Source: Patescibacteria group bacterium (GTDB lineage Bacteria; Patescibacteriota; UBA1384; XYA2-FULL-43-10; 1-14-0-10-43-13). From it: 64,000 nucleotides of DNA. The notes under the pieces were generated by a model that saw only the letters and a program-made list of their open reading frames with translations, made no database searches and had not been told where the DNA came from. The stretch is from positions 3,581-67,580 of the forward strand of contig JBAZNP010000001.1 in assembly GCA_041649155.1 (NCBI GenBank), in the 5' to 3' direction. Position numbers and translations under genes: made by a program. Below, one piece after another: positions 1 through 64,000 of this stretch. Numbering within the stretch: position 1 is the first letter of the stretch; every line of letters starts with the position of its first letter.

Positions 1-2113
1 TATAAGTTGCAGGATTTGACCTTGGTGATTTTCCGATCGGAGATTGATCAATATTAATGACTTTGTCAATTTCTTCTGTTCCTTCGATTCTTTCGTGCTT
101 GCCCGGTTCATCTTTTGCCCGATAAAACTTCTGAGCCAAAGATTTAGCTAAAATATCATTAACCAAACTAGATTTACCAGAACCGGAGACACCTGTTACA
201 CAGGTTAAAGTATTTAATGGAATTTTAGCATTAACATTCTTTAAATTATTTTCTTTTGCCCCGATAATGGAAATATATTTGCCAATGCCGGAATGTCTGA
301 CCTTCGGCACATCAATCTTTTTTGCGCCAGACAGATATTGCCCTGTGATAGATTCAGAATTTTTCATAACTTCTCTTGGTACCCCTTCTGCAATAACTTT
401 GCCGCCGTGCTCTCCGGCACCAGGACCAATATCAATTACCCAGTCTGCCGCCATTATCGTTTCTTCATCGTGCTCAACCACAATGACAGTATTGCCAATA
501 TCACGCAAATGCTTCAACGTCTTTAAAAGCCTTGAATTATCGCGCTGATGAAGCCCGATTGACGGCTCATCTAGAATATATAGAACACCCATTAATCCCG
601 ATCCGATCTGAGTAGCAAGACGTATTCTCTGTGCTTCACCGCCAGCCAACGTGACCGAGTTTCTGTTGATAGTCAAATACGGCAAACCAACATCCATCAA
701 AAATTCCAATCTCTGTCTTATTTCTTTGATGATTTGGGTTGCAATTTGCATCTGTTCCAAGTTCAATCTAGTCGGTAATGTCTTAAAAAATTCTAAAGCA
801 TTTTCGATTGTCATTTCAGAAATATCAACAATGTTTTTACTGTCAATTAAAATGCCTAGTACTTCTTTTTTCAATCTTCTTCCATCGCAAACCGGACACT
901 TTTTAATGACCATATATTTTTCAATTTCTTTACGAATGTAATCGGATTGTGTTTCTTTGTGTCTTCTTTCAAGGTTTGGTATTACGCCTTCATACTTTGC
1001 CTCATATCCCCTCACATTAAAAGTTTCTTCCTTTTTACCATATAGAATGATTTTTAAATCATCTTTTGAGAGTTTTGAAATGGGTTTATTTAAATCAATA
1101 TTATATTTTTCTGCCGCTGCTTCAAGAATTGAAAAATACCAAGTCGAATTAGCCGCACTTCTTACCCATGGTCTAATTGCTCCTTCATTTATTGTTAATT
1201 TGGAATTTGGCAATATCAGACAAGGATCAATTTCCTGTCTTATTCCAAGCCCCTGACAGGCAGAACATGCTCCATGTGGAGAATTGAACGAAAAAGAACG
1301 TGGCGCAACTTCCGGCATAGAAATACCGCAATCAGGGCAGGCAAATAGTTCAGAATATGGTGTTTCTTTGCTGGTCTCAAAGTCAAACAAAGTTATTTTA
1401 CCTTTTGAAAGTCCTAATCCCTTTTCGATCGATTCATATAAACGCTTTTTGTTTGACTCATCTATTGCATCGGGCTCCAAAATCAAACGATCGATAACCA
1501 CCTCAATAGAATGTTTTTTCTGCCTATCAAGGTCTTTGGATTCAGCCTCCTCTAGATCCATAATAATCCCGTCAACCCTAACCCTTGAATATCCGGCTTT
1601 CAGTATTTGTCCGAAGACATCTTTATGCTCACCTCTTTTATCGATAACCAAAGGAGATAAAATAGCAATCCTTTTGGTTGTTTTTATATTTTTTATAATT
1701 TGCTCAACGATTTGGCCAACCGTTTGTCTTGTTACGGGTTTTCCACATTGAGGACAGTGCATTACACCCGCTCTGGCAAAAAGAAGCCTTAAATAGTCAT
1801 AAATTTCGGTTACAGTACCAACTGTAGATCGCGGATTTCTAGATGCTGATTTTTGATCGATAGAAATTGCCGGCGAAAGTCCTTCTATATGGTCAACATC
1901 AGGTTTTTCCATAATTCCCAAAAATTGCCGGGCATAAGACGATAATGATTCAACATATCTTCTTTGTCCTTCAGCATAAATAGTATCAAAAGCCAGTGAG
2001 GACTTACCTGAACCTGAAAGTCCCGTAATCACGACTAATTTATCTCTTGGTATTTCAAGAGAGATATTTTTTAAATTATGCTCTCTTGCACCAGTAATTT
2101 TAATTGAATTCAT
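1..2113 (-). CDS. uvrA: Excinuclease ABC subunit A (UvrA), N-terminal ~700 codons; the 3' part runs off the window start
   Basis: Minus-strand ATG at 2113-2111. Its translation is [46 protein letters not shown]..., the UvrA Walker A and N-terminus. There is no stop inside the window, so it is absent from the ORF track. The short + strand ORFs at 267-1751 are shadows. Confidence 0.9.
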
Positions 2114-2206
2114 AAATAGTATGATAAAAAATTCAGTCAAAGAAAAACTTAGGAAAGTATACCACTTTGGCTTTTTTTTATCAACACATCGGAAGAAAAA
2201 TTCGAG

Positions 2207-2235
2207 TTGCAACCAGCTAGTCCTTTGGTTATAAT
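2207..2235 (+). promoter_or_regulatory. Sigma70-type promoter: TTGCAA, 17 nt spacer, TATAAT
   Basis: ttgcaa at 2207-2212, a 17 nt spacer, then tataat at 2230-2235. An aaggag RBS sits 8 nt before the ATG at 2266. Confidence 0.6.
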
Positions 2236-2265
2236 CTAATCAAGCTATTTAACTAAGGAGAAATT

Positions 2266-2697
2266 ATGGAGAACAATGTTGACACCATCATCGGTATTAA
2301 CGTTATTTTAAAAGGAAATTTGAGAAACAAGGGTTCAATTCAAATTAATGGTACAGTCGATGGCGAAGTGAAAAGTGATGAAAATATAAACATCGGAGAA
2401 ACCGCAAAGATTAATGGACCTGTGGTTGCTAAAACAATCGAAATATCCGGCGAAGTGAAAGGCTTAGTAGAGGCTACAGAACGGCTGGAAGTTAATCCAA
2501 CAGGTAAAGTGTTTGGTGATATAAATGCTAAGAGCCTCATTATAAAGCAGGGCGCTAAATTTATTGGTAAAAGCATTATGCCTAGTTCTGGCAATACTGA
2601 AGTAGCTAAAACTGAAATAAAACCAGAAGGAACCAAAAAGGAAATCTCTGTTGATGAAAAAGCCGAAGACAAATTCGGATTTTTTGGAAAAAAATAA
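2266..2697 (+). CDS. Bactofilin (polymer-forming cytoskeletal protein, DUF583/CcmA family)
   Basis: 143 aa with repetitive beta-helix-like strands (INGTVDGEV, INGPVVAKTIEISGEVKG, GDINAKSLIIKQGAKFIG) and a K/E-rich tail, typical of bactofilins. Confidence 0.7.
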   Translation: MENNVDTIIGINVILKGNLRNKGSIQINGTVDGEVKSDENINIGETAKINGPVVAKTIEISGEVKGLVEATERLEVNPTGKVFGDINAKSLIIKQGAKFIGKSIMPSSGNTEVAKTEIKPEGTKKEISVDEKAEDKFGFFGKK

Positions 2698-2752
2698 TTA
2701 TTAGTTGTCAGTTGTCGGTAAATCAGTTATCAGTCTTTTGTTTTAATAAGAC

Positions 2753-2780
2753 TGTGAGCTGTGAACTGTGAACTGTGAAC
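2753..2780 (+). repeat. Tandem heptamer repeat ctgtgaa x3 (with ctgtgag)
   Basis: ctgtgagctgtgaactgtgaactgtgaac lies directly upstream of the 2768/2791 start. Related agttgtcagttgtc repeats occur at 2705 and 8271. Confidence 0.8.
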
Positions 2781-3565
2781 TTGACGACGCCATGTATTAT
2801 TACATATTCGATATAAAAAAATTTGCAAAAAGCTCACAGGTTGAAAACCTCAAAAACTATCTTGGCGGTCTTGGCATTTCTGGAGAATTTACATATCCTA
2901 CTCCGGCTCAAAATGTTGAAGAGTTGGTTGATCTTGGGCTAAGCAAACAATATACTACCATTGTCGCAATTGGCGGAGACGAGCTTGCCAATATAGTTGC
3001 GGGCAAATTAGTCGGCAGAAAAGAAGCTATGGGTTTTATACCGATAGATGCTTCTCCATCTCTTTGTCAACTAATCGGTAGCAATAGTTGGAAAGAAGCT
3101 TGTGACATCTTAAGGTTCAGAAAACTGAACGAAATAAGAATTGGAAAGACAGCATCACAAAAATATTTTCTAACCCACGTAGATTTGCAAATTAAAAATC
3201 CTACTGAAATCACTCTTGAACTTAAAGATTTTATTATTCAAACCACAGCAACAAGCCTGATGATTTCTAACTTTAATCCCTCAATTAAAAAAATAGGCGA
3301 TGATTTTTTGGATATTGTAATGACTAGCACTCATCCAACAAGTTCAATTTTATCTAAAATTAATATTTTTCGGGGCAAAAAAAGAGAAGATGAACTTGCA
3401 AATTCACTCTTAAGAGCAAGATCCTTGCGAATTTTTACGAAAAATCAAATTCCTATCAGCGCAAGTAATTATACTTTAGCAAAATCACCTCAATTAATAG
3501 AAAGTACCGACGAGTATTTACGCTTAATTACGACCAAAAAAGCAGAAATTTCTCCGGAAAAGTGA
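2768..3565 (+). CDS. Diacylglycerol kinase / NAD kinase-like lipid kinase (DAGK_cat-like); the true start is probably the ATG at 2791
   Basis: VAIGGDELANIVAGKL resembles the GGDG(T) motif of the DAGK/NAD-kinase catalytic fold. The protein is 265 aa. Confidence 0.4.
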   Translation: MNCELDDAMYYYIFDIKKFAKSSQVENLKNYLGGLGISGEFTYPTPAQNVEELVDLGLSKQYTTIVAIGGDELANIVAGKLVGRKEAMGFIPIDASPSLCQLIGSNSWKEACDILRFRKLNEIRIGKTASQKYFLTHVDLQIKNPTEITLELKDFIIQTTATSLMISNFNPSIKKIGDDFLDIVMTSTHPTSSILSKINIFRGKKREDELANSLLRARSLRIFTKNQIPISASNYTLAKSPQLIESTDEYLRLITTKKAEISPEK

Positions 3566-3689
3566 TACGGTTGCTCCTTACTCATGTAGCCCACACTTCA
3601 GCGTGTTTTCGCCCCAAACAGGCTAAAGCCTGATCTACAAATAATGGAGGACTAGCAGTGGATACCCATAAAATAATTCACTGAGTCTT

Positions 3690-4442
3690 ATGAAAAAAAA
3701 TATTATTACGCTCCTAATAGTAATTCTCCTCATAACTTCTGCACTCCTGATCTATAAAAATCGATCTAAAATTAAAAATGAGGTTAATCTCGAAAAAAGC
3801 GAGGTTATTTTATCGGAACCGGAAACAAAAAATACGAATGAAAACTCAGATCAAACCAAAACAGCAACAGAACAATCATTGCCTGATTCAGCGATTATCA
3901 AAATGCCTTTCCTAGTTCAGGCACCATTTGCAAATTGGGATCCCACGCATGAAGACGCCTGTGAAGAAGCAAGTTTAATTATGGTTTATCACCACATAAA
4001 TAAAACCAACATCTCCGGACAAGATCAGGGTGAAAAAGAAATTCTAGACTTAGTTAATTACGAAGGTCAGAATGGCTACGGATTAAGTATAACGTTAGAA
4101 CAGCTAGCAAATATTTCAAAGTCTTATTTTGGTTTAAAAAACCCGAGAATTGTAGAGGACGTAACAATAGAAAATATTAAAGCGGAAATTGCCGATGGAA
4201 AATCTGTGATCATACCGGCAGCAGGTAAAATATTGCCAAATCCCAATTTTAAAAATGGCGGACCAAATTATCACATGCTGGTCGTTAAAGGCTACGGCGA
4301 CGGCTATTTTATCACCAACGATCCAGGCACAAAAAACGGTGAAGGCTTTAAATATAAATATGAAGACCTAATCAATGCAATTCACAATTGGAATGCGGAT
4401 AATATTTTAAACGGAGAAAAAGCCTATTTAGTCTTTGACTAA
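3690..4442 (+). CDS. Membrane-anchored papain-like (C39-like) cysteine peptidase domain protein
   Basis: N-terminal TM anchor. A Cys-containing DACEEASLIMVYH segment and a downstream His in NYHMLVVKGYGDGYFITNDPG give the Cys...His arrangement of Peptidase_C39_2-like proteins. Confidence 0.4.
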   Translation: MKKNIITLLIVILLITSALLIYKNRSKIKNEVNLEKSEVILSEPETKNTNENSDQTKTATEQSLPDSAIIKMPFLVQAPFANWDPTHEDACEEASLIMVYHHINKTNISGQDQGEKEILDLVNYEGQNGYGLSITLEQLANISKSYFGLKNPRIVEDVTIENIKAEIADGKSVIIPAAGKILPNPNFKNGGPNYHMLVVKGYGDGYFITNDPGTKNGEGFKYKYEDLINAIHNWNADNILNGEKAYLVFD

Positions 4443-5519
4443 TTATTCATTAAGCCAAAACCAGAATTGATTTTTAAGCTCCTCTTGTAATTCGTGGGTA
4501 CTGGCGTGTGATAAGGCGCCAAGATACGAATTTAATGATTGGTCAAGCACATTCCTACTAATTAACCCTGCTTTAAATTCAGCTACTCTTTTTCTTAATT
4601 TCGCGAAGATTCTTCTTTTAGTTTTGGTTCTTAAAAGCCTATGATTAGGAAAAACCACATAGCCTAGAAAGTCAATCCCTTGCCTGATTTTTCGAATTGA
4701 AACTTTGTTTGGATGAAGTTTTAATTTTAAATTTATTTCTAGAAAGAATTGGATTTCAGGGATTAAACTTTCGAGATAAGCATGATCATTTGAGACGATT
4801 ACAAAGTCATCGGTATATCTGGCATAATGTCTGATTTTTAGTTTGTGTTTAATAAACTGATCAAACTCGTTCATATAAATATTGGCAAAAAGCTGGCTAG
4901 TTAAATTTCCGATTGGCAGTCCAGCAGAATTGCTCTCTCTCTCTCTCTCGAATAGCCCCAGCTGCAGAGGAACAGTTTTGCTATAACTGCCGATAATCCC
5001 ACTGAGCAGCCTCATTGTATTTTGATCAGATATTCTTTTTTGAATTATGTTTAATAAAATTTCATGGTCAATCGAGTCAAAAAACTTTTTAATATCGCAC
5101 TTCAAAACATAACAAGGCCCTGTATTATTCTTGCTTACTTGTCGAATAAACTTTGCTAAGCAATCTACGCCCTTATGATTTCCTTTACTAATTCGGCAGG
5201 AAAATGAACTTGAGATGAAAGTCGGCTCGAATATGGGATTGAAAACTCTAAAAATAGCATGGTGGAGCACCCTATCGACAACCGTTGCTTTGTGAATTTC
5301 TCTTAGTTTCGGATCGGTGATAAAGAACGAATAGTAGACACCGTGTTTGTAAGTGTGATACTTTAGATTTCGGTGAAGCTCTAAAGTATTCTCTTCCAGA
5401 TTCCACTCAAATTCCAAAACATCCTTTTTCTTCAGCTTTCCCTTTTTAAATTCATCCCAAGCCAAAAATAGATTGTCGAGAGAAATAATTTGTTCAAAAA
5501 TATTAGTATAAAATTTCAT
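4443..5519 (-). CDS. Diversity-generating retroelement reverse transcriptase
   Basis: 358 aa with RT motifs, including the YTDDFVIV (YxDD) box and an LPIGNLTSQLFANIYMNEFD palm region. The size fits DGR RTs, and it is adjacent to Avd and TR. Confidence 0.9.
   Translation of the reverse strand: MKFYTNIFEQIISLDNLFLAWDEFKKGKLKKKDVLEFEWNLEENTLELHRNLKYHTYKHGVYYSFFITDPKLREIHKATVVDRVLHHAIFRVFNPIFEPTFISSSFSCRISKGNHKGVDCLAKFIRQVSKNNTGPCYVLKCDIKKFFDSIDHEILLNIIQKRISDQNTMRLLSGIIGSYSKTVPLQLGLFERERESNSAGLPIGNLTSQLFANIYMNEFDQFIKHKLKIRHYARYTDDFVIVSNDHAYLESLIPEIQFFLEINLKLKLHPNKVSIRKIRQGIDFLGYVVFPNHRLLRTKTKRRIFAKLRKRVAEFKAGLISRNVLDQSLNSYLGALSHASTHELQEELKNQFWFWLNE
4933..4949. repeat. (CT)8 / (GA)8 dinucleotide microsatellite inside the RT coding sequence
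   Basis: tgctctctctctctctctcg on the + strand encodes ERERES on the minus strand. Confidence 0.9.
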
Positions 5520-5527
5520 ATTCTCTC

Positions 5528-5562
5528 GTCATTCCGGACTTGATCCGGAATCTATATAAATA
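5528..5562 (+). repeat. Palindromic MITE-like element, family Q (gtcattccggacttgatccggaatctatataaata)
   Basis: Near-identical copy at 8520-8554, with a compensatory G:C versus A:T pair in the stem. It lies in the divergent RT/avd promoter region. Confidence 0.8.
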
Positions 5563-5579
5563 ATTATGAAGGACAACTC

Positions 5580-5927
5580 ATGCAAGAATTTGACATCCCG
5601 ATTTTTAAGAAAACTTATGATTTCTACAAAAATTTCCATTTACTTAGAGCTAAGATATCAAAGCAGGATCGTTACACTGTTTTTCAAAGGTGTGAAAATG
5701 TCATACTCGATTTGTTGGAAAGAATTTTAGAAGCAAGCCAATTAAGCAAGGCACAGAAACTGCCTGTGCTTGAAAAAGCCAGCTTAAAATTGAACTTTCT
5801 TAGAGTATTTTTGCGACTAATGAAAGATATAAAATCGATTGATCTAAAAATCTACGCTGGTTTTGAGCAGAATGTCGACGAAATCGGAAGAATGCTCGGC
5901 GGTTGGATTAAATCTACTAAAGAATAA
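5580..5927 (+). CDS. avd: DGR accessory variability determinant (Avd, four-helix-bundle protein)
   Basis: 115 aa. The C-terminus EIGRMLGGWIKSTKE matches the Bordetella phage bAvd C-terminus EVGRILGSWIARVNRK. LNFLRVFLRLMKDIK parallels LAMLRFWLRFLAGIQ. Confidence 0.85.
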   Translation: MQEFDIPIFKKTYDFYKNFHLLRAKISKQDRYTVFQRCENVILDLLERILEASQLSKAQKLPVLEKASLKLNFLRVFLRLMKDIKSIDLKIYAGFEQNVDEIGRMLGGWIKSTKE

Positions 5928-6033
5928 GTTCGCTTCGCTTCTTTTTACGCACTGATTTTTGACTAATATATCTTGTAATAAAAGAGGAAGCGCTCATTTT
6001 CACAAGCATTCCCTCTTCGCTCAGGAGAGACTT

Positions 6034-6166
6034 CGGGAGGAAGCCAGAGGCAGACCCATAGTTGTCGTTCGTATTGTCAACCCTGTTGGTGTCGAACTTG
6101 ACCTTGTCGTCGTTGAAGTTGAAGTACGGAGCCTTGTCGAACTCACCATCGGCCTCAGAATCTTTG
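6034..6166 (-). other. DGR template repeat (TR)
   Basis: 133 bp that align without gaps to 6609-6741. All 21 mismatches are T on the + strand here (A on the minus, coding strand) against C or A in the other copy. In frame it encodes N-rich AAC codons (NFNDDKVKFDTNRVDNTNDNY). Confidence 0.9.
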
Positions 6167-6469
6167 CTTTTGTCCATCTATATTCACTGGAAATTGAGCT
6201 TTACTTCCACTTAGCGCAGACTATATGCTCTCTTCCCTGTATTTCATTTGGCAGCAGCTCGATATGTATTCACCGAACATCCGCACCAGACAAAAACAAG
6301 CAGTATCTCCTCAACCAGGTGCACTCTTAGAAACCTTGGTCGCTAAGATTCTGACCTTTCTATTGATTTGAGATTTCGGCGGCAGCAATCCCTGCCTACC
6401 GGCAGGCAAGCGTAAACTACTACACATTAGCCTATTTTCATCGAAAGTATACACTAGCACAGCTTAATA

Positions 6470-6520
6470 TTGCAAAAAAAATGTAAAGAAAACAGGCTAT
6501 TCGTATGGTGGCGAATAGCC
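6470..6520 (-). terminator. Putative rho-independent terminator of the DGR target gene
   Basis: 9 bp stem ggctattcg/cgaatagcc with an 8 nt loop. On the minus strand it is followed by the U-rich run tgttttctttacattttttttg. Confidence 0.45.
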
Positions 6521-6532
6521 TGCGCGTAGCGA

Positions 6533-6545
6533 CCGCCTTCGGCGG
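6533..6545 (-). other. GC hairpin downstream of VR (candidate DGR homing hairpin)
   Basis: ccgcc ttc ggcgg lies 64 nt 3' of the VR/IMH end. DGRs commonly need a GC stem-loop in this position. Confidence 0.4.
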
Positions 6546-6602
6546 ACAGGATCAAGTGGCAAAGAGCCAAAAGATCCAAGGGATCTAAGAAACAAGGAAC
6601 AA

Positions 6603-7508
6603 CTACTGCGGGAGGAAGCCAGAGGCAGACCCACAGCTGCCGCTCGCAATGCCAACCCTGTCGGTGTCGAACCCGACCCTGACGCCGTCGAAGCCGAAGT
6701 ACGGAGCCTCGTCGAACCCACCAACGGCCCCAGAATCTTTGAACTCATCTCCTGCCATGTCAGCGTGGAGCTGCTCCCAGCGAATGAATCGCTCAGGGTG
6801 AGTCAGCATGATGGCGCCAAACGCGACGCTTCCGAGTCCGAACTCGTTGGTCACGAAGACCTCGCGAGCCCTTCGTACAGATCTGCCACGATGGCGCATG
6901 CCGAGCTGGGCAGCGATAATCAGAATATCGCCTTTCTGTGTCTCGGCGATCTTCTCAAGTGCTTGCGCGGTACGGGCGAGAAGCCTCAGTTGAGCCGGTG
7001 TAATCTGCCCATCACGATAGTTGTAGAACGATCGCATCTCTGCGATCTTGACATGGATGAGCTGGATTGCTCTGCAGTACTTCTCGTCCCGGTCAGTGAC
7101 CTCGGGGAAGTGCTTCAGCGCTATGGCCTCGACAGCGGGGACAGCGAACCATCCTTCTGCTCCCTTAGGGAGCTCGGGCAGGTTCTTCGCGTTCAGGAAC
7201 GCCTCAGTCGGGTCAAGTTCGAAGATCTTGGCGATTGCCGCGATCTGTTCCTCAATTGGCTTCGGTCCCTTATACTCCGGCGGGTAGACGTAGCTGGACG
7301 CCACTTCCTCGTTGGCGAACTGGTTAGTGGCAGAATGCTTCTCGATGGCTTTTCTTATGTCATCTTGAAGTGCGCCACCATTCTCGTTAAGACGCTGTGC
7401 TCGATCCTCGTCGAGCTGAGCCTGGTTGTAGACAGCCTCAAAGAGGCCAGTTGCGTGGAGACCTTTCGGGTCTCTGGACGTGATCAATGCTTTCTGCATC
7501 GTCATCAT
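6603..7508 (-). CDS. DGR variable target protein, with VR at the C-terminus; the ORF is open back to 7565 but an RBS supports a start at 7508
   Basis: ggagga RBS followed by ATGATGACGATG at 7508. The C-terminus is ...FDEAPYFGFDGVRVGFDTDRVGIASGSCGSASGFLPQ. The gene is conspicuously GC-rich compared with its neighbours. Confidence 0.8.
   Translation of the reverse strand: MMTMQKALITSRDPKGLHATGLFEAVYNQAQLDEDRAQRLNENGGALQDDIRKAIEKHSATNQFANEEVASSYVYPPEYKGPKPIEEQIAAIAKIFELDPTEAFLNAKNLPELPKGAEGWFAVPAVEAIALKHFPEVTDRDEKYCRAIQLIHVKIAEMRSFYNYRDGQITPAQLRLLARTAQALEKIAETQKGDILIIAAQLGMRHRGRSVRRAREVFVTNEFGLGSVAFGAIMLTHPERFIRWEQLHADMAGDEFKDSGAVGGFDEAPYFGFDGVRVGFDTDRVGIASGSCGSASGFLPQ
6609..6741 (-). other. 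DGR variable repeat (VR), including the IMH at its 3' end
   Basis: Counterpart of the TR. The 25 bp stretch cgggaggaagccagaggcagaccca (6609-6633) is identical in TR and contains no A on the coding strand, which is IMH-like. Confidence 0.9.
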
Positions 7509-7534
7509 CCTCCTTGTGTATAGGATTTGCCGTT

Positions 7535-7595
7535 CCTTGTGTGGAACAAGCACTCTATTGACCATATTTTGATCAACAAGGTGCTTGTTCCAAGG
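7535..7595. promoter_or_regulatory. Inverted repeat (ggaacaagcac ... gtgcttgttcc) in the promoter region of the DGR target gene; candidate operator
   Basis: 11 bp perfect arms (7543-7553 and 7581-7591) with ccttg/caagg extensions and a 27 nt spacer, 35-87 nt upstream of the start at 7508. Confidence 0.4.
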
Positions 7596-7723
7596 TAATT
7601 TTAAAGTTCAATTTACGTTTAATATTATATCATAAAGTGAAAAATAAATCAAGTGGTTGACCAAAGTAACGTTTTGTGATATTTTAATAAGCGTAAAAAT
7701 AAAAAGTTTTCAAGGAGTTAAGA

Positions 7724-8247
7724 TTAGTAAAAACGATAGATTTCTTCGAGCAAACGAGCAAATCAGGTTCTCGCCTCTCATGATTATTGATGAAAATGGT
7801 GAGAAAATGGGAGAAATGTCTCGATTAGATGCCTTAGCCAAAGCCCGCGAAATGGGCCTTGATTTAGTTGAAATAAATCCGACTGCCCGTCCCCCAATTT
7901 GCAAAATCATGGATTTTGGCAGATTTAAATATGATCAGTCTAAAAAGCTGAAGGAAAGTCGAGCAAAGCAAAAAGAAGTTGAGCTCAAAGAAATCAGACT
8001 TACTTTCAAAATCGGTGATCACGACATAGAATATAAGGCAAAAAACGCTAGCGATTTTTTCACACAAGGCAATAAAGTCAAGGTATCAATGAGACTAAGA
8101 GGACGCGAAAATGCTTTTGTGGAAAATGCAATGGAAGTATTTAGAAAATTTGCAGACAAAGCAGGGCTGGATTACGAACACAGGCCGATTAAATCAGGTA
8201 ATCAAATAACAGCAATGCTAGCAGAAAAGAAAAAAGAGAGAGAATAA
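7724..8247 (+). CDS. infC: Translation initiation factor IF-3; probable AUU start at 7724 (ORF open from 7657)
   Basis: RFSPLMIIDENGEKMGEMSRLDALAKAREMGLDLVEI..., the IF-3 N- and C-domains. An aaggagt RBS precedes ATT at 7724. It heads an infC-rpmI-rplT operon. Confidence 0.85.
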
Positions 8248-8334
8248 TAAATAAATTAATAATTAGTAAATCAGTTGTCAGTAAATCAGTAATAATACTT
8301 ACGACTTATTCACTTACAACTTACAACTATAATC

Positions 8335-8517
8335 ATGAAACTAAAAACACACAAAGCAACTGTAAAAAGAGTTAAAAGAACACCTGCTGGTAAGCTTCTT
8401 CGAGTGAAAGCTGCAAAAAGCCATCTTTTATCACATAAATCAGACAGAACAAAAATTTCATTGACATTAAGCAAGGCTGATAACGGTAAAGTAAAGAAAT
8501 TAGCCCCATACTTATAA
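8335..8517 (+). CDS. rpmI: 50S ribosomal protein L35
   Basis: MKLKTHKATVKRVKRTPAGKLLRVKAAKSHLL... A 60 aa basic protein in the infC operon. Confidence 0.85.
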   Translation: MKLKTHKATVKRVKRTPAGKLLRVKAAKSHLLSHKSDRTKISLTLSKADNGKVKKLAPYL

Positions 8518-8519
8518 AT

Positions 8520-8586
8520 GTCATTCCAGACTTGATCTGGAATCTATATAAATAGTAGCTGGATCCCGTATCAAGTACGGGATGAC
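8520..8586 (+). repeat. Composite palindromic MITE-like element (modules Q and P, gtcat...atgac termini) in the rpmI-rplT intergenic spacer
   Basis: gtcattccagacttgatctggaatctatataaatagtagctggatcccgtatcaagtacgggatgac holds two hairpins whose loops, cttga and tcaag, are reverse complements. Confidence 0.8.
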
Positions 8587-8607
8587 AACCAATAAAGTGG
8601 AGACACA

Positions 8608-8949
8608 ATGAGAGTTAAAACAGGCGTAGTCAGAAGAGCTAAGCATAAAAATATATTAAAAAAAGCAAAAGGCTATATCGGACGAAGAAAATCCGTTTTT
8701 AAACTTGCAAAACAAGCTGTAATTAAAGCCGGTCAATATGCTTACCGTGACAGAAGAAACAAGAAAAGAGATTTTCGCTCTCTTTGGATCGTGAAGATTA
8801 ATGCTGCTGTCAGAGAATTTGGCATGAGCTATTCAGAGTTCATTAAAAAACTGTCTGATGCTCAAATACAGATCAACAGAAAAATATTGGCTGACTTAGC
8901 CCAAAACGAACCAGAGACATTTAAAGCGATTGTAGAAAAATTAAAATAG
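8608..8949 (+). CDS. rplT: 50S ribosomal protein L20
   Basis: [61 protein letters not shown]... Confidence 0.9.
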
Positions 8950-9057
8950 CATCCGGTATGGGCTATTTTATCCCGAAGGCACAGCTGAGGGATCTCAATT
9001 AAGATCAATTGAACTAGATATTAAAAAATCCGAGAAAAATCTCGGATTTTTTAATTT

Positions 9058-9128
9058 GTCATCCCCGCGAAGACGGAGATCCACAAAAGAAAATACTATC
9101 AGTAGATTCCCGCCTTCGCGGGAATGAC
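9058..9128. repeat. MITE-like element, family D (gtcatccccgcgaag...cttcgcgggaatgac), with terminal inverted repeats
   Basis: Related copies at 10676-10733 and 39063-39170 share the agacgg(a/g)gatccac and agtagattccc segments. Confidence 0.75.
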
Positions 9129-9137
9129 AGTGATTGA

Positions 9138-9539
9138 TTATGTTTTTTTGTATATGCTTGACTTAATCATATCTCGAGCAAATATCAAACAACCAGTCAT
9201 TATTAAAATATCTGCCAGATTGAAGGATGGATATTGAAGGATTGAGATATAATCCACACTACCACCATAAATCAATCGATCGACAATGTTTGATATCGAA
9301 CCAGCAGTAATTAGTATAAATGAATTAGTTGAAATTATTTGTTTATTTTCTAAAATTATTATTGAAAATAATATTATTACCGAAAAGAATATCGATAATA
9401 AATTATTTCCGAACAAACCAAATATAAAGCCGCTATTAATGTTGACTTCAAAATATTTCTGTACTAAAAATGATATTGCCTGAAAAACCAAAATTAATGC
9501 AGCAATTATCATATAGATTTTATTTGATATCTTTCTCAA
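9138..9539 (-). CDS. lspA: Lipoprotein signal peptidase (signal peptidase II)
   Basis: Four TM segments plus NIVDRLIYGGSVDYISI and PSFNLADI, which correspond to the conserved LspA blocks. Confidence 0.65.
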   Translation of the reverse strand: MRKISNKIYMIIAALILVFQAISFLVQKYFEVNINSGFIFGLFGNNLLSIFFSVIILFSIIILENKQIISTNSFILITAGSISNIVDRLIYGGSVDYISILQYPSFNLADILIMTGCLIFARDMIKSSIYKKT

Positions 9540-9550
9540 GAAAAAAACTA

Positions 9551-9895
9551 TTATCTTCTTTTCCTTTTAGCATTTCCATTGCAGGAAACACAAAGCTCTG
9601 CATAAGGCATTATCTCAAGGCGTCCATTTTCAATGTTGGACTTACATTTGGCGCACTGACCATACGTTCCATCGTCAATCGCCTTCAAGGCCTTGTTTAT
9701 TTTCTTAAGCAAAAACTCCAGCTGATCATCGAGCGAAAGATTGCTTTCATAATCTGCTAACTCCTGAATATTGTCCTCTTCATCAGACCCATAATCAGGA
9801 TATTCTTTTATTTTTTTTATTTTTTCTTCAATTCTGGCTTTTTCTTTGAGCATCAACTCTTTTTGTTTTTCCAGAAAATTAACTGATAATTTCAT
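9551..9895 (-). CDS. DksA/TraR-family C4 zinc-finger protein
   Basis: A coiled-coil N-terminus followed by CAKC...(17)...CVSC, in the usual position upstream of lspA. Confidence 0.65.
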   Translation of the reverse strand: MKLSVNFLEKQKELMLKEKARIEEKIKKIKEYPDYGSDEEDNIQELADYESNLSLDDQLEFLLKKINKALKAIDDGTYGQCAKCKSNIENGRLEIMPYAELCVSCNGNAKRKRR

Positions 9896-10631
9896 AGTCT
9901 TCTCCTTTTGTTCGCGATTTTAGTAATAATAATATTATCGTTATCAATGCAGCCAAGAATATAACCAGACTGAAGAACTGACCAAATGATAATTTCCATA
10001 AAATTGCTTCTTCATTTCTCCAGAAATCAATAATAAATCTACCTCCTGAATAAAGCAATAGCGTTAGAAAAAATACTAATCCTGGAAAAACTTTTTTCTT
10101 TTTCAGAGCCACAATTAATGCAATGGCAAAAACCAAAAGGCACAAGAAAGCCTCATAAAGCGGAGTTGGCAAGCCATTTCTGAATGAGCTCAAACCAGTA
10201 AAATTTGCTGCGTTATAGTAGTCGCCGGATATTATGTCTCCTATTCTGGCGCAAAATATTCCCACAGGAAGTCCAACAGCTAACGCATCAAACCATTTTA
10301 AAACCGGTTGTTTTTGAATTTTTAGAAAGATCAAAACTGTTAATCCACCCAAAACAAACCCACCATAAGAAACCAGTCCACCCTCCCAAAGAAGAATCAG
10401 CTGAGACAGACTATTAAACTGTTCGGGATATAGTATAAAATATGTAATTCTGGCGCCCACTATTCCAAATAAAACCGTGTAGAGAATATTGTTAAAAAGA
10501 AAATCTCCATCCAGATCTTCTTTTTTAGAAATTAAATATGCTATCAGGGCCGCGAAAACAATGCCCAAGACCATTAGAACCCCGTGCGAATAAAAACTTA
10601 GATTTCCTATTTTAAATAAGATCGGATACAT
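9879..10631 (-). CDS. lgt: Prolipoprotein diacylglyceryl transferase
   Basis: MYPILFKIGNLSFYSHGVLMVLG... N-terminus, GARITYFILYPE and GGLVSYGGFVLG blocks, and a polytopic membrane topology. Confidence 0.75.
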   Translation of the reverse strand: MYPILFKIGNLSFYSHGVLMVLGIVFAALIAYLISKKEDLDGDFLFNNILYTVLFGIVGARITYFILYPEQFNSLSQLILLWEGGLVSYGGFVLGGLTVLIFLKIQKQPVLKWFDALAVGLPVGIFCARIGDIISGDYYNAANFTGLSSFRNGLPTPLYEAFLCLLVFAIALIVALKKKKVFPGLVFFLTLLLYSGGRFIIDFWRNEEAILWKLSFGQFFSLVIFLAALITIILLLLKSRTKGEDYEIIS

Positions 10632-10675
10632 TTTGTTTTCTTTTAAGAATAATATTTAGGATTTATGCATTTGAT

Positions 10676-10733
10676 GTCATCTCCGTGTAGACGGGGATCC
10701 ACTAATAGTAGATTCCCTTCTTCAAGGGAATGA
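10676..10733. repeat. MITE-like element, family D copy
   Basis: gtcatctccgtgtagacggggatccactaatagtagattcccttcttcaagggaatgac. Confidence 0.75.
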
Positions 10734-10866
10734 CAGTGGATGACTTGCAATTTGTAATTATCATCAGAGAGAATCGTTAATCTATCCCTAAATATTATAG
10801 CCTGTTATTGACCAATGTTGTCAAGGATTGCTAAAATATATTAAGAAGAAGTAAAAAAAGGATCAA

Positions 10867-11562
10867 ATGGCTGATAAGTTTAAAGACGACGACAAATTAA
10901 ATACTAATTCAGAAGAATTAAACAACTTTGAAGCCGAAGATAATCCGGCTAAAGATTTTATGTACTTTATCTTTGATCTATTGAAAACCGGTTTGATAGT
11001 ATTTATCATTGCCTTTTCTTTAAGATACTTCGCAATTCAGCCATTCATTGTTGACGGTGAATCTATGATGCCAAATTTCGTTAATAACGAGTACATTTTA
11101 GCTGAAAAAGTTTCATATCTAACAGGAGAACCCAAAAGAGGTGATGTTGTGGTTTTCCGCTATCCAGGCAATCCCAATGTTAGCTACATTAAAAGAATAA
11201 TTGGACTTCCTGGTGAAACTGTTACGATTGCCAATGACTCAGTCAAGATCATCAACAAAGACAATCCCACAGGGGTAACTCTTGACGAGAAATACATACC
11301 CAAAACCACTCTGACTCTTGCAACGGATGCAGAAAACGGAACTCTTCAAAAAACGCTTGGCGATGATGAGTACTTTGTAATGGGAGATAACCGCCAACAC
11401 TCTTCCGATTCAAGAGAATGGGGTGTGCTTCCCAAAGCAAATATTATAGGACGAACATGGCTAACGATTCTGCCGTTTGATAAATTCGGCGTTCAAAAAA
11501 GAGTAAGTTACGCCTATTTACCTTTGAGATTTTTTGCGTCTCTGATTTCTTCCAACCGATAG
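10867..11562 (+). CDS. lepB: Signal peptidase I (S26 family)
   Basis: DGESMMPNF (Ser box), IKRIIGLPGETV, and GDNRQHSSDSREWG (GDNR box). The 3' end overlaps der convergently by 45 nt. Confidence 0.85.
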   Translation: MADKFKDDDKLNTNSEELNNFEAEDNPAKDFMYFIFDLLKTGLIVFIIAFSLRYFAIQPFIVDGESMMPNFVNNEYILAEKVSYLTGEPKRGDVVVFRYPGNPNVSYIKRIIGLPGETVTIANDSVKIINKDNPTGVTLDEKYIPKTTLTLATDAENGTLQKTLGDDEYFVMGDNRQHSSDSREWGVLPKANIIGRTWLTILPFDKFGVQKRVSYAYLPLRFFASLISSNR

Positions 11563-12864
11563 TAAATCTATAAATATTGGTGCGCCTTCCAGAGGGAAAA
11601 CGTCCCTGATTTTGTTCTCTAGATATCTTATTTGCGTATAATGAGGTTTTTCTCTTGTATATTTCAATTCAAATGTCGGAGTATTTCCTCTTTTCTGAGT
11701 TAGTGACTTGGCATTTTGTAATTGAAAATTTGATTCCTTGGCAAAATCAAGAATTTTATCCAAATCTTCCTGATTTATTTTTGTTTTTCGGTTCTTGCTT
11801 ACTTTGACGACCTGATTTAAAAGCGATTTTACATTTTCTCCATTTTGCGCCGAAGTAAAAACAACCGGAATCCATGGAACAAAGTTTAATTTATATTGGA
11901 GATCACCCAAGACTTCTGCCATAAATTCTTTAGCATCTTTTTTAATTAGATCAATTTTATTAACAACTAAAACTAATCCTTTTCCGTACTCCTTAGCCTG
12001 ACCAAGTATGTGAGTATCGCCGGCGACAAGACCTTCTTCAGCATCAATCAGGAGCACTACAACATCGGAATTTTGAATAGCTCGGTTTGTTCTTAAAGCA
12101 CTAAAACTTTCAATTGTGTCTTTTACGATTTTACCCCTTCTTCGCAGGCCAGCTGTATCAAAAATTCTGATCTTTTCATCTTTATGACTAAAAACAACAT
12201 CCACAACATCTCTAGTGGTACCTGCTTCAGCGGAAGCTACCACCCTTTTTTCGCCAAGAATTGTATTTAGCAAAGTTGATTTACCTACATTTGGACGACC
12301 GATAATGGCTAGATTAACTATGTCGTCATTTTTTTGTTCAGGTATATTTTGATCACTTTTTCCGAGCTCATTTACTATCTCTTCAAGCAAATCACCTGTA
12401 TTTTTACCTGAGATAGCCGAGATAGGAATTACTTTAAAATCTCCAAATCTTTTGAATTCGTCTACGGCCTGTATTCTTTCGATATTATCAGCCTTATTTA
12501 CCGCTACAATGGCTTTTTTATCGATCTTACGCAGCTTTCTGGCTATTTGCTTGTCTGTTTCATTATCTTTATCAGCCCAGTCAACCATGAAGACGAGAAG
12601 GTCGGCACTTTCGATAGCTAATTCAACCCCTTCCTGAATATTTTTGCCGATTTCTGACTTGGCTCCGACTTCAATTCCGGCGACATCAACTAAATTAAAC
12701 TTTTCTCCCTGCCAAAGTACCTCGCCATAAAGACGATCTCTGGTTGTGCCAGCGACAGATGTTTCAATTGCTTCTCTTTTACCAATAAAACGATTAAAAA
12801 GAGTGGACTTGCCCACATTCGGCCGCCCAATAAGCGCAACAGTTTTTAAGTCTAATGTTTCCAT
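11518..12864 (-). CDS. der: Ribosome-associated GTPase Der/EngA
   Basis: Two GTPase domains ([12 protein letters not shown] and [12 protein letters not shown]) and a C-terminal KH-like domain. Confidence 0.9.
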
Positions 12865-12972
12865 GATGCTCTATCATAACATTTTTTAGTTCAATAAGCA
12901 ATGATCGAACACGGATTGCTACCTTGATATTTGATGCTTGATACTTGATACCAAATACTAGATACTACAATT

Positions 12973-15030
12973 ATGATTGCTGAAGTTATTCCAGAAAAAA
13001 GGACCGGTCCGGACAAGGATACTTTTTCATACCTTGTGCCTAACGAAATGCAAAGCCAAATCCAAATCGGCTTTATTGTTGATATTCCCTTTGGGAAAAA
13101 GAATATTAGGGGAGTGATAGCAAGTACACGGGATACAGACAACAGAATACAGATTGATTATGCATTAAAGAAAGTTCAGTCTATTAATTCAGAATTTGTG
13201 ATGCCGGAAAGCTATATTTCAATTGCTAAATGGATCTCAGAATATTATCTATGCTCTTTGGGCGAAGCAATTTCCCTATTTTTGCCACCGGCAATCTCGC
13301 ATTCACGAAAACAAGCATCAAGTATTAAGCATCAAGTATTAAGCAAAAGCATTCAGTTAACGAATGATCAGGAACAAATTTTTCAAAAACTTCTCCATAA
13401 ATTATCAACCATTAACCATAAACCTAGTTTAATTCATGGCGTTACCGGCAGCGGCAAAACCGAGATTTACTTGAAATTGGCTGCTGAAGCATTAAAAAAA
13501 GAAAAACAAGTTATTGTGCTTGTACCAGAAATAATGCTAACGCCCCAAACTATAGAAAAATTTGAAGAGATTTTTCCGGATCAAATTTGCCTAATGCATT
13601 CTAGACTTTCAAAGTCGCAACGTTATGCAACTTATAAACAATTTTATAGTGGTGAAAAACCAATAATAATCGGTCCCCGTTCTGCCTTGTTGGTGCCAAG
13701 TGAAAATATTGGATTAATAATAATTGATGAAGAACAGGAAGATGCTTACAAGCAGGAAAAAGATCCTCGCTATCATGCAGTTGATTTGGCTGAAAAAATC
13801 TCAGAAAAATTAAACGCTTTGCTTGTTTTAGGAACTGCCACACCAAGAGTTGAGACATACCACAAGGCTGTTAATTCCTCCCCTTTAGAAGGGGAGGCTA
13901 GGTGGGGTGGAGGTGAATTCAAACAGAATAGCAGCCTCACCCATCCTCTCCTTACTAAGGAGAGGAGCCATTATGACCTTTTTGAGCTCAATTCCCGATA
14001 TCAAAAATTAATCCTGCCACCCTCAACAGTGGTTGATTTGAAATATGAGATAAAACAGGATAATTTTTCACCAATTTCGCTGGAATTGCAAAAAAACATA
14101 GCTAGAGTGCTCAAGGACAAGCGTCACGCCATCTTGTTCCTAAACCGCCGCGGCATGGCTACTTTTGTATCATGTCGCGAATGCGGGGAAGTAATTAATT
14201 GCCCGCATTGTAACATTCCAATGGTTTATCATATAAATTATGACAAACATATTTTAAACTGCCATCATTGCGATTACAAAACTCCAGTACCGGCTATTTG
14301 CCCCGTCTGCAAAAGTCCAAAAATAAAATTTTTCGGTGCCGGTGTGGATAAAATTGAGAATGAAATTAAAAGGCTATTTCCAAAAGCCAGAATTAGAAAA
14401 ATCGATTCTAAAAGTCTGCAAAATAAAGATGAATATGTGAAATTGTATGAGGAATTAAAAAATGGCAAAATTGACATATTAATCGGGACTCAAATACTGG
14501 CAAAGGGGCTTAATATCGGAACTGTGGATTTAGTCGGCGTAATTTCCGCCGATGTTGGACTTCATATGCCCCATTTTCGCGCAAATGAAAAAACTTTTTC
14601 TCTCCTAACTCAGGTTTCCGGTAGAAGCGGACGAAAAGAAAATTCGGGCATGACAGTTATTCAAACCTACTGGCCCGACTCCAGTTCAATCAAATTTGCA
14701 GCACAGCACAACTATAAAGATTTTTATAAAAGCGAAATTTTGGAACGGAAAAAATTCAACTATCCCCCATTTTGCCATTTAATCAGGGTTGTTTCAGAAG
14801 ATAAGAACAAACAAAAAGCTAAATCAGAATTGGAGAAAATCGCAAAAGAATTAGAACAAAACAAAATAGACTTCATCGGCCCCGGCCCATGTTTTTTAAA
14901 TAGAATTAACAATAAATTCAGATATCACATAATCATCAAGACTAACACTTTGCCCAATCCTAAAATCAGAGAAATATTTAGAACAAACCCATATCTGGTC
15001 TGGGATGTCGATCCAATTGATTTGCTCTAA
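12973..15030 (+). CDS. priA: Primosomal protein N' (PriA helicase)
   Basis: Walker [12 protein letters not shown], a DEEQE box, the CxxC...CxxC zinc-binding region (CRECGEVINCPHC...CHHCDY...CPVC), and a helicase C domain. Confidence 0.9.
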   Translation: MIAEVIPEKRTGPDKDTFSYLVPNEMQSQIQIGFIVDIPFGKKNIRGVIASTRDTDNRIQIDYALKKVQSINSEFVMPESYISIAKWISEYYLCSLGEAISLFLPPAISHSRKQASSIKHQVLSKSIQLTNDQEQIFQKLLHKLSTINHKPSLIHGVTGSGKTEIYLKLAAEALKKEKQVIVLVPEIMLTPQTIEKFEEIFPDQICLMHSRLSKSQRYATYKQFYSGEKPIIIGPRSALLVPSENIGLIIIDEEQEDAYKQEKDPRYHAVDLAEKISEKLNALLVLGTATPRVETYHKAVNSSPLEGEARWGGGEFKQNSSLTHPLLTKERSHYDLFELNSRYQKLILPPSTVVDLKYEIKQDNFSPISLELQKNIARVLKDKRHAILFLNRRGMATFVSCRECGEVINCPHCNIPMVYHINYDKHILNCHHCDYKTPVPAICPVCKSPKIKFFGAGVDKIENEIKRLFPKARIRKIDSKSLQNKDEYVKLYEELKNGKIDILIGTQILAKGLNIGTVDLVGVISADVGLHMPHFRANEKTFSLLTQVSGRSGRKENSGMTVIQTYWPDSSSIKFAAQHNYKDFYKSEILERKKFNYPPFCHLIRVVSEDKNKQKAKSELEKIAKELEQNKIDFIGPGPCFLNRINNKFRYHIIIKTNTLPNPKIREIFRTNPYLVWDVDPIDLL
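13877..13965 (+). repeat. In-frame palindromic insertion within priA (two hairpin modules)
   Basis: cctcccctttagaaggggagg ... cctctccttactaaggagagg encodes SPLEGEARWGGGEFKQNSSLTHPLLTKERS, which interrupts the conserved PriA helicase region. Confidence 0.7.
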
Positions 15031-15057
15031 GAATAAATAATTAGATATAATTAGATT

Positions 15058-16224
15058 ATGAATAAAGAACAGTTAACTATTTTAGTTACTGGCGGTGCTG
15101 GATATATCGGCAGTTTTACCGTCAAAGAGCTTCTAGACCAAAATTTTAATGTTGTAGTATTGGATTCACTTGAAAACGGGCACAGAGAAGCGGTTGATCC
15201 AAGGGCCAAATTTGAAATTGCTGATTTAGGCGACAAAAATGCAACTGCAATAGTTTTTGATAAATATAAAGTTGATGCAGTAGTTGATTTTGCTGCTTAT
15301 CTTGCTGTTGGCGAGTCAATGCAAGAGCCGGAAAAATATTTAAAGAATAACGTTGAAAATTTTATTAACCTTTTAGATGTAATGGTCGAAAAAGGATGCA
15401 ATCACATAATCAAATCCTCCACCGCCGCAGTTTACGGTAATCCACAAGATAAATCAGCAATTCCACTTAACGAAGAATACGTGAATAAATTCAAGCCAGA
15501 TAAATCTTCTTTGCTAACAGGACAATGGCAAGATTCCAAAATTGAAGGTGAACCGTTCCTGCGAGAAATTTTAAAATCATATAAAGATATGGTCAAACCC
15601 GACTTATATTTAAATGATGAGGAAATCACGCAACTTCGAATTCCAAGCAATGTTTATGGTGTTACCAAGATGCTTGACGAGATAATACTAAAAAAGTATA
15701 GTATAAAGTCACCAATTAAATTCGTCTCCTTGAGATATTTCAATGCGGCTGGAGCTAGTGATGATGGAAAAATTGGTGAAGACCACCCCATTGAGACACA
15801 TCTAATACCATTGGCGCTAAAAAATGTTTTAGATGGATCAGAGTTCAAGTTGATGGGCACGGATTATAAAACCAAAGACGGCACAGCAGTACGGGATTAC
15901 GTTCATGTAATTGATTTGGCAAAAGGACATTTTAAAGCCCTTTTATACTTGATGGAGAATAATCAAAACAGTATATTCAACCTTGGTAATGGTGACGGCT
16001 TTACAGTTAACGATGTTATTAAAACAATTGAAAATACAATAGACAAAAAGGTTAATTGCACTATTTGTCCACGTCGATCCGGAGATCCTGACGTTTTAGT
16101 AGCAAACAGTCGAAAAGCAAAGGAAGTATTGAATTGGTCACCGCAATATTCCCTGAAAAAAATAATTGAGACTGCATGGAAATGGCACCATGAAAATCCT
16201 AAAGGATTCTCTAAATTGCCCTAA
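15058..16224 (+). CDS. galE: NAD-dependent epimerase, UDP-glucose 4-epimerase-like
   Basis: VTGGAGYIGS Rossmann motif and the YGVTKMLDE (YxxxK) catalytic motif. There is a ~55 aa insertion between AAVYG and NVYG relative to canonical GalE. Confidence 0.75.
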   Translation: MNKEQLTILVTGGAGYIGSFTVKELLDQNFNVVVLDSLENGHREAVDPRAKFEIADLGDKNATAIVFDKYKVDAVVDFAAYLAVGESMQEPEKYLKNNVENFINLLDVMVEKGCNHIIKSSTAAVYGNPQDKSAIPLNEEYVNKFKPDKSSLLTGQWQDSKIEGEPFLREILKSYKDMVKPDLYLNDEEITQLRIPSNVYGVTKMLDEIILKKYSIKSPIKFVSLRYFNAAGASDDGKIGEDHPIETHLIPLALKNVLDGSEFKLMGTDYKTKDGTAVRDYVHVIDLAKGHFKALLYLMENNQNSIFNLGNGDGFTVNDVIKTIENTIDKKVNCTICPRRSGDPDVLVANSRKAKEVLNWSPQYSLKKIIETAWKWHHENPKGFSKLP

Positions 16225-16300
16225 ATTCTAATTAACCTAAATAAATCCCAATAATAAAACCCCAATTTTAAAATAATCTGACAACTTACAACTAGAAAAA

Positions 16301-17638
16301 ATGATTTTAAAGATAAAAAAAACTAACGATCCAATATTGAGAGAGCCAGTTGAAAAAGTGGTTGATTTTGGTTTTGAATTTCAAAAGTTCATTGATGACA
16401 TGGTTGAGACAATGCACAAAAAAAACGGAGTTGGCTTAGCCGCCCCTCAGGTTGGAGAATCAAAAAACGTTTTCATATGCGGATTCGAAGGCGATAAAGA
16501 TAATGAAGACGAGAGAAAAATCAGTTTTCCATTAACCGTAATTTGCAACCCCAAGATAACCAATTTCAGCTCAAAAAAATGCAAAATGGTAGAAGGATGC
16601 CTTTCTTTCCCGGGAATGGAGTTAATAATCAACCGGCCGGAAGCAGTTACAATTCAGGGGCAAGATCGATATGGAAAGAATATTGAAATTAAAGCCGACG
16701 GTTTGTATGCAAGAGCGATACAGCATGAATATGACCATTTAAATTCAACTCTTTTAATTGACCGGTTGGAAGAAATTAAAATTATATTTATCGGCACAGG
16801 TACGCTTGGTGCCAAATCGCTTGAATTATTAGCAAAAGATCCTCAATATAAAATTTTGGCTGTTATAACAGGAAGCGAGAAAAAAGTTATAAGCCGAAAT
16901 AAAAGTGAAAAGAAAAATGTTATTCTTGAAATCGCTAAAAATAATAAGTTGAATGCAATAGTTACAGATAATATTAAAAATCCCGAAACTATAGAAAAAA
17001 TTAAGAAACTAAAGCCGGAATTAGGTGTGATGGCTGATTTTGGTCAGATTATCCCAAGAGAAGTTTTAGATATTCCCGAACACGGAGTCATCAACATTCA
17101 CCCATCACTTTTGCCAAAACATCGCGGCTCCTCCCCAATTCAACAAACAATTCTGGACGGCGACAAATTTACCGGCGTTTCGCTTATTCTGACATCGGAA
17201 AAAATGGATGCCGGCGACATTATTTCACAAACAAAAGTCGAATTATCAGGTGCTGAAACTAGCGGCATATTGAAAGACTATCTATCACAAATCGGCGCTT
17301 CCATGCTATTAAATTCAATTCCATACTACATGACAGGCGATTTAAAACCATTTCCCCAAAAAGAGGAAAAAGCAACTTATACAAAAATGATAAAGCCGGA
17401 AGACGGATATGTTGACGCCCAGACCAAAGCTGCAGTAGTAGAAAGAAAAGTCCGAGCCTTTGATCAATGGCCAAAAGTTTACACAAAAATCAAAAATAAA
17501 AGAGTGCAGATTACTTCATCTCATTTTGAAGAAGACGGCGTGTTTGTAATTGACAGGGTTAAGCCAGAAGGCAAAAAGGAGATGAATTATTCGGATTTTC
17601 AGAATGGTTACAAAACCGAGTTGACTTTTGACGCATAG
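16301..17638 (+). CDS. def-fmt: Bifunctional peptide deformylase / methionyl-tRNA formyltransferase (Def-Fmt fusion)
   Basis: Def motifs GVGLAAPQVG, EGCLSFPG and QHEYDHL are followed in one ORF by Fmt motifs IIFIGTGTLGAKSLELL and HPSLLPKHRGSSPIQ. Confidence 0.85.
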   Translation: MILKIKKTNDPILREPVEKVVDFGFEFQKFIDDMVETMHKKNGVGLAAPQVGESKNVFICGFEGDKDNEDERKISFPLTVICNPKITNFSSKKCKMVEGCLSFPGMELIINRPEAVTIQGQDRYGKNIEIKADGLYARAIQHEYDHLNSTLLIDRLEEIKIIFIGTGTLGAKSLELLAKDPQYKILAVITGSEKKVISRNKSEKKNVILEIAKNNKLNAIVTDNIKNPETIEKIKKLKPELGVMADFGQIIPREVLDIPEHGVINIHPSLLPKHRGSSPIQQTILDGDKFTGVSLILTSEKMDAGDIISQTKVELSGAETSGILKDYLSQIGASMLLNSIPYYMTGDLKPFPQKEEKATYTKMIKPEDGYVDAQTKAAVVERKVRAFDQWPKVYTKIKNKRVQITSSHFEEDGVFVIDRVKPEGKKEMNYSDFQNGYKTELTFDA

Positions 17639-17639
17639 C

Positions 17640-17681
17640 GTCATCCTGAGCGAAGCCGATAATCGGCTGAGTCGAAGGATC
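17640..17681 (+). repeat. Palindromic element, family B (gtcatcctgagcgaagccgataatcggctgagtcgaaggatc)
   Basis: Starts immediately after the def-fmt stop. Related partial copies at 28905-28927 and 29396-29420. Confidence 0.7.
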
Positions 17682-17698
17682 TTTTCCTAAAATTGCGG

Positions 17699-17727
17699 TT
17701 GACATGTGGGATAAAATTTGTTATTTT
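17699..17727 (+). promoter_or_regulatory. Promoter for rpsP (TTGACA, 17 nt, extended -10 TGtTATTTT)
   Basis: ttgaca at 17699-17704 and tatttt at 17722-17727, preceded by tgt. A ggag RBS sits before the ATG at 17768. Confidence 0.55.
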
Positions 17728-17767
17728 AATGGTGATATTTTGATAATCAGAAAGTCGTAGGAGTTAC

Positions 17768-18235
17768 ATGCTTAGAATTAGATTGACCCGAGTTGGTAAG
17801 AAAAACAGTCCGGCCTATCGTGTAGTTATAGCCGATAGCAAGAGAGCTGTTAAAAGAAAATTTATTGAAATTATAGGTCACTATAATCCAACCCTAAATC
17901 CAAAGGAAATCGTTATTGATAAAGAACGAGCTCTTTTCTGGATTGGAAATGGCGCACAGCCTTCTGACACTGTAAATAATTTAATGTGCGATTTAGGCAT
18001 ATTAAATAAAAAAGATAAGGTTAACAAGGTATTTGGCAAAAAGTTTTCGAAGAAAGACATCAAAGAAGGCAAAGACAAAGAACCTGAAACACCTGCAGCA
18101 GTAGAAGAGAAAACTGAGACAAAAGAAGTCGAAGAAGCACCTGTGGAAACAGTTGAAGAAGTAACTGCAGAAGAAGAAACACCTGAAAAAGAAGAGGCAG
18201 CTGAAGCTACCGCTGAAGAAGCAAAATCAGAGTAA
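17768..18235 (+). CDS. rpsP: 30S ribosomal protein S16 with an acidic, K/E-rich C-terminal extension
   Basis: MLRIRLTRVGKKNSPAYRVVIADSKRAVKRKFIEIIGHYNP... Confidence 0.9.
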   Translation: MLRIRLTRVGKKNSPAYRVVIADSKRAVKRKFIEIIGHYNPTLNPKEIVIDKERALFWIGNGAQPSDTVNNLMCDLGILNKKDKVNKVFGKKFSKKDIKEGKDKEPETPAAVEEKTETKEVEEAPVETVEEVTAEEETPEKEEAAEATAEEAKSE

Positions 18236-18302
18236 ATTTATCCAATTTGGTAATTAATATTTTCTCAAGACCATAAACGGTATTGAGAGAAAGGAAAGAA
18301 AA

Positions 18303-18656
18303 ATGGAAAAAGACCAGAAATTCGTAGAAGACGTAGTTAAGGCAATCGTCGACATGCCAGAAAAAGTTACAACCGAAAGAACAATCGACGAAATGGGAGT
18401 ATTAATCAAACTAACAGTTGACCCATCAGATATGGGTAAAGTTATCGGCAAAGACGGTAAAACTGCAAAATCAATCCGAACTTTACTTAGAGTATTGGGA
18501 GCAAAAAATAACGCTAGAGTAAACTTAAAGATTGTTGAGCCAGAAGGAAGCGAACGACCACAGAGCAGACACACAGAAGAAGAAGTAGCAGAAGAAAAAG
18601 AGGAAGTTAAGGAAAACGAAGCTCTTTCAGATGTTCCAAACGACGTGCTTGCATAA
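18303..18656 (+). CDS. KH-domain RNA-binding protein (YlqC/UPF0109-like)
   Basis: KLTVDPSDMGKVIGKDGKTAKSIRTLL is a KH GxxG motif. It sits between rpsP and trmD. Confidence 0.75.
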   Translation: MEKDQKFVEDVVKAIVDMPEKVTTERTIDEMGVLIKLTVDPSDMGKVIGKDGKTAKSIRTLLRVLGAKNNARVNLKIVEPEGSERPQSRHTEEEVAEEKEEVKENEALSDVPNDVLA

Positions 18657-18755
18657 TCAAACAACTAAATATTATAAAAGAGTCGCCACAACTCACAAAA
18701 AAGAGTTTTTGGCGATTTTTTTAATACACCCTTTTAGCACATTGTAATTTAGTCA

Positions 18756-18800
18756 TTTGGAATTTGATTAGAAATTAGAAATTTGGAATTAGAAATTATT
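18756..18800 (+). repeat. Tandem tagaaat-type heptamer repeats upstream of trmD
   Basis: gattagaaattagaaatttggaattagaaatt. A similar attagaaattagaaatt occurs at 63552-63568 upstream of queH. Confidence 0.7.
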
Positions 18801-18829
18801 GAATGTAGAATACAAACAAAGGATAATTT

Positions 18830-19522
18830 ATGACCGAGATCAATATACTCACCCTGTTCCCATCGATGTTCCAAGGTCCTCTCTCTGAGAGTATTGTTAA
18901 GCGTGCTATCGATAAAAAAATAGTTAAAATTAACTATTTTAATTTAAGAGACTACGCAACAGATAAGCACAAAACAGTTGACGACACGCCATGTGGCGGT
19001 GGAGCAGGCATGGTTTTGAAAGTCGATGTTGTGGATCGCGCTCTAAAAGAAATCATCAAGGGGAAAAGAGAAGATTTTCATGTGGTATTAATGACGCCAC
19101 AAGGAAAAACTTTTAATCAAAAAATCGCTCAGGAACTGACTCAAAAGAAAAAAATGATATTAATTTGCGGTCACTACGAGGGTTTTGATGAAAGGATTAG
19201 AGAATATTTAGTAGATGAAGAAATTTCATTGGGAGATTTTGTCTTAACCGGAGGCGAAATCGCAGCCATGGCGATAACAGACGCGGTCGTCAGACTTTTG
19301 CCTGGAGCACTTGGAAAAGACGAATCCAGTCAGGAAGAATCCTTCAGTTTAAGCAATGGCAAATCGCAACTTTTAGAATATCCAATTTACACAAGGCCTG
19401 TAGAGTACAAAAACTGGGAAGTTCCTAATGTTTTACTCTCCGGAGACCACAAGAAAATCAACGACTGGCGCTTGGAACAGGCATTAATAAGAACTAAGAA
19501 CAAACGACCCGATCTGCTGTAA
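18830..19522 (+). CDS. trmD: tRNA (guanine37-N1)-methyltransferase
   Basis: INILTLFPSMFQGPL N-terminus and the SPOUT knot region ILICGHYEGFDERI...GDFVLTGGEIAAMAI. Confidence 0.9.
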   Translation: MTEINILTLFPSMFQGPLSESIVKRAIDKKIVKINYFNLRDYATDKHKTVDDTPCGGGAGMVLKVDVVDRALKEIIKGKREDFHVVLMTPQGKTFNQKIAQELTQKKKMILICGHYEGFDERIREYLVDEEISLGDFVLTGGEIAAMAITDAVVRLLPGALGKDESSQEESFSLSNGKSQLLEYPIYTRPVEYKNWEVPNVLLSGDHKKINDWRLEQALIRTKNKRPDLL

Positions 19523-19544
19523 TAAAGGGTATTATACCCCAGAG

Positions 19545-19612
19545 CAAGCCCTGGACCCTGTCCCGATAAATCGGGACAAATTGCGCGGCAAGCCGCGCGG
19601 TATTTCACCTTT
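19545..19612. terminator. Cluster of three GC-rich hairpins followed by a T-run, between convergent trmD and the cohesin gene
   Basis: ccagagcaagccctgg, gtcccgataaatcgggac, gcgcggcaagccgcgc, then ttttttacg. Confidence 0.45.
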
Positions 19613-19652
19613 TTTACGCACTGAATTATTTACTATTCGTATCTTGTAATAG

Positions 19653-21284
19653 TTAACTCGCCTGACCTTGATTCGAGTTTGGCAAATTCTGGTCGTTAGG
19701 AATAGAATTTTGATCTACAGGATTATTAGCGACTGCAATATCTACTTCTGCAGGAATAGAAGTGTTGTTAGTATTTTGCGTAGAAATATAGGTCTGAATA
19801 AGCTGATTATCATTATGATCAGTTTTGACATTTTGGCTGTCCTGTTTATTTTCCACAGCGGCCTGCTCGGGCATGTTGCTTTGAGTCTCCTCTGAAATAG
19901 CTTGACTTGAGTCAGCTTGGGGGATTGTTTTAGCATTTTCATTTGCAATAACGTCTTTATTTATCCCTCCAAAACCATGCTCAATAGTCCCTTGCCCTGA
20001 CACAGTGCTGTTTTGAACCACCAGTTCCGGAGCTGGTATCGAAGGCTCAGCTTGAACAGGAGTATCTACTAAGCCTTGATCTTGAATAACTTGATTTGGT
20101 TGAGGTTGAACCGATATTTCCTGTGCTATATTCATCGATTGGTCACTTTGAGAAATCTCATCCATCGGATTAACAGTAACAGCAGCAGGCTCTGAAAAAC
20201 TCGTCATACTTCTTAGCATTGCTGCATGTTCTTTTCTCCTCTTAACAAAAAGCGCTATAAATACTACCATTCCGATAAAAATAAGCGCCGAACCTCCATA
20301 AATAGCATATGTTAAATATTTATTCTCTTTTTCAGGAGTCGCCTCCGTTGTAACAGGCACAGCTTTTATTTCCGGAAGAGTTTTTCCGAAAGCAACTCTC
20401 GTGCTATCCAAAACGAAATCAGCCGCTACATCCGTACTTTTTACGCCGTCTTTTTCGGTATTAATAACGATCTGATGAGCACCGTCTTCAATCTTTTGAT
20501 CTAACGTATAAGACCAATTACCAGATTCATCAGACTGGACCGAAGCAGCAATCGGATCACTGTTGATCGTAACATTCACTTTAACCGATGGATCGGCCGT
20601 TCCCATAAAAACAAGTTTCCACTCATCACTATTTTTAATTGAAATTTCGGGATTTTCAGGATCAACAGTGGAGTTAAGAAAAGAAACATTTTTAATTACG
20701 GGTAAATTTAGCACAGTTGGCGTGGTTGATGCGGCCGGCGTAGTTGTTGTTTTTGCTGAAGATGTTGTCTTTTTAGACACTGATGTTGAAGTTGTGTTAG
20801 CTGTTATACTGGCCACAGATGAGGACCCCGACACAGCAATATTTGCCCCATCGCCATCATATGCAGCCAAATCGGTTAACGACAAAGTTGCTTCTCCCTG
20901 AGCTTTAGTTTTAAATGGTATGGTTAGCAAAGTGGCATCCTCCGTAGAACAACCAGTTGCGCCAAGTTGATAATGAATCCTACTCGCAGAATTTTCTGCA
21001 GCAGTTGACATAGTATAAACCGAGCCTAAAGAAGGTGTGGAAGTGACTTCCAGAAGATCAGAAGGATATGTCAATGTAAATTCAACTGCACAAATCCTGT
21101 TTCCTCCGGATGATAAACCAATACTAGAATTAAATGTCGCTCCAACCTTGTAGCTTCCACCACCAGAAACACCCATGGAGACACCATCCGCTTTAACTAA
21201 ATCCGCGCTCAAAAATAACAAAGTGAATACTGCAATAAAATATAATATTTTTCTCATTTCTTTCCTCTTTTTATTCATTTTCAT
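19653..21284 (-). CDS. Type I membrane surface protein with an N-terminal cohesin-like domain, a Ser/Thr linker, one TM and a Q/N-rich cytoplasmic tail
   Basis: Signal peptide MKMNKKRKEMRKILYFIAVFTLLFLSADLVKA. VEFTLTYPSDLLEV fits the cohesin F-x-L-x-Y-D-x-x-L-E-V pattern. TM segment YAIYGGSALIFIGMVVFIALFV. Confidence 0.55.
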   Translation of the reverse strand: MKMNKKRKEMRKILYFIAVFTLLFLSADLVKADGVSMGVSGGGSYKVGATFNSSIGLSSGGNRICAVEFTLTYPSDLLEVTSTPSLGSVYTMSTAAENSASRIHYQLGATGCSTEDATLLTIPFKTKAQGEATLSLTDLAAYDGDGANIAVSGSSSVASITANTTSTSVSKKTTSSAKTTTTPAASTTPTVLNLPVIKNVSFLNSTVDPENPEISIKNSDEWKLVFMGTADPSVKVNVTINSDPIAASVQSDESGNWSYTLDQKIEDGAHQIVINTEKDGVKSTDVAADFVLDSTRVAFGKTLPEIKAVPVTTEATPEKENKYLTYAIYGGSALIFIGMVVFIALFVKRRKEHAAMLRSMTSFSEPAAVTVNPMDEISQSDQSMNIAQEISVQPQPNQVIQDQGLVDTPVQAEPSIPAPELVVQNSTVSGQGTIEHGFGGINKDVIANENAKTIPQADSSQAISEETQSNMPEQAAVENKQDSQNVKTDHNDNQLIQTYISTQNTNNTSIPAEVDIAVANNPVDQNSIPNDQNLPNSNQGQAS

Positions 21285-21320
21285 CTTATTTGTTAACTAG
21301 TCGCTTATTTATATTTTACT

Positions 21321-24300
21321 CTATTTCCCCCAATAACTCATCATTATAGAAAAGTCAGATATATTGACCTTATTGTCTTCGTTGAAATCTGCTGTATTGG
21401 CAATTTCAGTTTTGTTCCAATTAGACATCAGGTTTGAAAAATCCTTAATGTTCACCGCGCTGTCGTTATTAGAATCACCGGATTTACGTCTTATTAAAGA
21501 TATTAACAGGGGCTCTGATTGGTTTCTATTACTATCTTCAGCAATGACAGTTAGGGTGGTTGTTCCGATTGGAAGATCTACTTCTTTTGTCCACGTAGTT
21601 ATATCCGCAGGTACATCTACTTCTGAACCATTTATGATTAATCTAGTTACATTTGTTGATTTAGTACCGGTTACAGAATATTTAGCTTTGTAAGTAAAGC
21701 TTCGAGCAAGATTGGTGGTTGGAGAATTTAAAGTCATTCCTTCTGTTAGAGATGTCATTCCTTCAAACATTTTCTTTTCAAACTTATTAGCAGCTATCTG
21801 CAAAGCACTAAGATTAGATTCACTACTAAGATCGACTCCCCACCAACCAGTACTGGCAAATGCAGAAGTGGTACTTTCGGTTGGACTGGTTAATTCATAA
21901 AAATGAATATCCCCCAACCAAAGATAATCACTATCTGTTCCACTATATATTGTTATCGCAAATTCGATCTGGGTTGCATCAGACGGAGTAGTAAATTCAC
22001 AATAGCCAGAATTAAACTGAGAAAATTTTTCCCAATTAGATATAGCATAGCCAAACTGGTTTCCAGGACCGCCGGAAATATAAGTTCCGTCCGCATTATA
22101 ATAGCTAGTAGATAAATTAAAACTTTCTATCGTCGGGCTTTTTGTAACAAATGTGTACCAATATTTAGTATTTGGTTTCACGGTAATTTTTTTAGAAACT
22201 ACGGTCCGTAAATATTGAGTTTGGTCTTTTTTCGCGAATGAGATTTTCATTGTATTATGACCATTGTATTGATTAACGCTATCGGTAGTGAAGTTCACTG
22301 ATCCATGCCAATTATCGCTTAAAGAATTTTGAAATGTTCCATCCGGAAAAATATCGGAGCCAATATTAACATCTGATTTTGTATCAAGTATTGCGTCAGA
22401 TAATCCGGTAATCCAATCGGCAGAAGTAGATTTTGTCCAATCAACTCCCCATTCGCCAAAAACAACTGGTTTTTGCATTAAAGTAGCGTAATGACTGCGT
22501 AATTTAAGCTGTTTTATTGCTCCAGCGACATCGATTGGACCGCCAACAGGACCGTACTTATCAATCCAATCCGCAGCTTCAGCGTCTGTTAAGCCTCCTC
22601 GTTTATTGGAATCAGTCGGATCAAATTGGCCATAATATCCATGGTTAAACACGAAACCGCTTGACTCCGGATATCCGTGCCATGTCAGTAAATCAATACT
22701 TTCCGAAATTCCCGACAACACAAAATCATGATTATTATTTGCGTTGAACCCAGCTTCATAATTATGCGTGAACCAAACACTTCCATCATCGCCAGATGAT
22801 AACATGTGATTCGGATCAATACTTTTTTCATATTTGCTTATTTTATTGATCCATGATCGCAGTCTGCCACCAGAACCGGTATCAAAAGGTTCGTTAACAA
22901 GTTCCCAAGCGAAAATCGCCGGATCATCTTTGTAAACTTTACCAGTCACTGTATTTGTACGATTAAGAAATTTATTAATAATTTGATCGGTCATATTTTC
23001 TGAACAAGCATCATTAAAGAAACTACTGTTCCAAGTTGTAGCACAATTTCTCGCAATTTCTCTTGTGCCGCCAGTATTGTTGTCATGCTGATCAAGAAAA
23101 GTGAACATTATCCTAACATTATATTTTTGAGCCAAAGCCATGACTTTATCGGCAGCAACAAGGGCATCCTCATTCCAATTGCCAAAACCAGTCATATAAG
23201 CGCTACTTTCACCAGTTGGCCATTGAGTTCTAGGGTTATCTTTAGTTTCGTTTGTTGTTGGCAAAACACCGGCAGCGGCTGTGCTATTTGAAGTAGGTAT
23301 TGCAGGAGAAGTTGCTGCCACACCTTCATCAACATAAGAAACAACACCATTAACACTGCGAATCATTGCAATAAATTTTTCGCTTCCTTCCAGATCTGAT
23401 GATTTACGACGATATATGGCCGCCCAAGGAGAATTTTGAGTTGGAACAGTCACCTTAACTGCTTCACTGCCTGAGACTGTTACTTGAGCAGTTGGACTTG
23501 CTAATGTGAGAAATGTTCCGTTATTTCCTGCCACAAATTTTTCACCGTTTTCTTTGCCGTTGACTGGTTTGCGTTGTTCTTTAAAGGCATATCGATAAAT
23601 ATAATCTCCTGCTTCTAAGGTCGTTGTGGCACCAGTATTTCTTGCTTGGGTTTCTAATGTTGGCGCTTCTGTTGGATCAGCCCAAATTCCCGATGGTCGA
23701 TAGGAACCGTCATCAATGAAGGTCGCATCTTGTCCGGCCGGAGCTTCAGCAAAACCAAGATAGGTTTCGCTATCTACTGCATCAGTTGTATTGCGTCGAT
23801 AAACTAGATATCGGTAAGATTGCGCACAAGCCTTAAGCGTCAAGCTAACCTTCTGGCTGTCAGAAACAGTTACAGCACCAGTTGCAGGACTCGCTAATGT
23901 CTCGGCATAATCATAAGCAAAAGTAGTTTTGCTTAAATTCGCACATGTATAACGATAAACATAACTTCCAGCAGAAAGAGTACCACCGTCAGAAATTGCA
24001 GCTGTAGGCGCAGCTGTAGGATCGGGTAGTTTCATATCGTCAAGCATATAATTAATGACTCTAATCATTTTGATACCGGCTTTTTCGTCATTAGCAAAAC
24101 CTTCTTCCACTTGATCAGGATTGCCCATCATTTCAACAATTGCCCCAAAATTATTTGCTCCATTACCATAATATGGATGATCATTTTCTATGATTTGGGT
24201 ACCTTCGGATTTTAATATTGATTTAGAGTCATCGCCATACTCAATTTTGAATTTATTAGCAGCAGAAACTAAATTATCTGTTTTATCTGATACTGAAATT

Positions 24301-24647
24301 GTATGAACACCATTATTTAGGGCATCTGGTTTATAATAAAAATGACCGGCAGAATCTACCGTGACACTAGTCAATGTAGTTCCATCATACGAAATATCCA
24401 AAGAAGCATTTGGCGTAGCAGTCCCTTGTATTAAAGGATTATTTACATAAGTAAATCTTGAATTATTTGTTGGGGATAAAATTGTTGGCTGTATAATTGC
24501 ATTCTCATCTGCTTTAAAGAAAAATTTATACTTAAAAACGACGGCAAACAAGCCAGCAAACAAAAATACGCATATTAAAATAATAAGACGCACTTTTGTT
24601 TGATTGCCTAATTTATACATTAAATCACCCTCCTGGGGTTCGAACAC
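21321..24647 (-). CDS. Membrane-anchored GH5-family glycoside hydrolase with a C-terminal dockerin domain
   Basis: IFAWELVNEPFDTG is the GH5 NEP catalytic acid/base motif. The C-terminus GDSNNDSAVNIKDFSNLMSNW...ADFNEDNKVNISDFSIMMSYWG is a duplicated dockerin Ca-binding segment. N-terminal TM anchor. Confidence 0.7.
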   Translation of the reverse strand: MFEPQEGDLMYKLGNQTKVRLIILICVFLFAGLFAVVFKYKFFFKADENAIIQPTILSPTNNSRFTYVNNPLIQGTATPNASLDISYDGTTLTSVTVDSAGHFYYKPDALNNGVHTISVSDKTDNLVSAANKFKIEYGDDSKSILKSEGTQIIENDHPYYGNGANNFGAIVEMMGNPDQVEEGFANDEKAGIKMIRVINYMLDDMKLPDPTAAPTAAISDGGTLSAGSYVYRYTCANLSKTTFAYDYAETLASPATGAVTVSDSQKVSLTLKACAQSYRYLVYRRNTTDAVDSETYLGFAEAPAGQDATFIDDGSYRPSGIWADPTEAPTLETQARNTGATTTLEAGDYIYRYAFKEQRKPVNGKENGEKFVAGNNGTFLTLASPTAQVTVSGSEAVKVTVPTQNSPWAAIYRRKSSDLEGSEKFIAMIRSVNGVVSYVDEGVAATSPAIPTSNSTAAAGVLPTTNETKDNPRTQWPTGESSAYMTGFGNWNEDALVAADKVMALAQKYNVRIMFTFLDQHDNNTGGTREIARNCATTWNSSFFNDACSENMTDQIINKFLNRTNTVTGKVYKDDPAIFAWELVNEPFDTGSGGRLRSWINKISKYEKSIDPNHMLSSGDDGSVWFTHNYEAGFNANNNHDFVLSGISESIDLLTWHGYPESSGFVFNHGYYGQFDPTDSNKRGGLTDAEAADWIDKYGPVGGPIDVAGAIKQLKLRSHYATLMQKPVVFGEWGVDWTKSTSADWITGLSDAILDTKSDVNIGSDIFPDGTFQNSLSDNWHGSVNFTTDSVNQYNGHNTMKISFAKKDQTQYLRTVVSKKITVKPNTKYWYTFVTKSPTIESFNLSTSYYNADGTYISGGPGNQFGYAISNWEKFSQFNSGYCEFTTPSDATQIEFAITIYSGTDSDYLWLGDIHFYELTSPTESTTSAFASTGWWGVDLSSESNLSALQIAANKFEKKMFEGMTSLTEGMTLNSPTTNLARSFTYKAKYSVTGTKSTNVTRLIINGSEVDVPADITTWTKEVDLPIGTTTLTVIAEDSNRNQSEPLLISLIRRKSGDSNNDSAVNIKDFSNLMSNWNKTEIANTADFNEDNKVNISDFSIMMSYWGK

Positions 24648-24652
24648 AAATA

Positions 24653-24688
24653 TGTTTTATATATTAAGAAATTGTGAGCCCTTGTCAA
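24653..24688 (-). promoter_or_regulatory. Promoter of the GH5 gene (TTGACA, 17 nt, AATATA)
   Basis: Minus strand reads ttgacaagggctcacaatttcttaatata, followed by a ggaggg RBS before the ATG. Confidence 0.4.
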
Positions 24689-24779
24689 ATTTCTTAATAA
24701 AAGATACTTATATCTTGACATATTACCTTCTTCCTTGCAATAAATTCAGGCAAAATAGCACAAAAAAAATCGCGATGAT

Positions 24780-25580
24780 GCGATTAAAGTAATTGGGTGC
24801 TTCCGGCCGAGGAATTTGTGGCCGGAAGCAGAGCTCTATATTAAGTCGCAAGGTGCAACTTGTTTATATTGGTTTGAGGCTATGCTTGGCAGCATCCTCC
24901 GCCACGCTTCACTCGCCCAAAGGTATGGATTCGATCCAGGGCCTCCTCGACCCTTTGTCTGAAATTGATCTCAGTCTTCCGATCACGCGTGATGATGCAA
25001 ACAACAGGAGCCATGCTCTCCACTTTATTAAGGATTGAGGTATGGCTTAAGCTTCTCTTGAGTCTAGTGGATTTTCCGCTAGACTTTTCAGATCTTCTTC
25101 TTGGCATCCCATTACCGCTACGCATTGGTCCATAAACCTCCTTGTCTATGTTTTTTCTTCATCCTAAGCTTCGGAGTTTTCTTCTGCTTGTCCAAAGATG
25201 ACCTAAACCATCTTCCTCTGTGTTGAGATGTGTCTGATCTGACATTACTACTCATAATGTCATCTCCTGACAAATCGTTTCCTGCCCTGTTAGAACAGGG
25301 TTGAACAAGCAGTCAGAACTCTTAGGATCAATGTAGCGTGCAGACACACCAGTGTCCAATGGGTGGCTTTGTGATGCTTCACAGAAACTCAAGCTCACTG
25401 AGCTAATAGCGTTAACCCTACGAACGCACCTTTCTTCTCTTGCTGCGGCCATAGCTGGCCGCAATCGTTGTACTTCTCTCCCCATAACCTTCCCTCCATG
25501 TCATCCATGATTTGTTGTACTTGCAAGAGCAGAATTAGCCAAATTTCTCGTTTTTATCACCTCTCTTCTGTAGTAGACAT
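24780..25580. ncRNA. GC-rich island without a long ORF; candidate structured ncRNA of unknown class (strand undetermined)
   Basis: Roughly 50% GC by eye inside an AT-rich locus. It holds only overlapping 77-81 codon ORFs on both strands and has many hairpins (cttccggcc/ggccggaag, ccctgt/acaggg, gcggcca/tggccgc). Confidence 0.25.
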
Positions 25581-25683
25581 TACGAGCTCTCATGGCTCAT
25601 TTTAATACCTCATTCTATGTCGAAGATAATACTACGTTTTAAGCTATTGCGCAAGTGGATAAATTGCTTTAAAATAGTAAGTT

Positions 25684-27750
25684 ATGCAAAAGGTACAATT
25701 TAAAATTCATTCGCGTTACTCTCCGACCGGCGACCAACCGGAAGCTATTTTAAAATTATCTGAAAATATTAAGAAAAAAGTTAAACATCAAACCCTCTGG
25801 GGAGTGACCGGAAGCGGCAAAACTTTTACTATTGCCAATGTTATAGAAAAAACTCAAAAGCCGACCCTTGTCATTGCCCATAATAAAACTCTGGCTGCTC
25901 AGCTTGCTGATGAATTCAGACAATTCTTTCCAGAAAATGCAGTTCATTATTTTGTTTCATATTATGACTATTACCAACCAGAAGCATATATTCCTCATTC
26001 CGACACTTATATCGAAAAAGATTCTTCTATAAATGATGAAATTGATCGCCTCCGACATGCCGCGACTCATGCTCTTCTAACTAGAAGCGATGTCATCATT
26101 GTAGCTTCGGTCTCTTGTATTTATGGTATAGGTTCGCCTGAATTTTACAGAGCGGAAAATTTTACATTCAAGGTCGGGGAGAAAATTGAAAGAGATTATT
26201 TTTTGCACCAGTTAAATAATCTGCAGTTCAACCGCAATGACATCGAATTAAAAAGAGGCACGTATCGCCTTCATGGAGATACTTTGGAAATTTTTCCCGC
26301 TTACGAGACAAACACTGTAAAGGTAGAATTTTTTGGAGATAGTGTTGAAAAAATTATTGAAACTGACTGGATAACCGGCAAACAGGTAAAACAGCTTGAA
26401 TCGTTTGAAGTATTTCCGGCGAAGCACTTTATTACACCAGAAAACTTACAAAAAGAAGCAATAAAAAACATCAAGAAAGATCTTGAAGTTAGGGTAAATA
26501 GCCTAAAAAAGGCAGACAAATTGCTTGAAACCCAAAGGATCGAGCAGAGAACAAACTTTGACTTGGAAATGATTGAACAAACTGGATCTTGCTCCGGCAT
26601 TGAAAATTATTCAAGATATTTTGACGGACGAAAGCCAGGCATTCCGCCGACAACCCTTATTGATTATTTCCCTGACGATTTTTTAATGGTGATTGATGAA
26701 TCACACATAACTGTTCCACAAATCGGCGCCATGTATGCAGGAGACCGGTCAAGAAAAGAAAAACTTGTTGATTACGGTTTCAGACTTCCATCCGCTTTTG
26801 ACAATAGGCCATTTAGATTTGATGAATTTTACCACAAAATAAATCAGGTAATTTTCACGTCAGCAACCCCAAATGATTTTGAGTTAAGAAAAAGCTCTAG
26901 TGAGAATGTCATTTCGACCCATCCCGAGCCCACCGCTGGGTGGATCGAGGGAGGCGAGAAATCCCATCGCAATGCCGATAAACCTCAACCATATGATGGA
27001 GTTGTGAAACAATTCATAAGACCAACAGGCCTTCTTGATCCAAAGATTGAAATTAAAAAAACCAAAGGTCAAATAAATGATTTGATTGAAGAAATTAATA
27101 AAAAAGTAGTCAAAAATCAAAGGGTGCTAGTTACAACTCTCACTAAAAAAATGGCTGAAGCCCTGACAGATCATTTATTAGATCACAAAATTAAAGTGGC
27201 CTATATTCACTCTGACGTCGAGACGCTTGAACGTACTGAAATTTTGCACTCTTTGCGCTTGGGCGAATATGACGTTTTAATCGGAATCAATCTGCTTCGA
27301 GAAGGTCTTGATTTGCCAGAAGTTTCACTTGTTGCCATACTAGATGCTGATAAAGAAGGCTTTTTGCGAAGCAGAACCTCCCTGATCCAAACCATCGGTC
27401 GGGCAGCACGACATGTTGAAGGCAGAGTCATTATGTATGCCGATGTCATGACAGAATCGATGAAAATTGCAATTAACGAAACAAATATCAGAAGAGAAAT
27501 GCAAGAAAAATATAATAAAGATCACAACATCACGCCCAAAAGCACAGTGAGAAAACTTGAGCCCAAAGAAATTAAGGAAGAAAAAGAACAGCTTGAGATT
27601 GATCTGTCATTTAAAAAACTTCCAAAATCAGAAAAGAAAAGTGTTATTTCTGAGTTAAATATTCAGATGAAAAAAGCAGCGCAGCAGTTAGAGTTTGAAC
27701 ATGCTGCCCGCCTAAGAGATCAGATCACAAAACTTGAGAGTATGATATAA
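25684..27750 (+). CDS. uvrB: Excinuclease ABC subunit B
   Basis: [15 protein letters not shown] Walker A, helicase motifs and a UvrB/UvrC interaction C-terminus. It carries a ~25 aa insertion from a palindromic element. Confidence 0.9.
26908..26968 (+). repeat. In-frame palindromic element, family C, inside uvrB
   Basis: gtcatttcgacccatcccgagcccaccgctgggtggatcgagggaggcgagaaatcccatc encodes [21 protein letters not shown] second copy at 29706-29767 differs only by 5 transitions. Confidence 0.8.
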
Positions 27751-27902
27751 TCAGTCAGAATCAAGAAGTTTGAATAAAGAATTATGGGCCCGTCTAGTTA
27801 AGTTTCAAATCAAAAATATCCATGATTCATAATTCATGATTCAAGATTCTAATTTAGATAATTGATTTTTATGCCGTTTTAGTGTAAAGTAATGAGGTAA
27901 TT

Positions 27903-28217
27903 ATGAACCATTTAGAATTGTATAATCTTTTAAAAACAGTTCAAAAAAACGTTCGTTGTCCGCAATGCGGTAAGGAATATGATTTTCCAAATATTAAAAT
28001 CAGAGGAATTGCAGAGTTTATTGTTTTCCTAGAGCTAAATTGCGGAAATCACATGCCCCTAATTGCAACTGTAGCGCTGACAAAGAAGATTGATAAGGAA
28101 GAAAAAATAAGACCATCAGGAAAGATAAGCTCCAACGATATAATCGAAACTTATAATTTCTTAAAGGACTTTTCCGGTGGATTTGATAAGATATTTCAAG
28201 ATAATAAACTAAAATAA
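27903..28217 (+). CDS. Hypothetical small zinc-ribbon protein
   Basis: CPQCGKEY ... LNCGNH cysteine pairs. No recognisable family. Confidence 0.3.
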   Translation: MNHLELYNLLKTVQKNVRCPQCGKEYDFPNIKIRGIAEFIVFLELNCGNHMPLIATVALTKKIDKEEKIRPSGKISSNDIIETYNFLKDFSGGFDKIFQDNKLK

Positions 28218-28227
28218 TGGAAAAAAG

Positions 28228-28905
28228 ATGACAGATTTCAAATTAGACGCAAAATTAAGACAAGATGCCCCCAACAAAACCAGAAATGAAGGTTTTGTAC
28301 CGGCAATTGTGTATGGAAAAGGTTTTGACAACATTCAAATTGCTTTGGAAAAAATTAGCTTCATGAAGCTTTTCAAAGAAGCTGGAACTTCAAACCTTAT
28401 TGATTTAGTAATCGATGGCGGTAAAAGCGTTAAAACTCTGATCAACGACATACAGCTTGATCCTATTAAGTCAGATATTATTCATGTTGATTTTTACAAA
28501 GTGAACATGAAAGAAAAAATTCACGCAGAAGTCCCATTGAAATTTGTTGGCGACTCTATTGCTGTCATCGACAAAGAAGGATCTTTAATCACCAGCAAAG
28601 ATTCAATTGAAGTTGAATGTTTGCCTGCTGATCTTATTCCTGAACTTGAAGTCGACATTTCTGTCTTGGATGACTTTGAGAAAAATATTAAGATTTCAGA
28701 TCTTAAGTTGCCAGAAGGAATTGAAATTCAAGATGATCCAGAAGAGATTATCGCTCACGTTGAAGAACCTAGAAGCGAACAGGAACTAGAAGAACTTGAA
28801 ACCGAAGTTGTTGAAGATGTTTCAGCTATTGAAGTTGAAAATAAGGGCGAAGAAACTCCTGCTGAGGGCGAAGGCGAAAAAGCAGAAGAAAAATCCGCTG
28901 AATAG
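28228..28905 (+). CDS. rplY: 50S ribosomal protein L25 / general stress protein Ctc, with an acidic tail
   Basis: N-terminal L25 fold sequence ...RNEGFVPAIVYGKG... and a beta-barrel C-domain. Confidence 0.8.
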   Translation: MTDFKLDAKLRQDAPNKTRNEGFVPAIVYGKGFDNIQIALEKISFMKLFKEAGTSNLIDLVIDGGKSVKTLINDIQLDPIKSDIIHVDFYKVNMKEKIHAEVPLKFVGDSIAVIDKEGSLITSKDSIEVECLPADLIPELEVDISVLDDFEKNIKISDLKLPEGIEIQDDPEEIIAHVEEPRSEQELEELETEVVEDVSAIEVENKGEETPAEGEGEKAEEKSAE

Positions 28906-29085
28906 TCCTGAGCAAAGTCGAAGGAAGTAAATTCATTTATATCAAGCGATATATAATTCAAAAATGCCCCAAAGGGGCGTTTTTGAAATCTGATCTGAAA
29001 ATTGATAAATTAATAATTAAATGAAAATTGTCCCAACGATAAATATCGGGATCCCGATCGAAGCATCGGGAAAAATTCTAATTAT

Positions 29086-30246
29086 ATGAAGTACTTTGTT
29101 AAAGTCTATGGCTGCCAATATAACGAATGGGATGCAGCCAGAATAAGCTACATGTTAAAAAGCATCGGCTTGATTGAATCGTCCGAAAAGGATGCCGATA
29201 TTATTTTTGCATTGTCTTGCTCAGTTCGCAAAAGTGCTGTTGACCGCATAATGGGAATGGTCAAAAATTGGCAAGGCAAAAAGGTCGTCATTACAGGCTG
29301 CGTTCTTCCAAATGATAAACCAAAATATTTAAAAAAGAACGTCATTCTTTGGGATAATAAAAAGCCGGAAGATTTGAAAGATATTCTCCCACACTGTCAT
29401 TCTGAGCAAAGCGAAGAATCTCAAGATCATTCAGCTACGCCTCAAGATGACAAAATTAGCAAACTATTAAACAGCGGCAATTCCTCCTCCGCCTATCTCC
29501 CAATAATGATAGGCTGCAATAATTTTTGCTCTTATTGCGCCGTCCCATACACCAGAGGACGCGAAGAATCCAGACCCTTTAATGAAATCATGAGTGATTT
29601 CAAAAAAATGGTTGAAAAGGGATACAAAGAAATAATGCTCTTAGGCCAAAACGTAAATAGCTACAGAATTCAGAACGCAGATAACAGAATACAGCAAAAC
29701 AAAGCTGTCATTTCGACCCATTCCGAGCCCACCGTTGGGTGGATTGAGGAAGGCGAGAAATCCCATCACGATAAGTCTGGCTTTGCCATACTACTAGAAA
29801 CCTTAGATAAAATCCCAGGTGATTTCATGATTTCATTTACTTCAAACCATCCAAAAGATATGACTGATGACATTATTACTGCAGTTAAAAATTTACCAAA
29901 AGTGAAGAAAGAAATTCACCTGCCGCTTCAATCCGGAAGCAATGAAGTTTTAAAAGCAATGAACCGACCCTATACCATAGAGAAATATTTAGAACTAATC
30001 GAAAAAATAAAGAAAGAAATTCCGACTGTTTCGATTACAACCGACATTATTGTTGGTTTTCCGAACGAAACGGAAGAAAATTTTCGAAAAACCGTGGAAA
30101 TATTCAAAAGAATCAACTTCAAATCTGCCTACATAAATAAGTACTCTCCCCGTTCCGGAACAGCCGCCTTCAAACTCGGCGACCCAATCCTTTGGACAGA
30201 AAAACAACGTCGCTGGAAAATATTGAATGATATTGCGAATAAATAA
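29086..30246 (+). CDS. MiaB/RimO-family radical-SAM methylthiotransferase (no obvious TRAM domain)
   Basis: MTTase N-domain and the radical SAM CNNFCSYCAVPYTRGRE (CxxxCxxC). It contains two in-frame palindromic-element insertions. Confidence 0.7.
   Translation: MKYFVKVYGCQYNEWDAARISYMLKSIGLIESSEKDADIIFALSCSVRKSAVDRIMGMVKNWQGKKVVITGCVLPNDKPKYLKKNVILWDNKKPEDLKDILPHCHSEQSEESQDHSATPQDDKISKLLNSGNSSSAYLPIMIGCNNFCSYCAVPYTRGREESRPFNEIMSDFKKMVEKGYKEIMLLGQNVNSYRIQNADNRIQQNKAVISTHSEPTVGWIEEGEKSHHDKSGFAILLETLDKIPGDFMISFTSNHPKDMTDDIITAVKNLPKVKKEIHLPLQSGSNEVLKAMNRPYTIEKYLELIEKIKKEIPTVSITTDIIVGFPNETEENFRKTVEIFKRINFKSAYINKYSPRSGTAAFKLGDPILWTEKQRRWKILNDIANK
29396..29420 (+). repeat. In-frame small palindromic element (gtcattctgagcaaagcgaagaatc) inside the miaB-like gene
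   Basis: Encodes the HCHSEQSEES insertion. Same family as the element at 17640. Confidence 0.65.
29706..29767 (+). repeat. In-frame palindromic element, family C, inside the miaB-like gene
   Basis: gtcatttcgacccattccgagcccaccgttgggtggattgaggaaggcgagaaatcccatc encodes VISTHSEPTVGWIEEGEKSH, in the same frame as the uvrB copy. Confidence 0.8.
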
Positions 30247-30285
30247 TATTTGCAATTAATATTAGAGATTAATGTAATTAAAAAG

Positions 30286-30325
30286 ATGTGATAATTTTTG
30301 CGCGGCCACGATATTTTTATCACAT
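30286..30325. repeat. 40 bp palindromic repeat, copy 1 (atgtgataatttttgcgcggccacgatatttttatcacat)
   Basis: Identical to 30978-31017. It has 9 bp inverted arms atgtgataa/ttatcacat. It overlaps the last codons of the Cas2-like gene. Confidence 0.9.
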
Positions 30326-30946
30326 CAAATCTTTTAATGATAAAACATTTTTATTTAAAAAGTGGTCGATTATCTTATCTTCCCCCATTGCTATGTCTAC
30401 TATTAAGTAAGATAAATATTCTTTTGAACAAGTGAAGAAACAAAGCGCATCGATTTCTTTTTTGCAATCAAACGGGTAGACAAAAACGCTCTCCTGAATT
30501 TTTTCAAAGCCCATTTCTTCAAGTTTTCTTCTAATTATATCTCTTGTCGTTTTTTTCTTCTCTGGCACATCAAATATTACTAAACGAAATTTTTTATCCC
30601 AAATCTTTGGGCGATGTTTCGGCAATTCGCCAAGCTTATGCCACACTATTTTTTTAAATCCCTTATCGGTTAACTCAGCAAACTTTTCATTATTTTTCAA
30701 AAAAGTTTTGATTAATCCCTGTTTTTCTAAGTAATATATATGATTTCTAAAATCGCTAGAGGCATTCATCCTTTTGGCATATTCCTGAACGCTTACCGAT
30801 TGATATGGATTCTTTTCTAGATCGATCAAAAAGTTTTCAACTCCTTCAAATAAACAAACGAATATCTCTTTTGCTGATTGTTTTATTCTTTGCTTAATAC
30901 CCTTCTTTTTTTCAGAGTCTTTTTTTGACTCATTTTCACTCATCAC
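30320..30946 (-). CDS. wHTH (PaaX-like N-domain) fused to a Cas2-like/VapD-fold C-terminal domain; putative regulator
   Basis: RLVIFDVPEKKKTTRDIIRRKLEEMGFEKIQESVFVYPFD matches the Cas2 core (LVxxDVxxxxxxRxxxxxxLxxxGxxxQxSVFxxxxD). The N-terminal YYLEKQGLIK region looks like a winged helix. Confidence 0.55.
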   Translation of the reverse strand: MMSENESKKDSEKKKGIKQRIKQSAKEIFVCLFEGVENFLIDLEKNPYQSVSVQEYAKRMNASSDFRNHIYYLEKQGLIKTFLKNNEKFAELTDKGFKKIVWHKLGELPKHRPKIWDKKFRLVIFDVPEKKKTTRDIIRRKLEEMGFEKIQESVFVYPFDCKKEIDALCFFTCSKEYLSYLIVDIAMGEDKIIDHFLNKNVLSLKDLM

Positions 30947-30977
30947 CCCCCCTTTTTTTTATTTATTATAAAGTAAT

Positions 30978-31017
30978 ATGTGATAATTTTTGCGCGGCCA
31001 CGATATTTTTATCACAT
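30978..31017. repeat. 40 bp palindromic repeat, copy 2, about 30 bp upstream of the Cas2-like gene start
   Basis: Perfect 40/40 identity with copy 1. Candidate operator or recombination site. Confidence 0.9.
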
Positions 31018-31047
31018 TTTTACTCTCTCAAGTACAAGTAATTAAAA

Positions 31048-31575
31048 TTACTCAACAATCTTAATCGGTTTTAGCTTCAAAAAATCTTCTTCTGAGGGAA
31101 TCGCAATCCCTTGGTATTTAAAGTTCTCTCTTTCCCCTCTAGTAAACAAAGTTATATGGGGAAATTGAGATGGAATATTTTTGCCAAGCTTCTCACTAAT
31201 TTTTTTATAAAGAAGTTTAATAGAAGGCATTTCAATAGTTCTAATATAAGATTCTCTATTTTCTAAAATATCGCTACCATCCCAGTAACCGCTTTTTTCT
31301 ATATGGAAAAGATCCTTTTCCTTGTATTCCCAATCAAACTTCAAAAGCAAAGAAAGAATTTTTTTATTTAGCACTTTTTTATCTAGCGATGTATGCTCAA
31401 TTATTTCTCTAACTTTACTACCAGAAAGAATCGTTATATGCCTTGACGTCTGTTCTCGATAACCTTCAGCTAAAGCTCTTTCTTTAATATCAGATACATT
31501 AACTTGATTTGCAGTTAACTCGATACATGAATGTAAATCCGAATTTAAAACTGGTTTATTGGGCTTAATAAGCAT
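31048..31575 (-). CDS. 2H phosphoesterase superfamily protein (LigT / 2'-5' RNA ligase-like)
   Basis: Two H-x-T-x motifs (SRHITILSG and FPHITLFTRG) at the spacing typical of 2H enzymes. Confidence 0.5.
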   Translation of the reverse strand: MLIKPNKPVLNSDLHSCIELTANQVNVSDIKERALAEGYREQTSRHITILSGSKVREIIEHTSLDKKVLNKKILSLLLKFDWEYKEKDLFHIEKSGYWDGSDILENRESYIRTIEMPSIKLLYKKISEKLGKNIPSQFPHITLFTRGERENFKYQGIAIPSEEDFLKLKPIKIVE

Positions 31576-32053
31576 TATTCTCCATTTTGATTATTTCTAG
31601 ACACTCTTTACAGAATCCTGAAAGATTAGTTGGAATGTTATCTAATTTAAAAAATTTTATTTCACTAATTTTTTCTGGCTCCATATTTTTCGGCCCATCT
31701 TTTGTTTTTGCTTGGAAATTAATTCCAGTCCAGTGCTTGTTATCAAAAATAAAATCATTATAGTTAATTAGTTTTTCTTCATAAATTTTCATACCCAGCT
31801 CTTCTTTAATCTCTCGCTGCAAAGCTTCGGCACAAGTCTCACCAAACTCAACTGTTCCACCCGGCATAGACTAACACTCCGAAAACCCCTTTGGCTTTTT
31901 TTCGGTTTTTTTGTGATTGACCAGCAAAACTTCATTTTTGTCATTAAAAATGAGTGCGAAAACCGAAACGCCGATACAGTCTTGTCCTATTTTCATACTT
32001 TTTAATCCTTCTTGGGATATTTTTTCTGTGCCTCGATTGCTATTTTGATACAT
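31565..32053 (-). pseudogene. Nudix hydrolase interrupted by an in-frame TAG (or a read-through gene)
   Basis: The N-part GVSVFALIFNDKNEVLLVNHKKTEKKPKGFSEC ends at TAG (31871-31873). It is followed in the same frame by S-M-PGGTVEFGETCAEALQREIKEELG, the Nudix box. Confidence 0.6.
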
Positions 32054-32283
32054 TCTTCTGGGTCATAACCTAAATCATCACACCAACGAATAGTTGAGAA
32101 TATGATATTCCCCAATTCTTTCTTCAATTCGTCATCTGTATGAATAATTTCATCTTTTTTATCATTTCTTGACCAACGACAAATATCACCAAAAACTTTT
32201 CCCATTCTAACTATCGCTTCTCTAAGATCGCATTTTCCGGTCCATATCGATTTGCTTTCATCTAAAAGTTCATTGATTTTCAT
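32002..32283 (-). CDS. MazG-like nucleotide pyrophosphohydrolase domain protein
   Basis: MKINELLDESKSIW...ELGNIIFSTIRWCDDLGYDPEECIKIAIE is a MazG/HisE-type all-alpha NTP-PPase. Confidence 0.55.
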   Translation of the reverse strand: MKINELLDESKSIWTGKCDLREAIVRMGKVFGDICRWSRNDKKDEIIHTDDELKKELGNIIFSTIRWCDDLGYDPEECIKIAIEAQKKYPKKD

Positions 32284-32340
32284 ATTCCCTCCCTGCTCCG
32301 TTTGATGCCCCAAAGGGGCTATCCAACTGGGGCTACACTA

Positions 32341-34071
32341 TTATATTATTCCCTTAACAATATCTTCTGTCGACATTAAGCCCTTATCGCCCTCTCCATA
32401 TTTACGAACTGCAACTTTGTTTGCTTCTTTTTCCTTATCTCCAACAATTAGCATGTAAGGAATTTTTTGCATTTCTGACTCGCGAATTTTTTTGCCCATA
32501 GATTCATTTCGCTCATCAACTTCCACTCTAATATTTTTTTCTAGTAACTCTTTTTCAACTTTTTTTGCATATTCTAACTGCTTTTCAGAAATCGGAATAA
32601 TAACTGCCTGAACCGGCGCAAGCCATACTGGGAAGGCTCCGGCAAAGTGCTCTATGAGAAGTGCCATAAACCGCTCATATGACCCCAGAATTGCACGATG
32701 TATCATAACAGGACTTGCTGCCTCACCACCTTCATTAATGTAAGTTAAATTAAATCTTTTTGGAGTGGCAAAGTCCAACTGAATAGTTGGTATTTGGATT
32801 TCCCGACCTGTTGCGTCCTTGAACATAAAATCAAGTTTGGGGCCATAAAGTGCAGCTTCACCTTCACATCTTTTAGCCTCGAGTCCCATCTCATCAGAAA
32901 TTTCCTGAAGTGTTTTTTCGCAAAGATCCCAATCTTTTGTGTCGCCAATATATTTTTCTGGATGTGAGTAATCACGGACAGAAAGAGAGACCCAGTGATT
33001 ATCCCACATACCAAGCGAAGAATAAAAGTCTTTGATAATATTAACAAGATTTTTAATCTGATCTTTAACCTGTGATGGTGTACAAAAAGTATGGCCATCT
33101 TCGCAAGTAATAGCATAAACCCGATTAAGGCCTCCGACTTCGCCTGATTTTTCAGCCCTATACTGCTTCTCAGATTCCATATAGCTAATTGGCAAATCTT
33201 TATATGATCTTTGTCTTGATGCATAAATTTGAGTTTGATGAGGACATTGGACTGGCTTTAACACAAAATCATGGTCTTTGGCAGAAGTAACGTGGAATAA
33301 TTCATCTCCAAATTTATCGGCATGACCGGATATTTTATATAAATCGATTTTAGCAAGATGAGGAGTTGAAACTTTTTGAAATCCATATTTTCTGCAGATA
33401 TCTTCAACTTTTTTTTGAAGAGTTTCTCTAATGAAAGTGCCTTTTGGAGTAAAAAGCGGTAAACCAGGTCCAACTAAATCGGAAAAAACAAAAAGATCCA
33501 ATTCTTTGCCAAGCTTACGATGGTCTCTTTTTTCAGCTTCAATTAATACTTCTTCATACTTTTTCAAGTCTTCTGGTGTTTCAAAAGCTAGTCCGTAAAT
33601 TCGTTGAAGCATCTTGTTTTTTTCGCTACCCCGCCAATAGGCACCGGCGATTTTATGAAGTTTGAAACCGATATCTTTCAATTCTCCAGTCGAAGCAACA
33701 TGAGGGCCTTTACAAAGATCAATGAAGCCATCAATGGTGTAGAAACCTGCTTTTTCATCTTCCAATTCTTCAACTAGTTCAGCTTTATACGGTTGATTTG
33801 TTTTTTTAATAAATTCAATTGCTTCTTTTTTTGTTTTTTCATGTTTTTCAATTTTGATATTTTTTTCAATAATTTTACGCATCTTCTCTTCCAGAATTGG
33901 TAAATCTTCGGGAATTAGCGTTCTTGGCAAGTCAAAATCGTAATAAAATCCGTTATCAATCGCCGGACCAATACCAAGCTTTGCTTCCGGAAACATTTCC
34001 AAAACTGCCATCGCCAAGACATGGCTAAGCGAATGACGAACCGTTTCAATGTTAACTTTTTTATCTGACAT
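32341..34071 (-). CDS. thrS: Threonine--tRNA ligase (lacks the N-terminal TGS domain)
   Basis: HSLSHVLAMAV editing-domain HxxxH, class II core, HRAILGSYERFMALLIEHFAGAFPVWLAP, and an anticodon-binding C-terminus. Confidence 0.9.
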   Translation of the reverse strand: MSDKKVNIETVRHSLSHVLAMAVLEMFPEAKLGIGPAIDNGFYYDFDLPRTLIPEDLPILEEKMRKIIEKNIKIEKHEKTKKEAIEFIKKTNQPYKAELVEELEDEKAGFYTIDGFIDLCKGPHVASTGELKDIGFKLHKIAGAYWRGSEKNKMLQRIYGLAFETPEDLKKYEEVLIEAEKRDHRKLGKELDLFVFSDLVGPGLPLFTPKGTFIRETLQKKVEDICRKYGFQKVSTPHLAKIDLYKISGHADKFGDELFHVTSAKDHDFVLKPVQCPHQTQIYASRQRSYKDLPISYMESEKQYRAEKSGEVGGLNRVYAITCEDGHTFCTPSQVKDQIKNLVNIIKDFYSSLGMWDNHWVSLSVRDYSHPEKYIGDTKDWDLCEKTLQEISDEMGLEAKRCEGEAALYGPKLDFMFKDATGREIQIPTIQLDFATPKRFNLTYINEGGEAASPVMIHRAILGSYERFMALLIEHFAGAFPVWLAPVQAVIIPISEKQLEYAKKVEKELLEKNIRVEVDERNESMGKKIRESEMQKIPYMLIVGDKEKEANKVAVRKYGEGDKGLMSTEDIVKGII

Positions 34072-34080
34072 ATTTCTCCT

Positions 34081-34335
34081 TTACCCTGTGAAATACGATT
34101 TGAGTCGATTTCGCAAGAATTGTTTACCTCTAAAACTTTTTAAATATTTTTCTCTATGTGTTGCGTCTTTTTGACAAACGCAAGCTTCATAATATATTAA
34201 TTTCAATGGCCTACGATCTTTAGTTGAATCAACCAACCCATTCTCATGTTTCTCAAATCGTAATTTTAAATTTTTCGTATAACCTGTATACATTTTACCA
34301 TCATTTTGCGAATGTAGGATATAGACATAAAACAT
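34081..34335 (-). CDS. GIY-YIG nuclease superfamily protein (standalone, 84 aa)
   Basis: FYVYILHSQNDGKMYTGYTKNLKLRFEKH is a GIY-YIG motif. Confidence 0.7.
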   Translation of the reverse strand: MFYVYILHSQNDGKMYTGYTKNLKLRFEKHENGLVDSTKDRRPLKLIYYEACVCQKDATHREKYLKSFRGKQFLRNRLKSYFTG

Positions 34336-34382
34336 GACTTTTATCTAATTTAATAAAAATTTAAAATATTTCACAGGGTGAA

Positions 34383-34440
34383 CAAAAAAAGACCGTTTGT
34401 TTCGAGATCCCGATGCAACATCGGGAGGTTCCATCTCGAT
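34383..34440 (-). terminator. Rho-independent terminator downstream of coaE on the minus strand
   Basis: Hairpin tcgagat(gg)aacctcccgatgttgcatcgggatctcga followed on the minus strand by aaacaaacggtcttttttt. The preceding ~120 nt are GC-rich and structured. Confidence 0.55.
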
Positions 34441-34560
34441 TTGGTCTTAATTTACTCGTTCGCTCGAGTCTGCGCTGGTTCTCCGGGGCGGTACTCCCAT
34501 CGACAAATCAGATATTATGTTTTTATATTACCATTTTTAAAATTAATGTAAATATGCGGA

Positions 34561-35103
34561 TTAAGAAATATTCTCTAATATTTTGTCTATTTTTTTATTA
34601 AGTCCCTCGATTGTACCTGAATTATCAATAATATAATCAGCCTTTTCTTTGCATAAATCAATTCTTTGAGAACTTTTACCTGACATTTCAAGTTGTTCTT
34701 TTTCTTTTAATTCTTCCAATGTAAGCTTTTTTTCCTGGTCATCTCTCGATCTCTTAATTAGTCGCTCATATCTAATTTCTATTGGAGCATCAACAAAAAT
34801 TAATTTAAAGTTATCAATAGTTTTTAAATAATCGATTTCCCCAATATCTCTTAGAGCAGAGATAACAAGATTTTTTTTACTCTTTTGTTCAACTGCCATC
34901 TTAGCCAAAATTGCGCTGTCAAACTCTTTTTTTAAATTATTAGATAACATGCGAACAGTTTCCCTATCCAAGCCCAAACTTCTCTCTTTTGCTACTTCAC
35001 GAAGAATATCCGAGGTTGAAATATGCTCAAAGCCTTTTTCTGCTAGATATTCCGAAACAGCATCTTTTCCTGCTCCAAACGTGCCTGTAAGTCCAATGAT
35101 CAT
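34561..35103 (-). CDS. coaE: Dephospho-CoA kinase-like P-loop kinase
   Basis: IGLTGTFGAGKDAV Walker A and a C-terminal ADYIIDNSGTIEGL block like the CoaE C-terminus. Confidence 0.5.
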   Translation of the reverse strand: MIIGLTGTFGAGKDAVSEYLAEKGFEHISTSDILREVAKERSLGLDRETVRMLSNNLKKEFDSAILAKMAVEQKSKKNLVISALRDIGEIDYLKTIDNFKLIFVDAPIEIRYERLIKRSRDDQEKKLTLEELKEKEQLEMSGKSSQRIDLCKEKADYIIDNSGTIEGLNKKIDKILENIS

Positions 35104-35810
35104 CCTCTTTCCCTCAATTCAATTGTTTTTATTTTATCTGGTTTTCCGCAATGTAATTTTCCTTGCCAGCAAATTTTTTCCGTTACACAAGTAGGACCAG
35201 CATATTTAAAAATGTTTGGTGCAATTATTTTACATTCTTTCAACATCATGCCTGCCATATTGCGAATTTCCCACTGCGCCCTATTGCATAATCTTTCTTC
35301 AAAAAAATTAAATAGGGATCTACAATTCATTGTGACAACAATCTTTGTCTCACAACCATTTGGCAAAATCATTCTTGCATCTTCGGCAGGAATTCCTAAG
35401 TCAATCAGTTTTTGATAATTTTTTTGAATAGAAGATAATTCATCAGTATAGAATTTTAAGGCCTGAGAGTTCTTTTTAATGGATGGCGGCAATATGTATT
35501 CGAAGCCACCTTCTTTAACATAACGTTGAGATTTTTGGGAATAAGAAGCAATCCTGTGCCTAACCAACTGATGCGTTAACGCTCGAGAGATCCCCTCAAT
35601 TGAAAAGGTGAAATATGCATGTTCAATTGTAGAATGATGCCCTGAAGAAATAACTTGTTTAATTAATCTTTGTTTTTGATCTTCTGTCACCTTTTCCCAC
35701 AACTCTTTGCCGGAGAGCAGACTATAACATTGTCTTATGGCAGCGACAATAGTCCTTTCTGGATCTTTTGTATAAGATAAAACACAAACTTTTAGTTTGG
35801 CCTGATTCAT
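35100..35810 (-). CDS. thyX: Flavin-dependent thymidylate synthase
   Basis: HQLVRHRIASYSQKSQRY is the ThyX RHRxxS...SxR signature. Confidence 0.85.
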   Translation of the reverse strand: MNQAKLKVCVLSYTKDPERTIVAAIRQCYSLLSGKELWEKVTEDQKQRLIKQVISSGHHSTIEHAYFTFSIEGISRALTHQLVRHRIASYSQKSQRYVKEGGFEYILPPSIKKNSQALKFYTDELSSIQKNYQKLIDLGIPAEDARMILPNGCETKIVVTMNCRSLFNFFEERLCNRAQWEIRNMAGMMLKECKIIAPNIFKYAGPTCVTEKICWQGKLHCGKPDKIKTIELRERG

Positions 35811-35812
35811 AG

Positions 35813-36382
35813 CTATCCTTTTTTAAAGTTTTTATAATATTCGCTAGCCGTCGGATCAACTTGATTTTGATATTTGCTACCAATTTTCCTTGAACCATAG
35901 GGTGTTTCGCATGGAGTACATAAATTCATAAAAGAAAGTTGACCTATTTTCATTCCAGGATAAAGAGCTATGGGAAGATTTGCCACATTAGAAAGCTCTA
36001 GAGTGATTGTGCCTTTAAATCCAGGATCAACGTATCCAGCTGTCGAGTGAATAAGAAGACCCAATCTCCCAAGTGAACTTTTTCCTTCTATGCGAGCAAC
36101 AACTGTTTTATCTAATCCTATTACTTCTAGAGTAGAGCCAAGAATAAATTCTCCGGGATGTAGAATAAATGGTGAGCCATTTTTTAGTTCAACCAAAGAA
36201 GTTAAATCAAGCTGTTTTTCCCTCGGATCTATAATAGAATATTTATAATTATTAAAAACTCTAAACTTATTAGATAATCTAACGTCATAGCTTGATGGTT
36301 GAATCATGGAATCGTCTTCGGGAGTGATTATAATTTTTTTATCTTCAATTGCTTTTTTGATATCATTATCGCTGAAAACCAT
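35813..36382 (-). CDS. dcd: dCTP deaminase
   Basis: MVFSDNDIKKAIEDKKIIITPEDDSMIQPSSYDVRLS... and GYVDPGFKG. Dcd-type dUTPase fold. Confidence 0.85.
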   Translation of the reverse strand: MVFSDNDIKKAIEDKKIIITPEDDSMIQPSSYDVRLSNKFRVFNNYKYSIIDPREKQLDLTSLVELKNGSPFILHPGEFILGSTLEVIGLDKTVVARIEGKSSLGRLGLLIHSTAGYVDPGFKGTITLELSNVANLPIALYPGMKIGQLSFMNLCTPCETPYGSRKIGSKYQNQVDPTASEYYKNFKKG

Positions 36383-36391
36383 TTCTCTCCT

Positions 36392-37648
36392 TTATTTATT
36401 AATTCCGGGTACTGGAAACTTTGTACACATTTCACGTATTTCTTCTTTTATTTCTGCCAATTTTTCGTCATTATCTTTGTTTTCATAAACCAGATTAAAT
36501 AGCTCCGCGATTCTTTGCATTTCAACCAAACCCATACCGCGAGTAGTTAATGCGGCGACCCCAACTCTAATTCCAGAAGTGACTGCCGGAGGAAGAGGAT
36601 CGCCTGGGATTGCATTTTTATTTACTGTGATTTCTGCTTTGCCAAGCGCATCTTCAAATTCTTTTCCAGTAATATTTTTACTTCGTAAATCAACAAGACA
36701 TAAGTGATTGTCGGTTCCGCCACTAACCAAATTGAAATCAAAAGAGCTTAAAGTTTCAGCAAAGCAACTCATATTTTGAACAATATTTTTTGCGTATTCT
36801 TTAAAACTTGGCTTTAAAGCTTCACCAAAAGCTACTGCTTTTGCAGCAATAATATGCTCATGGGGACCGCCCTGTAACCCTGGAAATACCGCCTTATCAA
36901 TCGCTTTGGCATATTTTTCTTTGCAAATAATCATTGCGCCTCGTGGCCCTCGTAGTGTTTTGTGAGTTGTTGTCATCACAACATCAACAAACGGAAAAGG
37001 GCTTGGATGAACTCCGCCAATGATCAGGCCTGATATATGAGAAATGTCAGCCATGTGAATCGCGCCCACTTCGTCAGCAATTTCCTGAAATTTTTTGAAA
37101 TCAATTTGGCGAGGATAAGCCGTAGCGCCTGATACGATAATTTTTGGCTTATGTTTTTTTGCTAACTCTCTAACTTCATCATAGTTAATTCTTTGATCAT
37201 CTTCGCGAACACTATATTGTATGAAATTGTATGCACGACCGGAAAAATTAACTTTATGGCCATGAGTTAAATGACCCCCTTGAGCCAAGCTCATTCCCAT
37301 TAAAGTGTCTCCAAATTCTGCCAATGCAAAATAGATGGCAATATTAGCAGGAGAACCGGAGTATGGTTGAACATTGGCGTGCCATTCTGGCTCAGATAAG
37401 CCAAAAAGTTTCAATGCTCGTTCGCAAGCTAGAGTTTCCACCTTGTCAGTCCATTCTTGTCCGCCATAATATCTTTTTCCTGGATACCCCTCTGAATATT
37501 TATTGGTAAAAATAGAGCCCATCAATTCTAATACTGCTTCCGAAACATAATTCTCTGAGGCTATCATTTCCAAGCCTTCCTTCTGCCTCTTTTTTTCACC
37601 CTCTAAAATTTTAGATACTTCTTTATCACTTATTTTTACTGTGCTCAT
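36392..37648 (-). CDS. glyA: Serine hydroxymethyltransferase
   Basis: [15 protein letters not shown]-lysine region, GLQGGPHEH and YSGSPAN blocks. Confidence 0.9.
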
Positions 37649-37703
37649 TCCGCTCCTTCCTTAAAATCAACAACCTACTATTCTATTTATTATTATTGTT
37701 GTT

Positions 37704-37788
37704 GTCATCCCAGACTGCAATCTTGAGATCTGGGATCCAGAAATTTTTACTACGAACTTCCTAGATTCCAGATCAAGTCTGGAATGAC
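37704..37788. repeat. Composite palindromic MITE-like element (modules P and Q), intergenic copy
   Basis: gtcatcccagactgcaatcttgagatctgggatccag...attccagatcaagtctggaatgac. Inverted relative to 8520. An inverted, diverged copy is inserted in rsmH. Confidence 0.8.
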
Positions 37789-37808
37789 AATGTATTTCAG
37801 ATCATTAT

Positions 37809-38900
37809 TTACCACCTTAGAGTTTGGTCTGCTTGATCAAGATGTTGCTGCTCGGTGTCAATGTTTAATTTTGATGTGACAATATTATAAATCTCTTTTT
37901 CAATATCCCCGATTTCTTTTTCGCCGTCAATAATAACGAAACGATTACTTTCATCTTTTGCTAAAAGTTCATAAGTCGCTAAAGTTTTTTCTAATTTTTT
38001 CTCTTCCTCAAAAAGTTCAAAACCATCTCGGGACTTTCCTATGCGATCAATGCAAACTTCCGGCGGAACTTTAATAAAAAAAGTAATATCGGGCAAAATA
38101 AAATGCTTGTTAATTTCTCTTAGCCATTCTATATCAGCGCCAATTGAACCGAAAGCAATACTAGAAAAAAGGTAGCGGTCAGTAATTACAACATCCCCTT
38201 TATCTAAATTTGGGATGATGGTATGCTTTAAATGATGTGATCGATCGGCAGCATACAAAAGTTGGAATCCTTCTGCTGGAATCGTCCATTCTTTTGTTAA
38301 AACCCCTCGAATCAATCCACCAATCAGATTATTGGTTGGTTCTTTAGTTGTAGAAACTGTCAGGCCATTCCCCCGTAGATTTTTTGCTAATAAATCCACC
38401 TGGGTTGTGCTACCAGATCCGTCAAGACCTTCGAACGCAATAAATAAGCCTTTTTGACTACATTCCTTGGCTGTATGCTTTTTTCCAGTAGAGCCAAATC
38501 CGTTCATACCACGATCCGAAGCTGATAATTCTTCAACTATTTGAATATTTGGATGCTCGATCTTTTGAACTAACAGTTGAGCTACCTTGTCTCCCTTTTC
38601 TATTATATAATCCTCTTGACCAAGATTAAGAAGACTAACATGATATTCTCCTCGATAACCTGCGTCCATTACGCCGCCCATGGTTTTAATTGAATGTTTT
38701 GTTGCTAATCCGCTTTTGTCCCATATTAAAGCTACATGATCATCAGGAATTTCTATAGCCAGTCCAGTTTTAATACTGAGAACTTCGTTTGGTTTTAGTA
38801 CACAATTTTCGATACTAAACAAATCCATTCCCGCATCATTATGATGTGCAAATTCTGGAACAATTGCGTCAGGATGTAATTTTTTAACTTTTAAGTCCAT
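37809..38900 (-). CDS. dut-tmk: Bifunctional dUTP diphosphatase / thymidylate kinase (Dut-Tmk fusion)
   Basis: Dut motifs DAGMDL, GVMDAGYRGEY and RGMNGFGSTGK. Tmk P-loop FEGLDGSGSTTQ and a lid region. One continuous 363 aa ORF. Confidence 0.8.
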   Translation of the reverse strand: MDLKVKKLHPDAIVPEFAHHNDAGMDLFSIENCVLKPNEVLSIKTGLAIEIPDDHVALIWDKSGLATKHSIKTMGGVMDAGYRGEYHVSLLNLGQEDYIIEKGDKVAQLLVQKIEHPNIQIVEELSASDRGMNGFGSTGKKHTAKECSQKGLFIAFEGLDGSGSTTQVDLLAKNLRGNGLTVSTTKEPTNNLIGGLIRGVLTKEWTIPAEGFQLLYAADRSHHLKHTIIPNLDKGDVVITDRYLFSSIAFGSIGADIEWLREINKHFILPDITFFIKVPPEVCIDRIGKSRDGFELFEEEKKLEKTLATYELLAKDESNRFVIIDGEKEIGDIEKEIYNIVTSKLNIDTEQQHLDQADQTLRW

Positions 38901-39062
38901 TAAATAACCACAATTAATTGCTTAGCTTTAGTTCATTTTTATTTTTGTTATTTTTTGTTTGTTTCCGTCTGGGCTCGAGCCAGCCGAGACTGATGCCTAT
39001 TTATTATAGAGGTAAAAACAAAAAACTCAAACTAGTCTTATCCACAACACTCCACCCCCACT

Positions 39063-39170
39063 GTCATTCCTGAATCAAGTTCAGGACAAGCTCTCGGGAA
39101 GGCAACGCCATGGCCCGAGGATCAAAAATATTAATATACTATTAGCAGATCCCCTTCTTTAAGGGAATAA
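39063..39170. repeat. MITE-like element (family D-related) with a gtcattcctgaatcaagttcaggac hairpin
   Basis: Shares agcagatccccttctttaagggaataac with the 9058 and 10676 copies. Confidence 0.65.
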
Positions 39171-39194
39171 CGATAGATAGCTGCTACTTGCTAC

Positions 39195-39839
39195 TTAGAA
39201 CAAACTACCTTGGTTAACATGATTATTAAATTTATTTAAAAATGTTTTACGATGGTGTTTACATGGGCCGAATTTTTCCAAAGCCTCCATGTGGCTCTTA
39301 CTTCCATAGCCTTTATTGGAAGCAAAATCATATCTAAATACTTCGTCATGAATTTCCTGCATCAAAGCATCTCTGTAAACTTTAGCAATAATCGAAGCGG
39401 CGGCGATAGAAATCGATTTGGATTCACCTTTTTCCAAACAAACATATTCATAATTAAGTCCCCTAAAACGCCGCCCATCAATTAATACAAAATCACACTT
39501 TTTTAATCCTTTTAGAGCTCTTTGAAACGCCATCACATTAGCGGATCCGATGCCATATTTATCAATCTCACAAGCTTCGACAATCCCGATTGCAAAATCA
39601 GACGCTTTTGATTTTATTAATTCATCATACTCTAAACGTTTAGTTGGAGATAATATCTTCGAGTCATTGATGCCGGATAGATGATTTATGATATTTTCAT
39701 ACTTTTCGAAAACTACCGCAGACGTTACTATTGGTCCAGCCAAAGCTCCTCTGCCAACTTCATCCACGCCAGCAATAACTTTCTTATCAATAGAATGCTT
39801 AATCTCGTATTCAAAAGTGGGAGTTTTTTTCTTAGTCAT
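39195..39839 (-). CDS. rnhB: Ribonuclease HII
   Basis: IAGVDEVGRGALAGPIVTSAVVF is the RNase HII catalytic DEVGRG motif. Confidence 0.9.
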   Translation of the reverse strand: MTKKKTPTFEYEIKHSIDKKVIAGVDEVGRGALAGPIVTSAVVFEKYENIINHLSGINDSKILSPTKRLEYDELIKSKASDFAIGIVEACEIDKYGIGSANVMAFQRALKGLKKCDFVLIDGRRFRGLNYEYVCLEKGESKSISIAAASIIAKVYRDALMQEIHDEVFRYDFASNKGYGSKSHMEALEKFGPCKHHRKTFLNKFNNHVNQGSLF

Positions 39840-39926
39840 TAATTTGAGTGTACATCTGATTTAAATAAATGCAAATGACCGTGATTGAATAATATATAAA
39901 AATTTGTTAAAATTTGTTTATTGTTA

Positions 39927-40003
39927 GCGCCCATAGCTCAGCTGGTTAGAGCGTCGCATTGACATTGCGGAGGTCAGAGGTTCGAGTCCCCTTGGGCGCA
40001 CCA
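39927..40003 (+). tRNA. tRNA-Val (anticodon GAC) with encoded CCA
   Basis: Cloverleaf: acceptor gcgccca/tgggcgc, D-arm gctcagctggttagagc, anticodon stem tcgca/tgcga with loop ttGACat, T-arm agagg ttcgagt cccct, then a cca. Confidence 0.9.
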
Positions 40004-40007
40004 AAAA

Positions 40008-40040
40008 AAACGTCAGTATAAATACTGACGTTTTTTTATT
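40008..40040 (+). terminator. Rho-independent (bidirectional) terminator after the tRNA
   Basis: aaaaaaaacgtcagtataaatactgacgttttttt. Confidence 0.75.
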
Positions 40041-40053
40041 GCAAAGGATAATT

Positions 40054-41253
40054 TTATTCATATTTTAGAGCATCGAGCGGATCTATTTTCACTGCTCTCT
40101 TTGAAGGATACCATCCGGTAAGAAAGCCTACTAGGATGGAGAATAACGCTACACCGAGAGCAAAAAACCAAGGCGTCACGAATATACTGATTTTTTCTGC
40201 ATTCGCTCTTTCGGCTAAAGCGCTCAAGATAAGGTTGATGCATTGCCCAGTCGCCCAGCCCATCATCAGACCGATTATTCCGCCAAAAATACCAATTATC
40301 AATGACTCTGCCAAAAACAACTTATAAACATCTTTATTCTTCATACCAAGAGCCTTAAATAGACCAATTTCCTTAATTCTCTCAAGAAGACTTATTGTTA
40401 GAGTATTAAATGTACCAAGTGCTGCAACTACCAAAGCGACTAAACCAAAAGCGGCAAGAATTGCACGGAAAAGCGAAAATACCTGACTTATTTCATTAAC
40501 TGTGTCTCCGACATATTCAGTAGAGAAACCCATATTTTCAAGCTGCTTTCGTAGTGGTTCTACATTAGTCTGTTGGTCAACTTTAATTTTAATCGAGGAA
40601 TATTTAGTCGCATCCTGAGAAACTAATAAACTGGAATTAGTGTAAACAACTGGCGACTTATCGTCATTTAAAATACCGGTAACTGTTAATGGTATATGCT
40701 CTGCCAATTTCAAACCATCGCTTGAGTTGGTACGTAATTCAGTAGGGATTATTATATCAAGTTCAATTTTCTTGCCGATGATACTGTTTTCGTCTTCCTG
40801 AATTAAGTTTAGAACAGATTTATTTATCATAACCTCATCTGATTTTAAGGGTAGGTTTCCTTTATCAGAACTTATGGAGGCTAATTTCCAATAGTCACTG
40901 GTGCCACCAACAATAACTGTTTCCGCGCTTGAAGAAGTTTCCGATTTTCTAATTCTACCAGCTAAATTTGTAACAGGGGAAACTGTTTTAACATGACCTA
41001 ATACAGAAATTCTTTCAATTGCGCTATCATCTATTTTGATAGTACTAATGTTTGCAGATGGAACGTCAACCACAGTAAAAGCATCAAAATTAGCAACATT
41101 TTTGGTTACTAACTGTTCAAGCCCATACCCCAATGACACAAGAAAAATTATCGATGCAATACCGATAGTAACACCAAGAACAGTTAAAATGGTTCTCATC
41201 TTGTGCGACCAAAGGTTTTTTAAAGCAATTTTTAGAATAATTCTTAATTTCAC
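40054..41253 (-). CDS. ABC transporter permease, FtsX/MacB-like
   Basis: N-terminal TM, large periplasmic domain and a C-terminal 3-TM FtsX domain. Confidence 0.8.
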   Translation of the reverse strand: MKLRIILKIALKNLWSHKMRTILTVLGVTIGIASIIFLVSLGYGLEQLVTKNVANFDAFTVVDVPSANISTIKIDDSAIERISVLGHVKTVSPVTNLAGRIRKSETSSSAETVIVGGTSDYWKLASISSDKGNLPLKSDEVMINKSVLNLIQEDENSIIGKKIELDIIIPTELRTNSSDGLKLAEHIPLTVTGILNDDKSPVVYTNSSLLVSQDATKYSSIKIKVDQQTNVEPLRKQLENMGFSTEYVGDTVNEISQVFSLFRAILAAFGLVALVVAALGTFNTLTISLLERIKEIGLFKALGMKNKDVYKLFLAESLIIGIFGGIIGLMMGWATGQCINLILSALAERANAEKISIFVTPWFFALGVALFSILVGFLTGWYPSKRAVKIDPLDALKYE

Positions 41254-41987
41254 AATACCCCCTTTAGTTCTTCTTTGATCTGTTCCCTTACGGCTTGTGT
41301 GTCACTAGAAACTACGCCGCCATCTTTCATGGCAATAGTTTTTGTTGCCAAAGGTAGATAAGCCAAATTGTGAGTCACCATAATAACTGTTCTCTTTTTT
41401 TCAACATTTAATAATTGTAGTATCTGCATCACTTGATCTGCATTATGGGTATCAAGATTACCGGTTGGTTCATCTGCTACAATAATCCATGGATTATTCA
41501 CCAATGCTCTTGCCAGAGAAACTCTCTGTTGCTCGCCACCGGACAAAACTACTGGAAGTTTGTTTGCATATTTTCCCATTTCTAATTCTTCCAATACCTG
41601 CATTGCTTTTTTTTTGGCTTTTGCTTCTGGCAATCCGGTTATATAAAGAGGCATGGCAACATTGTCCAAAACGCTTAAAGCCTTGGCCCAATACCAAAAT
41701 TGATAAACCATGCCAAATTTTTCAGCCCGAAACACGGCTCTTTCTTCTGAGCTTAATTTTGTAATATCTGTTCCGCGAATAGATATTTTCCCTTCAGTCG
41801 GTAGCTCCAGCCCAGCAATATGATGAAGCAATGTTGATTTGCCCGAACCGGAAGGGCCGTAAATTATGGCAAAGTCTGTCGAACAGATATCCAGGTTGAC
41901 GTTTTTCAACACTTCTGTTGCACTAGATCCTCCGGTTTGATATGTCTTGCTAACTTTTTCTATCTCAATAATCGCTTCATGCTCCAT
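41250..41987 (-). CDS. ABC transporter ATP-binding protein (LolD/MacB type)
   Basis: GPSGSGKSTLLH Walker A, LSGGEQQRVSLARAL signature, [11 protein letters not shown] Walker B. Confidence 0.9.
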   Translation of the reverse strand: MEHEAIIEIEKVSKTYQTGGSSATEVLKNVNLDICSTDFAIIYGPSGSGKSTLLHHIAGLELPTEGKISIRGTDITKLSSEERAVFRAEKFGMVYQFWYWAKALSVLDNVAMPLYITGLPEAKAKKKAMQVLEELEMGKYANKLPVVLSGGEQQRVSLARALVNNPWIIVADEPTGNLDTHNADQVMQILQLLNVEKKRTVIMVTHNLAYLPLATKTIAMKDGGVVSSDTQAVREQIKEELKGVL

Positions 41988-42025
41988 TTTTTCCTCCCTA
42001 ATTCTGTAATTTCACACAACTCAAA

Positions 42026-45000
42026 TCATTTAAAAATACCCATTATCCAGCTAAGGGATTTTTGTAATGAGTCAACGATAATATCAATTACAGAACTTTG
42101 TGTTTTACCTGTAATGGTAGTTGTGTCATCGGAATATCCAGCATTACCAGCATTATCTTTTGAAATAGCTCTTAGATGATAAATTTTATTTGATTCTAGC
42201 TCCGAAACAATTACAACGTGAGAAGTTGAAAGCACTGCATCTTCTTTACTTTTGTTTTTGTATTCGCTGCCCGATATACCTTGTTCATATTCTACCTGTG
42301 AAGTACCTGGCTCATCCGTTTCCCAAGTCACCACCACTTGCGCTTTCTGAGATGTGCCAAAACCAGAAGATTTGACTTCAATGGTCATGTTAGATATTTT
42401 TGGAGAACGAGAGTCTTTTGGCGTATCAATACTTGTTGTAAATGGAGTCTCTATTTCATTTCCATACTTATCCCTGCCTGTTACTATAAATTTATAGGTA
42501 CTCATGTCAGCCAAATCTGGAATTATGAGGTCATGGTTAATAGTATAATCAGCGGATGAACGTGATAGTTTTTGGCCAGAAGATGATTCGTAGTTTATAA
42601 TCGTTGTCGTCTCTACATTTGTTTCCCAAGAAAATCTGTAGGTTGTAGTTGGAGCAGTAGTATCCTGATCTGACCGGACTCCATTTGTTATAGCTGGCAT
42701 TGTCAAAGTATTAAAATCATTTTTAGCGCCAAAATCCATTTTATTACCATCTACATCAGAGCCAAGAATATAGTAATAATATTTTGAAGAATGATCTAAT
42801 CCCGATAAATTAATAGTATGGTTTTGAATATATCCAGTTTCAACTTCTTCCACCTTCCCTGCTCCTTTATCAATTTCGTCCTTATCTTTGCTGTAAACAA
42901 TAGAGGTAGTTGTTGGAATTGAGGTTGTATAACTGATTGTTGCAGAATTTAAAGATATATTATCCACAGGAGCAACAGAAACAATAGGTCTTGCCAATGT
43001 ACGAAAACTCATTTTTTCACTTCGACCCTCGTTTCCATTTTCATCAACCCAAACTGCTTGATAGTAATATAGCGCCCCGCCAGGCTGCAACCCAGTGATC
43101 GTTACGCTATGTTGATCAGTCAAACTCAATTGACCCTTGGTTTCACCGCCATTTTCCTGTCCAATTTTATTTGGATCGGTTCCGTATTCAACAAAGCTAG
43201 AAGCTTTATGAACAACTTTTGGATCGACATCTGTTGTTTCCCAAGAAATCGTGGCGGAATAAGCCTTTTCAACTACATCTAGCTTTTCATTTTTTATAAT
43301 AGGCGCATTACTAAATTTGCCAGTTGGCACTATTTGAACTGTACTAGAAGCAACAGATGTTTGACCGGCATTGTCCTCAGATTCAACATTATAGAAATAT
43401 GCTTGCGAAGAAAGACTTGTATCAGCAAAAGTCGTGCTAGTGGTAGTTCCTGCTTGACTAAAATTTATTCCATCAGTCGACCTATAAACGTTGTAGCCCA
43501 TAAATCCGGCACCTTTATCTTGAGGCTCACTCCATGTTAGAAACACTTTATAACTGGCGAGATCACGATTTGAACCATCAACTGCAGAAACTGCCGTCGG
43601 CGTACCCGGAGCCGGAGTAATCGCCCAAAAAGACGCTGAAGCATAAATATCGTAATTTATATTTCCAGCTTCATCTTTAGCAACGACATATATTGTATTT
43701 TGTCCTTGACGTGTTGCATAGGAATCGGCAGCAAGTGATAGTGTTGTCGACAATGTAATATTTGTAGAGTTGGGAGTCTCGTTTATACTGTAATAATATT
43801 TCAATGCCGATTCGTTTCCAGAAAAAGTTGCTGGCTTGGACCACGAAAAAGAAAAATTATTCGATGCTGACGGATTCTGTTCTGACGATTCAGGGGAAGC
43901 GGTTAAATTTTGCGGAGCCGATGGCGCAGAATCATTATGATAAAAAGTGGCTTGAACGGGGCTGCTTTCATTGCCGGCGTTATCGATAGTTTTTAAGTAA
44001 AATATATTTGACCCTTCTTGATACCAGGCGCCATTTAAAGTTACTTGGAGTTCGGTTGTTATGTTTGACCAATTAGCATAATCTCCCCCGCCAGTTTTAT
44101 ATTTATAACCGCTTAAGCCAGAACCAGCATCAGAACCAGCCGGCCACAAGAAAGTGTAATCATTTACCGAAGAGTATCCAGATGGGGAAGATGAAACATA
44201 CGAAGGATTAGTCGGCAAGGTGTTTTCGTATTGGTATTTAAATGCCTTGCTTGAAACTGTCGGATCCCAAATCGTGCTATTGCCAAAGTTATCTTTTATT
44301 TTAACTCTCAAATAATATGTCGATCCTGAAACCAAAGCTCCAGCTACGGTTGCATTTGGCGATTCGGTCCAATAAACTGACCCGTCAGCATTTAGAACAC
44401 CGGAAGTTTCTTCTGGATCAGCAGTATTACTCGTACCAAAATAAACATAATAACCATCTATCCCGTTAGTATCGCTATCACCGCTCCATGAAAAATATGG
44501 ATTGGCGTGATTATGCCAATGATCTTCATTCGAAATAATTTCATCTCCTCCAGAAGCAGACAAAGAAGTTAAATTTGTGGGAGAACTGGGATTTACTAAA
44601 TCACTGGAAACATCAAAAATCTTTAACTTGTCAATCAAACCGCTAAATGTATCAAAACCTCCGCCCGGTACGGAACCAACATAAAAATCATCACCATAAT
44701 TTGGGGCCGGTGCAGACCAACTTGTTGTAGTGCTAGTAGTCACACCATCAACAGTTAATGACAATTCTCCGGTTGATTGCTTGTAACTAGCAGAAATAGA
44801 ATGCCAGCTATCGCGAGTCCAATCAAGAGTCGCGCTTTCTAAATATGTAGAATTATTCGGGGTGCTTGAGTTATATGAAGGATAAAATCTAACTTTTCCT
44901 CTAAACGGATCGATCTCTAACCTTAAACTGTTTGTCGAATTGCTTGACTGTAAAAGAACTTGGGATGGAGGAGTTCCATCATATGTTTCCCAAAAGGAAT

Positions 45001-47440
45001 CCATATCTGTTTTTATAATACTACGATTTCCGGCATTAGCTACATAAACGAATCCGTCATCATAATAAATTTCTTGTGGACCATTAAATTTTCCTTCTCC
45101 ACTCGCGCCGAATATGCCATAAGTTGTCCATCCGGTCCATGAATCGTCAAGTTTGGTTTTAACGATCCTATTATGGCCATCTGAAATATAGAAATACTGA
45201 TCGACGTTATCATACGCGATCCCTTTGGGTGTAGAAAACTTGCCAATGGCGTCGCGGGTGCCGGATGTGCCATAAGTTGTCCATCCGGTCCATGAACCGT
45301 CAAGTTTGGTTTTAACGATTCTAGCATTACTGCTGTCTACAATATAAAGATACGGATTTGCCGGATCATCACTTGGAACCGCCATGATAGCACTGGCACC
45401 TGAGAAGTTGCCAACACCGGTGCCGCTAGACCCCATTGATAGCAGACCTGTCCCATCAGATTTAATTCGAGCAATACTAGTACCAAGAGTATAGTAAATA
45501 TAATCATTAACAGAATCATAATAAATTTTACTCACAGAGCCAGCGACATTGATAGTTTTTTTTGAATTTGACCCATCTAATTTCAGAATAGTAATAGTTG
45601 AAACACTTGAATACTTTTCAGCTACAAACAAATTTTGACTTGCTTCGTCATAATAAAATGATTCCAGAGTAAAATTAGGAGAATTAGTAGAGTAGGCGCT
45701 CCAATCAGTACCGTCGAAATTTGTTTCAATTATTTTATCACCATCGACATTAGTAGAAAATGTATTACCAATAAACATTTTCCCAGATACATTATCATAA
45801 TAAAACTCTGTTACTCCATTGAAGGGGCGACTAGCACTCAAAGACCTTGGGCTTTCATCAGATCCCACCGCATGCCAACCCGATATTGATGTAGTATCTT
45901 CTCCAGTCCAACCCAACACGGTATGAGAAGCGTCATTATCAAAGACTTGAATACGATTATTTGTAGTATCGGCAACATAGATTTTGTTGTTTGAGTCAAG
46001 AGTCACTCCAGAGGGATGAGCAAAATTGTAATCGCCAGAACCGGTCACTCCTACTTTGCCAGAGCCGACATCATGCCAGCCAGCATCAGTGCTGCTCTTC
46101 CCCATCCAGCCCAACATGGTGTGAGAAGCGTCATTATCAAAGACTTGAATACGATTATTTGTATACTCGGCAACATAGATCCTGTTGTTTGAATCAATAG
46201 CCACTCCACGAGGAGCATTAAAATTATAATCGCCAGAACCGCTTGTTCCTATTTTACCGGAGCCCAGCGCATGCCAGCCAGCATCATTAGCGCTCTTTCC
46301 CATCCAGCCCAACATGGTGTGAGAAGCGTCATTGTCAAAGACTTGAATACGATGGTTCGAATACTCGGCAACATAAATCTTGTTGTTTGAATCAAGAGCT
46401 ATTGCATAGGGAAGATTGAAATTGTAATCGCCAGAACCGGTCACTCCTACTTTGCCAGAGCCGACATCATACCAGCCAGCATCAGTGCTACTCTTTCCTA
46501 TCCAGCCCAACATGGTGTGAGAAGCGTCATTGTCGTAGACTTGAATACGATAATTCCCATAATCGGCAACATAGAGTCTGTTGTTTGAATCAAGAGCCAC
46601 TCCTTTAGGACTATTAAAACTGTAATCGCCAGAGCCGATCGCTCCTGTCCCGTCGGAGCCAATATCATGCCAGCCAGCATAAGCGCTGCTCTTTCCAATC
46701 CAACCCAATGGAGAACCTGCATTGTCAAAAATTTGAATTCTATGATTAGTACTGTCGGCAACATAAATATTGCCGCTACTGTCTACAGTTACGCCCGATG
46801 GAACATTTAACTGTCCGTCCCCAGTTCCAGATAAACCAAAACTACGCCAGCCCGTAACACCGTCGGGTTTTACGACTACAATACGATTATTACTAGTATC
46901 GGCAATATACAAAAGATCGGTACCTGCATGATAAAAAACGGTCTGAGGAGAATTAAAGCCTCCATCCCAATCCCCCTCGATCACTCCGGGATATTTTGCC
47001 TGTAAAGAAATCATGCCTTCGGAATCACTCAAGTTGCTCGATGCTGAATATTTTAAAGTTTTACCATTTGTTAACTGCGCCGCTTGCCCCATTTCATTAT
47101 AGCCAGGACTTACCAAACTAGCCGGAGTACCATCGTTGGAAGCGGCAGTAGAACCAAGCCCGCTATCTGCGTTCAAACTGCCTGCATTATAATTGGCGGA
47201 AAAACCATTTGCCGCCTTAGATAACCTCACATCAACGAATAAACTACTCAATATCAAACCTATAATAGTAGTAGCGCATAAACCAAGTGTCGCAAAATGC
47301 ACTTTCTTGTGATGAGGATGATGATGCCAGTCATGGTATTTTTCTGATTTAGAACACAAAAATTCATGCGCTTTTGTAAGCGGTTTAATCTTTGGAGTCG
47401 AACAATTAGGACAATTGCAATAAGTCAAAACCTCCTCCAC
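42026..47440 (-). CDS. Giant (1804 aa) type II membrane surface protein with an NHL-repeat beta-propeller and FN3-like and LamG-like domains
   Basis: N-terminal CNCPNCS...C zinc ribbon, His-rich HDWHHHPHH, then a TM segment. At least six near-identical NHL repeats (YVADSTNHRIQIFD, YVAEYSNHRIQVFD, ...). LamG-like LDWTRDSWHSISASY. Confidence 0.7.
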   Translation of the reverse strand: MEEVLTYCNCPNCSTPKIKPLTKAHEFLCSKSEKYHDWHHHPHHKKVHFATLGLCATTIIGLILSSLFVDVRLSKAANGFSANYNAGSLNADSGLGSTAASNDGTPASLVSPGYNEMGQAAQLTNGKTLKYSASSNLSDSEGMISLQAKYPGVIEGDWDGGFNSPQTVFYHAGTDLLYIADTSNNRIVVVKPDGVTGWRSFGLSGTGDGQLNVPSGVTVDSSGNIYVADSTNHRIQIFDNAGSPLGWIGKSSAYAGWHDIGSDGTGAIGSGDYSFNSPKGVALDSNNRLYVADYGNYRIQVYDNDASHTMLGWIGKSSTDAGWYDVGSGKVGVTGSGDYNFNLPYAIALDSNNKIYVAEYSNHRIQVFDNDASHTMLGWMGKSANDAGWHALGSGKIGTSGSGDYNFNAPRGVAIDSNNRIYVAEYTNNRIQVFDNDASHTMLGWMGKSSTDAGWHDVGSGKVGVTGSGDYNFAHPSGVTLDSNNKIYVADTTNNRIQVFDNDASHTVLGWTGEDTTSISGWHAVGSDESPRSLSASRPFNGVTEFYYDNVSGKMFIGNTFSTNVDGDKIIETNFDGTDWSAYSTNSPNFTLESFYYDEASQNLFVAEKYSSVSTITILKLDGSNSKKTINVAGSVSKIYYDSVNDYIYYTLGTSIARIKSDGTGLLSMGSSGTGVGNFSGASAIMAVPSDDPANPYLYIVDSSNARIVKTKLDGSWTGWTTYGTSGTRDAIGKFSTPKGIAYDNVDQYFYISDGHNRIVKTKLDDSWTGWTTYGIFGASGEGKFNGPQEIYYDDGFVYVANAGNRSIIKTDMDSFWETYDGTPPSQVLLQSSNSTNSLRLEIDPFRGKVRFYPSYNSSTPNNSTYLESATLDWTRDSWHSISASYKQSTGELSLTVDGVTTSTTTSWSAPAPNYGDDFYVGSVPGGGFDTFSGLIDKLKIFDVSSDLVNPSSPTNLTSLSASGGDEIISNEDHWHNHANPYFSWSGDSDTNGIDGYYVYFGTSNTADPEETSGVLNADGSVYWTESPNATVAGALVSGSTYYLRVKIKDNFGNSTIWDPTVSSKAFKYQYENTLPTNPSYVSSSPSGYSSVNDYTFLWPAGSDAGSGLSGYKYKTGGGDYANWSNITTELQVTLNGAWYQEGSNIFYLKTIDNAGNESSPVQATFYHNDSAPSAPQNLTASPESSEQNPSASNNFSFSWSKPATFSGNESALKYYYSINETPNSTNITLSTTLSLAADSYATRQGQNTIYVVAKDEAGNINYDIYASASFWAITPAPGTPTAVSAVDGSNRDLASYKVFLTWSEPQDKGAGFMGYNVYRSTDGINFSQAGTTTSTTFADTSLSSQAYFYNVESEDNAGQTSVASSTVQIVPTGKFSNAPIIKNEKLDVVEKAYSATISWETTDVDPKVVHKASSFVEYGTDPNKIGQENGGETKGQLSLTDQHSVTITGLQPGGALYYYQAVWVDENGNEGRSEKMSFRTLARPIVSVAPVDNISLNSATISYTTSIPTTTSIVYSKDKDEIDKGAGKVEEVETGYIQNHTINLSGLDHSSKYYYYILGSDVDGNKMDFGAKNDFNTLTMPAITNGVRSDQDTTAPTTTYRFSWETNVETTTIINYESSSGQKLSRSSADYTINHDLIIPDLADMSTYKFIVTGRDKYGNEIETPFTTSIDTPKDSRSPKISNMTIEVKSSGFGTSQKAQVVVTWETDEPGTSQVEYEQGISGSEYKNKSKEDAVLSTSHVVIVSELESNKIYHLRAISKDNAGNAGYSDDTTTITGKTQSSVIDIIVDSLQKSLSWIMGIFK

Positions 47441-47532
47441 ATTAAAAAGTTAACCTCATCGTTTATTTCATTATAAAATAGATATAAATTTAAAGCAACT
47501 AATTAAAATAAAAATGTAATATTTTACATTCA

Positions 47533-47566
47533 AAAAAACACCACTGAGTCAGTGATGTTTTTTATT
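47533..47566 (-). terminator. Terminator downstream of the HTH-Hsp20 gene
   Basis: Minus strand: hairpin acatcactgactcagtggtgt followed by ttttttt. Confidence 0.5.
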
Positions 47567-47582
47567 TACCTAAATCAAATAA

Positions 47583-48386
47583 TTACTTTTCAGTTTTTTT
47601 ACTCTTTAAAACTTTAACTTTAGTAGCCTTTTTAGGTTCTATTTTTGGAATAGTAATCGAAAGAACTCCATTTTTCATTTCAGCGTCTGCTTTCTCCGCA
47701 ATAACTTCTGTTGGCAAAGTGAAACTTCTGGAAAAAGTGCCTGAATGGCTTTCTTTATAACAGTATTCCCCTTCCTCTTTTTCCCTTTCCTCTGTTTTCT
47801 CTCCCGAGATAGTCATCACCCCCTCTGATATTTCAACATCAATCTGATCTTCGGACATTCCGGGAAGTTCAGCCTTTACTACAATGCTGTTTTTTTTATC
47901 TTTAATATCGATTCTTGGTATTGCAACCGTTGCTTTTGACGTAATTACACTGTCCTCAAAAAGTCTGTCCATCGCATCTCTCAGAGATACCATTTCTCTA
48001 AACGGGCGCCATGGTTCCATTTCATTTGCCATAATGTTCTCCTTGTCTCTGACAAGCCCTGAGCAATCCGGCTCAACATTTTGAGATAGAAGCCTGATGG
48101 GCCCATCGGTAATATTAATAATATTTTTCCTATTATCTTTATTTAAAATATTGTCTATTTCTTCTTCAATTTCCATTTGAAATTCAAAGATCTCCTCAAA
48201 AGGCGAATGAAAAAATTTGCACATACTCACGACCAACGGGAGCGAAGGCAGATATTTTCCTTGTTCGAGCGCAATTACAGATTGACGAGAAATACCCAAT
48301 TCTTCAGCTAATTCTTCCTGGCTTAGATTGTGTTTTTTTCTCAAATCTTTTAATCTGTTTTCAATTGATAATTCATCGTTATTCAC
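47583..48386 (-). CDS. XRE-family HTH domain fused to a small heat-shock protein (Hsp20/alpha-crystallin) domain
   Basis: N-terminal LKDLRKKHNLSQEELAEELGISRQSVIALEQGKY (HTH_XRE). The C-terminal WRPFREM...KAELPGMSEDQIDVEISEGVMTISGEK...NGVLSITIPK is an ACD. There is an internal M (MANEMEPW) at the usual sHsp start. Confidence 0.75.
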   Translation of the reverse strand: MNNDELSIENRLKDLRKKHNLSQEELAEELGISRQSVIALEQGKYLPSLPLVVSMCKFFHSPFEEIFEFQMEIEEEIDNILNKDNRKNIINITDGPIRLLSQNVEPDCSGLVRDKENIMANEMEPWRPFREMVSLRDAMDRLFEDSVITSKATVAIPRIDIKDKKNSIVVKAELPGMSEDQIDVEISEGVMTISGEKTEEREKEEGEYCYKESHSGTFSRSFTLPTEVIAEKADAEMKNGVLSITIPKIEPKKATKVKVLKSKKTEK

Positions 48387-48454
48387 TTGTCCTCCGTAGT
48401 CTTCGTCATATTATAGATAAATTATTCTTTCAGTTGACGAAGGGGGATGGCTTA

Positions 48455-48476
48455 AATGTAAAGCAAACTTTACATT
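48455..48476. promoter_or_regulatory. Palindromic operator candidate (aatgtaaag-caaa-ctttacatt) inside the putative promoter of the HTH-Hsp20 gene
   Basis: 9 bp perfect inverted arms ~70 nt upstream of the GTG start. The minus strand also carries TTGACA and TACATT hexamers 17 nt apart. Confidence 0.45.
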
Positions 48477-48796
48477 ATGTCAAGAGTAGGGGCGACATGA
48501 CAACCTTAACACATTCATAGTACATTAGATCAATAGTCGTAATCACTATCATTTATTCTAACTTTTCAAATAGAGACTATTCTTGTTTTACTGGAAATAT
48601 TTTTAAATCAGTCAGTTTTAAAGTATCGATTATGGCTTTTTGACTCAAATACACTGTAGGTGCACCAAAAATCTGAGCAAAAATCATACAAACAAGTCAG
48701 AACATCATTAACAATAATAGAACAATGATGGTAAATTGAATAAAGATCATAGTATAATTAATTATGGCATAATACTTTTCTTAAACTGGAGGAGAA

Positions 48797-49030
48797 ATGG
48801 ACGATCAAGAACTTAAAAAAGCATTGGTGGATATGGCAAAAGCTCAGAAAAAATCAGCGAGCCTGTGGTTGACTTTTTGGCGTGGAGTTCTTTACGGACT
48901 TGGTTTTTTTATCGGCTCTGCAATTCTGGCCACTGTAGTTATCTACATTCTGTCCAAATTGGAGGGCTGGGGCACAATTGGTAATTTTATTCACAATATT
49001 GTAGATAATGCGAGTAAATCAAAATCTTGA
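48797..49030 (+). CDS. Small hypothetical membrane protein
   Basis: 77 aa with one to two TM segments (GVLYGLGFFIGSAILATVVIYIL). ggagg RBS. Confidence 0.4.
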   Translation: MDDQELKKALVDMAKAQKKSASLWLTFWRGVLYGLGFFIGSAILATVVIYILSKLEGWGTIGNFIHNIVDNASKSKS

Positions 49031-49047
49031 CGTACATTTAGTTTCAC

Positions 49048-49095
49048 CAAAATAGTCCCACCAAAAAATGACCAGAAATATTTCTGGTCATTTTT
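49048..49095. terminator. Bidirectional terminator (perfect 20 bp palindrome)
   Basis: caccaaaaaatgaccagaaatatttctggtcattttttggtg. Confidence 0.7.
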
Positions 49096-49802
49096 TGGTG
49101 GAGGTGGCGGGTAATGCTCCCGCGTCCAAAAGGTTAAGAACACATCGTCTACAAGTTTAGTTCCGGTTGAAAATTTAAATATTGGATAAAATCGGAACCA
49201 AAAACCAATATTCTACCTCTAGTAAATCTTAAGATAAATTGCTAGAGAATCAATAAATCAGCAACTCGAATTATGACACCCGTTAATCTTCAGTCGAGTA
49301 GCCAAAGAACGGATGGTTGTCGCAATTAAGCAGCAACTGGCGCAAAGCTAGGCATGCTGAAAGCAGCTTTTACTTTGCTAACAAATGAATTTGCATTTGT
49401 AATTTTTGAAAGTTTATAAAGTGGCTTTCACACTTACTTGCAGATATGTTTTTAAAGTCCTTCTGTCGAAGCTAATACACCCCCACAACAAGCATAATTC
49501 TATAACATTTATCTCCTCACGTCAAGATCGTCTTCGGGGACGGTTCTAAATTGAATACAGATTTAGTGATAATTTAATATTTACTAATCTTTTCTTAATA
49601 TTCCTCGCCGCATAGTGAAAATAAGAAAAAAATATAATGCAAAAAAGAGATTTAAATATCACCAAAATAATAAATAGTCACCTTATCGCCAATCATGAGA
49701 TCATTTTAGAACCGTCCCCAAGATGGTCATTCAAAATAAACGCATTGAAACTAATGCATAGCACAAATATTCATTTTTTCAATACAGAATTAACAATTTT
49801 TA

Positions 49803-49831
49803 TTGACATTATTTTTAATTGCCTTTATGTT
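49803..49831 (+). promoter_or_regulatory. Promoter of the KAP NTPase gene (TTGACA, 17 nt, TATGTT)
   Basis: ttgacattatttttaattgcctttatgtt, then an aaggag RBS and the ATG at 49848. Confidence 0.45.
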
Positions 49832-49847
49832 GAAAAAAAGGAGAAAA

Positions 49848-52580
49848 ATGTTGACTGAAAAATTCGTTGCAGAACTGAGAAAGAATTGGGATCTACCACA
49901 AGATTACAGAATAAATAAATCTAGTGGGGAATTTGCTGATCAAGAAGAAAAATTAAATAAACTAAAACATCTAATAAAGACTCAACGAAACTCAGTATTA
50001 ATCTGTGGGGAGAGAGGAGCCGGCAAAACTTCTTTGGCCTATCATGCAATACGATTGGCATCACAAGAAAGCAACTCGAACAAGATTAAATTAATACCTG
50101 TGATTATTAATGCCAATCAGCTTAATGCAATTTCGGTTGACAAAAATCAGATAAACTTCAATAGACAATCAGTTTTAGAAAACATGATTTTTAGGCTAAG
50201 GAAATCATTTCAAAAACAGTTTTGCCTGACCGATGGAGCATGGTGGTATATCACAACACCATGCCTACGTTTCCCCATTTTATTAAATGATTTATACAAA
50301 AAAGCATCTTGCAGCAAGTTTGAAAGAATTGACTCAAAAGAAATTAAACATATTTTTCATTTCGAAATATCTAATTTGATCATCTGGATATTAGCGCTTG
50401 CTTCACTATTATCTCTGCTTTTTAACTTTTATGTTCCTTCCAATTTTCAGCTAATCGGAAAAATAGCTAGCGCATCGCTCCTTTCGATTTCTTTTATACT
50501 TATATCTACCAAAAAAACATCTTACATTTATGAAAAAGATTATTGCAATCTAGAATCCGATTTAATAAATCTTATGGAGAAAAACGGCAAATTAAGCTTC
50601 GTTTTTGTGATCGACGAACTAGATTTATTTAAGGCGCCAAATGGTCCAGGTATTGTTGAAAAGGATTCCAATAATACTATTATTTTCCCACTACTTAAGA
50701 CCTATAAGAATATTTTTCACTTTATAGAAGCTACATTTATAGTAATCGCTGACGAAGAAGTTTACGAGAAAATTGAGAAAGAAGATTTATACTCAACCTT
50801 ATTCACAGATGATATTTTCGTTTTTCTGCCTAGCAGAAAAGAACTAGATAGATACTTTGACAATATAATTAAAAAAAAAGATGATGATACATGGTCAAAT
50901 AACCTTGAGATATTTAAGAATTATATCCTTTGGTCAGGAAAAGGAAATATTAGGAAAATCATAAAGGCTATTAAAGATTTTGATCAGAATTCAACAAATA
51001 AGATAGTCTTCAATATCGAGAGTAAAAACTTATCTCAATCTAAGGCTTTTAAATTAATGTTTGAATACTATGAATCTATTAAAGACGGCCTAAGAAGCCA
51101 AGAATATAATAATAGAGAAAAATTTACTAAGTTATATCAAATTATTGATGATGATGTATGGACCAACCACGGTAAACCGTTTAAAGAGGCATTAAACGAA
51201 GATCAAGAGTTTTTGTTTCATTTATTAGGTGGTGTTCTTGAAAGAATTTATAATCAAAATGATGCAGGATTCATAATTAAATACAAACCATCGTCTAGCC
51301 CAGAAAGCATTTCCTCCTCCTTCAGAAATCCCGTTCCTCATGAAGAAAAACTAATTAATAAATTTAAAGAAGCTAATAACTTAGTCATTAGTTACGGAAA
51401 AAAACTTGGCGTTACACCGGAAGAGCTTATTCAGATATCTAAAGAGGAATCAGAGATAGACTTTCAACATTTGAAAAAATGTGAAGATTTATTATCGGAG
51501 ACATTTAACCTAGACCAGAATACAAGAAAGACATCTAATATTATTGTCATCGGACAGAGTTTCATCCAAATTCCAGTCCTAGAAGATATAATAAAACGTA
51601 TTACCCAAGATATTTTTAAGTATTGGGAAAGAAGACTTAAAACTACCGATAAATGGACCCTAAAATTCAAACACGAGGGAAACGAAACAGATGGCGCCCT
51701 CTTAAAGCAGCTGAATTTGCAGCAAAATACAGAGCTCTACCTAACAGAGTTGTTCAACGTACTCGGAATAAATATTATTGAGAAACTTGACCTCTCGCGA
51801 CATCTAATATTTTATAATAGAGAAACCAGCAATAAGTTTATAATTGTTATTGATGATCATGAACTGCGCATAGCCGTTAAGCACGCCATAGAATCATCAG
51901 GATTTAGTAACCATATGTTTGTGATAAGTAACTCCACTGACATTTCCGATTTACGAAAATGGTTTCTTAGCCGATACATACATTTTAAAAAAACTAAGAT
52001 GATTGTTGAGTCGGGTGTTGCTCAATTATTAGATGATTCTATTGTCTTGCACAAACTTGAAGATATAAACAAAGATACAAGCGGATGTTTACAAACATTT
52101 TTAAGATTTGACAGAAAAGCCTTCCCTCTAATTCTAGAGGCAGAGATAGAATTATTGGAAAATAATAGTATTTTTAACTTCTTCTTTGATTATACCCAAA
52201 ATAATCAAAATGAAATCCGATTTTATATGTGTAGGATAGATACTAGAATTGGCGACAAAAATGCAGATGGGATATTGCTAAAGAACTATTCTAGTGTTGA
52301 AACATTTTGGAACTATATTAACAAAGATCAAGATAAACATTCTTTCGCAAATCAGGCGCTTAAAGTAAGAATCGTTTACACTCAGAAAATGATTTCTTTT
52401 TACAAATTCATTGGTAAAAGAATTATTTTAATTGATAAAATAAATAATGAACTCGGTATCCATGGGGACTTTGGCTTCTTTAATGAAAGCCAAAGAGCTA
52501 AAGTTTCAAACCTGAGCATTAGATCAATACCATCAAAAACAAAGGAAAGGCAAATTCCTCTTTTGAGGTCAAAAAAATGA
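49848..52580 (+). CDS. KAP-family P-loop NTPase (TM helices inserted between Walker A and B) with a ~600 aa uncharacterised C-terminal region
   Basis: Walker A CGERGAGKTSLA, two TM segments (IIWILALASLLSLLFNFYV and ASLLSISFILIST), then Walker B FVFVIDELDLF. This is the KAP NTPase architecture. The ORF is open from 49803. Confidence 0.65.
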   Translation: MLTEKFVAELRKNWDLPQDYRINKSSGEFADQEEKLNKLKHLIKTQRNSVLICGERGAGKTSLAYHAIRLASQESNSNKIKLIPVIINANQLNAISVDKNQINFNRQSVLENMIFRLRKSFQKQFCLTDGAWWYITTPCLRFPILLNDLYKKASCSKFERIDSKEIKHIFHFEISNLIIWILALASLLSLLFNFYVPSNFQLIGKIASASLLSISFILISTKKTSYIYEKDYCNLESDLINLMEKNGKLSFVFVIDELDLFKAPNGPGIVEKDSNNTIIFPLLKTYKNIFHFIEATFIVIADEEVYEKIEKEDLYSTLFTDDIFVFLPSRKELDRYFDNIIKKKDDDTWSNNLEIFKNYILWSGKGNIRKIIKAIKDFDQNSTNKIVFNIESKNLSQSKAFKLMFEYYESIKDGLRSQEYNNREKFTKLYQIIDDDVWTNHGKPFKEALNEDQEFLFHLLGGVLERIYNQNDAGFIIKYKPSSSPESISSSFRNPVPHEEKLINKFKEANNLVISYGKKLGVTPEELIQISKEESEIDFQHLKKCEDLLSETFNLDQNTRKTSNIIVIGQSFIQIPVLEDIIKRITQDIFKYWERRLKTTDKWTLKFKHEGNETDGALLKQLNLQQNTELYLTELFNVLGINIIEKLDLSRHLIFYNRETSNKFIIVIDDHELRIAVKHAIESSGFSNHMFVISNSTDISDLRKWFLSRYIHFKKTKMIVESGVAQLLDDSIVLHKLEDINKDTSGCLQTFLRFDRKAFPLILEAEIELLENNSIFNFFFDYTQNNQNEIRFYMCRIDTRIGDKNADGILLKNYSSVETFWNYINKDQDKHSFANQALKVRIVYTQKMISFYKFIGKRIILIDKINNELGIHGDFGFFNESQRAKVSNLSIRSIPSKTKERQIPLLRSKK

Positions 52581-52775
52581 TTATTTTATAAAATCGGTTG
52601 TGTATAGCTTCTTCATACTTTGTATGATTTTATAAAAAAAGTCTTACCAGGAGATCCTTTTTGTTCTTACGATTTTTGTTCGGTACTATTGACTATCTGA
52701 TAACAAATGCTATACTTTTCTTAGATCGTAAGATCTACTTTATTGCTTAAGGACTCCTTCGGGGGCCCTTTTTGC

Positions 52776-53575
52776 TTATGCTGGAATAACTTCCTCTTGG
52801 GAAGAAAGTGATCCCATTTCGATACTTGGAATAGGATCATCAGCCAGAGATAATTGAAGTTCTTTTTCTCTACATATGGAATTTCTAATTTTATTAATCT
52901 CAAACACAATTAGTCCTTTTTCAATAAGATTATTCAACTCAGAAGCTACTCTCCCGGCAGTACAAACAAGTATCACTTGTTTATTGTCAGCCAACAATTT
53001 CTCGATTGGTTCTGCAAAATCACTATCACCACTCCAGAGAACGAAAGTGTCATTTTTCAATGAATCTTTTTCAATCTCTCTTCCTATTTCTACGTCAAAA
53101 TTACATTTTTTATCCTCTATATAAAAAACACCTTGGTCATTCAAGCTAATTAGCTCTTGATTTAATGCCTTGATCGTTTCCTGTGAAATCTGTTTAGTAA
53201 TGGTTTTTTAATGAAATTTTTCAAAATAGCGGTCGACTCAATTGGTATACTCTGGGCAAAAATTGGAATTCTAATATTTTTTACTGGTTTGGTAAAAACT
53301 TCGAATCCTACTGCTTTTGCTTTCTTTATTAATCTTTTTGACCGGTCATTTTTTGGCAATTGGCCATAAAAGAACTTAATGCTTTTAATATTCGGAAATG
53401 ACTCAAAAAAAGATTTGGTTCTTCCAAGATCAACATGCCATTTTTGGGTCCAGTTTACAACATTAGCATAATCAATATACAAAATAGTTTTTCCAACAAA
53501 AAGCTTCTGGATCTCTTCCATTCTGCCATCGTCGTGTATAAATTTAGATTTAATTTCTTCAATAATGCTAGGCAT
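52776..53575 (-). pseudogene. NYN-domain (LabA-like, PIN-fold) nuclease split by a frameshift near a T6 homopolymer
   Basis: N-part ORF 53162-53575 has ILYIDYANV. C-part ORF 52776-53144 has LWSGDSDFAEPIEKL...QVILV (NYN GDSDF motif). The reading frames overlap at 53162-53207, next to ggtttttta. Confidence 0.55.
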
Positions 53576-54089
53576 AAACCCATAATAGTACTTACCATCA
53601 ACTCGATCAAGGACTGATAGTGCTAATACACTAAGGGGTTATATCTTCAAAGAAAATTTGTGCTTCTGGAATTTTGGATAGATTACTTCCTTCCAGCGTC
53701 TGGTCTCTGATCGTATTATGTGTAAATTCTCGCTGACGAGCTCCATCAATAAAATGATCATTCTTTTGAATGGTCATTTTATTTAGATGATCTAAGCAGA
53801 TTGGTTATATATTATTTTTTATTCAATTAACATTGAACGTTCTATGGTCAGCCATCTTTTTTGGCCCAGAAAACCCAATTTTCGGATTTGTAATAATTTT
53901 AACTCTTTGGATAGCAATATTTTTACTATCTTTTACTTCTACAGAATAAACAGGATTGCCGCATATTTGTTGATTCCATACATATTATGGGTCAGTTTTG
54001 CCGCAGTCTTGAACTACTCAATTGCGGTGTTTAATTAACAGCAATATTTCTCACCAATTCTGACGAATACTGAACATTGACAAGCTTTT

Positions 54090-54713
54090 TTACAAAATTG
54101 CGACCGAAATAGCCGATATAACGAACAAAATTCCCCAAATTAGATCTGTTTTTAAACTTTTCTTGCCATATCTTCTGGCAATCGGATTATCGATAAAGAA
54201 AAACAATCCCATCGCAAACACATATAGAGCGACTCCATACTTCAACCAAATTAAATTCTGATAAAAATTAAGCAAAGAAATTTCTTTAATAAAAAATAAG
54301 CTAAGAGATCCAATAATTATCCCTAATATCGGGTAAAATATCGGGCTATCGAAGCTTAAAGGCTCATATATTTTTTTCACAGGTTTTCCATCGCACACTT
54401 CAATAATATTTGAAGCAAAACCTTTGAGATCTTCATAACCGTCCAAAACTGTTGTTCTACCAACCGAAAATACACGGACCTCACGAATATTTTTCTCTTT
54501 AGTAACTACTACGGCTAATTTGTTAATATCCCTTATAAACAAAACTTCCTTGGAATCTGAGGTAATTTTTTCTAACTTTTCATCGCTAAGAATAATTTTT
54601 CTATCTCGAAATGTATAAAAAAGTTTTACAATAAAAATGCGAAAAATAATAAAAACAATAACGAGAAATGTAAAAATAATTCCTGTATATCCCAAGTTAT
54701 CACGCCAGAACAC
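54090..54713 (-). CDS. Hypothetical polytopic membrane protein
   Basis: 207 aa with four hydrophobic segments. No recognisable family. Confidence 0.4.
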   Translation of the reverse strand: MFWRDNLGYTGIIFTFLVIVFIIFRIFIVKLFYTFRDRKIILSDEKLEKITSDSKEVLFIRDINKLAVVVTKEKNIREVRVFSVGRTTVLDGYEDLKGFASNIIEVCDGKPVKKIYEPLSFDSPIFYPILGIIIGSLSLFFIKEISLLNFYQNLIWLKYGVALYVFAMGLFFFIDNPIARRYGKKSLKTDLIWGILFVISAISVAIL

Positions 54714-55276
54714 CCCCCCATCAACAAAAAGGTTGCCGACAGACTAACAGCAAGAGAAGTAAAAGCTTTTATTCTTCTCCCTATCTCTGACTCTGAGATT
54801 TTATATTCGGCGCGAATGTTATTCATCTGCTTTTGTTAATTTATTAAACTGGCCCTTTGTAATAAAAATCCTAACCAATGAAGCATCGGCAAATTTTTCT
54901 TCAATCAAATCCGCCCTCTGCCCATAATCCCAAGCAATTATCGATCTTGTTTTTAAATCTAGATCAATATAATATCTAGTATCTTGATCCTCTGGCTTAT
55001 TATTCATTTTTCTCCTTATTTATAGAAATAATATTAGCTTCAAGCTTTTCTATTTGTTTCATATCTTCATCTTTGATTTAAGTATAAGATATCTAGCACT
55101 AATTTTCCATGGGAATCCCTGAGCTCATAGCTAATTTGCACTTCGCATAGTTAAAGTGAAGTATCTCTCTCCATCTTCTCGATTCTTCTACTATTGAGTG
55201 TAAACTTTGCTTGATTTCTACCACCATACAAGATTTTGGGGCATTTTGTGCCTTTTTTTCTTTGCAAATTAAGCTT

Positions 55277-56008
55277 CTATATTTTCGCCAAAATGAATGC
55301 TAGCAAAAACCCTGCTACTGTCAATGCTCCGATCGAGAAACCGCCCTCCTCAAAAGCCTCCGGCATCATACTGTCGGCCAGCATCGCAAGAATAGCGCCG
55401 GCAGCGAAAGCTTCTATCGATCCAATAATATTTGGATTGATATCATGTAAAAATAGGAAACTCAAAATTGTTGTCGCAAAAGCCAGAACGGCGACAACCA
55501 TCCAGATTGAATAAATTTGCCTGTTGGAAAAATTCTCTTTCCGCAGTCCGCGAATTGATGATATGCCTTCAGGAAAATTTGACAAAATTATTGCGATCAG
55601 CATTAAAAGACCGGTACCTGCTCCATTAAAAATGGCTATTCCCAGTGCAATCGATTCAGGGATGCCATCCAAAAGCGCTCCCAATGTTATCACTAAACCA
55701 GTACTTTCAACCTTGGGAACCAAATTCTGAGTTCTTTTGTGGCGTCTGCCGCCAAAAATATGAATTAAATAGTCTCCTCCTATAAAAACGAGTCCACCCA
55801 AAACAAAGCCCAAAATGGCAGCATCAAAACCGCCCTGATTAAAAGCTTCTTCCATCAGCCCGAAAGTAAGAGCGCAAACTAAAAGGCCGGAACCAAAAGC
55901 CATAAATCGGGCAATTGTTTTTCTCTTGAATTTAAAATAGATTCCGGACCATGCCCCGATCAAAAGTGCCAATCCGCTTGCTCCGCCATAAATAATTGCA
56001 TTTGTCAT
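55277..56008 (-). CDS. zupT: ZIP-family divalent metal transporter (ZupT-like)
   Basis: GIPESIALGIAIF and ILSNFPEGISSIRGL (HNxPEG-like), about 8 TM segments. Confidence 0.75.
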   Translation of the reverse strand: MTNAIIYGGASGLALLIGAWSGIYFKFKRKTIARFMAFGSGLLVCALTFGLMEEAFNQGGFDAAILGFVLGGLVFIGGDYLIHIFGGRRHKRTQNLVPKVESTGLVITLGALLDGIPESIALGIAIFNGAGTGLLMLIAIILSNFPEGISSIRGLRKENFSNRQIYSIWMVVAVLAFATTILSFLFLHDINPNIIGSIEAFAAGAILAMLADSMMPEAFEEGGFSIGALTVAGFLLAFILAKI

Positions 56009-56116
56009 AAACTTCTCCTTTTGGTTTTTATAGTTTCATTATAGACCTATTTATGGATATAAAAAAAATAAGTCAGATAAGCTTACCTGACTTATTTTTT
56101 GTTTAGATTTATTTTT

Positions 56117-58102
56117 TTACTCTTCTCTTAATGCCTCAGCCGGATCAAGTTTGGCTGCTCTTTTAGCAGGGAAATAGCCTGCAACGCCTGCAACTAAAAT
56201 TGAAAACAATACAACTCCGACCGAAAGATAAATCGGCACATAGAAAGAGAGCGAATCTCCAGTGCTTGAAGCTGATTGACTCATCATATAATTATTAACT
56301 AGTGCTTGAACTAATTTTGAGCCAAGAAAGCCAAGGGAAAGTCCAACCAATCCGCCGAATAATCCAATAAGAGATGCTTCAGAAATAAATATCGAACGAA
56401 TATCGCGATTTTTTGCACCGACTGCTTTCATAATGCCAATCTCTTTAGTTCGTTCTAAAACTGACATTATCATTGTATTCACAATACCAAGCGAAGCAAC
56501 CAACAACGCGATTCCTCCAATAACACCCATGACAATTTGCATTATCGTAAAAGTACGAGTCATTGATTTAGCGATATCTTCATAAGAAGTAGCACCATAA
56601 CCCTTATCATCAACCGCTTTTTTAATTTCAGAAACTTTTGAGGTATCGTTTGCTCTTACAATAATCGAACTATAAAGATTAGGACTTGCCTTTGCCAATT
56701 CAGTGGTCTTGGTTTGCTTAAGCCAATCATTGGCAGTTTTCATTGGAATATAGGTGTAATAACTGAATTTTTCATCTTCGCCCAGAACTCCAACAATTTT
56801 TGTTTTAAATTCCTTATCATCTTCGTTTGACTTGATCGTTACTTCCGCGCCGATTGCTTTTGTCGGATCAGAAAATCCCAAAGCAACAGCTTGACCGTGA
56901 GGGATAACAACACCATTTTCATCATCGCTAGTCACAAAGCTACCATATTTAACTTTGTCTTTTGCGGTTTGCTTTACATATTTTAACGGCGCAAGCCCTT
57001 GACCATAAACCCTGGAAGTTTTATCTCCATATGTCATTTCGCCGGAAATAGTGACGTCAGGATACACAACCTCTACATTTGAAATTTTCTCTAGATCAGC
57101 AATCGTAGTATCATTTAAATCTTTTGTTTCAGTCTTGGCAAAATCAGTACCGACTGAGAAATTTACGACATCTCTTTTTTCACCGCTAACATTTATTTCT
57201 TCAACTTGAGAATAACTTTTAAGCTCATCTGTAACTTCTCGCTGCAGACCAGCACCAAAGGAGACAAGAACAACAATTGCCATTGCGCCGATTGCAATTC
57301 CAAACGAAGTTAAGAAAAAACGTAGCTTTCTTCTTTTTAGGTTTTTTAATGCAATTGAAAAACGAGAACGAGAATTAATATTTTTAATATCAAAATTTCT
57401 TTGTACTTTGCTTTCAGTCAATTTTGACTTAGCATTTTTTTCAGAGATAATTTCTCCATCAAGCATCTTAACAACTTTGTCAGCATACTTTTCATAGGCC
57501 TCATTGTGAGTAACCATAATGATAGTATGACCGTCATCATTCAGCTTTTTTAATAACTCAATAATTTCTTGGCCAGTTTTTGAATCCAGATTTCCTGTCG
57601 GCTCATCACACAATAAAATTTGCGGATTATTTACGAGCGCACGAGCAATTGCCACCCTTTGCTGTTGTCCGCCAGAAAGCTTTTTAGGCAGACTTTTTGC
57701 TTTTTCCGTCAGACCGACTGACTCCAAAACATTCATTGCAATTTTGGTCTGCATTTTTTGATTTTGACCAGAAAATTTCAGCGGCATTTTTACATTTTCC
57801 AAAACCGTTGCGTCATTTATCAAGTTAAACTTCTGGAAGATCATGCCGACTTCTTCTCGACGATATTTTGCCAATTGATCCGGTTTTTCAGAAGCCAAAT
57901 CCCTATTATTAACTTTTACAGAACCGCCAGTTGGCACATCCATACCGCCAAGAATATTAAGCAATGTTGATTTACCGCAACCAGATTGACCAAGAACAAC
58001 AACGAATTCACCGGAATTAATACTTAAATTTATGCCGGAAAGTGCTTCAAAATCTTGGTCTTCGATTTTATAAGTCTTTTTTAGATTTTTAATTTCGATC
58101 AT
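56117..58102 (-). CDS. MacB-type ABC transporter (fused ATPase plus FtsX permease)
   Basis: N-terminal [39 protein letters not shown]-terminal 4-TM FtsX domain. Confidence 0.85.
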
Positions 58103-58109
58103 TTTTCTC

Positions 58110-58883
58110 CTAAAGTTTATTAATATTTAAATTTCCTGAAGTAGTTTTGACAGAAACATTATATTTACCGTCATTTGCCTTGCCGACCATATGTTTCCCG
58201 TCATTTTGTTGCATAATCAGACCGAATAAATCAGAGATAATTCCAGTTTCAGTATTATATATAAAACTAAGACTACTATTTTGGGGAAGAAAAAGATTAA
58301 TATCACCGGAACCCGAAACGATTGTTTTATTGTTTTCTAAAACAGAATCAACAATTTTTACATCCCCAGAATTAGTATTTATTTGTTCTTCTCCTTTACA
58401 ATTAGTTAAATTCGTACTGCCGGATGTAGCTGAAACTTCAATTTTTTTAAGAATTAATGAATCTATTTCTATATCGCCAGTATCTGATTTTACTTTGATA
58501 TTTTTGGAATATGCAGTGGGGATTTTTATTTCCAATTTAAAACCCTCAAGAGTGGTATACATGGCAGCAGTATCTGACATTCCGCTTGTTATATTAAGGT
58601 CGGAACCAACTTCATTTGTTGTAACTGTAGGGTCATTTTTACCATTTGATCTAGCTTCCCCAAAGTAACGAATAGAAATATCACTGCCATCAGTCGGTGT
58701 AACAAAAATGTTTGCGCTAGAGCTAGTGATATTAATTGCTTCAATATTTTGTATAGAAGATGTCTTTGAAATATCAATATTTTTTTTCTGAATTTCAAAA
58801 CCCCCATTATAAGAAATTATTAACAAGCCGATCCCTAAACAGATTGATGAAATACCCAAAATCCACAAGACTACTTTTTTCAT
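58110..58883 (-). CDS. DUF4097-like putative adhesin (LiaG-like) with an N-terminal TM anchor
   Basis: Repetitive beta-helix-like segments (SGDVKIVDSVL, SGSGDINLFL, TSGNLNINK) after a single TM. Confidence 0.45.
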   Translation of the reverse strand: MKKVVLWILGISSICLGIGLLIISYNGGFEIQKKNIDISKTSSIQNIEAINITSSSANIFVTPTDGSDISIRYFGEARSNGKNDPTVTTNEVGSDLNITSGMSDTAAMYTTLEGFKLEIKIPTAYSKNIKVKSDTGDIEIDSLILKKIEVSATSGSTNLTNCKGEEQINTNSGDVKIVDSVLENNKTIVSGSGDINLFLPQNSSLSFIYNTETGIISDLFGLIMQQNDGKHMVGKANDGKYNVSVKTTSGNLNINKL

Positions 58884-59473
58884 TTCATCTCCTTATCGCC
58901 TTTAATGATACTCATATTGATTCGAAGATATGAAACGGTTAATTGATAAAACCATTTTGCCAGGAACCAGCAACCAATTAAAAACAAAATACTGAATCCA
59001 GTCAAAGCAATAAAAAGGAATAACAGAGCAAGGGGCGTAATTCCAATATTAATTAGCGGATTAGCAAAGTTAGGAATGATTATAGCGGCGGCTGCAATTA
59101 AAAAACCGACCACACCAGAAGCAAAAGCCGCTACGCCGGAAGCAATGAGACCACATAAAATGAATAAAAGGCCAAAAAATGGAAAAGCGATAAAAACTAA
59201 ATTAAAAAAACTTAATCCCGCAGTCGCAAGCACTGCTCGCACAATGCTACTGGCAGAAATTTTATCGTCCGCTTTCCTTATATGGTGATCAGCCCTAAGC
59301 TGTCTAGCAATAGATGAAGGTTCGCCTAACGATTTAGCAATTTCGTTCTCGCTTCGTCCTGATTCTTTTCCTGCTCGAAAATGTTCCTCATAATCAGAAA
59401 TAATGTCTTCAACTTCCGATTCCGGCAAACTTTTTAGAGACCCTCTTAATTTTTTAATAAATTGTTCTTTCAT
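58880..59473 (-). CDS. DUF1700-family membrane protein (PadR-associated sensor)
   Basis: [55 protein letters not shown] is the canonical DUF1700 N-terminus. It has a C-terminal multi-TM region and overlaps padR by 4 nt. Confidence 0.7.
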
Positions 59474-59787
59474 TTTTTAAATTCCCCTAATAACTGATTA
59501 ATATTTATATTAAATTCTTTCCATTCTTTTAATAATTCTTCGCTGGCTACCTTACCTTTTTTAGTTAAACGATAATATTTTCGAGGAGGACCGTCTGTTG
59601 ATTCTTGAAGATAGGTATCAACATATTCTTCGTTTTTTAAACGACGAAGTAAAGGATAAATTGTTCCTTCTGAAATAGCGATTGTTTTGGAAATATCACT
59701 AACCAATTCATAGCCATAACAATCTTTGCGTTCCAAAACAGTCAAGACACACATTTCCAAAACACCTTTTTTTAATTGAGTATCCAA
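59470..59787 (-). CDS. padR: PadR-family transcriptional regulator
   Basis: [23 protein letters not shown]...[16 protein letters not shown] is a winged helix of the PadR family. Confidence 0.85.
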
Positions 59788-59985
59788 GTTAGCTCCTTAA
59801 ATAGCTATTATGCATTACACAGTACTATGTTATATATACCACAATATGATTTTCTGTCAACATTTACAGAGAGCTATTTTAACTTCATATAGCAATATTA
59901 CCAGTCTGAGACATAATAATATTATTAGATTTATTTTGTGAAAAAAGGAACGCAGTCCCCTTTTGATCTCATCTTTGGCTTTTTA

Positions 59986-60948
59986 TTATCTCAGAACAAG
60001 ATTAAATAAATATCCAGTAAACAATATCCCCAAGCCCACAATGCCGGCAAAAATTAAAATTAGCTTGGTTTTCATCACTTTTTTTAAAATCATAAATTCA
60101 GGAAGAGACAATCCTGTTACGGCCATCATAAATGCAAGAGTTGTACCTATAGCCACGCCTTTTTCCGTAAGAACTGAAACAAGTGGGATAATACCTGCCG
60201 CGTTTGAATACAGAGGAATACCGATCAATGTTGCGAATGGCACAGCATACCACTTATCGCTGCCGGCATATTGAGCCAGAAAATCAGTCGGCACATAGCC
60301 GTGAATCCAGGCCCCAATTCCAATGCCGATGATTACATAAATCCAAACTTTTTTAATAATGTTAAAAGTATATTTTCTAGCGTAGAAAGCTCTTTCCGGT
60401 AATGTTTTTTCTTTTATAACGCCGGAGTTATTTTTGTATTCAATCTTTTCTATCAAATCCTCAACTTTGAGCCTGCCAATTATTATGCCGGAAATTATCG
60501 CAATCAAAAGACCGCTCAAAACATACAATAAGGCAATTTTCCAGCCGAACATGCCAAGCAAAAGAACAATAGCGACCTCATTTATCATCGGCGAAGCAAT
60601 AAGAAATGAAAAAGTAACTCCAAGCGGCACACCCGCCTCAATGAAACCAAGAAATAGAGGGATTGCGCTGCAAGTGCAAAATGGAGTCAAAATGCCAAAA
60701 AAGGCGGCTAGAATATTGCCGACAAATGAATATTTATGAGTTAAGATTTTCCTAATTTTTTCAGTCGGCAAAAATGTACGAATAACAGAGACTACAAATA
60801 TGATAACTACGAGCAAAATAAGGATTTTAATTGTATCAAAAATAAAGAAATTGATAGCTTCAGCTAAAAACGTTCCATGTGCTATTGAGAACACTGAATA
60901 AGTGAGCCAATCTGCTAATAATTTAACCGGATAAAATATTGTGTCCAT
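59986..60948 (-). CDS. Predicted permease (DUF318/PF03773-like, ArsP-type) with a CxC motif
   Basis: About 8 TM segments, with the motif TPFCTCSAIPLF and a duplicated half-topology. Confidence 0.5.
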   Translation of the reverse strand: MDTIFYPVKLLADWLTYSVFSIAHGTFLAEAINFFIFDTIKILILLVVIIFVVSVIRTFLPTEKIRKILTHKYSFVGNILAAFFGILTPFCTCSAIPLFLGFIEAGVPLGVTFSFLIASPMINEVAIVLLLGMFGWKIALLYVLSGLLIAIISGIIIGRLKVEDLIEKIEYKNNSGVIKEKTLPERAFYARKYTFNIIKKVWIYVIIGIGIGAWIHGYVPTDFLAQYAGSDKWYAVPFATLIGIPLYSNAAGIIPLVSVLTEKGVAIGTTLAFMMAVTGLSLPEFMILKKVMKTKLILIFAGIVGLGILFTGYLFNLVLR

Positions 60949-61218
60949 GAAATCCTTAACATTTTTAATTTATATGACCGCCATAACTATGCGCCGATCT
61001 GAAACGGGTTGAAATTGGTCTTAGTATCGTAAAAGTCCTCTGATTCTTTTTTCTTAAGCTTGTTTACAATCAAATAAGTTAACAGTGTGAAAGTTATTTG
61101 ATTGATATTTTACTTAGTTGATTATACCAAACTGAAAGCATCGAAGACAGTGTTTAAATTTAGTTTTACCTTTTATAAAAATGATTTATAATTAACCTAA
61201 TATTAAACAAGGAAACAA

Positions 61219-62112
61219 ATGATTGAAATTTTTAACGATGCCCTAATTGATACTCTTAAAATGGTTCCTCTGCTATTCATAATTTACGTGGTAATTGAAT
61301 TTATTGAGTACAAGTACAGCGTCAAATTAAAGGAGAGAGTCGAAAAGGCAGGCAATGCAGGGCCTACAATCGGCGCATTGGTCGGAGCGGTACCGCAATG
61401 CGGTTTTTCAGTTATTTCCTCGGCACTGTATACTCAAAGATTATTAACAATCGGCACCTTATTGGCCGTTTATCTCTCAACCTCAGATGAAGCAATCCCG
61501 ATAATATTGTCAGAACCCGGCAAAGCCAAGGTTGTCTTACCCTTAATCCTCACTAAAATAGTGCTGGCATTGTTTGCCGGATATGTCGTCGATTTATTTT
61601 ATCGTAAATCAAATAAAAAAGTCTTGAATCATATAGATAAATTTGATCGCCATGAATGTCATCATGATCATACAGTTGATGAAACTGCCTGCTGTGGCCA
61701 CGAATTAGGAGAGAAACCTAAAGTAAAAAATTTACTTATTCACCCCCTAATTCATACTGCAAAAATTTTCATGTTTATATTTTTAGTCACCTTATTGATA
61801 AATTATATCTTTTTCCGTGTAGGAGATGAGAATATTGCCAATTTCTTTTTAAGCCAATCTATTTTTCAGCCTGTTGTTGCCGCTCTAATCGGGTTAATCC
61901 CAAATTGTGCCGCATCGGTCGCCATTGCAGAACTATATTTAAAAGGAGCAATTTCTTATGGCTCTACAATTGCTGGCCTATCAGCAGGAGCGGGTTTAGG
62001 GCTTCTTGTTCTGTTTAAAGAAAACAAAAATCTAAAAAATACTCTTCTAATATTAGGCCTGCTCTTGTTTTTTAGTATAGGAGCCGGAATTTTGATTGAT
62101 ATGATTTTTTAA
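61219..62112 (+). CDS. Membrane protein, putative 10-TM metal/metalloid efflux permease (ArsP_2-like)
   Basis: Two repeated halves carrying GAVPQCGFS and LIPNCAASVAI motifs, with a His-rich loop HECHHDHTVDETACCGHE. Confidence 0.4.
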   Translation: MIEIFNDALIDTLKMVPLLFIIYVVIEFIEYKYSVKLKERVEKAGNAGPTIGALVGAVPQCGFSVISSALYTQRLLTIGTLLAVYLSTSDEAIPIILSEPGKAKVVLPLILTKIVLALFAGYVVDLFYRKSNKKVLNHIDKFDRHECHHDHTVDETACCGHELGEKPKVKNLLIHPLIHTAKIFMFIFLVTLLINYIFFRVGDENIANFFLSQSIFQPVVAALIGLIPNCAASVAIAELYLKGAISYGSTIAGLSAGAGLGLLVLFKENKNLKNTLLILGLLLFFSIGAGILIDMIF

Positions 62113-62196
62113 ACTTTTTTTCATCGTCATTGCGAGGTCGCCGTGGCGACCGTGGCAATATTTAGACAGATATTATTCAATATGTAAGTTACTCTA

Positions 62197-62226
62197 AAAA
62201 ATCACAAAATTTTTGTGATTTTTTGT
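62197..62226 (+). terminator. Terminator after the ArsP_2-like gene
   Basis: aaaaaatcacaaaatttttgtgattttttg. Confidence 0.55.
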
Positions 62227-62269
62227 TTATCGCCTATATAACAAGCGTTTATTTATAGCGTAATATTAT

Positions 62270-62405
62270 GCGCGTAGATGGTATAAGGAGGCGAAATAGG
62301 ATCCCCCTCCCAAAGGATCGGAGACTAATAGCTGATACGATAGCTACGTTTATACCATCAACGGGCCATGGCCTCACCTGATCTTTCGGGTGAGGCCATT
62401 TTTTC
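62270..62405 (+). ncRNA. Candidate small structured RNA or leader ending in a strong intrinsic terminator, upstream of rsmH
   Basis: Long-range pairing gatggtataa...ttataccatc encloses inner hairpins. It ends with ggcctcacctgatctttcgggtgaggcc followed by attttttct. The true rsmH start (MKHIPVL) is at 62444. Confidence 0.3.
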
Positions 62406-62443
62406 TAGAAAAAAAATGAATTTTATGCTAAGATTATTAATCA

Positions 62444-63504
62444 TGAAACATATCCCCGTTTTAAAAAATGAAGTTTTGGAAGCGTTCAGCTATCTTAAAG
62501 ACGTCAAGAATAGCTTTTTTGTTGATGGTACGCTCGGATTAGCAGGCCACAGCTTGGCCATAGCCGAACAATTTAAAATTCAAAAAATAAAATTTAAAAT
62601 TATGGGTATCGATAAAGATAAAACTGCTTTGAGGTTAGCAAAAGAAAATATTGAAAATACAGGCTTTATAAATAATTTTTTATTTGTGCATGATGATTTT
62701 AAAAATATCGAAGAAATTTTAAAAAACTTGCGTCATTCCAGACCTGATCTGGAATCCAGAAATACCACAGGCAAACCAACTTCCTGGATCCCGGATCTCA
62801 AGCTTACAGTCCGTGATGATGAGTCTGATAATGGTAGCTTGATGATCAACGGAGCGCTAATTGATCTTGGTGTCTCATCGATGCAATTAGACGACAAAAA
62901 AAGAGGGTTTTCTTTTTCCGATCCAGAGGCAGCTTTGGACATGAGAATGGATCAAACTCAGGAGTTAAGTGCTTTTGATGTTTTAAATTACTATCCGCAA
63001 CTAAAACTGGAAAAAATATTCAAAGAATATGGAGAAGAAAAATTTTATAAAAATATCGCAAAAAATATTTGTAAAGACAGAAAGATCAAACCAATTGAAA
63101 AGGTCGGTGAACTCTTGGACATCTTAGAAATATCGATCCCAACCAAAATAAGAAAAACCAGTAAAAAACATTTTGCAACCGGAACTTTCAGAGCATTGCG
63201 GCTTGAGGTCAATCAGGAATTAACAAAACTTGATACGACACTTATGAATTTTATAAATGCTCTCAAAAAAGGTTCAAGGTTAGCTGTTATATCTTTTCAC
63301 TCAACTGAAGATAGAATCGTAAAGGAAACCTTTAGAAAAGCTGAAAATCCATGTGTCTGTCCTCCCTTAGCTCCAGTTTGCACATGTGAAAATGTTTCTG
63401 CCGTCAAGATAATAACCAAAAAGCCGATTATTCCGTCAGATCAGGAAATAGCAGAAAATCCTCGTTCTAGAAGCGCTAAATTAAGAATAATTGAAAAACT
63501 ATAA
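62444..63504 (+). CDS. rsmH: 16S rRNA (cytosine1402-N4)-methyltransferase RsmH (ORF open from 62368)
   Basis: MKHIPVLKNEVLEAF, DGTLGLAGHS, DLGVSSMQLDD and a C-terminal RsmH domain. It contains a ~30 aa in-frame palindromic-element insertion. Confidence 0.85.
62732..62820 (+). repeat. In-frame composite palindromic element (modules Q and P) inside rsmH
   Basis: gtcattccagacctgatctggaatccag...ggatcccggatctcaagcttacagtccgtgatgat is the inverted homolog of 37704-37788. It encodes HSRPDLESRNTTGKPTSWIPDLKLTVRDD. Confidence 0.75.
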
Positions 63505-63590
63505 TTCAAATACCAAAAGTATATGAATTTAATGATTGGATATTTTATTAGAAATTAGAAATTGTTTTGCGACTAAGATCGTTAATTCAT

Positions 63591-64000
63591 ATGACCAAAA
63601 ATAAAAAACCAACATTATTACTTCACTCGTGTTGCGCACCCTGTACAACGGCAGTGTATGAAAAAATATGCAATAACTTTAATGCCACTCTGTTTTGGTT
63701 TAATCCCAACATCGAACCATTTTTAGAATACGAAAAACGTCTTGACGAACTTAAAAAGTTATCTAAGATACTTAAAATAGAATTAATAGTTGATGATAAA
63801 TATGCAGCCGAGAATCAGAATTGGAACCTTCTAGTTAGAAATTTTACCGACGAAAAAGAGGGTGGAAACAGATGCAGGCTTTGTATTAAAAGCCGGCTTT
63901 TAAGTACAGCAAAATATGGAAAAGATAATAATTTTGATTATTTTGCCACAACTTTAACAATTTCCCCTCATAAAAACTCTAAAATGATAAATGAAATTGG
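63591..64000 (+). CDS. queH: Epoxyqueuosine reductase QueH (DUF208), 5' part; runs off the window end
   Basis: MTKNKKPTLLLHSCCAPCTTAVYEK... is the QueH LLHSCCAPC signature. There is no stop inside the window. Confidence 0.7.
   Translation, partial: MTKNKKPTLLLHSCCAPCTTAVYEKICNNFNATLFWFNPNIEPFLEYEKRLDELKKLSKILKIELIVDDKYAAENQNWNLLVRNFTDEKEGGNRCRLCIKSRLLSTAKYGKDNNFDYFATTLTISPHKNSKMINEI

Follow-up and report, generated by a model that had tools for sequence, protein, structure and literature searches.

The locus and its neighbours

The gene under study lies in a 64-kb stretch of Patescibacteria DNA, the whole of which we call the window, among neighbours encoding UvrB, L25, a MiaB-like protein, a 2H-phosphoesterase-like protein, a NUDIX protein, a MazG-like protein and ThrRS. 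It is bracketed by two identical palindromes (Table 1). A preliminary description of this DNA had placed the gene outside any CRISPR context, with no cas1 and no array nearby, and both points hold: no cas1 was found among the annotated neighbours in the window, and a scan of its 64 kb returned no CRISPR-like array. Nor were cas genes present here or among about 135 neighbouring ORFs of homologous loci. No conserved partner gene emerged from those comparisons, the neighbours being housekeeping genes spread over 87 and 79 different Pfam families.

Table 1. Positions, within the 64-kb window, of the gene and the elements associated with it
Feature	Positions	Strand	Basis and remarks
Putative regulator gene	30320..30946	minus	208-aa ORF; Pfam and NCBIfam matches
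TATAAT -10 hexamer, gene's own promoter	30965..30970	minus	read from sequence
Upstream palindrome (U), putative operator	30978..31017	no strand	exact repeat; 7 nt separate it from the -10 hexamer
Downstream palindrome (D)	30286..30325	no strand	exact repeat; identical to U, same orientation

The encoded protein

NCBI lists the product at 207 aa, which implies an ATG start at 30943, and positions 30946-30952 hold a G-rich ribosome-binding site. The protein has a helix at its N-terminus, then a winged helix-turn-helix (residues ~50-95), and over residues ~116-185 a Cas2-like domain with a ferredoxin fold; the AlphaFold2 model (pLDDT 79) places a helix-helix-wing arrangement at residues 50-95. 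Searches with Pfam, NCBIfam, AlphaFold2 and Foldseek agree with the earlier characterization of a PaaX-like protein that joins a winged helix to a Cas2-like domain outside a CRISPR system. Among the profile matches, the one to PaaX_M (PF20803) over residues 115-184 is clear (E = 4.2e-16; 59.3 bits, cutoff 24) and those to Cas2 are marginal, with both CRISPR_Cas2 (PF09827; 25.3 against 23.8) and TIGR01573 (27 against 24.5) barely passing and only over profile positions 1-40. The match to PaaX_C failed to appear in the Pfam search, the protein stopping ~24 residues past PaaX_M. The equivalog cutoff of TIGR02277 was missed as well (35.4 bits against 264.55). Cas2 models were the sole matches in PADLOC, and a PHROGs search of the protein returned no match.

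Structural comparisons point to PaaX. The top Foldseek match in the PDB is E. coli PaaX (8A39, E = 2.6e-5), with 3L09 and 3KFW next, and hhalign relates the protein to E. coli PaaX with 93% probability over residues 53-184. PaaX, which represses phenylacetate catabolism in E. coli and Pseudomonas, likewise has a Cas2-like central domain after a winged helix at the N-terminus. However, PaaX is 316 aa long, carries the phenylacetyl-CoA effector domain PaaX_C and is found in the context of a paa operon, whereas the window protein has 208 aa and no PaaX_C, and paa genes are absent from the neighbours both here and in homologous loci.

In a profile comparison, the C-terminal domain is closer to true Cas2 and VapD nucleases than to the solved PaaX proteins. 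It matches Cas2 3EXC, with D126 aligned to the Asp of the YDV motif, and it has the ferredoxin fold, the Asp of the beta1 strand 'lvifD(i/v)p' and the 'Q-x-S-V-F' strand in common with Cas2 and VapD. Among 234 relatives, D126 and S153 are invariant (100%) and the Cas2 signature formed by D126, R135, Q151 and S153 is 98-100% conserved; the DNA-binding domain is variable. The window protein keeps Cas2 motifs that PaaX has lost, most signature residues being replaced in E. coli PaaX (D to E, R to L and Q to A at the matching positions). Cas2 itself is a stand-alone protein of ~90-100 aa, whereas here a winged helix is fused N-terminally to give 208 aa; the name that NCBI assigns to the window protein is nonetheless 'CRISPR-associated endonuclease Cas2'.

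Two identical palindromes at the ends of the gene

The 40-mer ATGTGATAATTTTTGCGCGGCCACGATATTTTTATCACAT occurs exactly twice in the 64 kb, where the number of such repeats expected by chance is zero, and no third copy exists in the window at up to three mismatches. The match between the copies extends to 43 nt with a single mismatch. The palindrome is imperfect: its 9-bp arms are fully complementary and the inner 22 nt are asymmetric. Half-sites elsewhere in the 64 kb do not exceed chance. Because the ORF lies on the minus strand, the copy with the higher coordinates is the upstream one. In gene orientation U reads ATGTGATAA AAATAT CGTGG-CCGCG CAAAAA TTATCACAT, i.e., a 9-bp box, a 6-bp A/T spacer, a GC core, a second spacer and a second box.

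The exact-repeat scan thus bears out the identical 40-bp elements with 9-bp inverted arms noted earlier at both ends of the gene, and their reported placement is also accurate. U, described as lying ~30 bp upstream of the start, is 31 nt ahead of the GTG start (34 nt ahead of the ATG at 30943), and D indeed overlaps the stop codon, the ATGTGA of its arm supplying both the final Met codon and the stop, TGA. The MiaB-like gene, whose end is at 30246, converges on this gene, with D between the two 3' ends.

Recurrence of the bracket across a large family

At E <= 1e-30 against the family profile there are ~1,000 protein clusters (50% identity), and the species-representative genomes of bacteria and archaea contain 553 family loci. 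We retrieved 80 of these, almost all from metagenome-assembled genomes of Patescibacteria, and compared the two flanks of the gene at 79 homologous loci from other CPR species, with 80 other ORFs from the same loci serving as controls. The similarity score between upstream and downstream flanks was at least 16 at 70/79 family loci and at least 19.5 at 57/79; only 2/80 control ORFs reached 16, both through unrelated repeats (Mann-Whitney p = 2e-22). The matching segments are palindromes of 34-48 bp whose sequence differs from gene to gene. The bracket layout is therefore a conserved property of a large family and not a local oddity, a point that the preliminary description had missed. No description of it turned up in the literature searched, which covered few subscription papers.

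Family proteins are ~180-210 aa long, and a genome can encode several paralogues, each in an unrelated housekeeping context and each with a different site; in this, and in their near restriction to Patescibacteria among the retrieved loci, they differ from PaaX. A relative 91% identical to the window protein also has the bracket, with one copy forming a perfect 20+20 palindrome, and a 50% identical relative in another genomic context carries a different palindrome pair. Orthologues hold syntenic positions across 65-95% nucleotide divergence, and their palindromes are more conserved than the flanks (95% against 75-80% between loci L056 and L062). At L001, L002 and L003 alike, the contig stops shortly past the gene. 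Pairs of palindromes are in direct (30), inverted (15) or symmetric (13) relative orientation. Third copies occur in the flanks of only 2/50 loci (L051 and L085), further targets were not seen within the 64 kb and ~200 kb of flanks, and a scan of viral contigs found no family members.

For the 91% identical relative, ThrRS is only 59% identical. We considered and dropped horizontal transfer as the reason: ThrRS is a mosaic whose ends are ~85-90% identical, so that the contrast is no evidence of transfer.

The recurrence also disposes of the idea that the repeat arose by chance or is a two-copy member of a dispersed MITE or REP family, to which the preliminary description would have assigned it had more copies turned up. 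Other short hairpin repeat families do occur in the window, which speaks for such an origin. REP/RAYT elements and MITEs, however, have many dispersed copies and, in the former setting, an HUH-Y1 transposase, whereas there are two copies here, always bracketing this gene family, and the Pfam search found no HUH/Y1 domain in the protein. Metagenome contigs scanned with ATGTGATAA-N22-TTATCACAT gave 86 chance matches; because none has the CGTGGCC centre and none adjoins a family gene, the scan yields neither extra copies nor an empty site. With zero chance matches expected and the bracket recurring with different sequences at 70/79 homologues, we treat this origin as already refuted.

Anatomy of the half-sites

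Half-sites are bipartite throughout the family: next to a common dyad core, GCNA-TNGC, comes a free A/T spacer, and beyond it an 8-bp box specific to each gene. The geometry is 9-N22-9 in the window and 8-N18-8 family-wide. All four half-sites of a locus agree at positions 1-4 from the dyad in 0.80-0.92 of loci (with G at 81%, C at 89% and A at 82% family-wide), at positions 5-9 in 0.38-0.62 and at positions 10-17 in 0.74-0.92. Box similarity follows similarity of the winged helix when the Cas2-like domain is controlled for (partial r = 0.18, permutation p = 0.0005), a correlation that is modest and in which shared ancestry is controlled only in part; it does not follow the Cas2-like domain when the winged helix is controlled for (r = -0.03, p = 0.82).

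The spacers of the four half-sites form two classes, which occur in three pairings (direct 19, symmetric 13 and inverted 5, with 13 ties). We rejected these classes as proof of inversion, since half-site conversion or quasi-palindrome correction fits them equally well (L015 versus L017).

Promoter position and the hairpin alternative

Across the family, TATAAT-like hexamers peak in the interval from +15 to +30 nt relative to the U centre (37 hits, versus 12 at D). In the window, a consensus scan gives no full -35/-10 pair: a -35 consensus is absent, and the palindrome fills its position. The left edge of D is within 10 nt of the stop codon in ~27/52 loci.

The preliminary description had offered three readings of the repeats, namely autoregulatory operators, a bidirectional structural element and recombination sites delimiting a mobile cassette. 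The second of these would make the palindromes protein-independent RNA or DNA hairpins, acting as bidirectional intrinsic terminators or as stem-loops that stabilize mRNA. The sequence is foldable, with a 9-10-bp stem at -13 kcal/mol (z about -3 to -4), and D lies where convergent genes meet. Nevertheless, T-runs of at least 4 follow only 4% of downstream copies, a terminator scan found none at either copy in the window, and the window's genuine terminators look different (A-run, stem, T-run). A transcript begun at the -10 box would exclude U. Complementarity is not kept in spacer positions 5-9, yet the centre, where a loop has no need of it, is palindromic. Mismatches in the arms are G:T in 61 cases and A:C in 57, and because the two are equal there is no RNA-strand signal. 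Terminators, moreover, need neither match each other nor track one gene family. The RNA-hairpin reading was rejected on the equality of G:T and A:C, the unpaired spacer and the lack of T-runs, and a hairpin role of any kind is highly improbable.

Discussion

Proposed autoregulation

Among those three readings, the evidence favours autoregulatory operators, given the position of U at the -10 box, the protein-type core/spacer/box anatomy of the half-sites, the co-variation of box and winged helix, and the unbiased arm mismatches. Our working model, which we think is probably correct, is that each protein is a dimeric PaaX-like regulator that binds both flanking palindromes and represses its own gene. 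From the sequence comparisons we infer binding, repression, looping or a roadblock, and the dimeric state. The Cas2-like domain would dimerize, and the two 40-bp palindromes would be the protein's own binding sites: the winged helix may read the gene-specific outer box, the A/T spacer would be unselected, and a conserved part of the protein may contact or bend the family-shared GC-flanked core at the dyad. Because U would overlie the -35 and spacer positions of the promoter to which the gene's -10 hexamer belongs, binding is proposed to repress the gene.

This autoregulation is modelled on PaaX at the Px promoter. Repression of its own promoter by PaaX is steric, through occlusion of RNA polymerase, and the PaaX operator, TGATTC-N27-GAATCA, spans 39 bp (PMC9493321). 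Widely spaced inverted repeats over ~39 bp seem compatible with the geometry of the window palindrome and with its position at the -10 box. What PaaX lacks is the second copy of the site, here placed at the stop codon.

Because D has no promoter-like position, its role is a guess. Most likely it would cooperate with U, the ~650-bp gene being looped out between them; as a protein roadblock, it may in addition insulate the transcription unit from its neighbours in a very compact genome. LacI (O1/O2), GalR (OE/OI) and lambda CI (OL/OR) are looping repressors that use an auxiliary operator, and they likewise pair a site at the promoter with a second cognate site at a distance of hundreds of bp, and cI, the repressor gene of lambda, even lies between the two operator regions. 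In contrast to these systems, the second site here marks the 3' end of the gene that encodes the regulator, where no promoter adjoins it, and the layout is kept across a whole protein family despite diverging sites.

Several observations sit uneasily with autoregulation. It is not obvious how a host would benefit from a regulator whose visible targets lie only beside the gene that encodes it. Pure dimerization would fail to explain why the Cas2 signature, mostly lost in PaaX, is kept at 98-100%. At L037 and L026, both copies are perfect palindromes whose outer arms differ between copies, which would fit a single specificity poorly.

A possible DNA-rearranging role for the Cas2-like domain

Because the family keeps Cas2 residues that PaaX has lost, we considered that the protein might cut or rearrange DNA at the centre of the palindrome. 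It would then be a sequence-specific DNA enzyme derived from Cas2, a dimer that is guided by the winged helix and nicks, cuts or exchanges strands at its own GCNA-TNGC dyads, which strikes us as rather unlikely. To our knowledge, Cas2 alone is not a recombinase, and we know of no nuclease activity in this winged-helix/Cas2-like family.

Applied to the locus, this corresponds to the third of the readings above: the segment would invert, excise or integrate at the palindromes, whose copies would be products of recombination or duplication and more than operators. The winged helix would dock one dimer per palindrome, and the metal-binding Asp of Cas2, on the dimer axis, would nick or cut the core. 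We hold such a cassette to be improbable as well, in spite of a varied set of observations in its favour. The residues conserved in all 234 sequences are those of the Cas2 signature and not those of the DNA-binding domain, and the C-terminal domain lies on the side of the Cas2 and VapD nucleases. The family-wide core falls exactly at the dyad, and spacer classes in all three pairings are what exchange at the dyad or half-site conversion would give. Synteny breaks and indels adjoin the outer palindrome edges in four locus pairs (the window versus L001, L056 versus L062, L064 versus L067 and L057 versus L061); L060 and L082 share flanks and hold, in opposite orientation, different family members that are only 50% identical. 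The paralogues of one genome are scattered over unrelated housekeeping contexts. Finally, the relatives closest in ThrRS (71-73% identity of that protein) have a variable ThrRS-to-MiaB interval without the gene, although those compared at the DNA level are too diverged to reveal a lone palindrome.

Against this, no circle junction or other arrangement was seen among the loci compared, close relatives (89-95% nucleotide identity) all retain the gene in place, orthologues are syntenic over deep divergence, and no near-identical copies occur in different contexts. Intergenic indels are expected regardless, and quasi-palindrome template switching can produce the spacer classes. Hin/hix, Xer-dif and integron attC systems resemble the locus in that a gene-sized segment is framed by a pair of short, imperfect palindromes, each built around a central core, and in Hin the enzyme gene is also inside the segment. 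Here, however, the sites are gene-specific, and their mixed orientation would be intolerable to a directional recombination system; serine and tyrosine recombinases are absent both from the protein (Pfam and NCBIfam) and from the neighbouring genes, upstream at 69 loci and downstream at 66. The likeness of a gene between two ~40-bp palindromic repeats to the repeat-spacer-repeat unit of CRISPR is superficial, for the window locus has no cas1, array or leader and only two repeats, which bracket the gene itself.

If the DNA-enzyme reading were true, each gene with its palindromes would be a self-rearranging or self-mobilizing cassette, and action of the Cas2-like domain on the palindrome centre would make this a DNA-rearranging element of a new kind. 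For a Cas2-fold protein, acting on double-stranded repeat DNA without Cas1 would be a first, and the family could be a living intermediate among Cas2/VapD nucleases, PaaX repressors and the repeat-recognizing proteins of CRISPR adaptation.

A possible chromosome-organizing role

Centromere-binding proteins often autoregulate from sites adjacent to their genes, and sequence comparison of the N-terminal domain with the PDB ranks AspA (E = 3e-4), MarR-type proteins and TubR highest. It is conceivable, if very unlikely, that the protein nucleates on the palindromes as AspA and TubR do and then spreads along or bridges DNA, its gene being merely adjacent. But a partner NTPase gene is absent nearby at every locus, the several paralogues of a genome each have their own site, and the matches to AspA and TubR reflect generic winged-helix similarity. 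U is also fixed at the -10 box, as an operator requires.

Implications of the putative self-bracketed regulators

Returning to autoregulation by a PaaX-like protein, the ultra-small CPR bacteria make do with tiny genomes and a small number of regulators and still retain several self-bracketed genes, which implies further targets or some other reason for keeping them. Whatever that reason, a Cas2 signature inside a PaaX architecture links the Cas2/VapD nucleases to the PaaX regulators. If relatives are named 'Cas2' as the window protein is, surveys of CRISPR in CPR genomes would miscount non-CRISPR genes. Since every gene comes with two cis copies of its presumed site, the family would offer hundreds of protein/site pairs with diverging specificities, and these could help in learning the winged-helix recognition code or in building orthogonal repressors.

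The gene and its two palindromes

The window contains exactly two copies of the 40-mer ATGTGATAATTTTTGCGCGGCCACGATATTTTTATCACAT, and they bracket a gene whose product is named 'CRISPR-associated endonuclease Cas2' by NCBI (metagenome-assembled Patescibacteria (CPR) genome, 798,787-bp contig). Because the ORF lies on the minus strand, one copy (U) is upstream of the gene; the other (D) lies where the 3′ ends of this gene and a MiaB-like gene converge. The preliminary description had placed one copy before the start and one on the stop codon, outside any CRISPR context, and this holds in each respect, with neither a CRISPR-like array nor cas1 found within the 64-kb window. The idea that the repeats might belong to a larger repeat family gained no support: a search of the window allowing up to three mismatches found no third copy, and shuffles expect none. 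Identity between the copies reaches 43 nt with one mismatch. The NCBI protein has 207 residues, which implies a start at the ATG at 30943, preceded by a G-rich ribosome-binding site.

Features of the window, and parts of the half-sites by distance from the dyad
Feature	Position	Strand	Description
Family gene	30946 to 30320	minus	ORF, 208 aa from GTG, between both copies
Palindrome U	30978-31017		upstream copy
Palindrome D	30286-30325		overlaps stop codon; arm ATGTGA = last Met codon + TGA
TATAAT	30965-30970		7 nt past U
Half-site core	1-4 from dyad		all four identical: 0.92, 0.80, 0.88, 0.92; common to family
Half-site spacer	5-9 from dyad		all four identical: 0.38-0.62; A/T-rich, little conserved
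Half-site box	10-17 from dyad		all four identical: 0.74-0.92; varies by locus
Variable islet	31048-31575	minus	part of the ThrRS-to-MiaB interval
NUDIX gene	31565-32053	minus	in-frame stop
Threonyl-tRNA synthetase	32341-34071	minus	mosaic
Other ORF	59473-59796	minus	weak match to family profile, E = 2e-4
67-nt repeat	26907-26973, 29706-29772		GC-rich, 91% identical
Hairpin repeats, first family	9095-9137, 10701-10743, 39138-39180		short, GC-rich
Hairpin repeats, second family	5528-5562, 8520-8554, 62732-62766		short, GC-rich
Tandem repeat	45897-46708		four copies of a 198-bp unit, 82-87% identical

Recurrence across the family

The same bracket surrounds the gene in a 91%-identical relative (loci L001-L003), where the downstream copy, a perfect 20+20 palindrome (ATGTGATAAAAATATCGTGG followed by CCACGATATTTTTATCACAT), also overlaps the stop codon and its upstream counterpart overlaps that of the preceding NUDIX gene. 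In a genomic setting unrelated to these (L27, L19 ... AbiEii), a 50% relative carries a different pair (AAATGTCAG...GCGATCGC...CGACATTT). We describe the bracket from 80 of the at least 553 homologous loci (often several per genome) in species-representative genomes, aligning at each the region upstream of the gene to the region at the stop codon. Upstream/downstream pairs exceeded the 99th percentile of shifted-window controls in 57 of 81 cases. When the comparison was anchored on genes, family genes scored at least 19.5 in 57/79 and at least 16 in 70/79, and only 2/80 other ORFs of the same loci reached those scores (Mann-Whitney p = 2e-22), both through unrelated repeats (a MITE-like element; tandem pilin genes). 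In the control set, a membrane-protease-like ORF (L048, 2078-2773) lies between two ~100-bp repeats of a different, MITE-like kind.

The matching segments are 34-48-bp palindromes of gene-specific sequence, differing even among paralogues of one genome (L037, L053 and L064 in MHUW01). Conservation between orthologues is higher in the palindromes than around them: L056 and L062 agree at 38/40 positions of the downstream copy and at 75-80% of the flanks. The loci retrieved are almost only from Patescibacteria, the family comprises 997 clusters at 50% identity with E <= 1e-30, and no members were found in viral contigs. Neighbours are housekeeping genes, from 87 different Pfam families upstream and 79 downstream, and no recurrent partner, recombinase, transposase or cas gene was found among them.

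Third copies in the flanks occur at 2/50 loci. At L051 a divergent ORF (173 aa, no Pfam match) has a perfect copy (1460-1495) at its 3′ end, giving the order palindrome-ORF-palindrome-family gene-palindrome; L085 has an extra tandem copy 60 bp upstream. The three independent assemblies L001, L002 and L003 each end 51-166 bp past the gene, just beyond the downstream palindrome, where there may be a repeat or population heterogeneity.

Anatomy and position of the sites

When the four half-sites were compared within each of 50 loci, stepping outward from the dyad, the fraction of loci in which all four carry one base resolved an outer box, a middle spacer and a core at the dyad (Table). The core favours A at position 1 (82%), C at 3 (89%) and G at 4 (81%), giving GCNA-TNGC across the dyad (typically GCCATGGC, GCTATAGC, GCGATCGC or CCTCGAGG). 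The window 40-mer has perfect 9-bp arms around 22 nt without symmetry, and shares the general plan: a 9-bp box ATGTGATAA, a 6-bp A/T spacer unlike between halves, and a GC core CG(T/C)GG. Because the spacer is not kept complementary, yet the centre, which in a loop need not be so, is itself palindromic, this is, on sequence grounds, the anatomy of a symmetric-dimer site. The same two properties speak against a hairpin; moreover, sense-strand arm mismatches of the G:T and A:C kinds are equally frequent (61 vs 57), so there is no RNA-strand signal, and we rejected that reading.

TATAAT-like hexamers peak 15-30 nt downstream of the centre of U (37 matches vs 12 at D), many as extended -10 boxes (TGnTATAAT) directly adjoining the palindrome. 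In the window a -10 hexamer comes just after U and no -35 consensus was found at the promoter of the gene, so that U covers the -35/spacer region of the gene's own promoter; this is the classical position of a repressor. The left edge of D is no more than 10 nt from the stop in about 27/52 loci; D shows no -10 peak behind it across the family, and is followed by a T-run of four or more in only 4% of cases; genuine terminators in the window look quite different (A-run, stem, T-run).

A PaaX-like protein with Cas2 motifs

The AlphaFold2 model (mean pLDDT 79) has an N-terminal helix, a winged helix (~50-95) and a beta-alpha-beta-beta-alpha-beta domain (120-183), bearing out the suggested winged-helix and Cas2-like architecture. 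Pfam PaaX_M passed at 4e-16, and Cas2 models barely passed, over the first ~40 positions only. Among PDB folds, PaaX of E. coli W (8A39) matches best, at E = 2.6e-5, with the PaaX-like 3L09 and 3KFW next, and profile comparison with E. coli K-12 PaaX gave 93% probability over residues 53-184. Identity as PaaX was rejected: the PaaX_C effector domain is absent, the score is 35 bits against a 264-bit equivalog cutoff, and there is no paa context. In sequence, the C-domain resembles true Cas2 (3EXC, E = 8e-4; 6JHZ, 8IA4, 2IVY) and VapD (3UI3) more than it does PaaX-like proteins of solved structure (3KFW, E = 1.2).

The winged helix varies among 234 family sequences, in which the residues of the Cas2 signature hardly change (D126 100%, S153 100%, R135 99%, Q151 98%, W116 99%, D117 98%); where the family has D126, R135 and Q151, E. 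coli PaaX, in contrast, has E, L and A. The two beta1 Asp residues of a Cas2 dimer lie opposite one another at the two-fold axis, the place that the conserved dyad core would occupy. The other window ORF matching the family profile probably does so as an unrelated winged-helix protein.

Probable autoregulation, with rearrangement as a less likely alternative

From the anatomy, positions, recurrence and covariation of the sites we infer a dimeric PaaX-like DNA binder with the two palindromes as its putative cognate sites, a mechanism that, taken whole, we consider moderately probable. Its winged helices would read the gene-specific boxes: box similarity follows winged-helix similarity when the Cas2-like domain is controlled for (partial r = 0.18, permutation p = 0.0005), and the converse correlation, of box with Cas2-like domain, is nil (r = -0.03, p = 0.82). 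The dyad core could be contacted or bent by a conserved part of the protein. Binding at U would occlude the promoter and cause autorepression, most plausibly strengthened by D through looping out of the ~650-bp gene; D may also be a protein roadblock insulating the unit from its neighbours. PaaX likewise represses its own Px promoter, from a site of similar span, TGATTC-N27-GAATCA (PMC9493321). The proposal of autoregulatory operators is favoured by the operator position, site anatomy and box covariation, and repression itself stays presumptive. A regulator with visible sites only around itself has no obvious use and fits poorly with the proposed mechanism; additional targets are excluded only within 64 kb of the window genome and ~200 kb of flanks elsewhere.

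A role in dimerisation leaves the strict conservation of the Cas2 signature unexplained, which raises the alternative that the protein cuts or rearranges DNA, a role we consider quite improbable. The unselected spacers of the four half-sites form two classes, found in all three pairings (direct 19, symmetric 13, inverted 5, ties 13), so half-sites are being copied onto one another by some process. Two identical asymmetric sites, the state in the window, and two different perfect palindromes (L079, L037, L026) would turn into each other by exchange at the dyad, but quasi-palindrome correction and conversion also explain the classes and are needed for cases like L015 vs L017. Synteny breaks or indels often adjoin outer palindrome edges (window/L001, L056/L062, L064/L067, L057/L061); the window and L001 differ in the presence of a 580-bp 2H-phosphoesterase gene precisely at the outer edge of U, and L060 and L082 share flanks around different family members in opposite orientation. 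Against mobility, orthologues keep their positions over 65-95% nucleotide divergence, the cassette is retained in all close relatives, paired sites are of mixed orientation, and neither near-identical copies in different contexts nor, among the relatives compared, an empty site or alternative form was seen.

The conservative reading would be a PaaX-like autoregulator from a distinct family that retains Cas2 motifs and lacks the effector domain; what is new is that each member is bracketed by two copies of its own diverging palindrome. Full-text searches, with most subscription journals outside their scope, found no description of such an arrangement. The window protein is mislabelled as Cas2, as its relatives probably are, and the family offers hundreds of natural pairs of protein and putative site.

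Other features of the window

The ThrRS-to-MiaB interval is a variable islet (also in L001 and L172-L176), holding in different relatives MazG-like/NUDIX/2H-phosphoesterase genes, two NUDIX genes, or CYTH, HD, YdjM or 23S-rRNA-IVP proteins. The window NUDIX gene has an in-frame stop where the L001 orthologue has Trp (SEC*SMPGG vs SGCWSMPGG), which could mean a pseudogene, a sequencing error or read-through. Compared with L001 (1389-3104), the threonyl-tRNA synthetase is ~85-90% identical in its N- and C-terminal parts and only ~40% in its catalytic middle, which suggests that an internal segment was replaced via recombination.

The 67-nt repeat lies in frame in the essential UvrB-like and MiaB-like genes, adding the peptide STH(P/S)EPT(A/V)GWIE(G/E)GEKSH to each and leaving both ORFs unbroken; its appearance is that of a small mobile insert whose translation is tolerated. 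The two hairpin families have a common GTCATTCC-like end, are unrelated to the 40-bp palindrome, and are possibly the MITE family alluded to in the preliminary description. The tandem 198-bp unit is probably a repeat-domain coding region.

Follow-up and report, generated by a model that had tools for sequence, protein, structure and literature searches.

In a Patescibacteria group bacterium, the gene encoding the 16S rRNA methyltransferase RsmH contains an in-frame insert of 90 nt that, taking the evidence as a whole, is very probably a decaying copy of a pair of tagged hairpins, kept by passing a filter on which insertions can survive. The copy would have landed in the segment coding for the loop that joins a helix (residues 86-98) to the strand carrying the DLGVSS motif, and could have passed the filter on three counts: its length is a multiple of three, the frame in which it is read is usually stop-free in these elements, and the 30 residues it encodes would form a hydrophilic, disordered loop. 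Its architecture supports assignment to a class of repeats that has already been described, the CGTC-tagged REPs, which are equivalent to dRS3/NTS, RPE-4/-6 and the Ssn-related motifs (SRM). The whole 64,000 nt stretch of DNA that was analysed is referred to below as the window, and its relevant features are listed in Table 1.

Table 1. Positions of rsmH, its insert and the related features of the window.
Feature	Position	Strand	Details
Solo P-type hairpin	5527..5552	+	CCGGAC variant; between reverse-transcriptase gene and bAvd gene
Intergenic dimer, rsmH-type P unit with a different second unit (GGATCCCGTATCAAGTACGGGATGACA)	8519..8587	+	z -5.2; between ORFs 8335-8517 and 8608-8949
Intergenic dimer, dRS3/NTS type (ATTCCCGCGAAGGCGGGAAT)	9057..9129	+	z -6.7
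Intergenic dimer of tagged hairpins	10675..10735	+	z -3.1
In-frame insert in priA (SPLEGEARWGGG...THPLLTKER)	13877..13966	+	Different, untagged hairpin family (CCTCCCCTT..AAGGGGAGG)
In-frame insert in uvrB	26896..26998	+	TGTCATTTCGACC family; z -0.55
Insert 1 in MiaB/RimO-like gene (CHSEQSEESQDHSATPQDD)	29395..29452	+	In frame; TGTCATTCTGAGC...GATGACA
Insert 2 in MiaB/RimO-like gene (VISTHSEPTVGWIEEGEKSH)	29706..29772	+	In frame; 91% identity to uvrB copy; z -0.43
Single-domain GIY-YIG protein, candidate Ssn-type partner nuclease	34081..34335	-	84 aa; PF01541, E 1.5e-15
Intergenic sister of rsmH insert	37703..37789	-	TGTCAT...ATGACA, 87 nt, both hairpins intact; between ORFs 36392-37648 and 37809-38900; DNA fold -17.7 kcal/mol, z -5.0
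Solo CGTC-tagged hairpin (CGTCATTGCGAGGTCGCC...GGCGACCGTGGCAAT)	62125..62160	+	Directly past stop codon of upstream ORF
rsmH, 16S rRNA m4C1402 methyltransferase	62443..63504	+	Start MKHIPVL by homology; NCBI gene call starts 62425, 359 aa
In-frame insert in rsmH	62731..62820	+	90 nt, 30 codons, stop-free; peptide RHSRPDLESRNTTGKPTSWIPDLKLTVRDD
P unit of rsmH insert, intact	62731..62758	+	CGTC (62731-34), stem ATTCCAGA (62735-42), loop CCTGA (62743-47), stem TCTGGAAT (62748-55), tail CCA (62756-58)
Q unit of rsmH insert, inverted and decayed	62785..62821	+	Tail TGG, 14-nt loop; stems ATCCCGGA (62788-95) and TCCGTGAT (62810-17), one mismatch

The product of the gene is a full-length RsmH (PF01795, E 1.4e-101), identical over 100% of residues to the NCBI protein P0001, itself named RsmH (Patescibacteria group bacterium) and encoded on a contig of 798,787 bp; a longer ORF can be read from 62368, the beginning of which falls within a terminator-like hairpin. 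A first-pass annotation of the sequence had noted an insert of 89 nt at 62732-62820, translated as part of the protein. The sequence is indeed present, one nucleotide longer at its 5' end, and the ORF remains open through all 30 codons, reading ...ILKNL-RHSRPDLESRNTTGKPTSWIPDLKLTVRDD-ESDNGSLMINGALIDLGVSS..., with the conserved RsmH motifs intact. No intrinsic-terminator-like site arises within rsmH through the insert. Its translation is assumed here, by analogy with the palindromic elements of Rickettsia for which this has been demonstrated; detection of a peptide such as NTTGKPTSWIPDLK would show that the insert is expressed. Intein and intron readings were rejected, as the insert has 30 residues, lacks splicing motifs and shares its identity with repeat DNA.

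At the DNA level the insert consists of two hairpins, tagged with CGTC/TGTC and arranged as an inverted dimer, the tags of which face outward. The P unit folds as DNA into a perfect 8-bp hairpin, and the outer tag of the Q unit is GATG rather than GACG (GATGAT where GATGAC is expected), the intact form of Q, ATCCCGGA...TCCGGGATGAC, being present in a copy on a metagenome contig (L125). The gtcat/atgac termini named in the first-pass annotation hold for the P end, which has GTCAT; the Q end in rsmH has decayed to ATGAT and reads ATGAC in the sister copies. The annotation's proposed homology to an inverted intergenic element near 37704-37788 was borne out: when reverse-complemented, 37703-37789 is collinear with the insert, at approximately 80% identity over the element, and a three-way alignment gives approximately 87% identity to the L125 copy. 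Both of the modules said to be shared were also recovered. Exact matches to the P module, GTCATTCCAGACYTGATCTGGAAT, lie at 8520, 37765(-) and 62732, and one with two mismatches lies at 5528, the number expected from shuffled sequence being 0.00; within the window the Q module, GGATCCCRGATCTCAAG, occurs only at 37722(-) and 62786. The tag is CGTC or TGTC in every copy, 37703-37789 and the other dimers having TGTC at either end.

Beyond the window, at least 120 genome stretches, spanning many phyla, contain the exact 24-nt P hairpin, and among the matches listed it is usually accompanied, 10-70 nt away, by an inverted partner hairpin ending GGATGAC. Since the exact 24-mer is shared with both the intergenic copies and these genomes, the insert represents copied repeat DNA rather than a native loop of the protein. 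That an ordinary lineage-specific loop expansion should merely look like the intergenic element is scarcely credible: the low complexity of short hairpins is all that favours such a coincidence, set against an exact 24-mer for which zero matches are expected, collinear P-spacer-Q homology to two copies, and a Q module found only in these elements.

The CGTC-tagged REPs, comprising families CGTC-1 to -4, were described by Di Nocera, De Gregorio & Rocco 2013 (PMC3733652), and correspond to the dRS3/NTS repeats of Neisseria and RPE-4/-6 of Rickettsia. These have an unpaired CGTC, TGTC or CCTC tag, an 8-9 bp stem starting with A-T and T-A pairs, a loop of 4-5 nt and a short unpaired tail that is mostly CCA, and are predominantly found as inverted dimers (PMC3733652). 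The P unit agrees with this description in its tag, 8-bp stem starting AT, 5-nt loop, CCA tail and occurrence in dimers; the Q unit agrees in its stem, tag and tail, which are intact in 37703-37789 and L125, but has a 14-nt loop. Most CGTC-REPs are intergenic and lie near the ends of ORFs; a minority are found inside ORFs, as dimers coding for 20-30 residues, often in repair or replication genes, with R. conorii uvrB cited as an example (PMC3733652). The intragenic fraction observed here is far above that of most of the species listed. Among the loci sampled, the share of such hairpins lying within long ORFs was 15-19% in CPR and approximately 2% in other low-GC bacteria, and in other CPR lineages the P hairpin was also found within genes for a UvrD-family helicase, a thymidylate kinase, a MiaB-like protein and two glycosyltransferases.

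A parallel for such coding repeats is found in Rickettsia, where RPE-1 served to define the phenomenon (Ogata et al. 2000, 2002, as summarised in PMC10969869 and PMC3767692). In both cases a palindromic repeat is found in frame in the housekeeping genes of bacteria with small genomes, and the encoded peptides lie in solvent-exposed regions, the exposure of the RsmH insert being predicted. The ATGAC/GTCAT motif is typical of RPE-4/-6/-7 and WPE (PMC3767692), and the rsmH element has GTCAT at its P end and the decayed ATGAT at its Q end, with ATGAC in sister copies. The Rickettsia elements differ in belonging to another phylum and in being 100-150 bp long, compared with 87-91 bp here. None of the insert peptides or their other frames matched a model in NCBIfam or Pfam at E<=10, curated RPE models included; NCBIfam presumably holds models of the RPE domains. 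A search of a collection of 5.8 billion proteins with a 40 aa query for the insert peptide likewise returned no candidate.

Tagged hairpins are overrepresented in the window, in which ten sequences combining GTCAT with an 8-bp hairpin were detected where 0.68 would be expected (two of the ten were judged to be chance occurrences), and five intergenic dimers were recognised by inspection. No tagged hairpin lies between 18790 and 37704. A scan for GC islands that might mark further hidden inserts was too unspecific, and searching the window against Rfam at gathering thresholds returned only the tmRNA and a tRNA. The sister element does align end to end, as GUGUCAUCC...CUGGGAUCCAGAAA...CUGGAUUCCAG...GGAUGACAC, with Rfam RF02625 WsnRNA46 (Wolbachia sRNA 46) when positions 37686-37807 are compared, but the score of 34.1 bits (E 1e-5) is below the gathering score of 65.3 and it is therefore not a member of that family; the rsmH copy has no match to RF02625.

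The inserts which the first-pass annotation had reported in three further genes, uvrB, a MiaB-like gene (with two) and priA, are all real. It had treated these and the rsmH insert as a set of five; however, they represent at least three families of repeat, the one in priA lacking a GTCAT tag, and the annotation's description of the four genes as essential is an assumption. In uvrB the insert adds approximately 33 residues between those equivalent to residues 404 and 406 of the solved UvrB. The genic copies are decayed, the stability of folding seen in the intergenic repeats having been lost: the intergenic dimers have z-scores between -3.1 and -6.7 and the genic copies between -0.4 and -1.0, that in uvrB folding no better than shuffled sequence. 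In most intergenic dimers a single frame is open, termed here the CHS frame (xGT CAT TCC, encoding C/R-H-S...), and this is the frame in which the rsmH insert is read.

The comparison of RsmH homologues suggested in the first-pass annotation was carried out, and the insert proved not to be conserved. It is absent from all solved RsmH and METTL15 structures, and three relatives with 74-76% identity over aligned residues (P0005, P0006 and P0007) have a plain linker of 4-5 residues and no insert. In a neighbour-joining tree, constructed without bootstrapping, this empty-site clade is sister to the clade that contains the window sequence, all four members of which (the window, P0003, P0002 and P0004) have something at the site. 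In P0003, at 82% identity, this is only a 12-nt tag-like remnant resembling GGATGACA, whilst the relative L124 shares the left junction with the window exactly (AAA AAC TTG / YGT CAT TCC AGA, the slash marking the junction) and has an equivalent right end (GAT GAY), the interiors of the two elements being unrelated. Because these comparisons reach at most 82% protein identity and include no near-identical empty site, the insertion event itself can only be inferred; nor was a target-site duplication seen beside the element on inspection.

Such a distribution could be read not as a recent insertion in this lineage but as a single ancient one in the common ancestor of the four-member clade, followed by gene conversion or replacement, partial deletion in P0003 and extension in P0002, a history that we consider possible but somewhat doubtful. 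The shared junction with L124 fits it, as does the presence of something at the site throughout the clade whilst the sister clade is empty. Comparable cases also exist: MiaB-like proteins with only 41% identity have different elements at two identical alignment columns, and a similar puzzle has been described for RPE-4/-6/-7 in Rickettsia, with orthologues bearing different elements at one site (PMC3767692). Against this, a single base of its 24 distinguishes the P unit of rsmH from the copies elsewhere in the genome, which is difficult to reconcile with the age implied by a protein divergence of approximately 20%, unless conversion or selection is at work on it, and the unrelated interiors of the window and L124 elements must also be accommodated.

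Short dispersed repeats are classic points of misassembly in metagenome-assembled genomes, and a repeat-induced chimera could have placed an intergenic repeat inside rsmH. Such an artefact is very improbable, as the insert is stop-free and of exactly 30 codons, the flanks continue the RsmH alignment without loss, and independent assemblies of relatives have inserts at the same codon; moreover, the insert cannot have been pasted from another copy, because it has diverged from every one of them.

An AlphaFold2 model of the rsmH product superimposes on 1n2x, 1wg8 and 3tka with a TM score of 0.82 by target length, and places the insert between helix 86-98 and strand 135-141, the strand ending in DLGVSS. 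Residues 100-131 have pLDDT values below 50, and the insert is thus predicted to be a disordered, solvent-exposed loop. Taking the standard topology of class I methyltransferases as a basis, an insertion entering at the N-terminal end of the DLGVSS strand would be distant from the SAM and catalytic site. Many CPR lineages have an expansion of this loop in RsmH, and proteins of replication and repair repeatedly contain inserts, in the window (uvrB and priA) as well as in the literature, as might be expected were the repeat-derived peptide exapted, for instance for contact with the 30S subunit or a partner, and kept by positive selection. We consider this improbable: other CPR RsmHs have different inserts in the loop, the peptides found at this site across lineages sharing no sequence relationship and measuring between 4 and 57 residues; disorder is predicted for the present one, sister lineages lack it, and the DNA copy is decaying like neutral sequence.

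As to how copies of the repeat might spread, a comparison can be made with the Ssn system. Chenal et al. 2025 (PMC11893778) described the SRM, the GIY-YIG ssDNA nuclease SsnA and the association of SRM with ssn genes, the Ssn nucleases being small single-domain GIY-YIG proteins of clade cd10448; the nuclease binds and cuts ssDNA next to the hairpin in a strand-specific manner and limits transformation, and a 5' CGTCAT together with a C right past the palindrome is critical for both cutting and binding. The P unit has both of these features. Other elements in common are small single-domain GIY-YIG genes, a hairpin-gene-hairpin unit (here in another CPR genome, L107), a distribution across many phyla and an enrichment in symbionts; copies within genes are rarer in N. 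meningitidis than here, making up 2% of NTS (PMC11893778). The published SRM string, HGTCWYN0-2YYVSBRHN0-5WNVSBRGN0-2RNCYNB, matches at 8559-8587(-), which is the second unit of the 8519..8587 dimer, at 9102-9129(-) and at 10675-10702(+), but fails to match the P or Q units of the window.

The candidate partner nuclease in the window has the UPF0213 proteins 1zg2 and 1ywl as its nearest solved relatives, and no hairpins flank its gene. It has 38% identity (E 3e-12) to the product of a GIY-YIG gene in a Parcubacteria genome (locus L107, 4070-4440) which is flanked by hairpins, forming a TGTCAT-hairpin/GIY-YIG/hairpin-ATGACA unit, and in L124 a GIY-YIG cassette adjoins rsmH. We infer that the repeats are mobilised by an Ssn-type GIY-YIG nuclease. 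The most likely route would involve recognition and nicking of the hairpin in ssDNA by a small enzyme of this type, followed by copying or repair; the L107 unit, the sole candidate parent, would be the autonomous form, and the dimers without an ORF its non-autonomous derivatives. The GTAG REPs and REPINs mobilised by RAYT tyrosine transposases are similar in being short tagged hairpins with inverted doublets as the likely mobile unit, in their mosaic clustering and in lacking target-site duplications, but the tag here is CGTC/TGTC and CGTC REPs are not associated with RAYT genes. An interpretation as a MITE was also considered and rejected: the inverted termini TGTCATYCCAGA...TCTGGRATGACA are present, but inspection revealed no target-site duplication beside any copy, and no IS has these ends.

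A further and rather unlikely possibility is that tagged hairpins within genes serve as landing pads, such that Ssn-type cleavage of the extruded ssDNA hairpin, followed by template switching or gene conversion from a further copy, would repeatedly rewrite the same protein loops in a site-directed manner, over and above any survival filter. If this were true, CPR, like Rickettsia, would have hot-spot loops in housekeeping proteins whose turnover far outpaces that of the remaining sequence, examples being the helix-strand loop of RsmH and the two fixed sites in the MiaB-like proteins.

In-frame, protein-coding palindromes have long been regarded as a peculiarity of Rickettsia and Wolbachia, and the same class of repeat is now found in the Patescibacteria, where it occurs densely: a stretch of 64 kb contains five inserts, distributed over four housekeeping genes. 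The finding lends support to the view that host-dependent bacteria with small genomes tolerate such insertions. To annotators, repeat copies offer an explanation for unusual low-complexity loops in the proteins of CPR and for short ORFs that are spurious. With the CPR there are also now two phylogenetically independent systems for studying how CGTC-tagged repeats spread, and whether Ssn ssDNA nucleases mobilise them.

The sequence at positions 62731-62820 of the window, CGTCATTCCAGACCTGATCTGGAATCCAGAAATACCACAGGCAAACCAACTTCCTGGATCCCGGATCTCAAGCTTACAGTCCGTGATGAT, lies within an ORF of 353 residues that matches the MraW/RsmH family from end to end (PF01795, E 1.4e-101) and shares 100% identity with a protein that NCBI names RsmH (Patescibacteria group bacterium, 798,787-bp contig). 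The first-pass annotation had placed an in-frame insert in rsmH here and read it as the inverted homologue of an intergenic element at 37704-37788. The gene and the translation proposed for the insert were both reproduced, and the reverse complement of the intergenic element (37703-37789, minus strand) was found to be collinear with the rsmH stretch, sharing its two hairpin modules, P and Q. The 24-nt P module has exact matches in the window at 8520, 37765 (minus strand) and 62732, and a two-mismatch match at 5528, where none would be expected by chance; Q was restricted to the two composite elements.

The P unit consists, in order, of a CGTC tag, the 8-bp stem ATTCCAGA, a CCTGA loop, the return stem TCTGGAAT and a CCA tail. 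Q is an object of the same type but inverted, with a tag, stem, 14-nt loop, return stem and tail reading inward from its far end; as the two units have opposite orientations, the whole is an inverted dimer with its tags facing outward (TGTCAT...ATGACA). Both hairpins are perfect in the intergenic element, the DNA fold of which has a free energy of -17.7 kcal/mol (z = -5.0 relative to shuffled sequences). In the rsmH copy P alone is intact, the Q stem having one mismatch and the outer tag being GATGAT rather than GATGAC, and the fold does not improve on that of shuffled sequences (z = -0.97). A third P/Q copy, identified through a metagenome scan (contig L125), shares about 87% identity with the rsmH copy by our own count; for the window's intergenic copy the figure is about 80%. 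As L125 retains the intact Q unit of this subfamily (ATCCCGGA...TCCGGGATGAC), the rsmH copy is a decayed subfamily member, and not a variant kept by compensatory change.

On every point, the P unit fits the description of the CGTC-tagged REP superfamily of short hairpin repeats, in which the tag is CGTC or TGTC, the stems measure 8-9 bp and begin with AT, the loops are 4-5 nt long, the tail is CCA and dimers predominate (Di Nocera et al. 2013, PMC3733652). These correspond to dRS3 in Neisseria and the palindromic elements RPE-6/RPE-4 in R. conorii; they have been reported from five phyla, CPR not among them, and have no known dedicated transposase (PMC3733652). Intragenic dimers encode 20-30 residues, with many in replication and repair genes, R. 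conorii uvrB included (PMC3733652). ATGAC is also the hallmark of RPE-4, -6 and -7 and of Wolbachia elements (Matsutani et al. 2013, PMC3767692), and the intergenic copy aligns end to end with the Rfam Wolbachia family WsnRNA46, at a sub-threshold score (34.1 vs 65.3 bits). When a single genome of each species was scanned for the P 24-mer, at least 120 stretches were returned. The hosts among the matches listed include Patescibacteria, Dehalococcoidia, Campylobacterota, Ignavibacteriota, Bacteroidota, Alpha- and Gammaproteobacteria, Rickettsiales, Spirochaetes and Nitrospirota, amongst others, and most of these stretches have a second inverted hairpin, ending GGATGAC(A), 10-70 nt on. No NCBIfam or Pfam model matched the insert-encoded peptides. 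The rsmH insert is an in-frame CGTC-tagged REP dimer in the process of decay.

An alignment of 22 RsmH homologues bore out the suggestion that the segment is not native to the protein: it is not conserved in distant homologues, and no counterpart was found in solved RsmH and METTL15 structures. Three relatives (P0005, P0006 and P0007; 74-76% identical over aligned residues) lack it, having a plain linker of 4-5 residues, K-I-D-E, that joins the helix ...ILxxL to the strand xNGALIDLGVSS. In P0003 (82% identical) the site holds CAG GAT GAC AGA only, apparently the remnant of a GGATGACA terminus. The element in P0002 is a different one, of 159 nt, beginning at the identical codon position to the window insert; the same tag is present at its left junction (AAA AAC TTG / TGT CAT TCC AGA ...), and it ends in GAT GAC. 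More distant CPR RsmH proteins have other peptides in this loop, such as CHSEQSEES...PQDD, ...ATRDDQ and PHPASPYKGEG. A second variable spot lies earlier in CPR RsmH, after the AIAxxxK helix (alignment columns 155-190), where several lineages have short, GC-rich-looking peptides (NKAMPTGRQ, LPRRQTGK, NNPFDSTQGVPIGAHGEQ, SRPVSPSAIRGGKS).

In a neighbour-joining tree without bootstrap values, from which the insert columns were excluded, the window sequence joins P0003, then P0002 and P0004, the site being occupied in all four; the empty P0005-P0007 clade is their sister, and elsewhere occupied and empty states are mixed. The site might have been filled once in the ancestor of this small clade and later rewritten by conversion and deletion, common ancestry being favoured by the junction that the window insert shares with P0002, or the loop might have been struck repeatedly, the near-perfect P unit in rsmH favouring recent insertion or conversion.

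An AlphaFold2 model built on the homologue alignment (mean pLDDT 79) superposes on the T. maritima, T. thermophilus and E. coli RsmH structures with a TM of 0.82 (target-length normalised). Residues 100-131, comprising the insert and its diverged linker, have pLDDT below 50 and sit between helix 86-98 and strand 135-141, which terminates in DLGVSS and is joined by the insert at its N-terminal end. In class I methyltransferases, the N-terminal strand ends and the cofactor site are on opposite sides of the sheet; from this standard fold topology, the insert would likewise lie opposite that site. The invariant RsmH motifs are all intact in the alignment, and no terminator-like site was found to have arisen within rsmH. 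The insert is tolerated because it comprises 30 codons, has no stop in its frame and occupies a permissive loop on the surface. Upstream of the gene is a strongly structured stretch, without an Rfam match above noise, that closes with a 14-bp terminator-like hairpin and T-run; the listed ORF start, at 62368, is inside this hairpin and probably spurious.

Further in-frame inserts had been claimed in uvrB, miaB (two) and priA, and extra segments were indeed found in each. In uvrB, about 33 extra residues separate positions that are adjacent in solved UvrB; the UPF0004/radical-SAM (MiaB/RimO-like) gene has two inserts, one of which has 91% DNA identity to the uvrB copy (repeat D7), whilst that in priA belongs to a different, untagged hairpin family. 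By inspection, the window contains twelve such elements, five of them genic. Fold stability has also been lost in the genic members of the uvrB/miaB family (z -0.55 and -0.43). The window and locus L014 encode MiaB-like proteins that are only 41% identical, yet two shared alignment positions are occupied in both, by differing elements. Different RPEs have been described at the same site in orthologues, without a decision as to whether this reflects a hot spot or divergence after a common origin (PMC3767692). The untagged family encodes peptides including PLEGEA, PLLTKER and PSPYKGEG, and is found in frame in the same RsmH loop of other CPR lineages (P0004, P0013 and P0014), as well as in a Moraniibacteriota UvrD gene.

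Open frames in intergenic dimers numbered about 6 of 30, every one being the TGT CAT (C-H-S) frame. The same frame is used in the rsmH copy, in the first of the two miaB copies and in the inserts of P0002 and P0028; this is the outcome that a survival filter would give, and design is not needed. Hairpins with a [CT]GTCAT tag and a stem of at least 8 bp were also surveyed for location inside long ORFs across the fetched loci. They were genic in 9 of 56 cases in CPR loci (8 of 55 after removing one chance hairpin) and 4 of 9 in probable CPR loci, against 2 of 83 in other low-GC genomes (Fisher's exact test, 12/64 vs 2/83, p = 0.001; strict set, p = 0.014), every locus having been selected for containing P, a bias equal in both groups. 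In CPR, the ORFs that contain these hairpins are genuine genes, comprising two for PMT_2 glycosyltransferases and one each for a MiaB-like protein, a thymidylate kinase and a UvrD-family helicase. The Moraniibacteriota UvrD/PcrA helicase (L040; ORF of about 1130 aa) contains an intein (PF14890, Hint) and two repeat-derived in-frame inserts.

The Neisseria NTS, CGTCATTCCCGCGMAVGCGGGAATCYRG, which includes dRS3, has been generalised as Ssn-related motifs, bound and cut by a small GIY-YIG nuclease as ssDNA only; the NTS-ssnA-NTS arrangement is insertion-sequence-like, and genes hold only 2% of NTS in N. meningitidis (Chenal et al. 2025, PMC11893778). Three other window hairpins match the degenerate motif string, whereas P and Q do not. 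The window encodes a small GIY-YIG protein, with no hairpins found flanking its gene, and a GC-rich, apparently structured stretch (…gggagtaccgccccggagaaccagcgcag…cctcccgatgttgcatcgggatctcg…) lies upstream. In a Parcubacteria locus (L107, 4070-4440), a 100-residue GIY-YIG gene, the product of which is 38% identical to that of the window, lies between a TGTCAT-tagged hairpin and an inverted hairpin ending ATGACA (TGTCATCCCCGACTTGATCGGGGATCC on one side, GGATTCCCGTTTCCACGGGAATGACA on the other). P/Q dimers look like this unit minus its ORF, and it is possibly the autonomous form of the tagged-hairpin dimers. In the relative encoding P0002 (locus L124), a 90-aa GIY-YIG gene between rsmH and queH is flanked by 23-nt direct repeats (acttctcgacaagctcgaagaat; L124 positions 3349-3707); this cassette is not present at the syntenic loci L121 and L122.

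Elsewhere, the window contains a diversity-generating retroelement, the variable target of which is presumably a GC-rich ORF with no Pfam match; a solo P hairpin lies between the reverse transcriptase and avd genes. A pair of 43-nt direct repeats (D19), 98% identical and each internally palindromic (ATGTGATAA...TTATCACAT), brackets a 208-aa ORF, and may represent a cassette or else two regulatory sites. Between a 1108-aa ORF and uvrB, a stretch of about 1 kb lacks any long ORF, contains two GC-rich islands and matched no Rfam family at gathering score. An 1804-aa ORF with 198-nt tandem repeats is probably a large repetitive surface protein.

Coordinates of features in the window
Feature	Position	Strand	Details
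Diversity-generating retroelement	4443-7565
Reverse transcriptase	4443-5519	-	PF00078
bAvd accessory protein	5580-5927	+	PF22296
137-nt repeat pair	6030-6166 and 6605-6741		85% identical
GC-rich 320-aa ORF	6603-7565	-	second 137-nt repeat copy at its 3' end
priA insert	13877-13966		untagged family, with hairpins CCTCCCCTT..AAGGGGAGG / CCTCTCCTT..AAGGAGAGG
Stretch without long ORF	24648-25683		GC-rich islands 24789-24959 and 25415-25489
D19 direct repeats	30283-30325 and 30975-31017
208-aa ORF	30320-30946	-
Single-domain GIY-YIG protein	34081-34335		84 residues; candidate partner enzyme
GC-rich stretch upstream of GIY-YIG gene	34380-34520
tRNA-Val(GAC)	39927-40003
1804-aa ORF	42026-47440	-	tandem repeats at 45902-46795
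tmRNA	49096-49484	-	113.7 bits
Structured stretch upstream of rsmH	62270-62400		hairpin and T-run at 62368-62399

No description of such elements in CPR/Patescibacteria was found in the limited collection of literature searched. Neither this kind of element nor its in-frame occurrence is new in itself, both having been described in Rickettsia, Wolbachia and other bacteria; the novelty here lies in the host phylum and the density.
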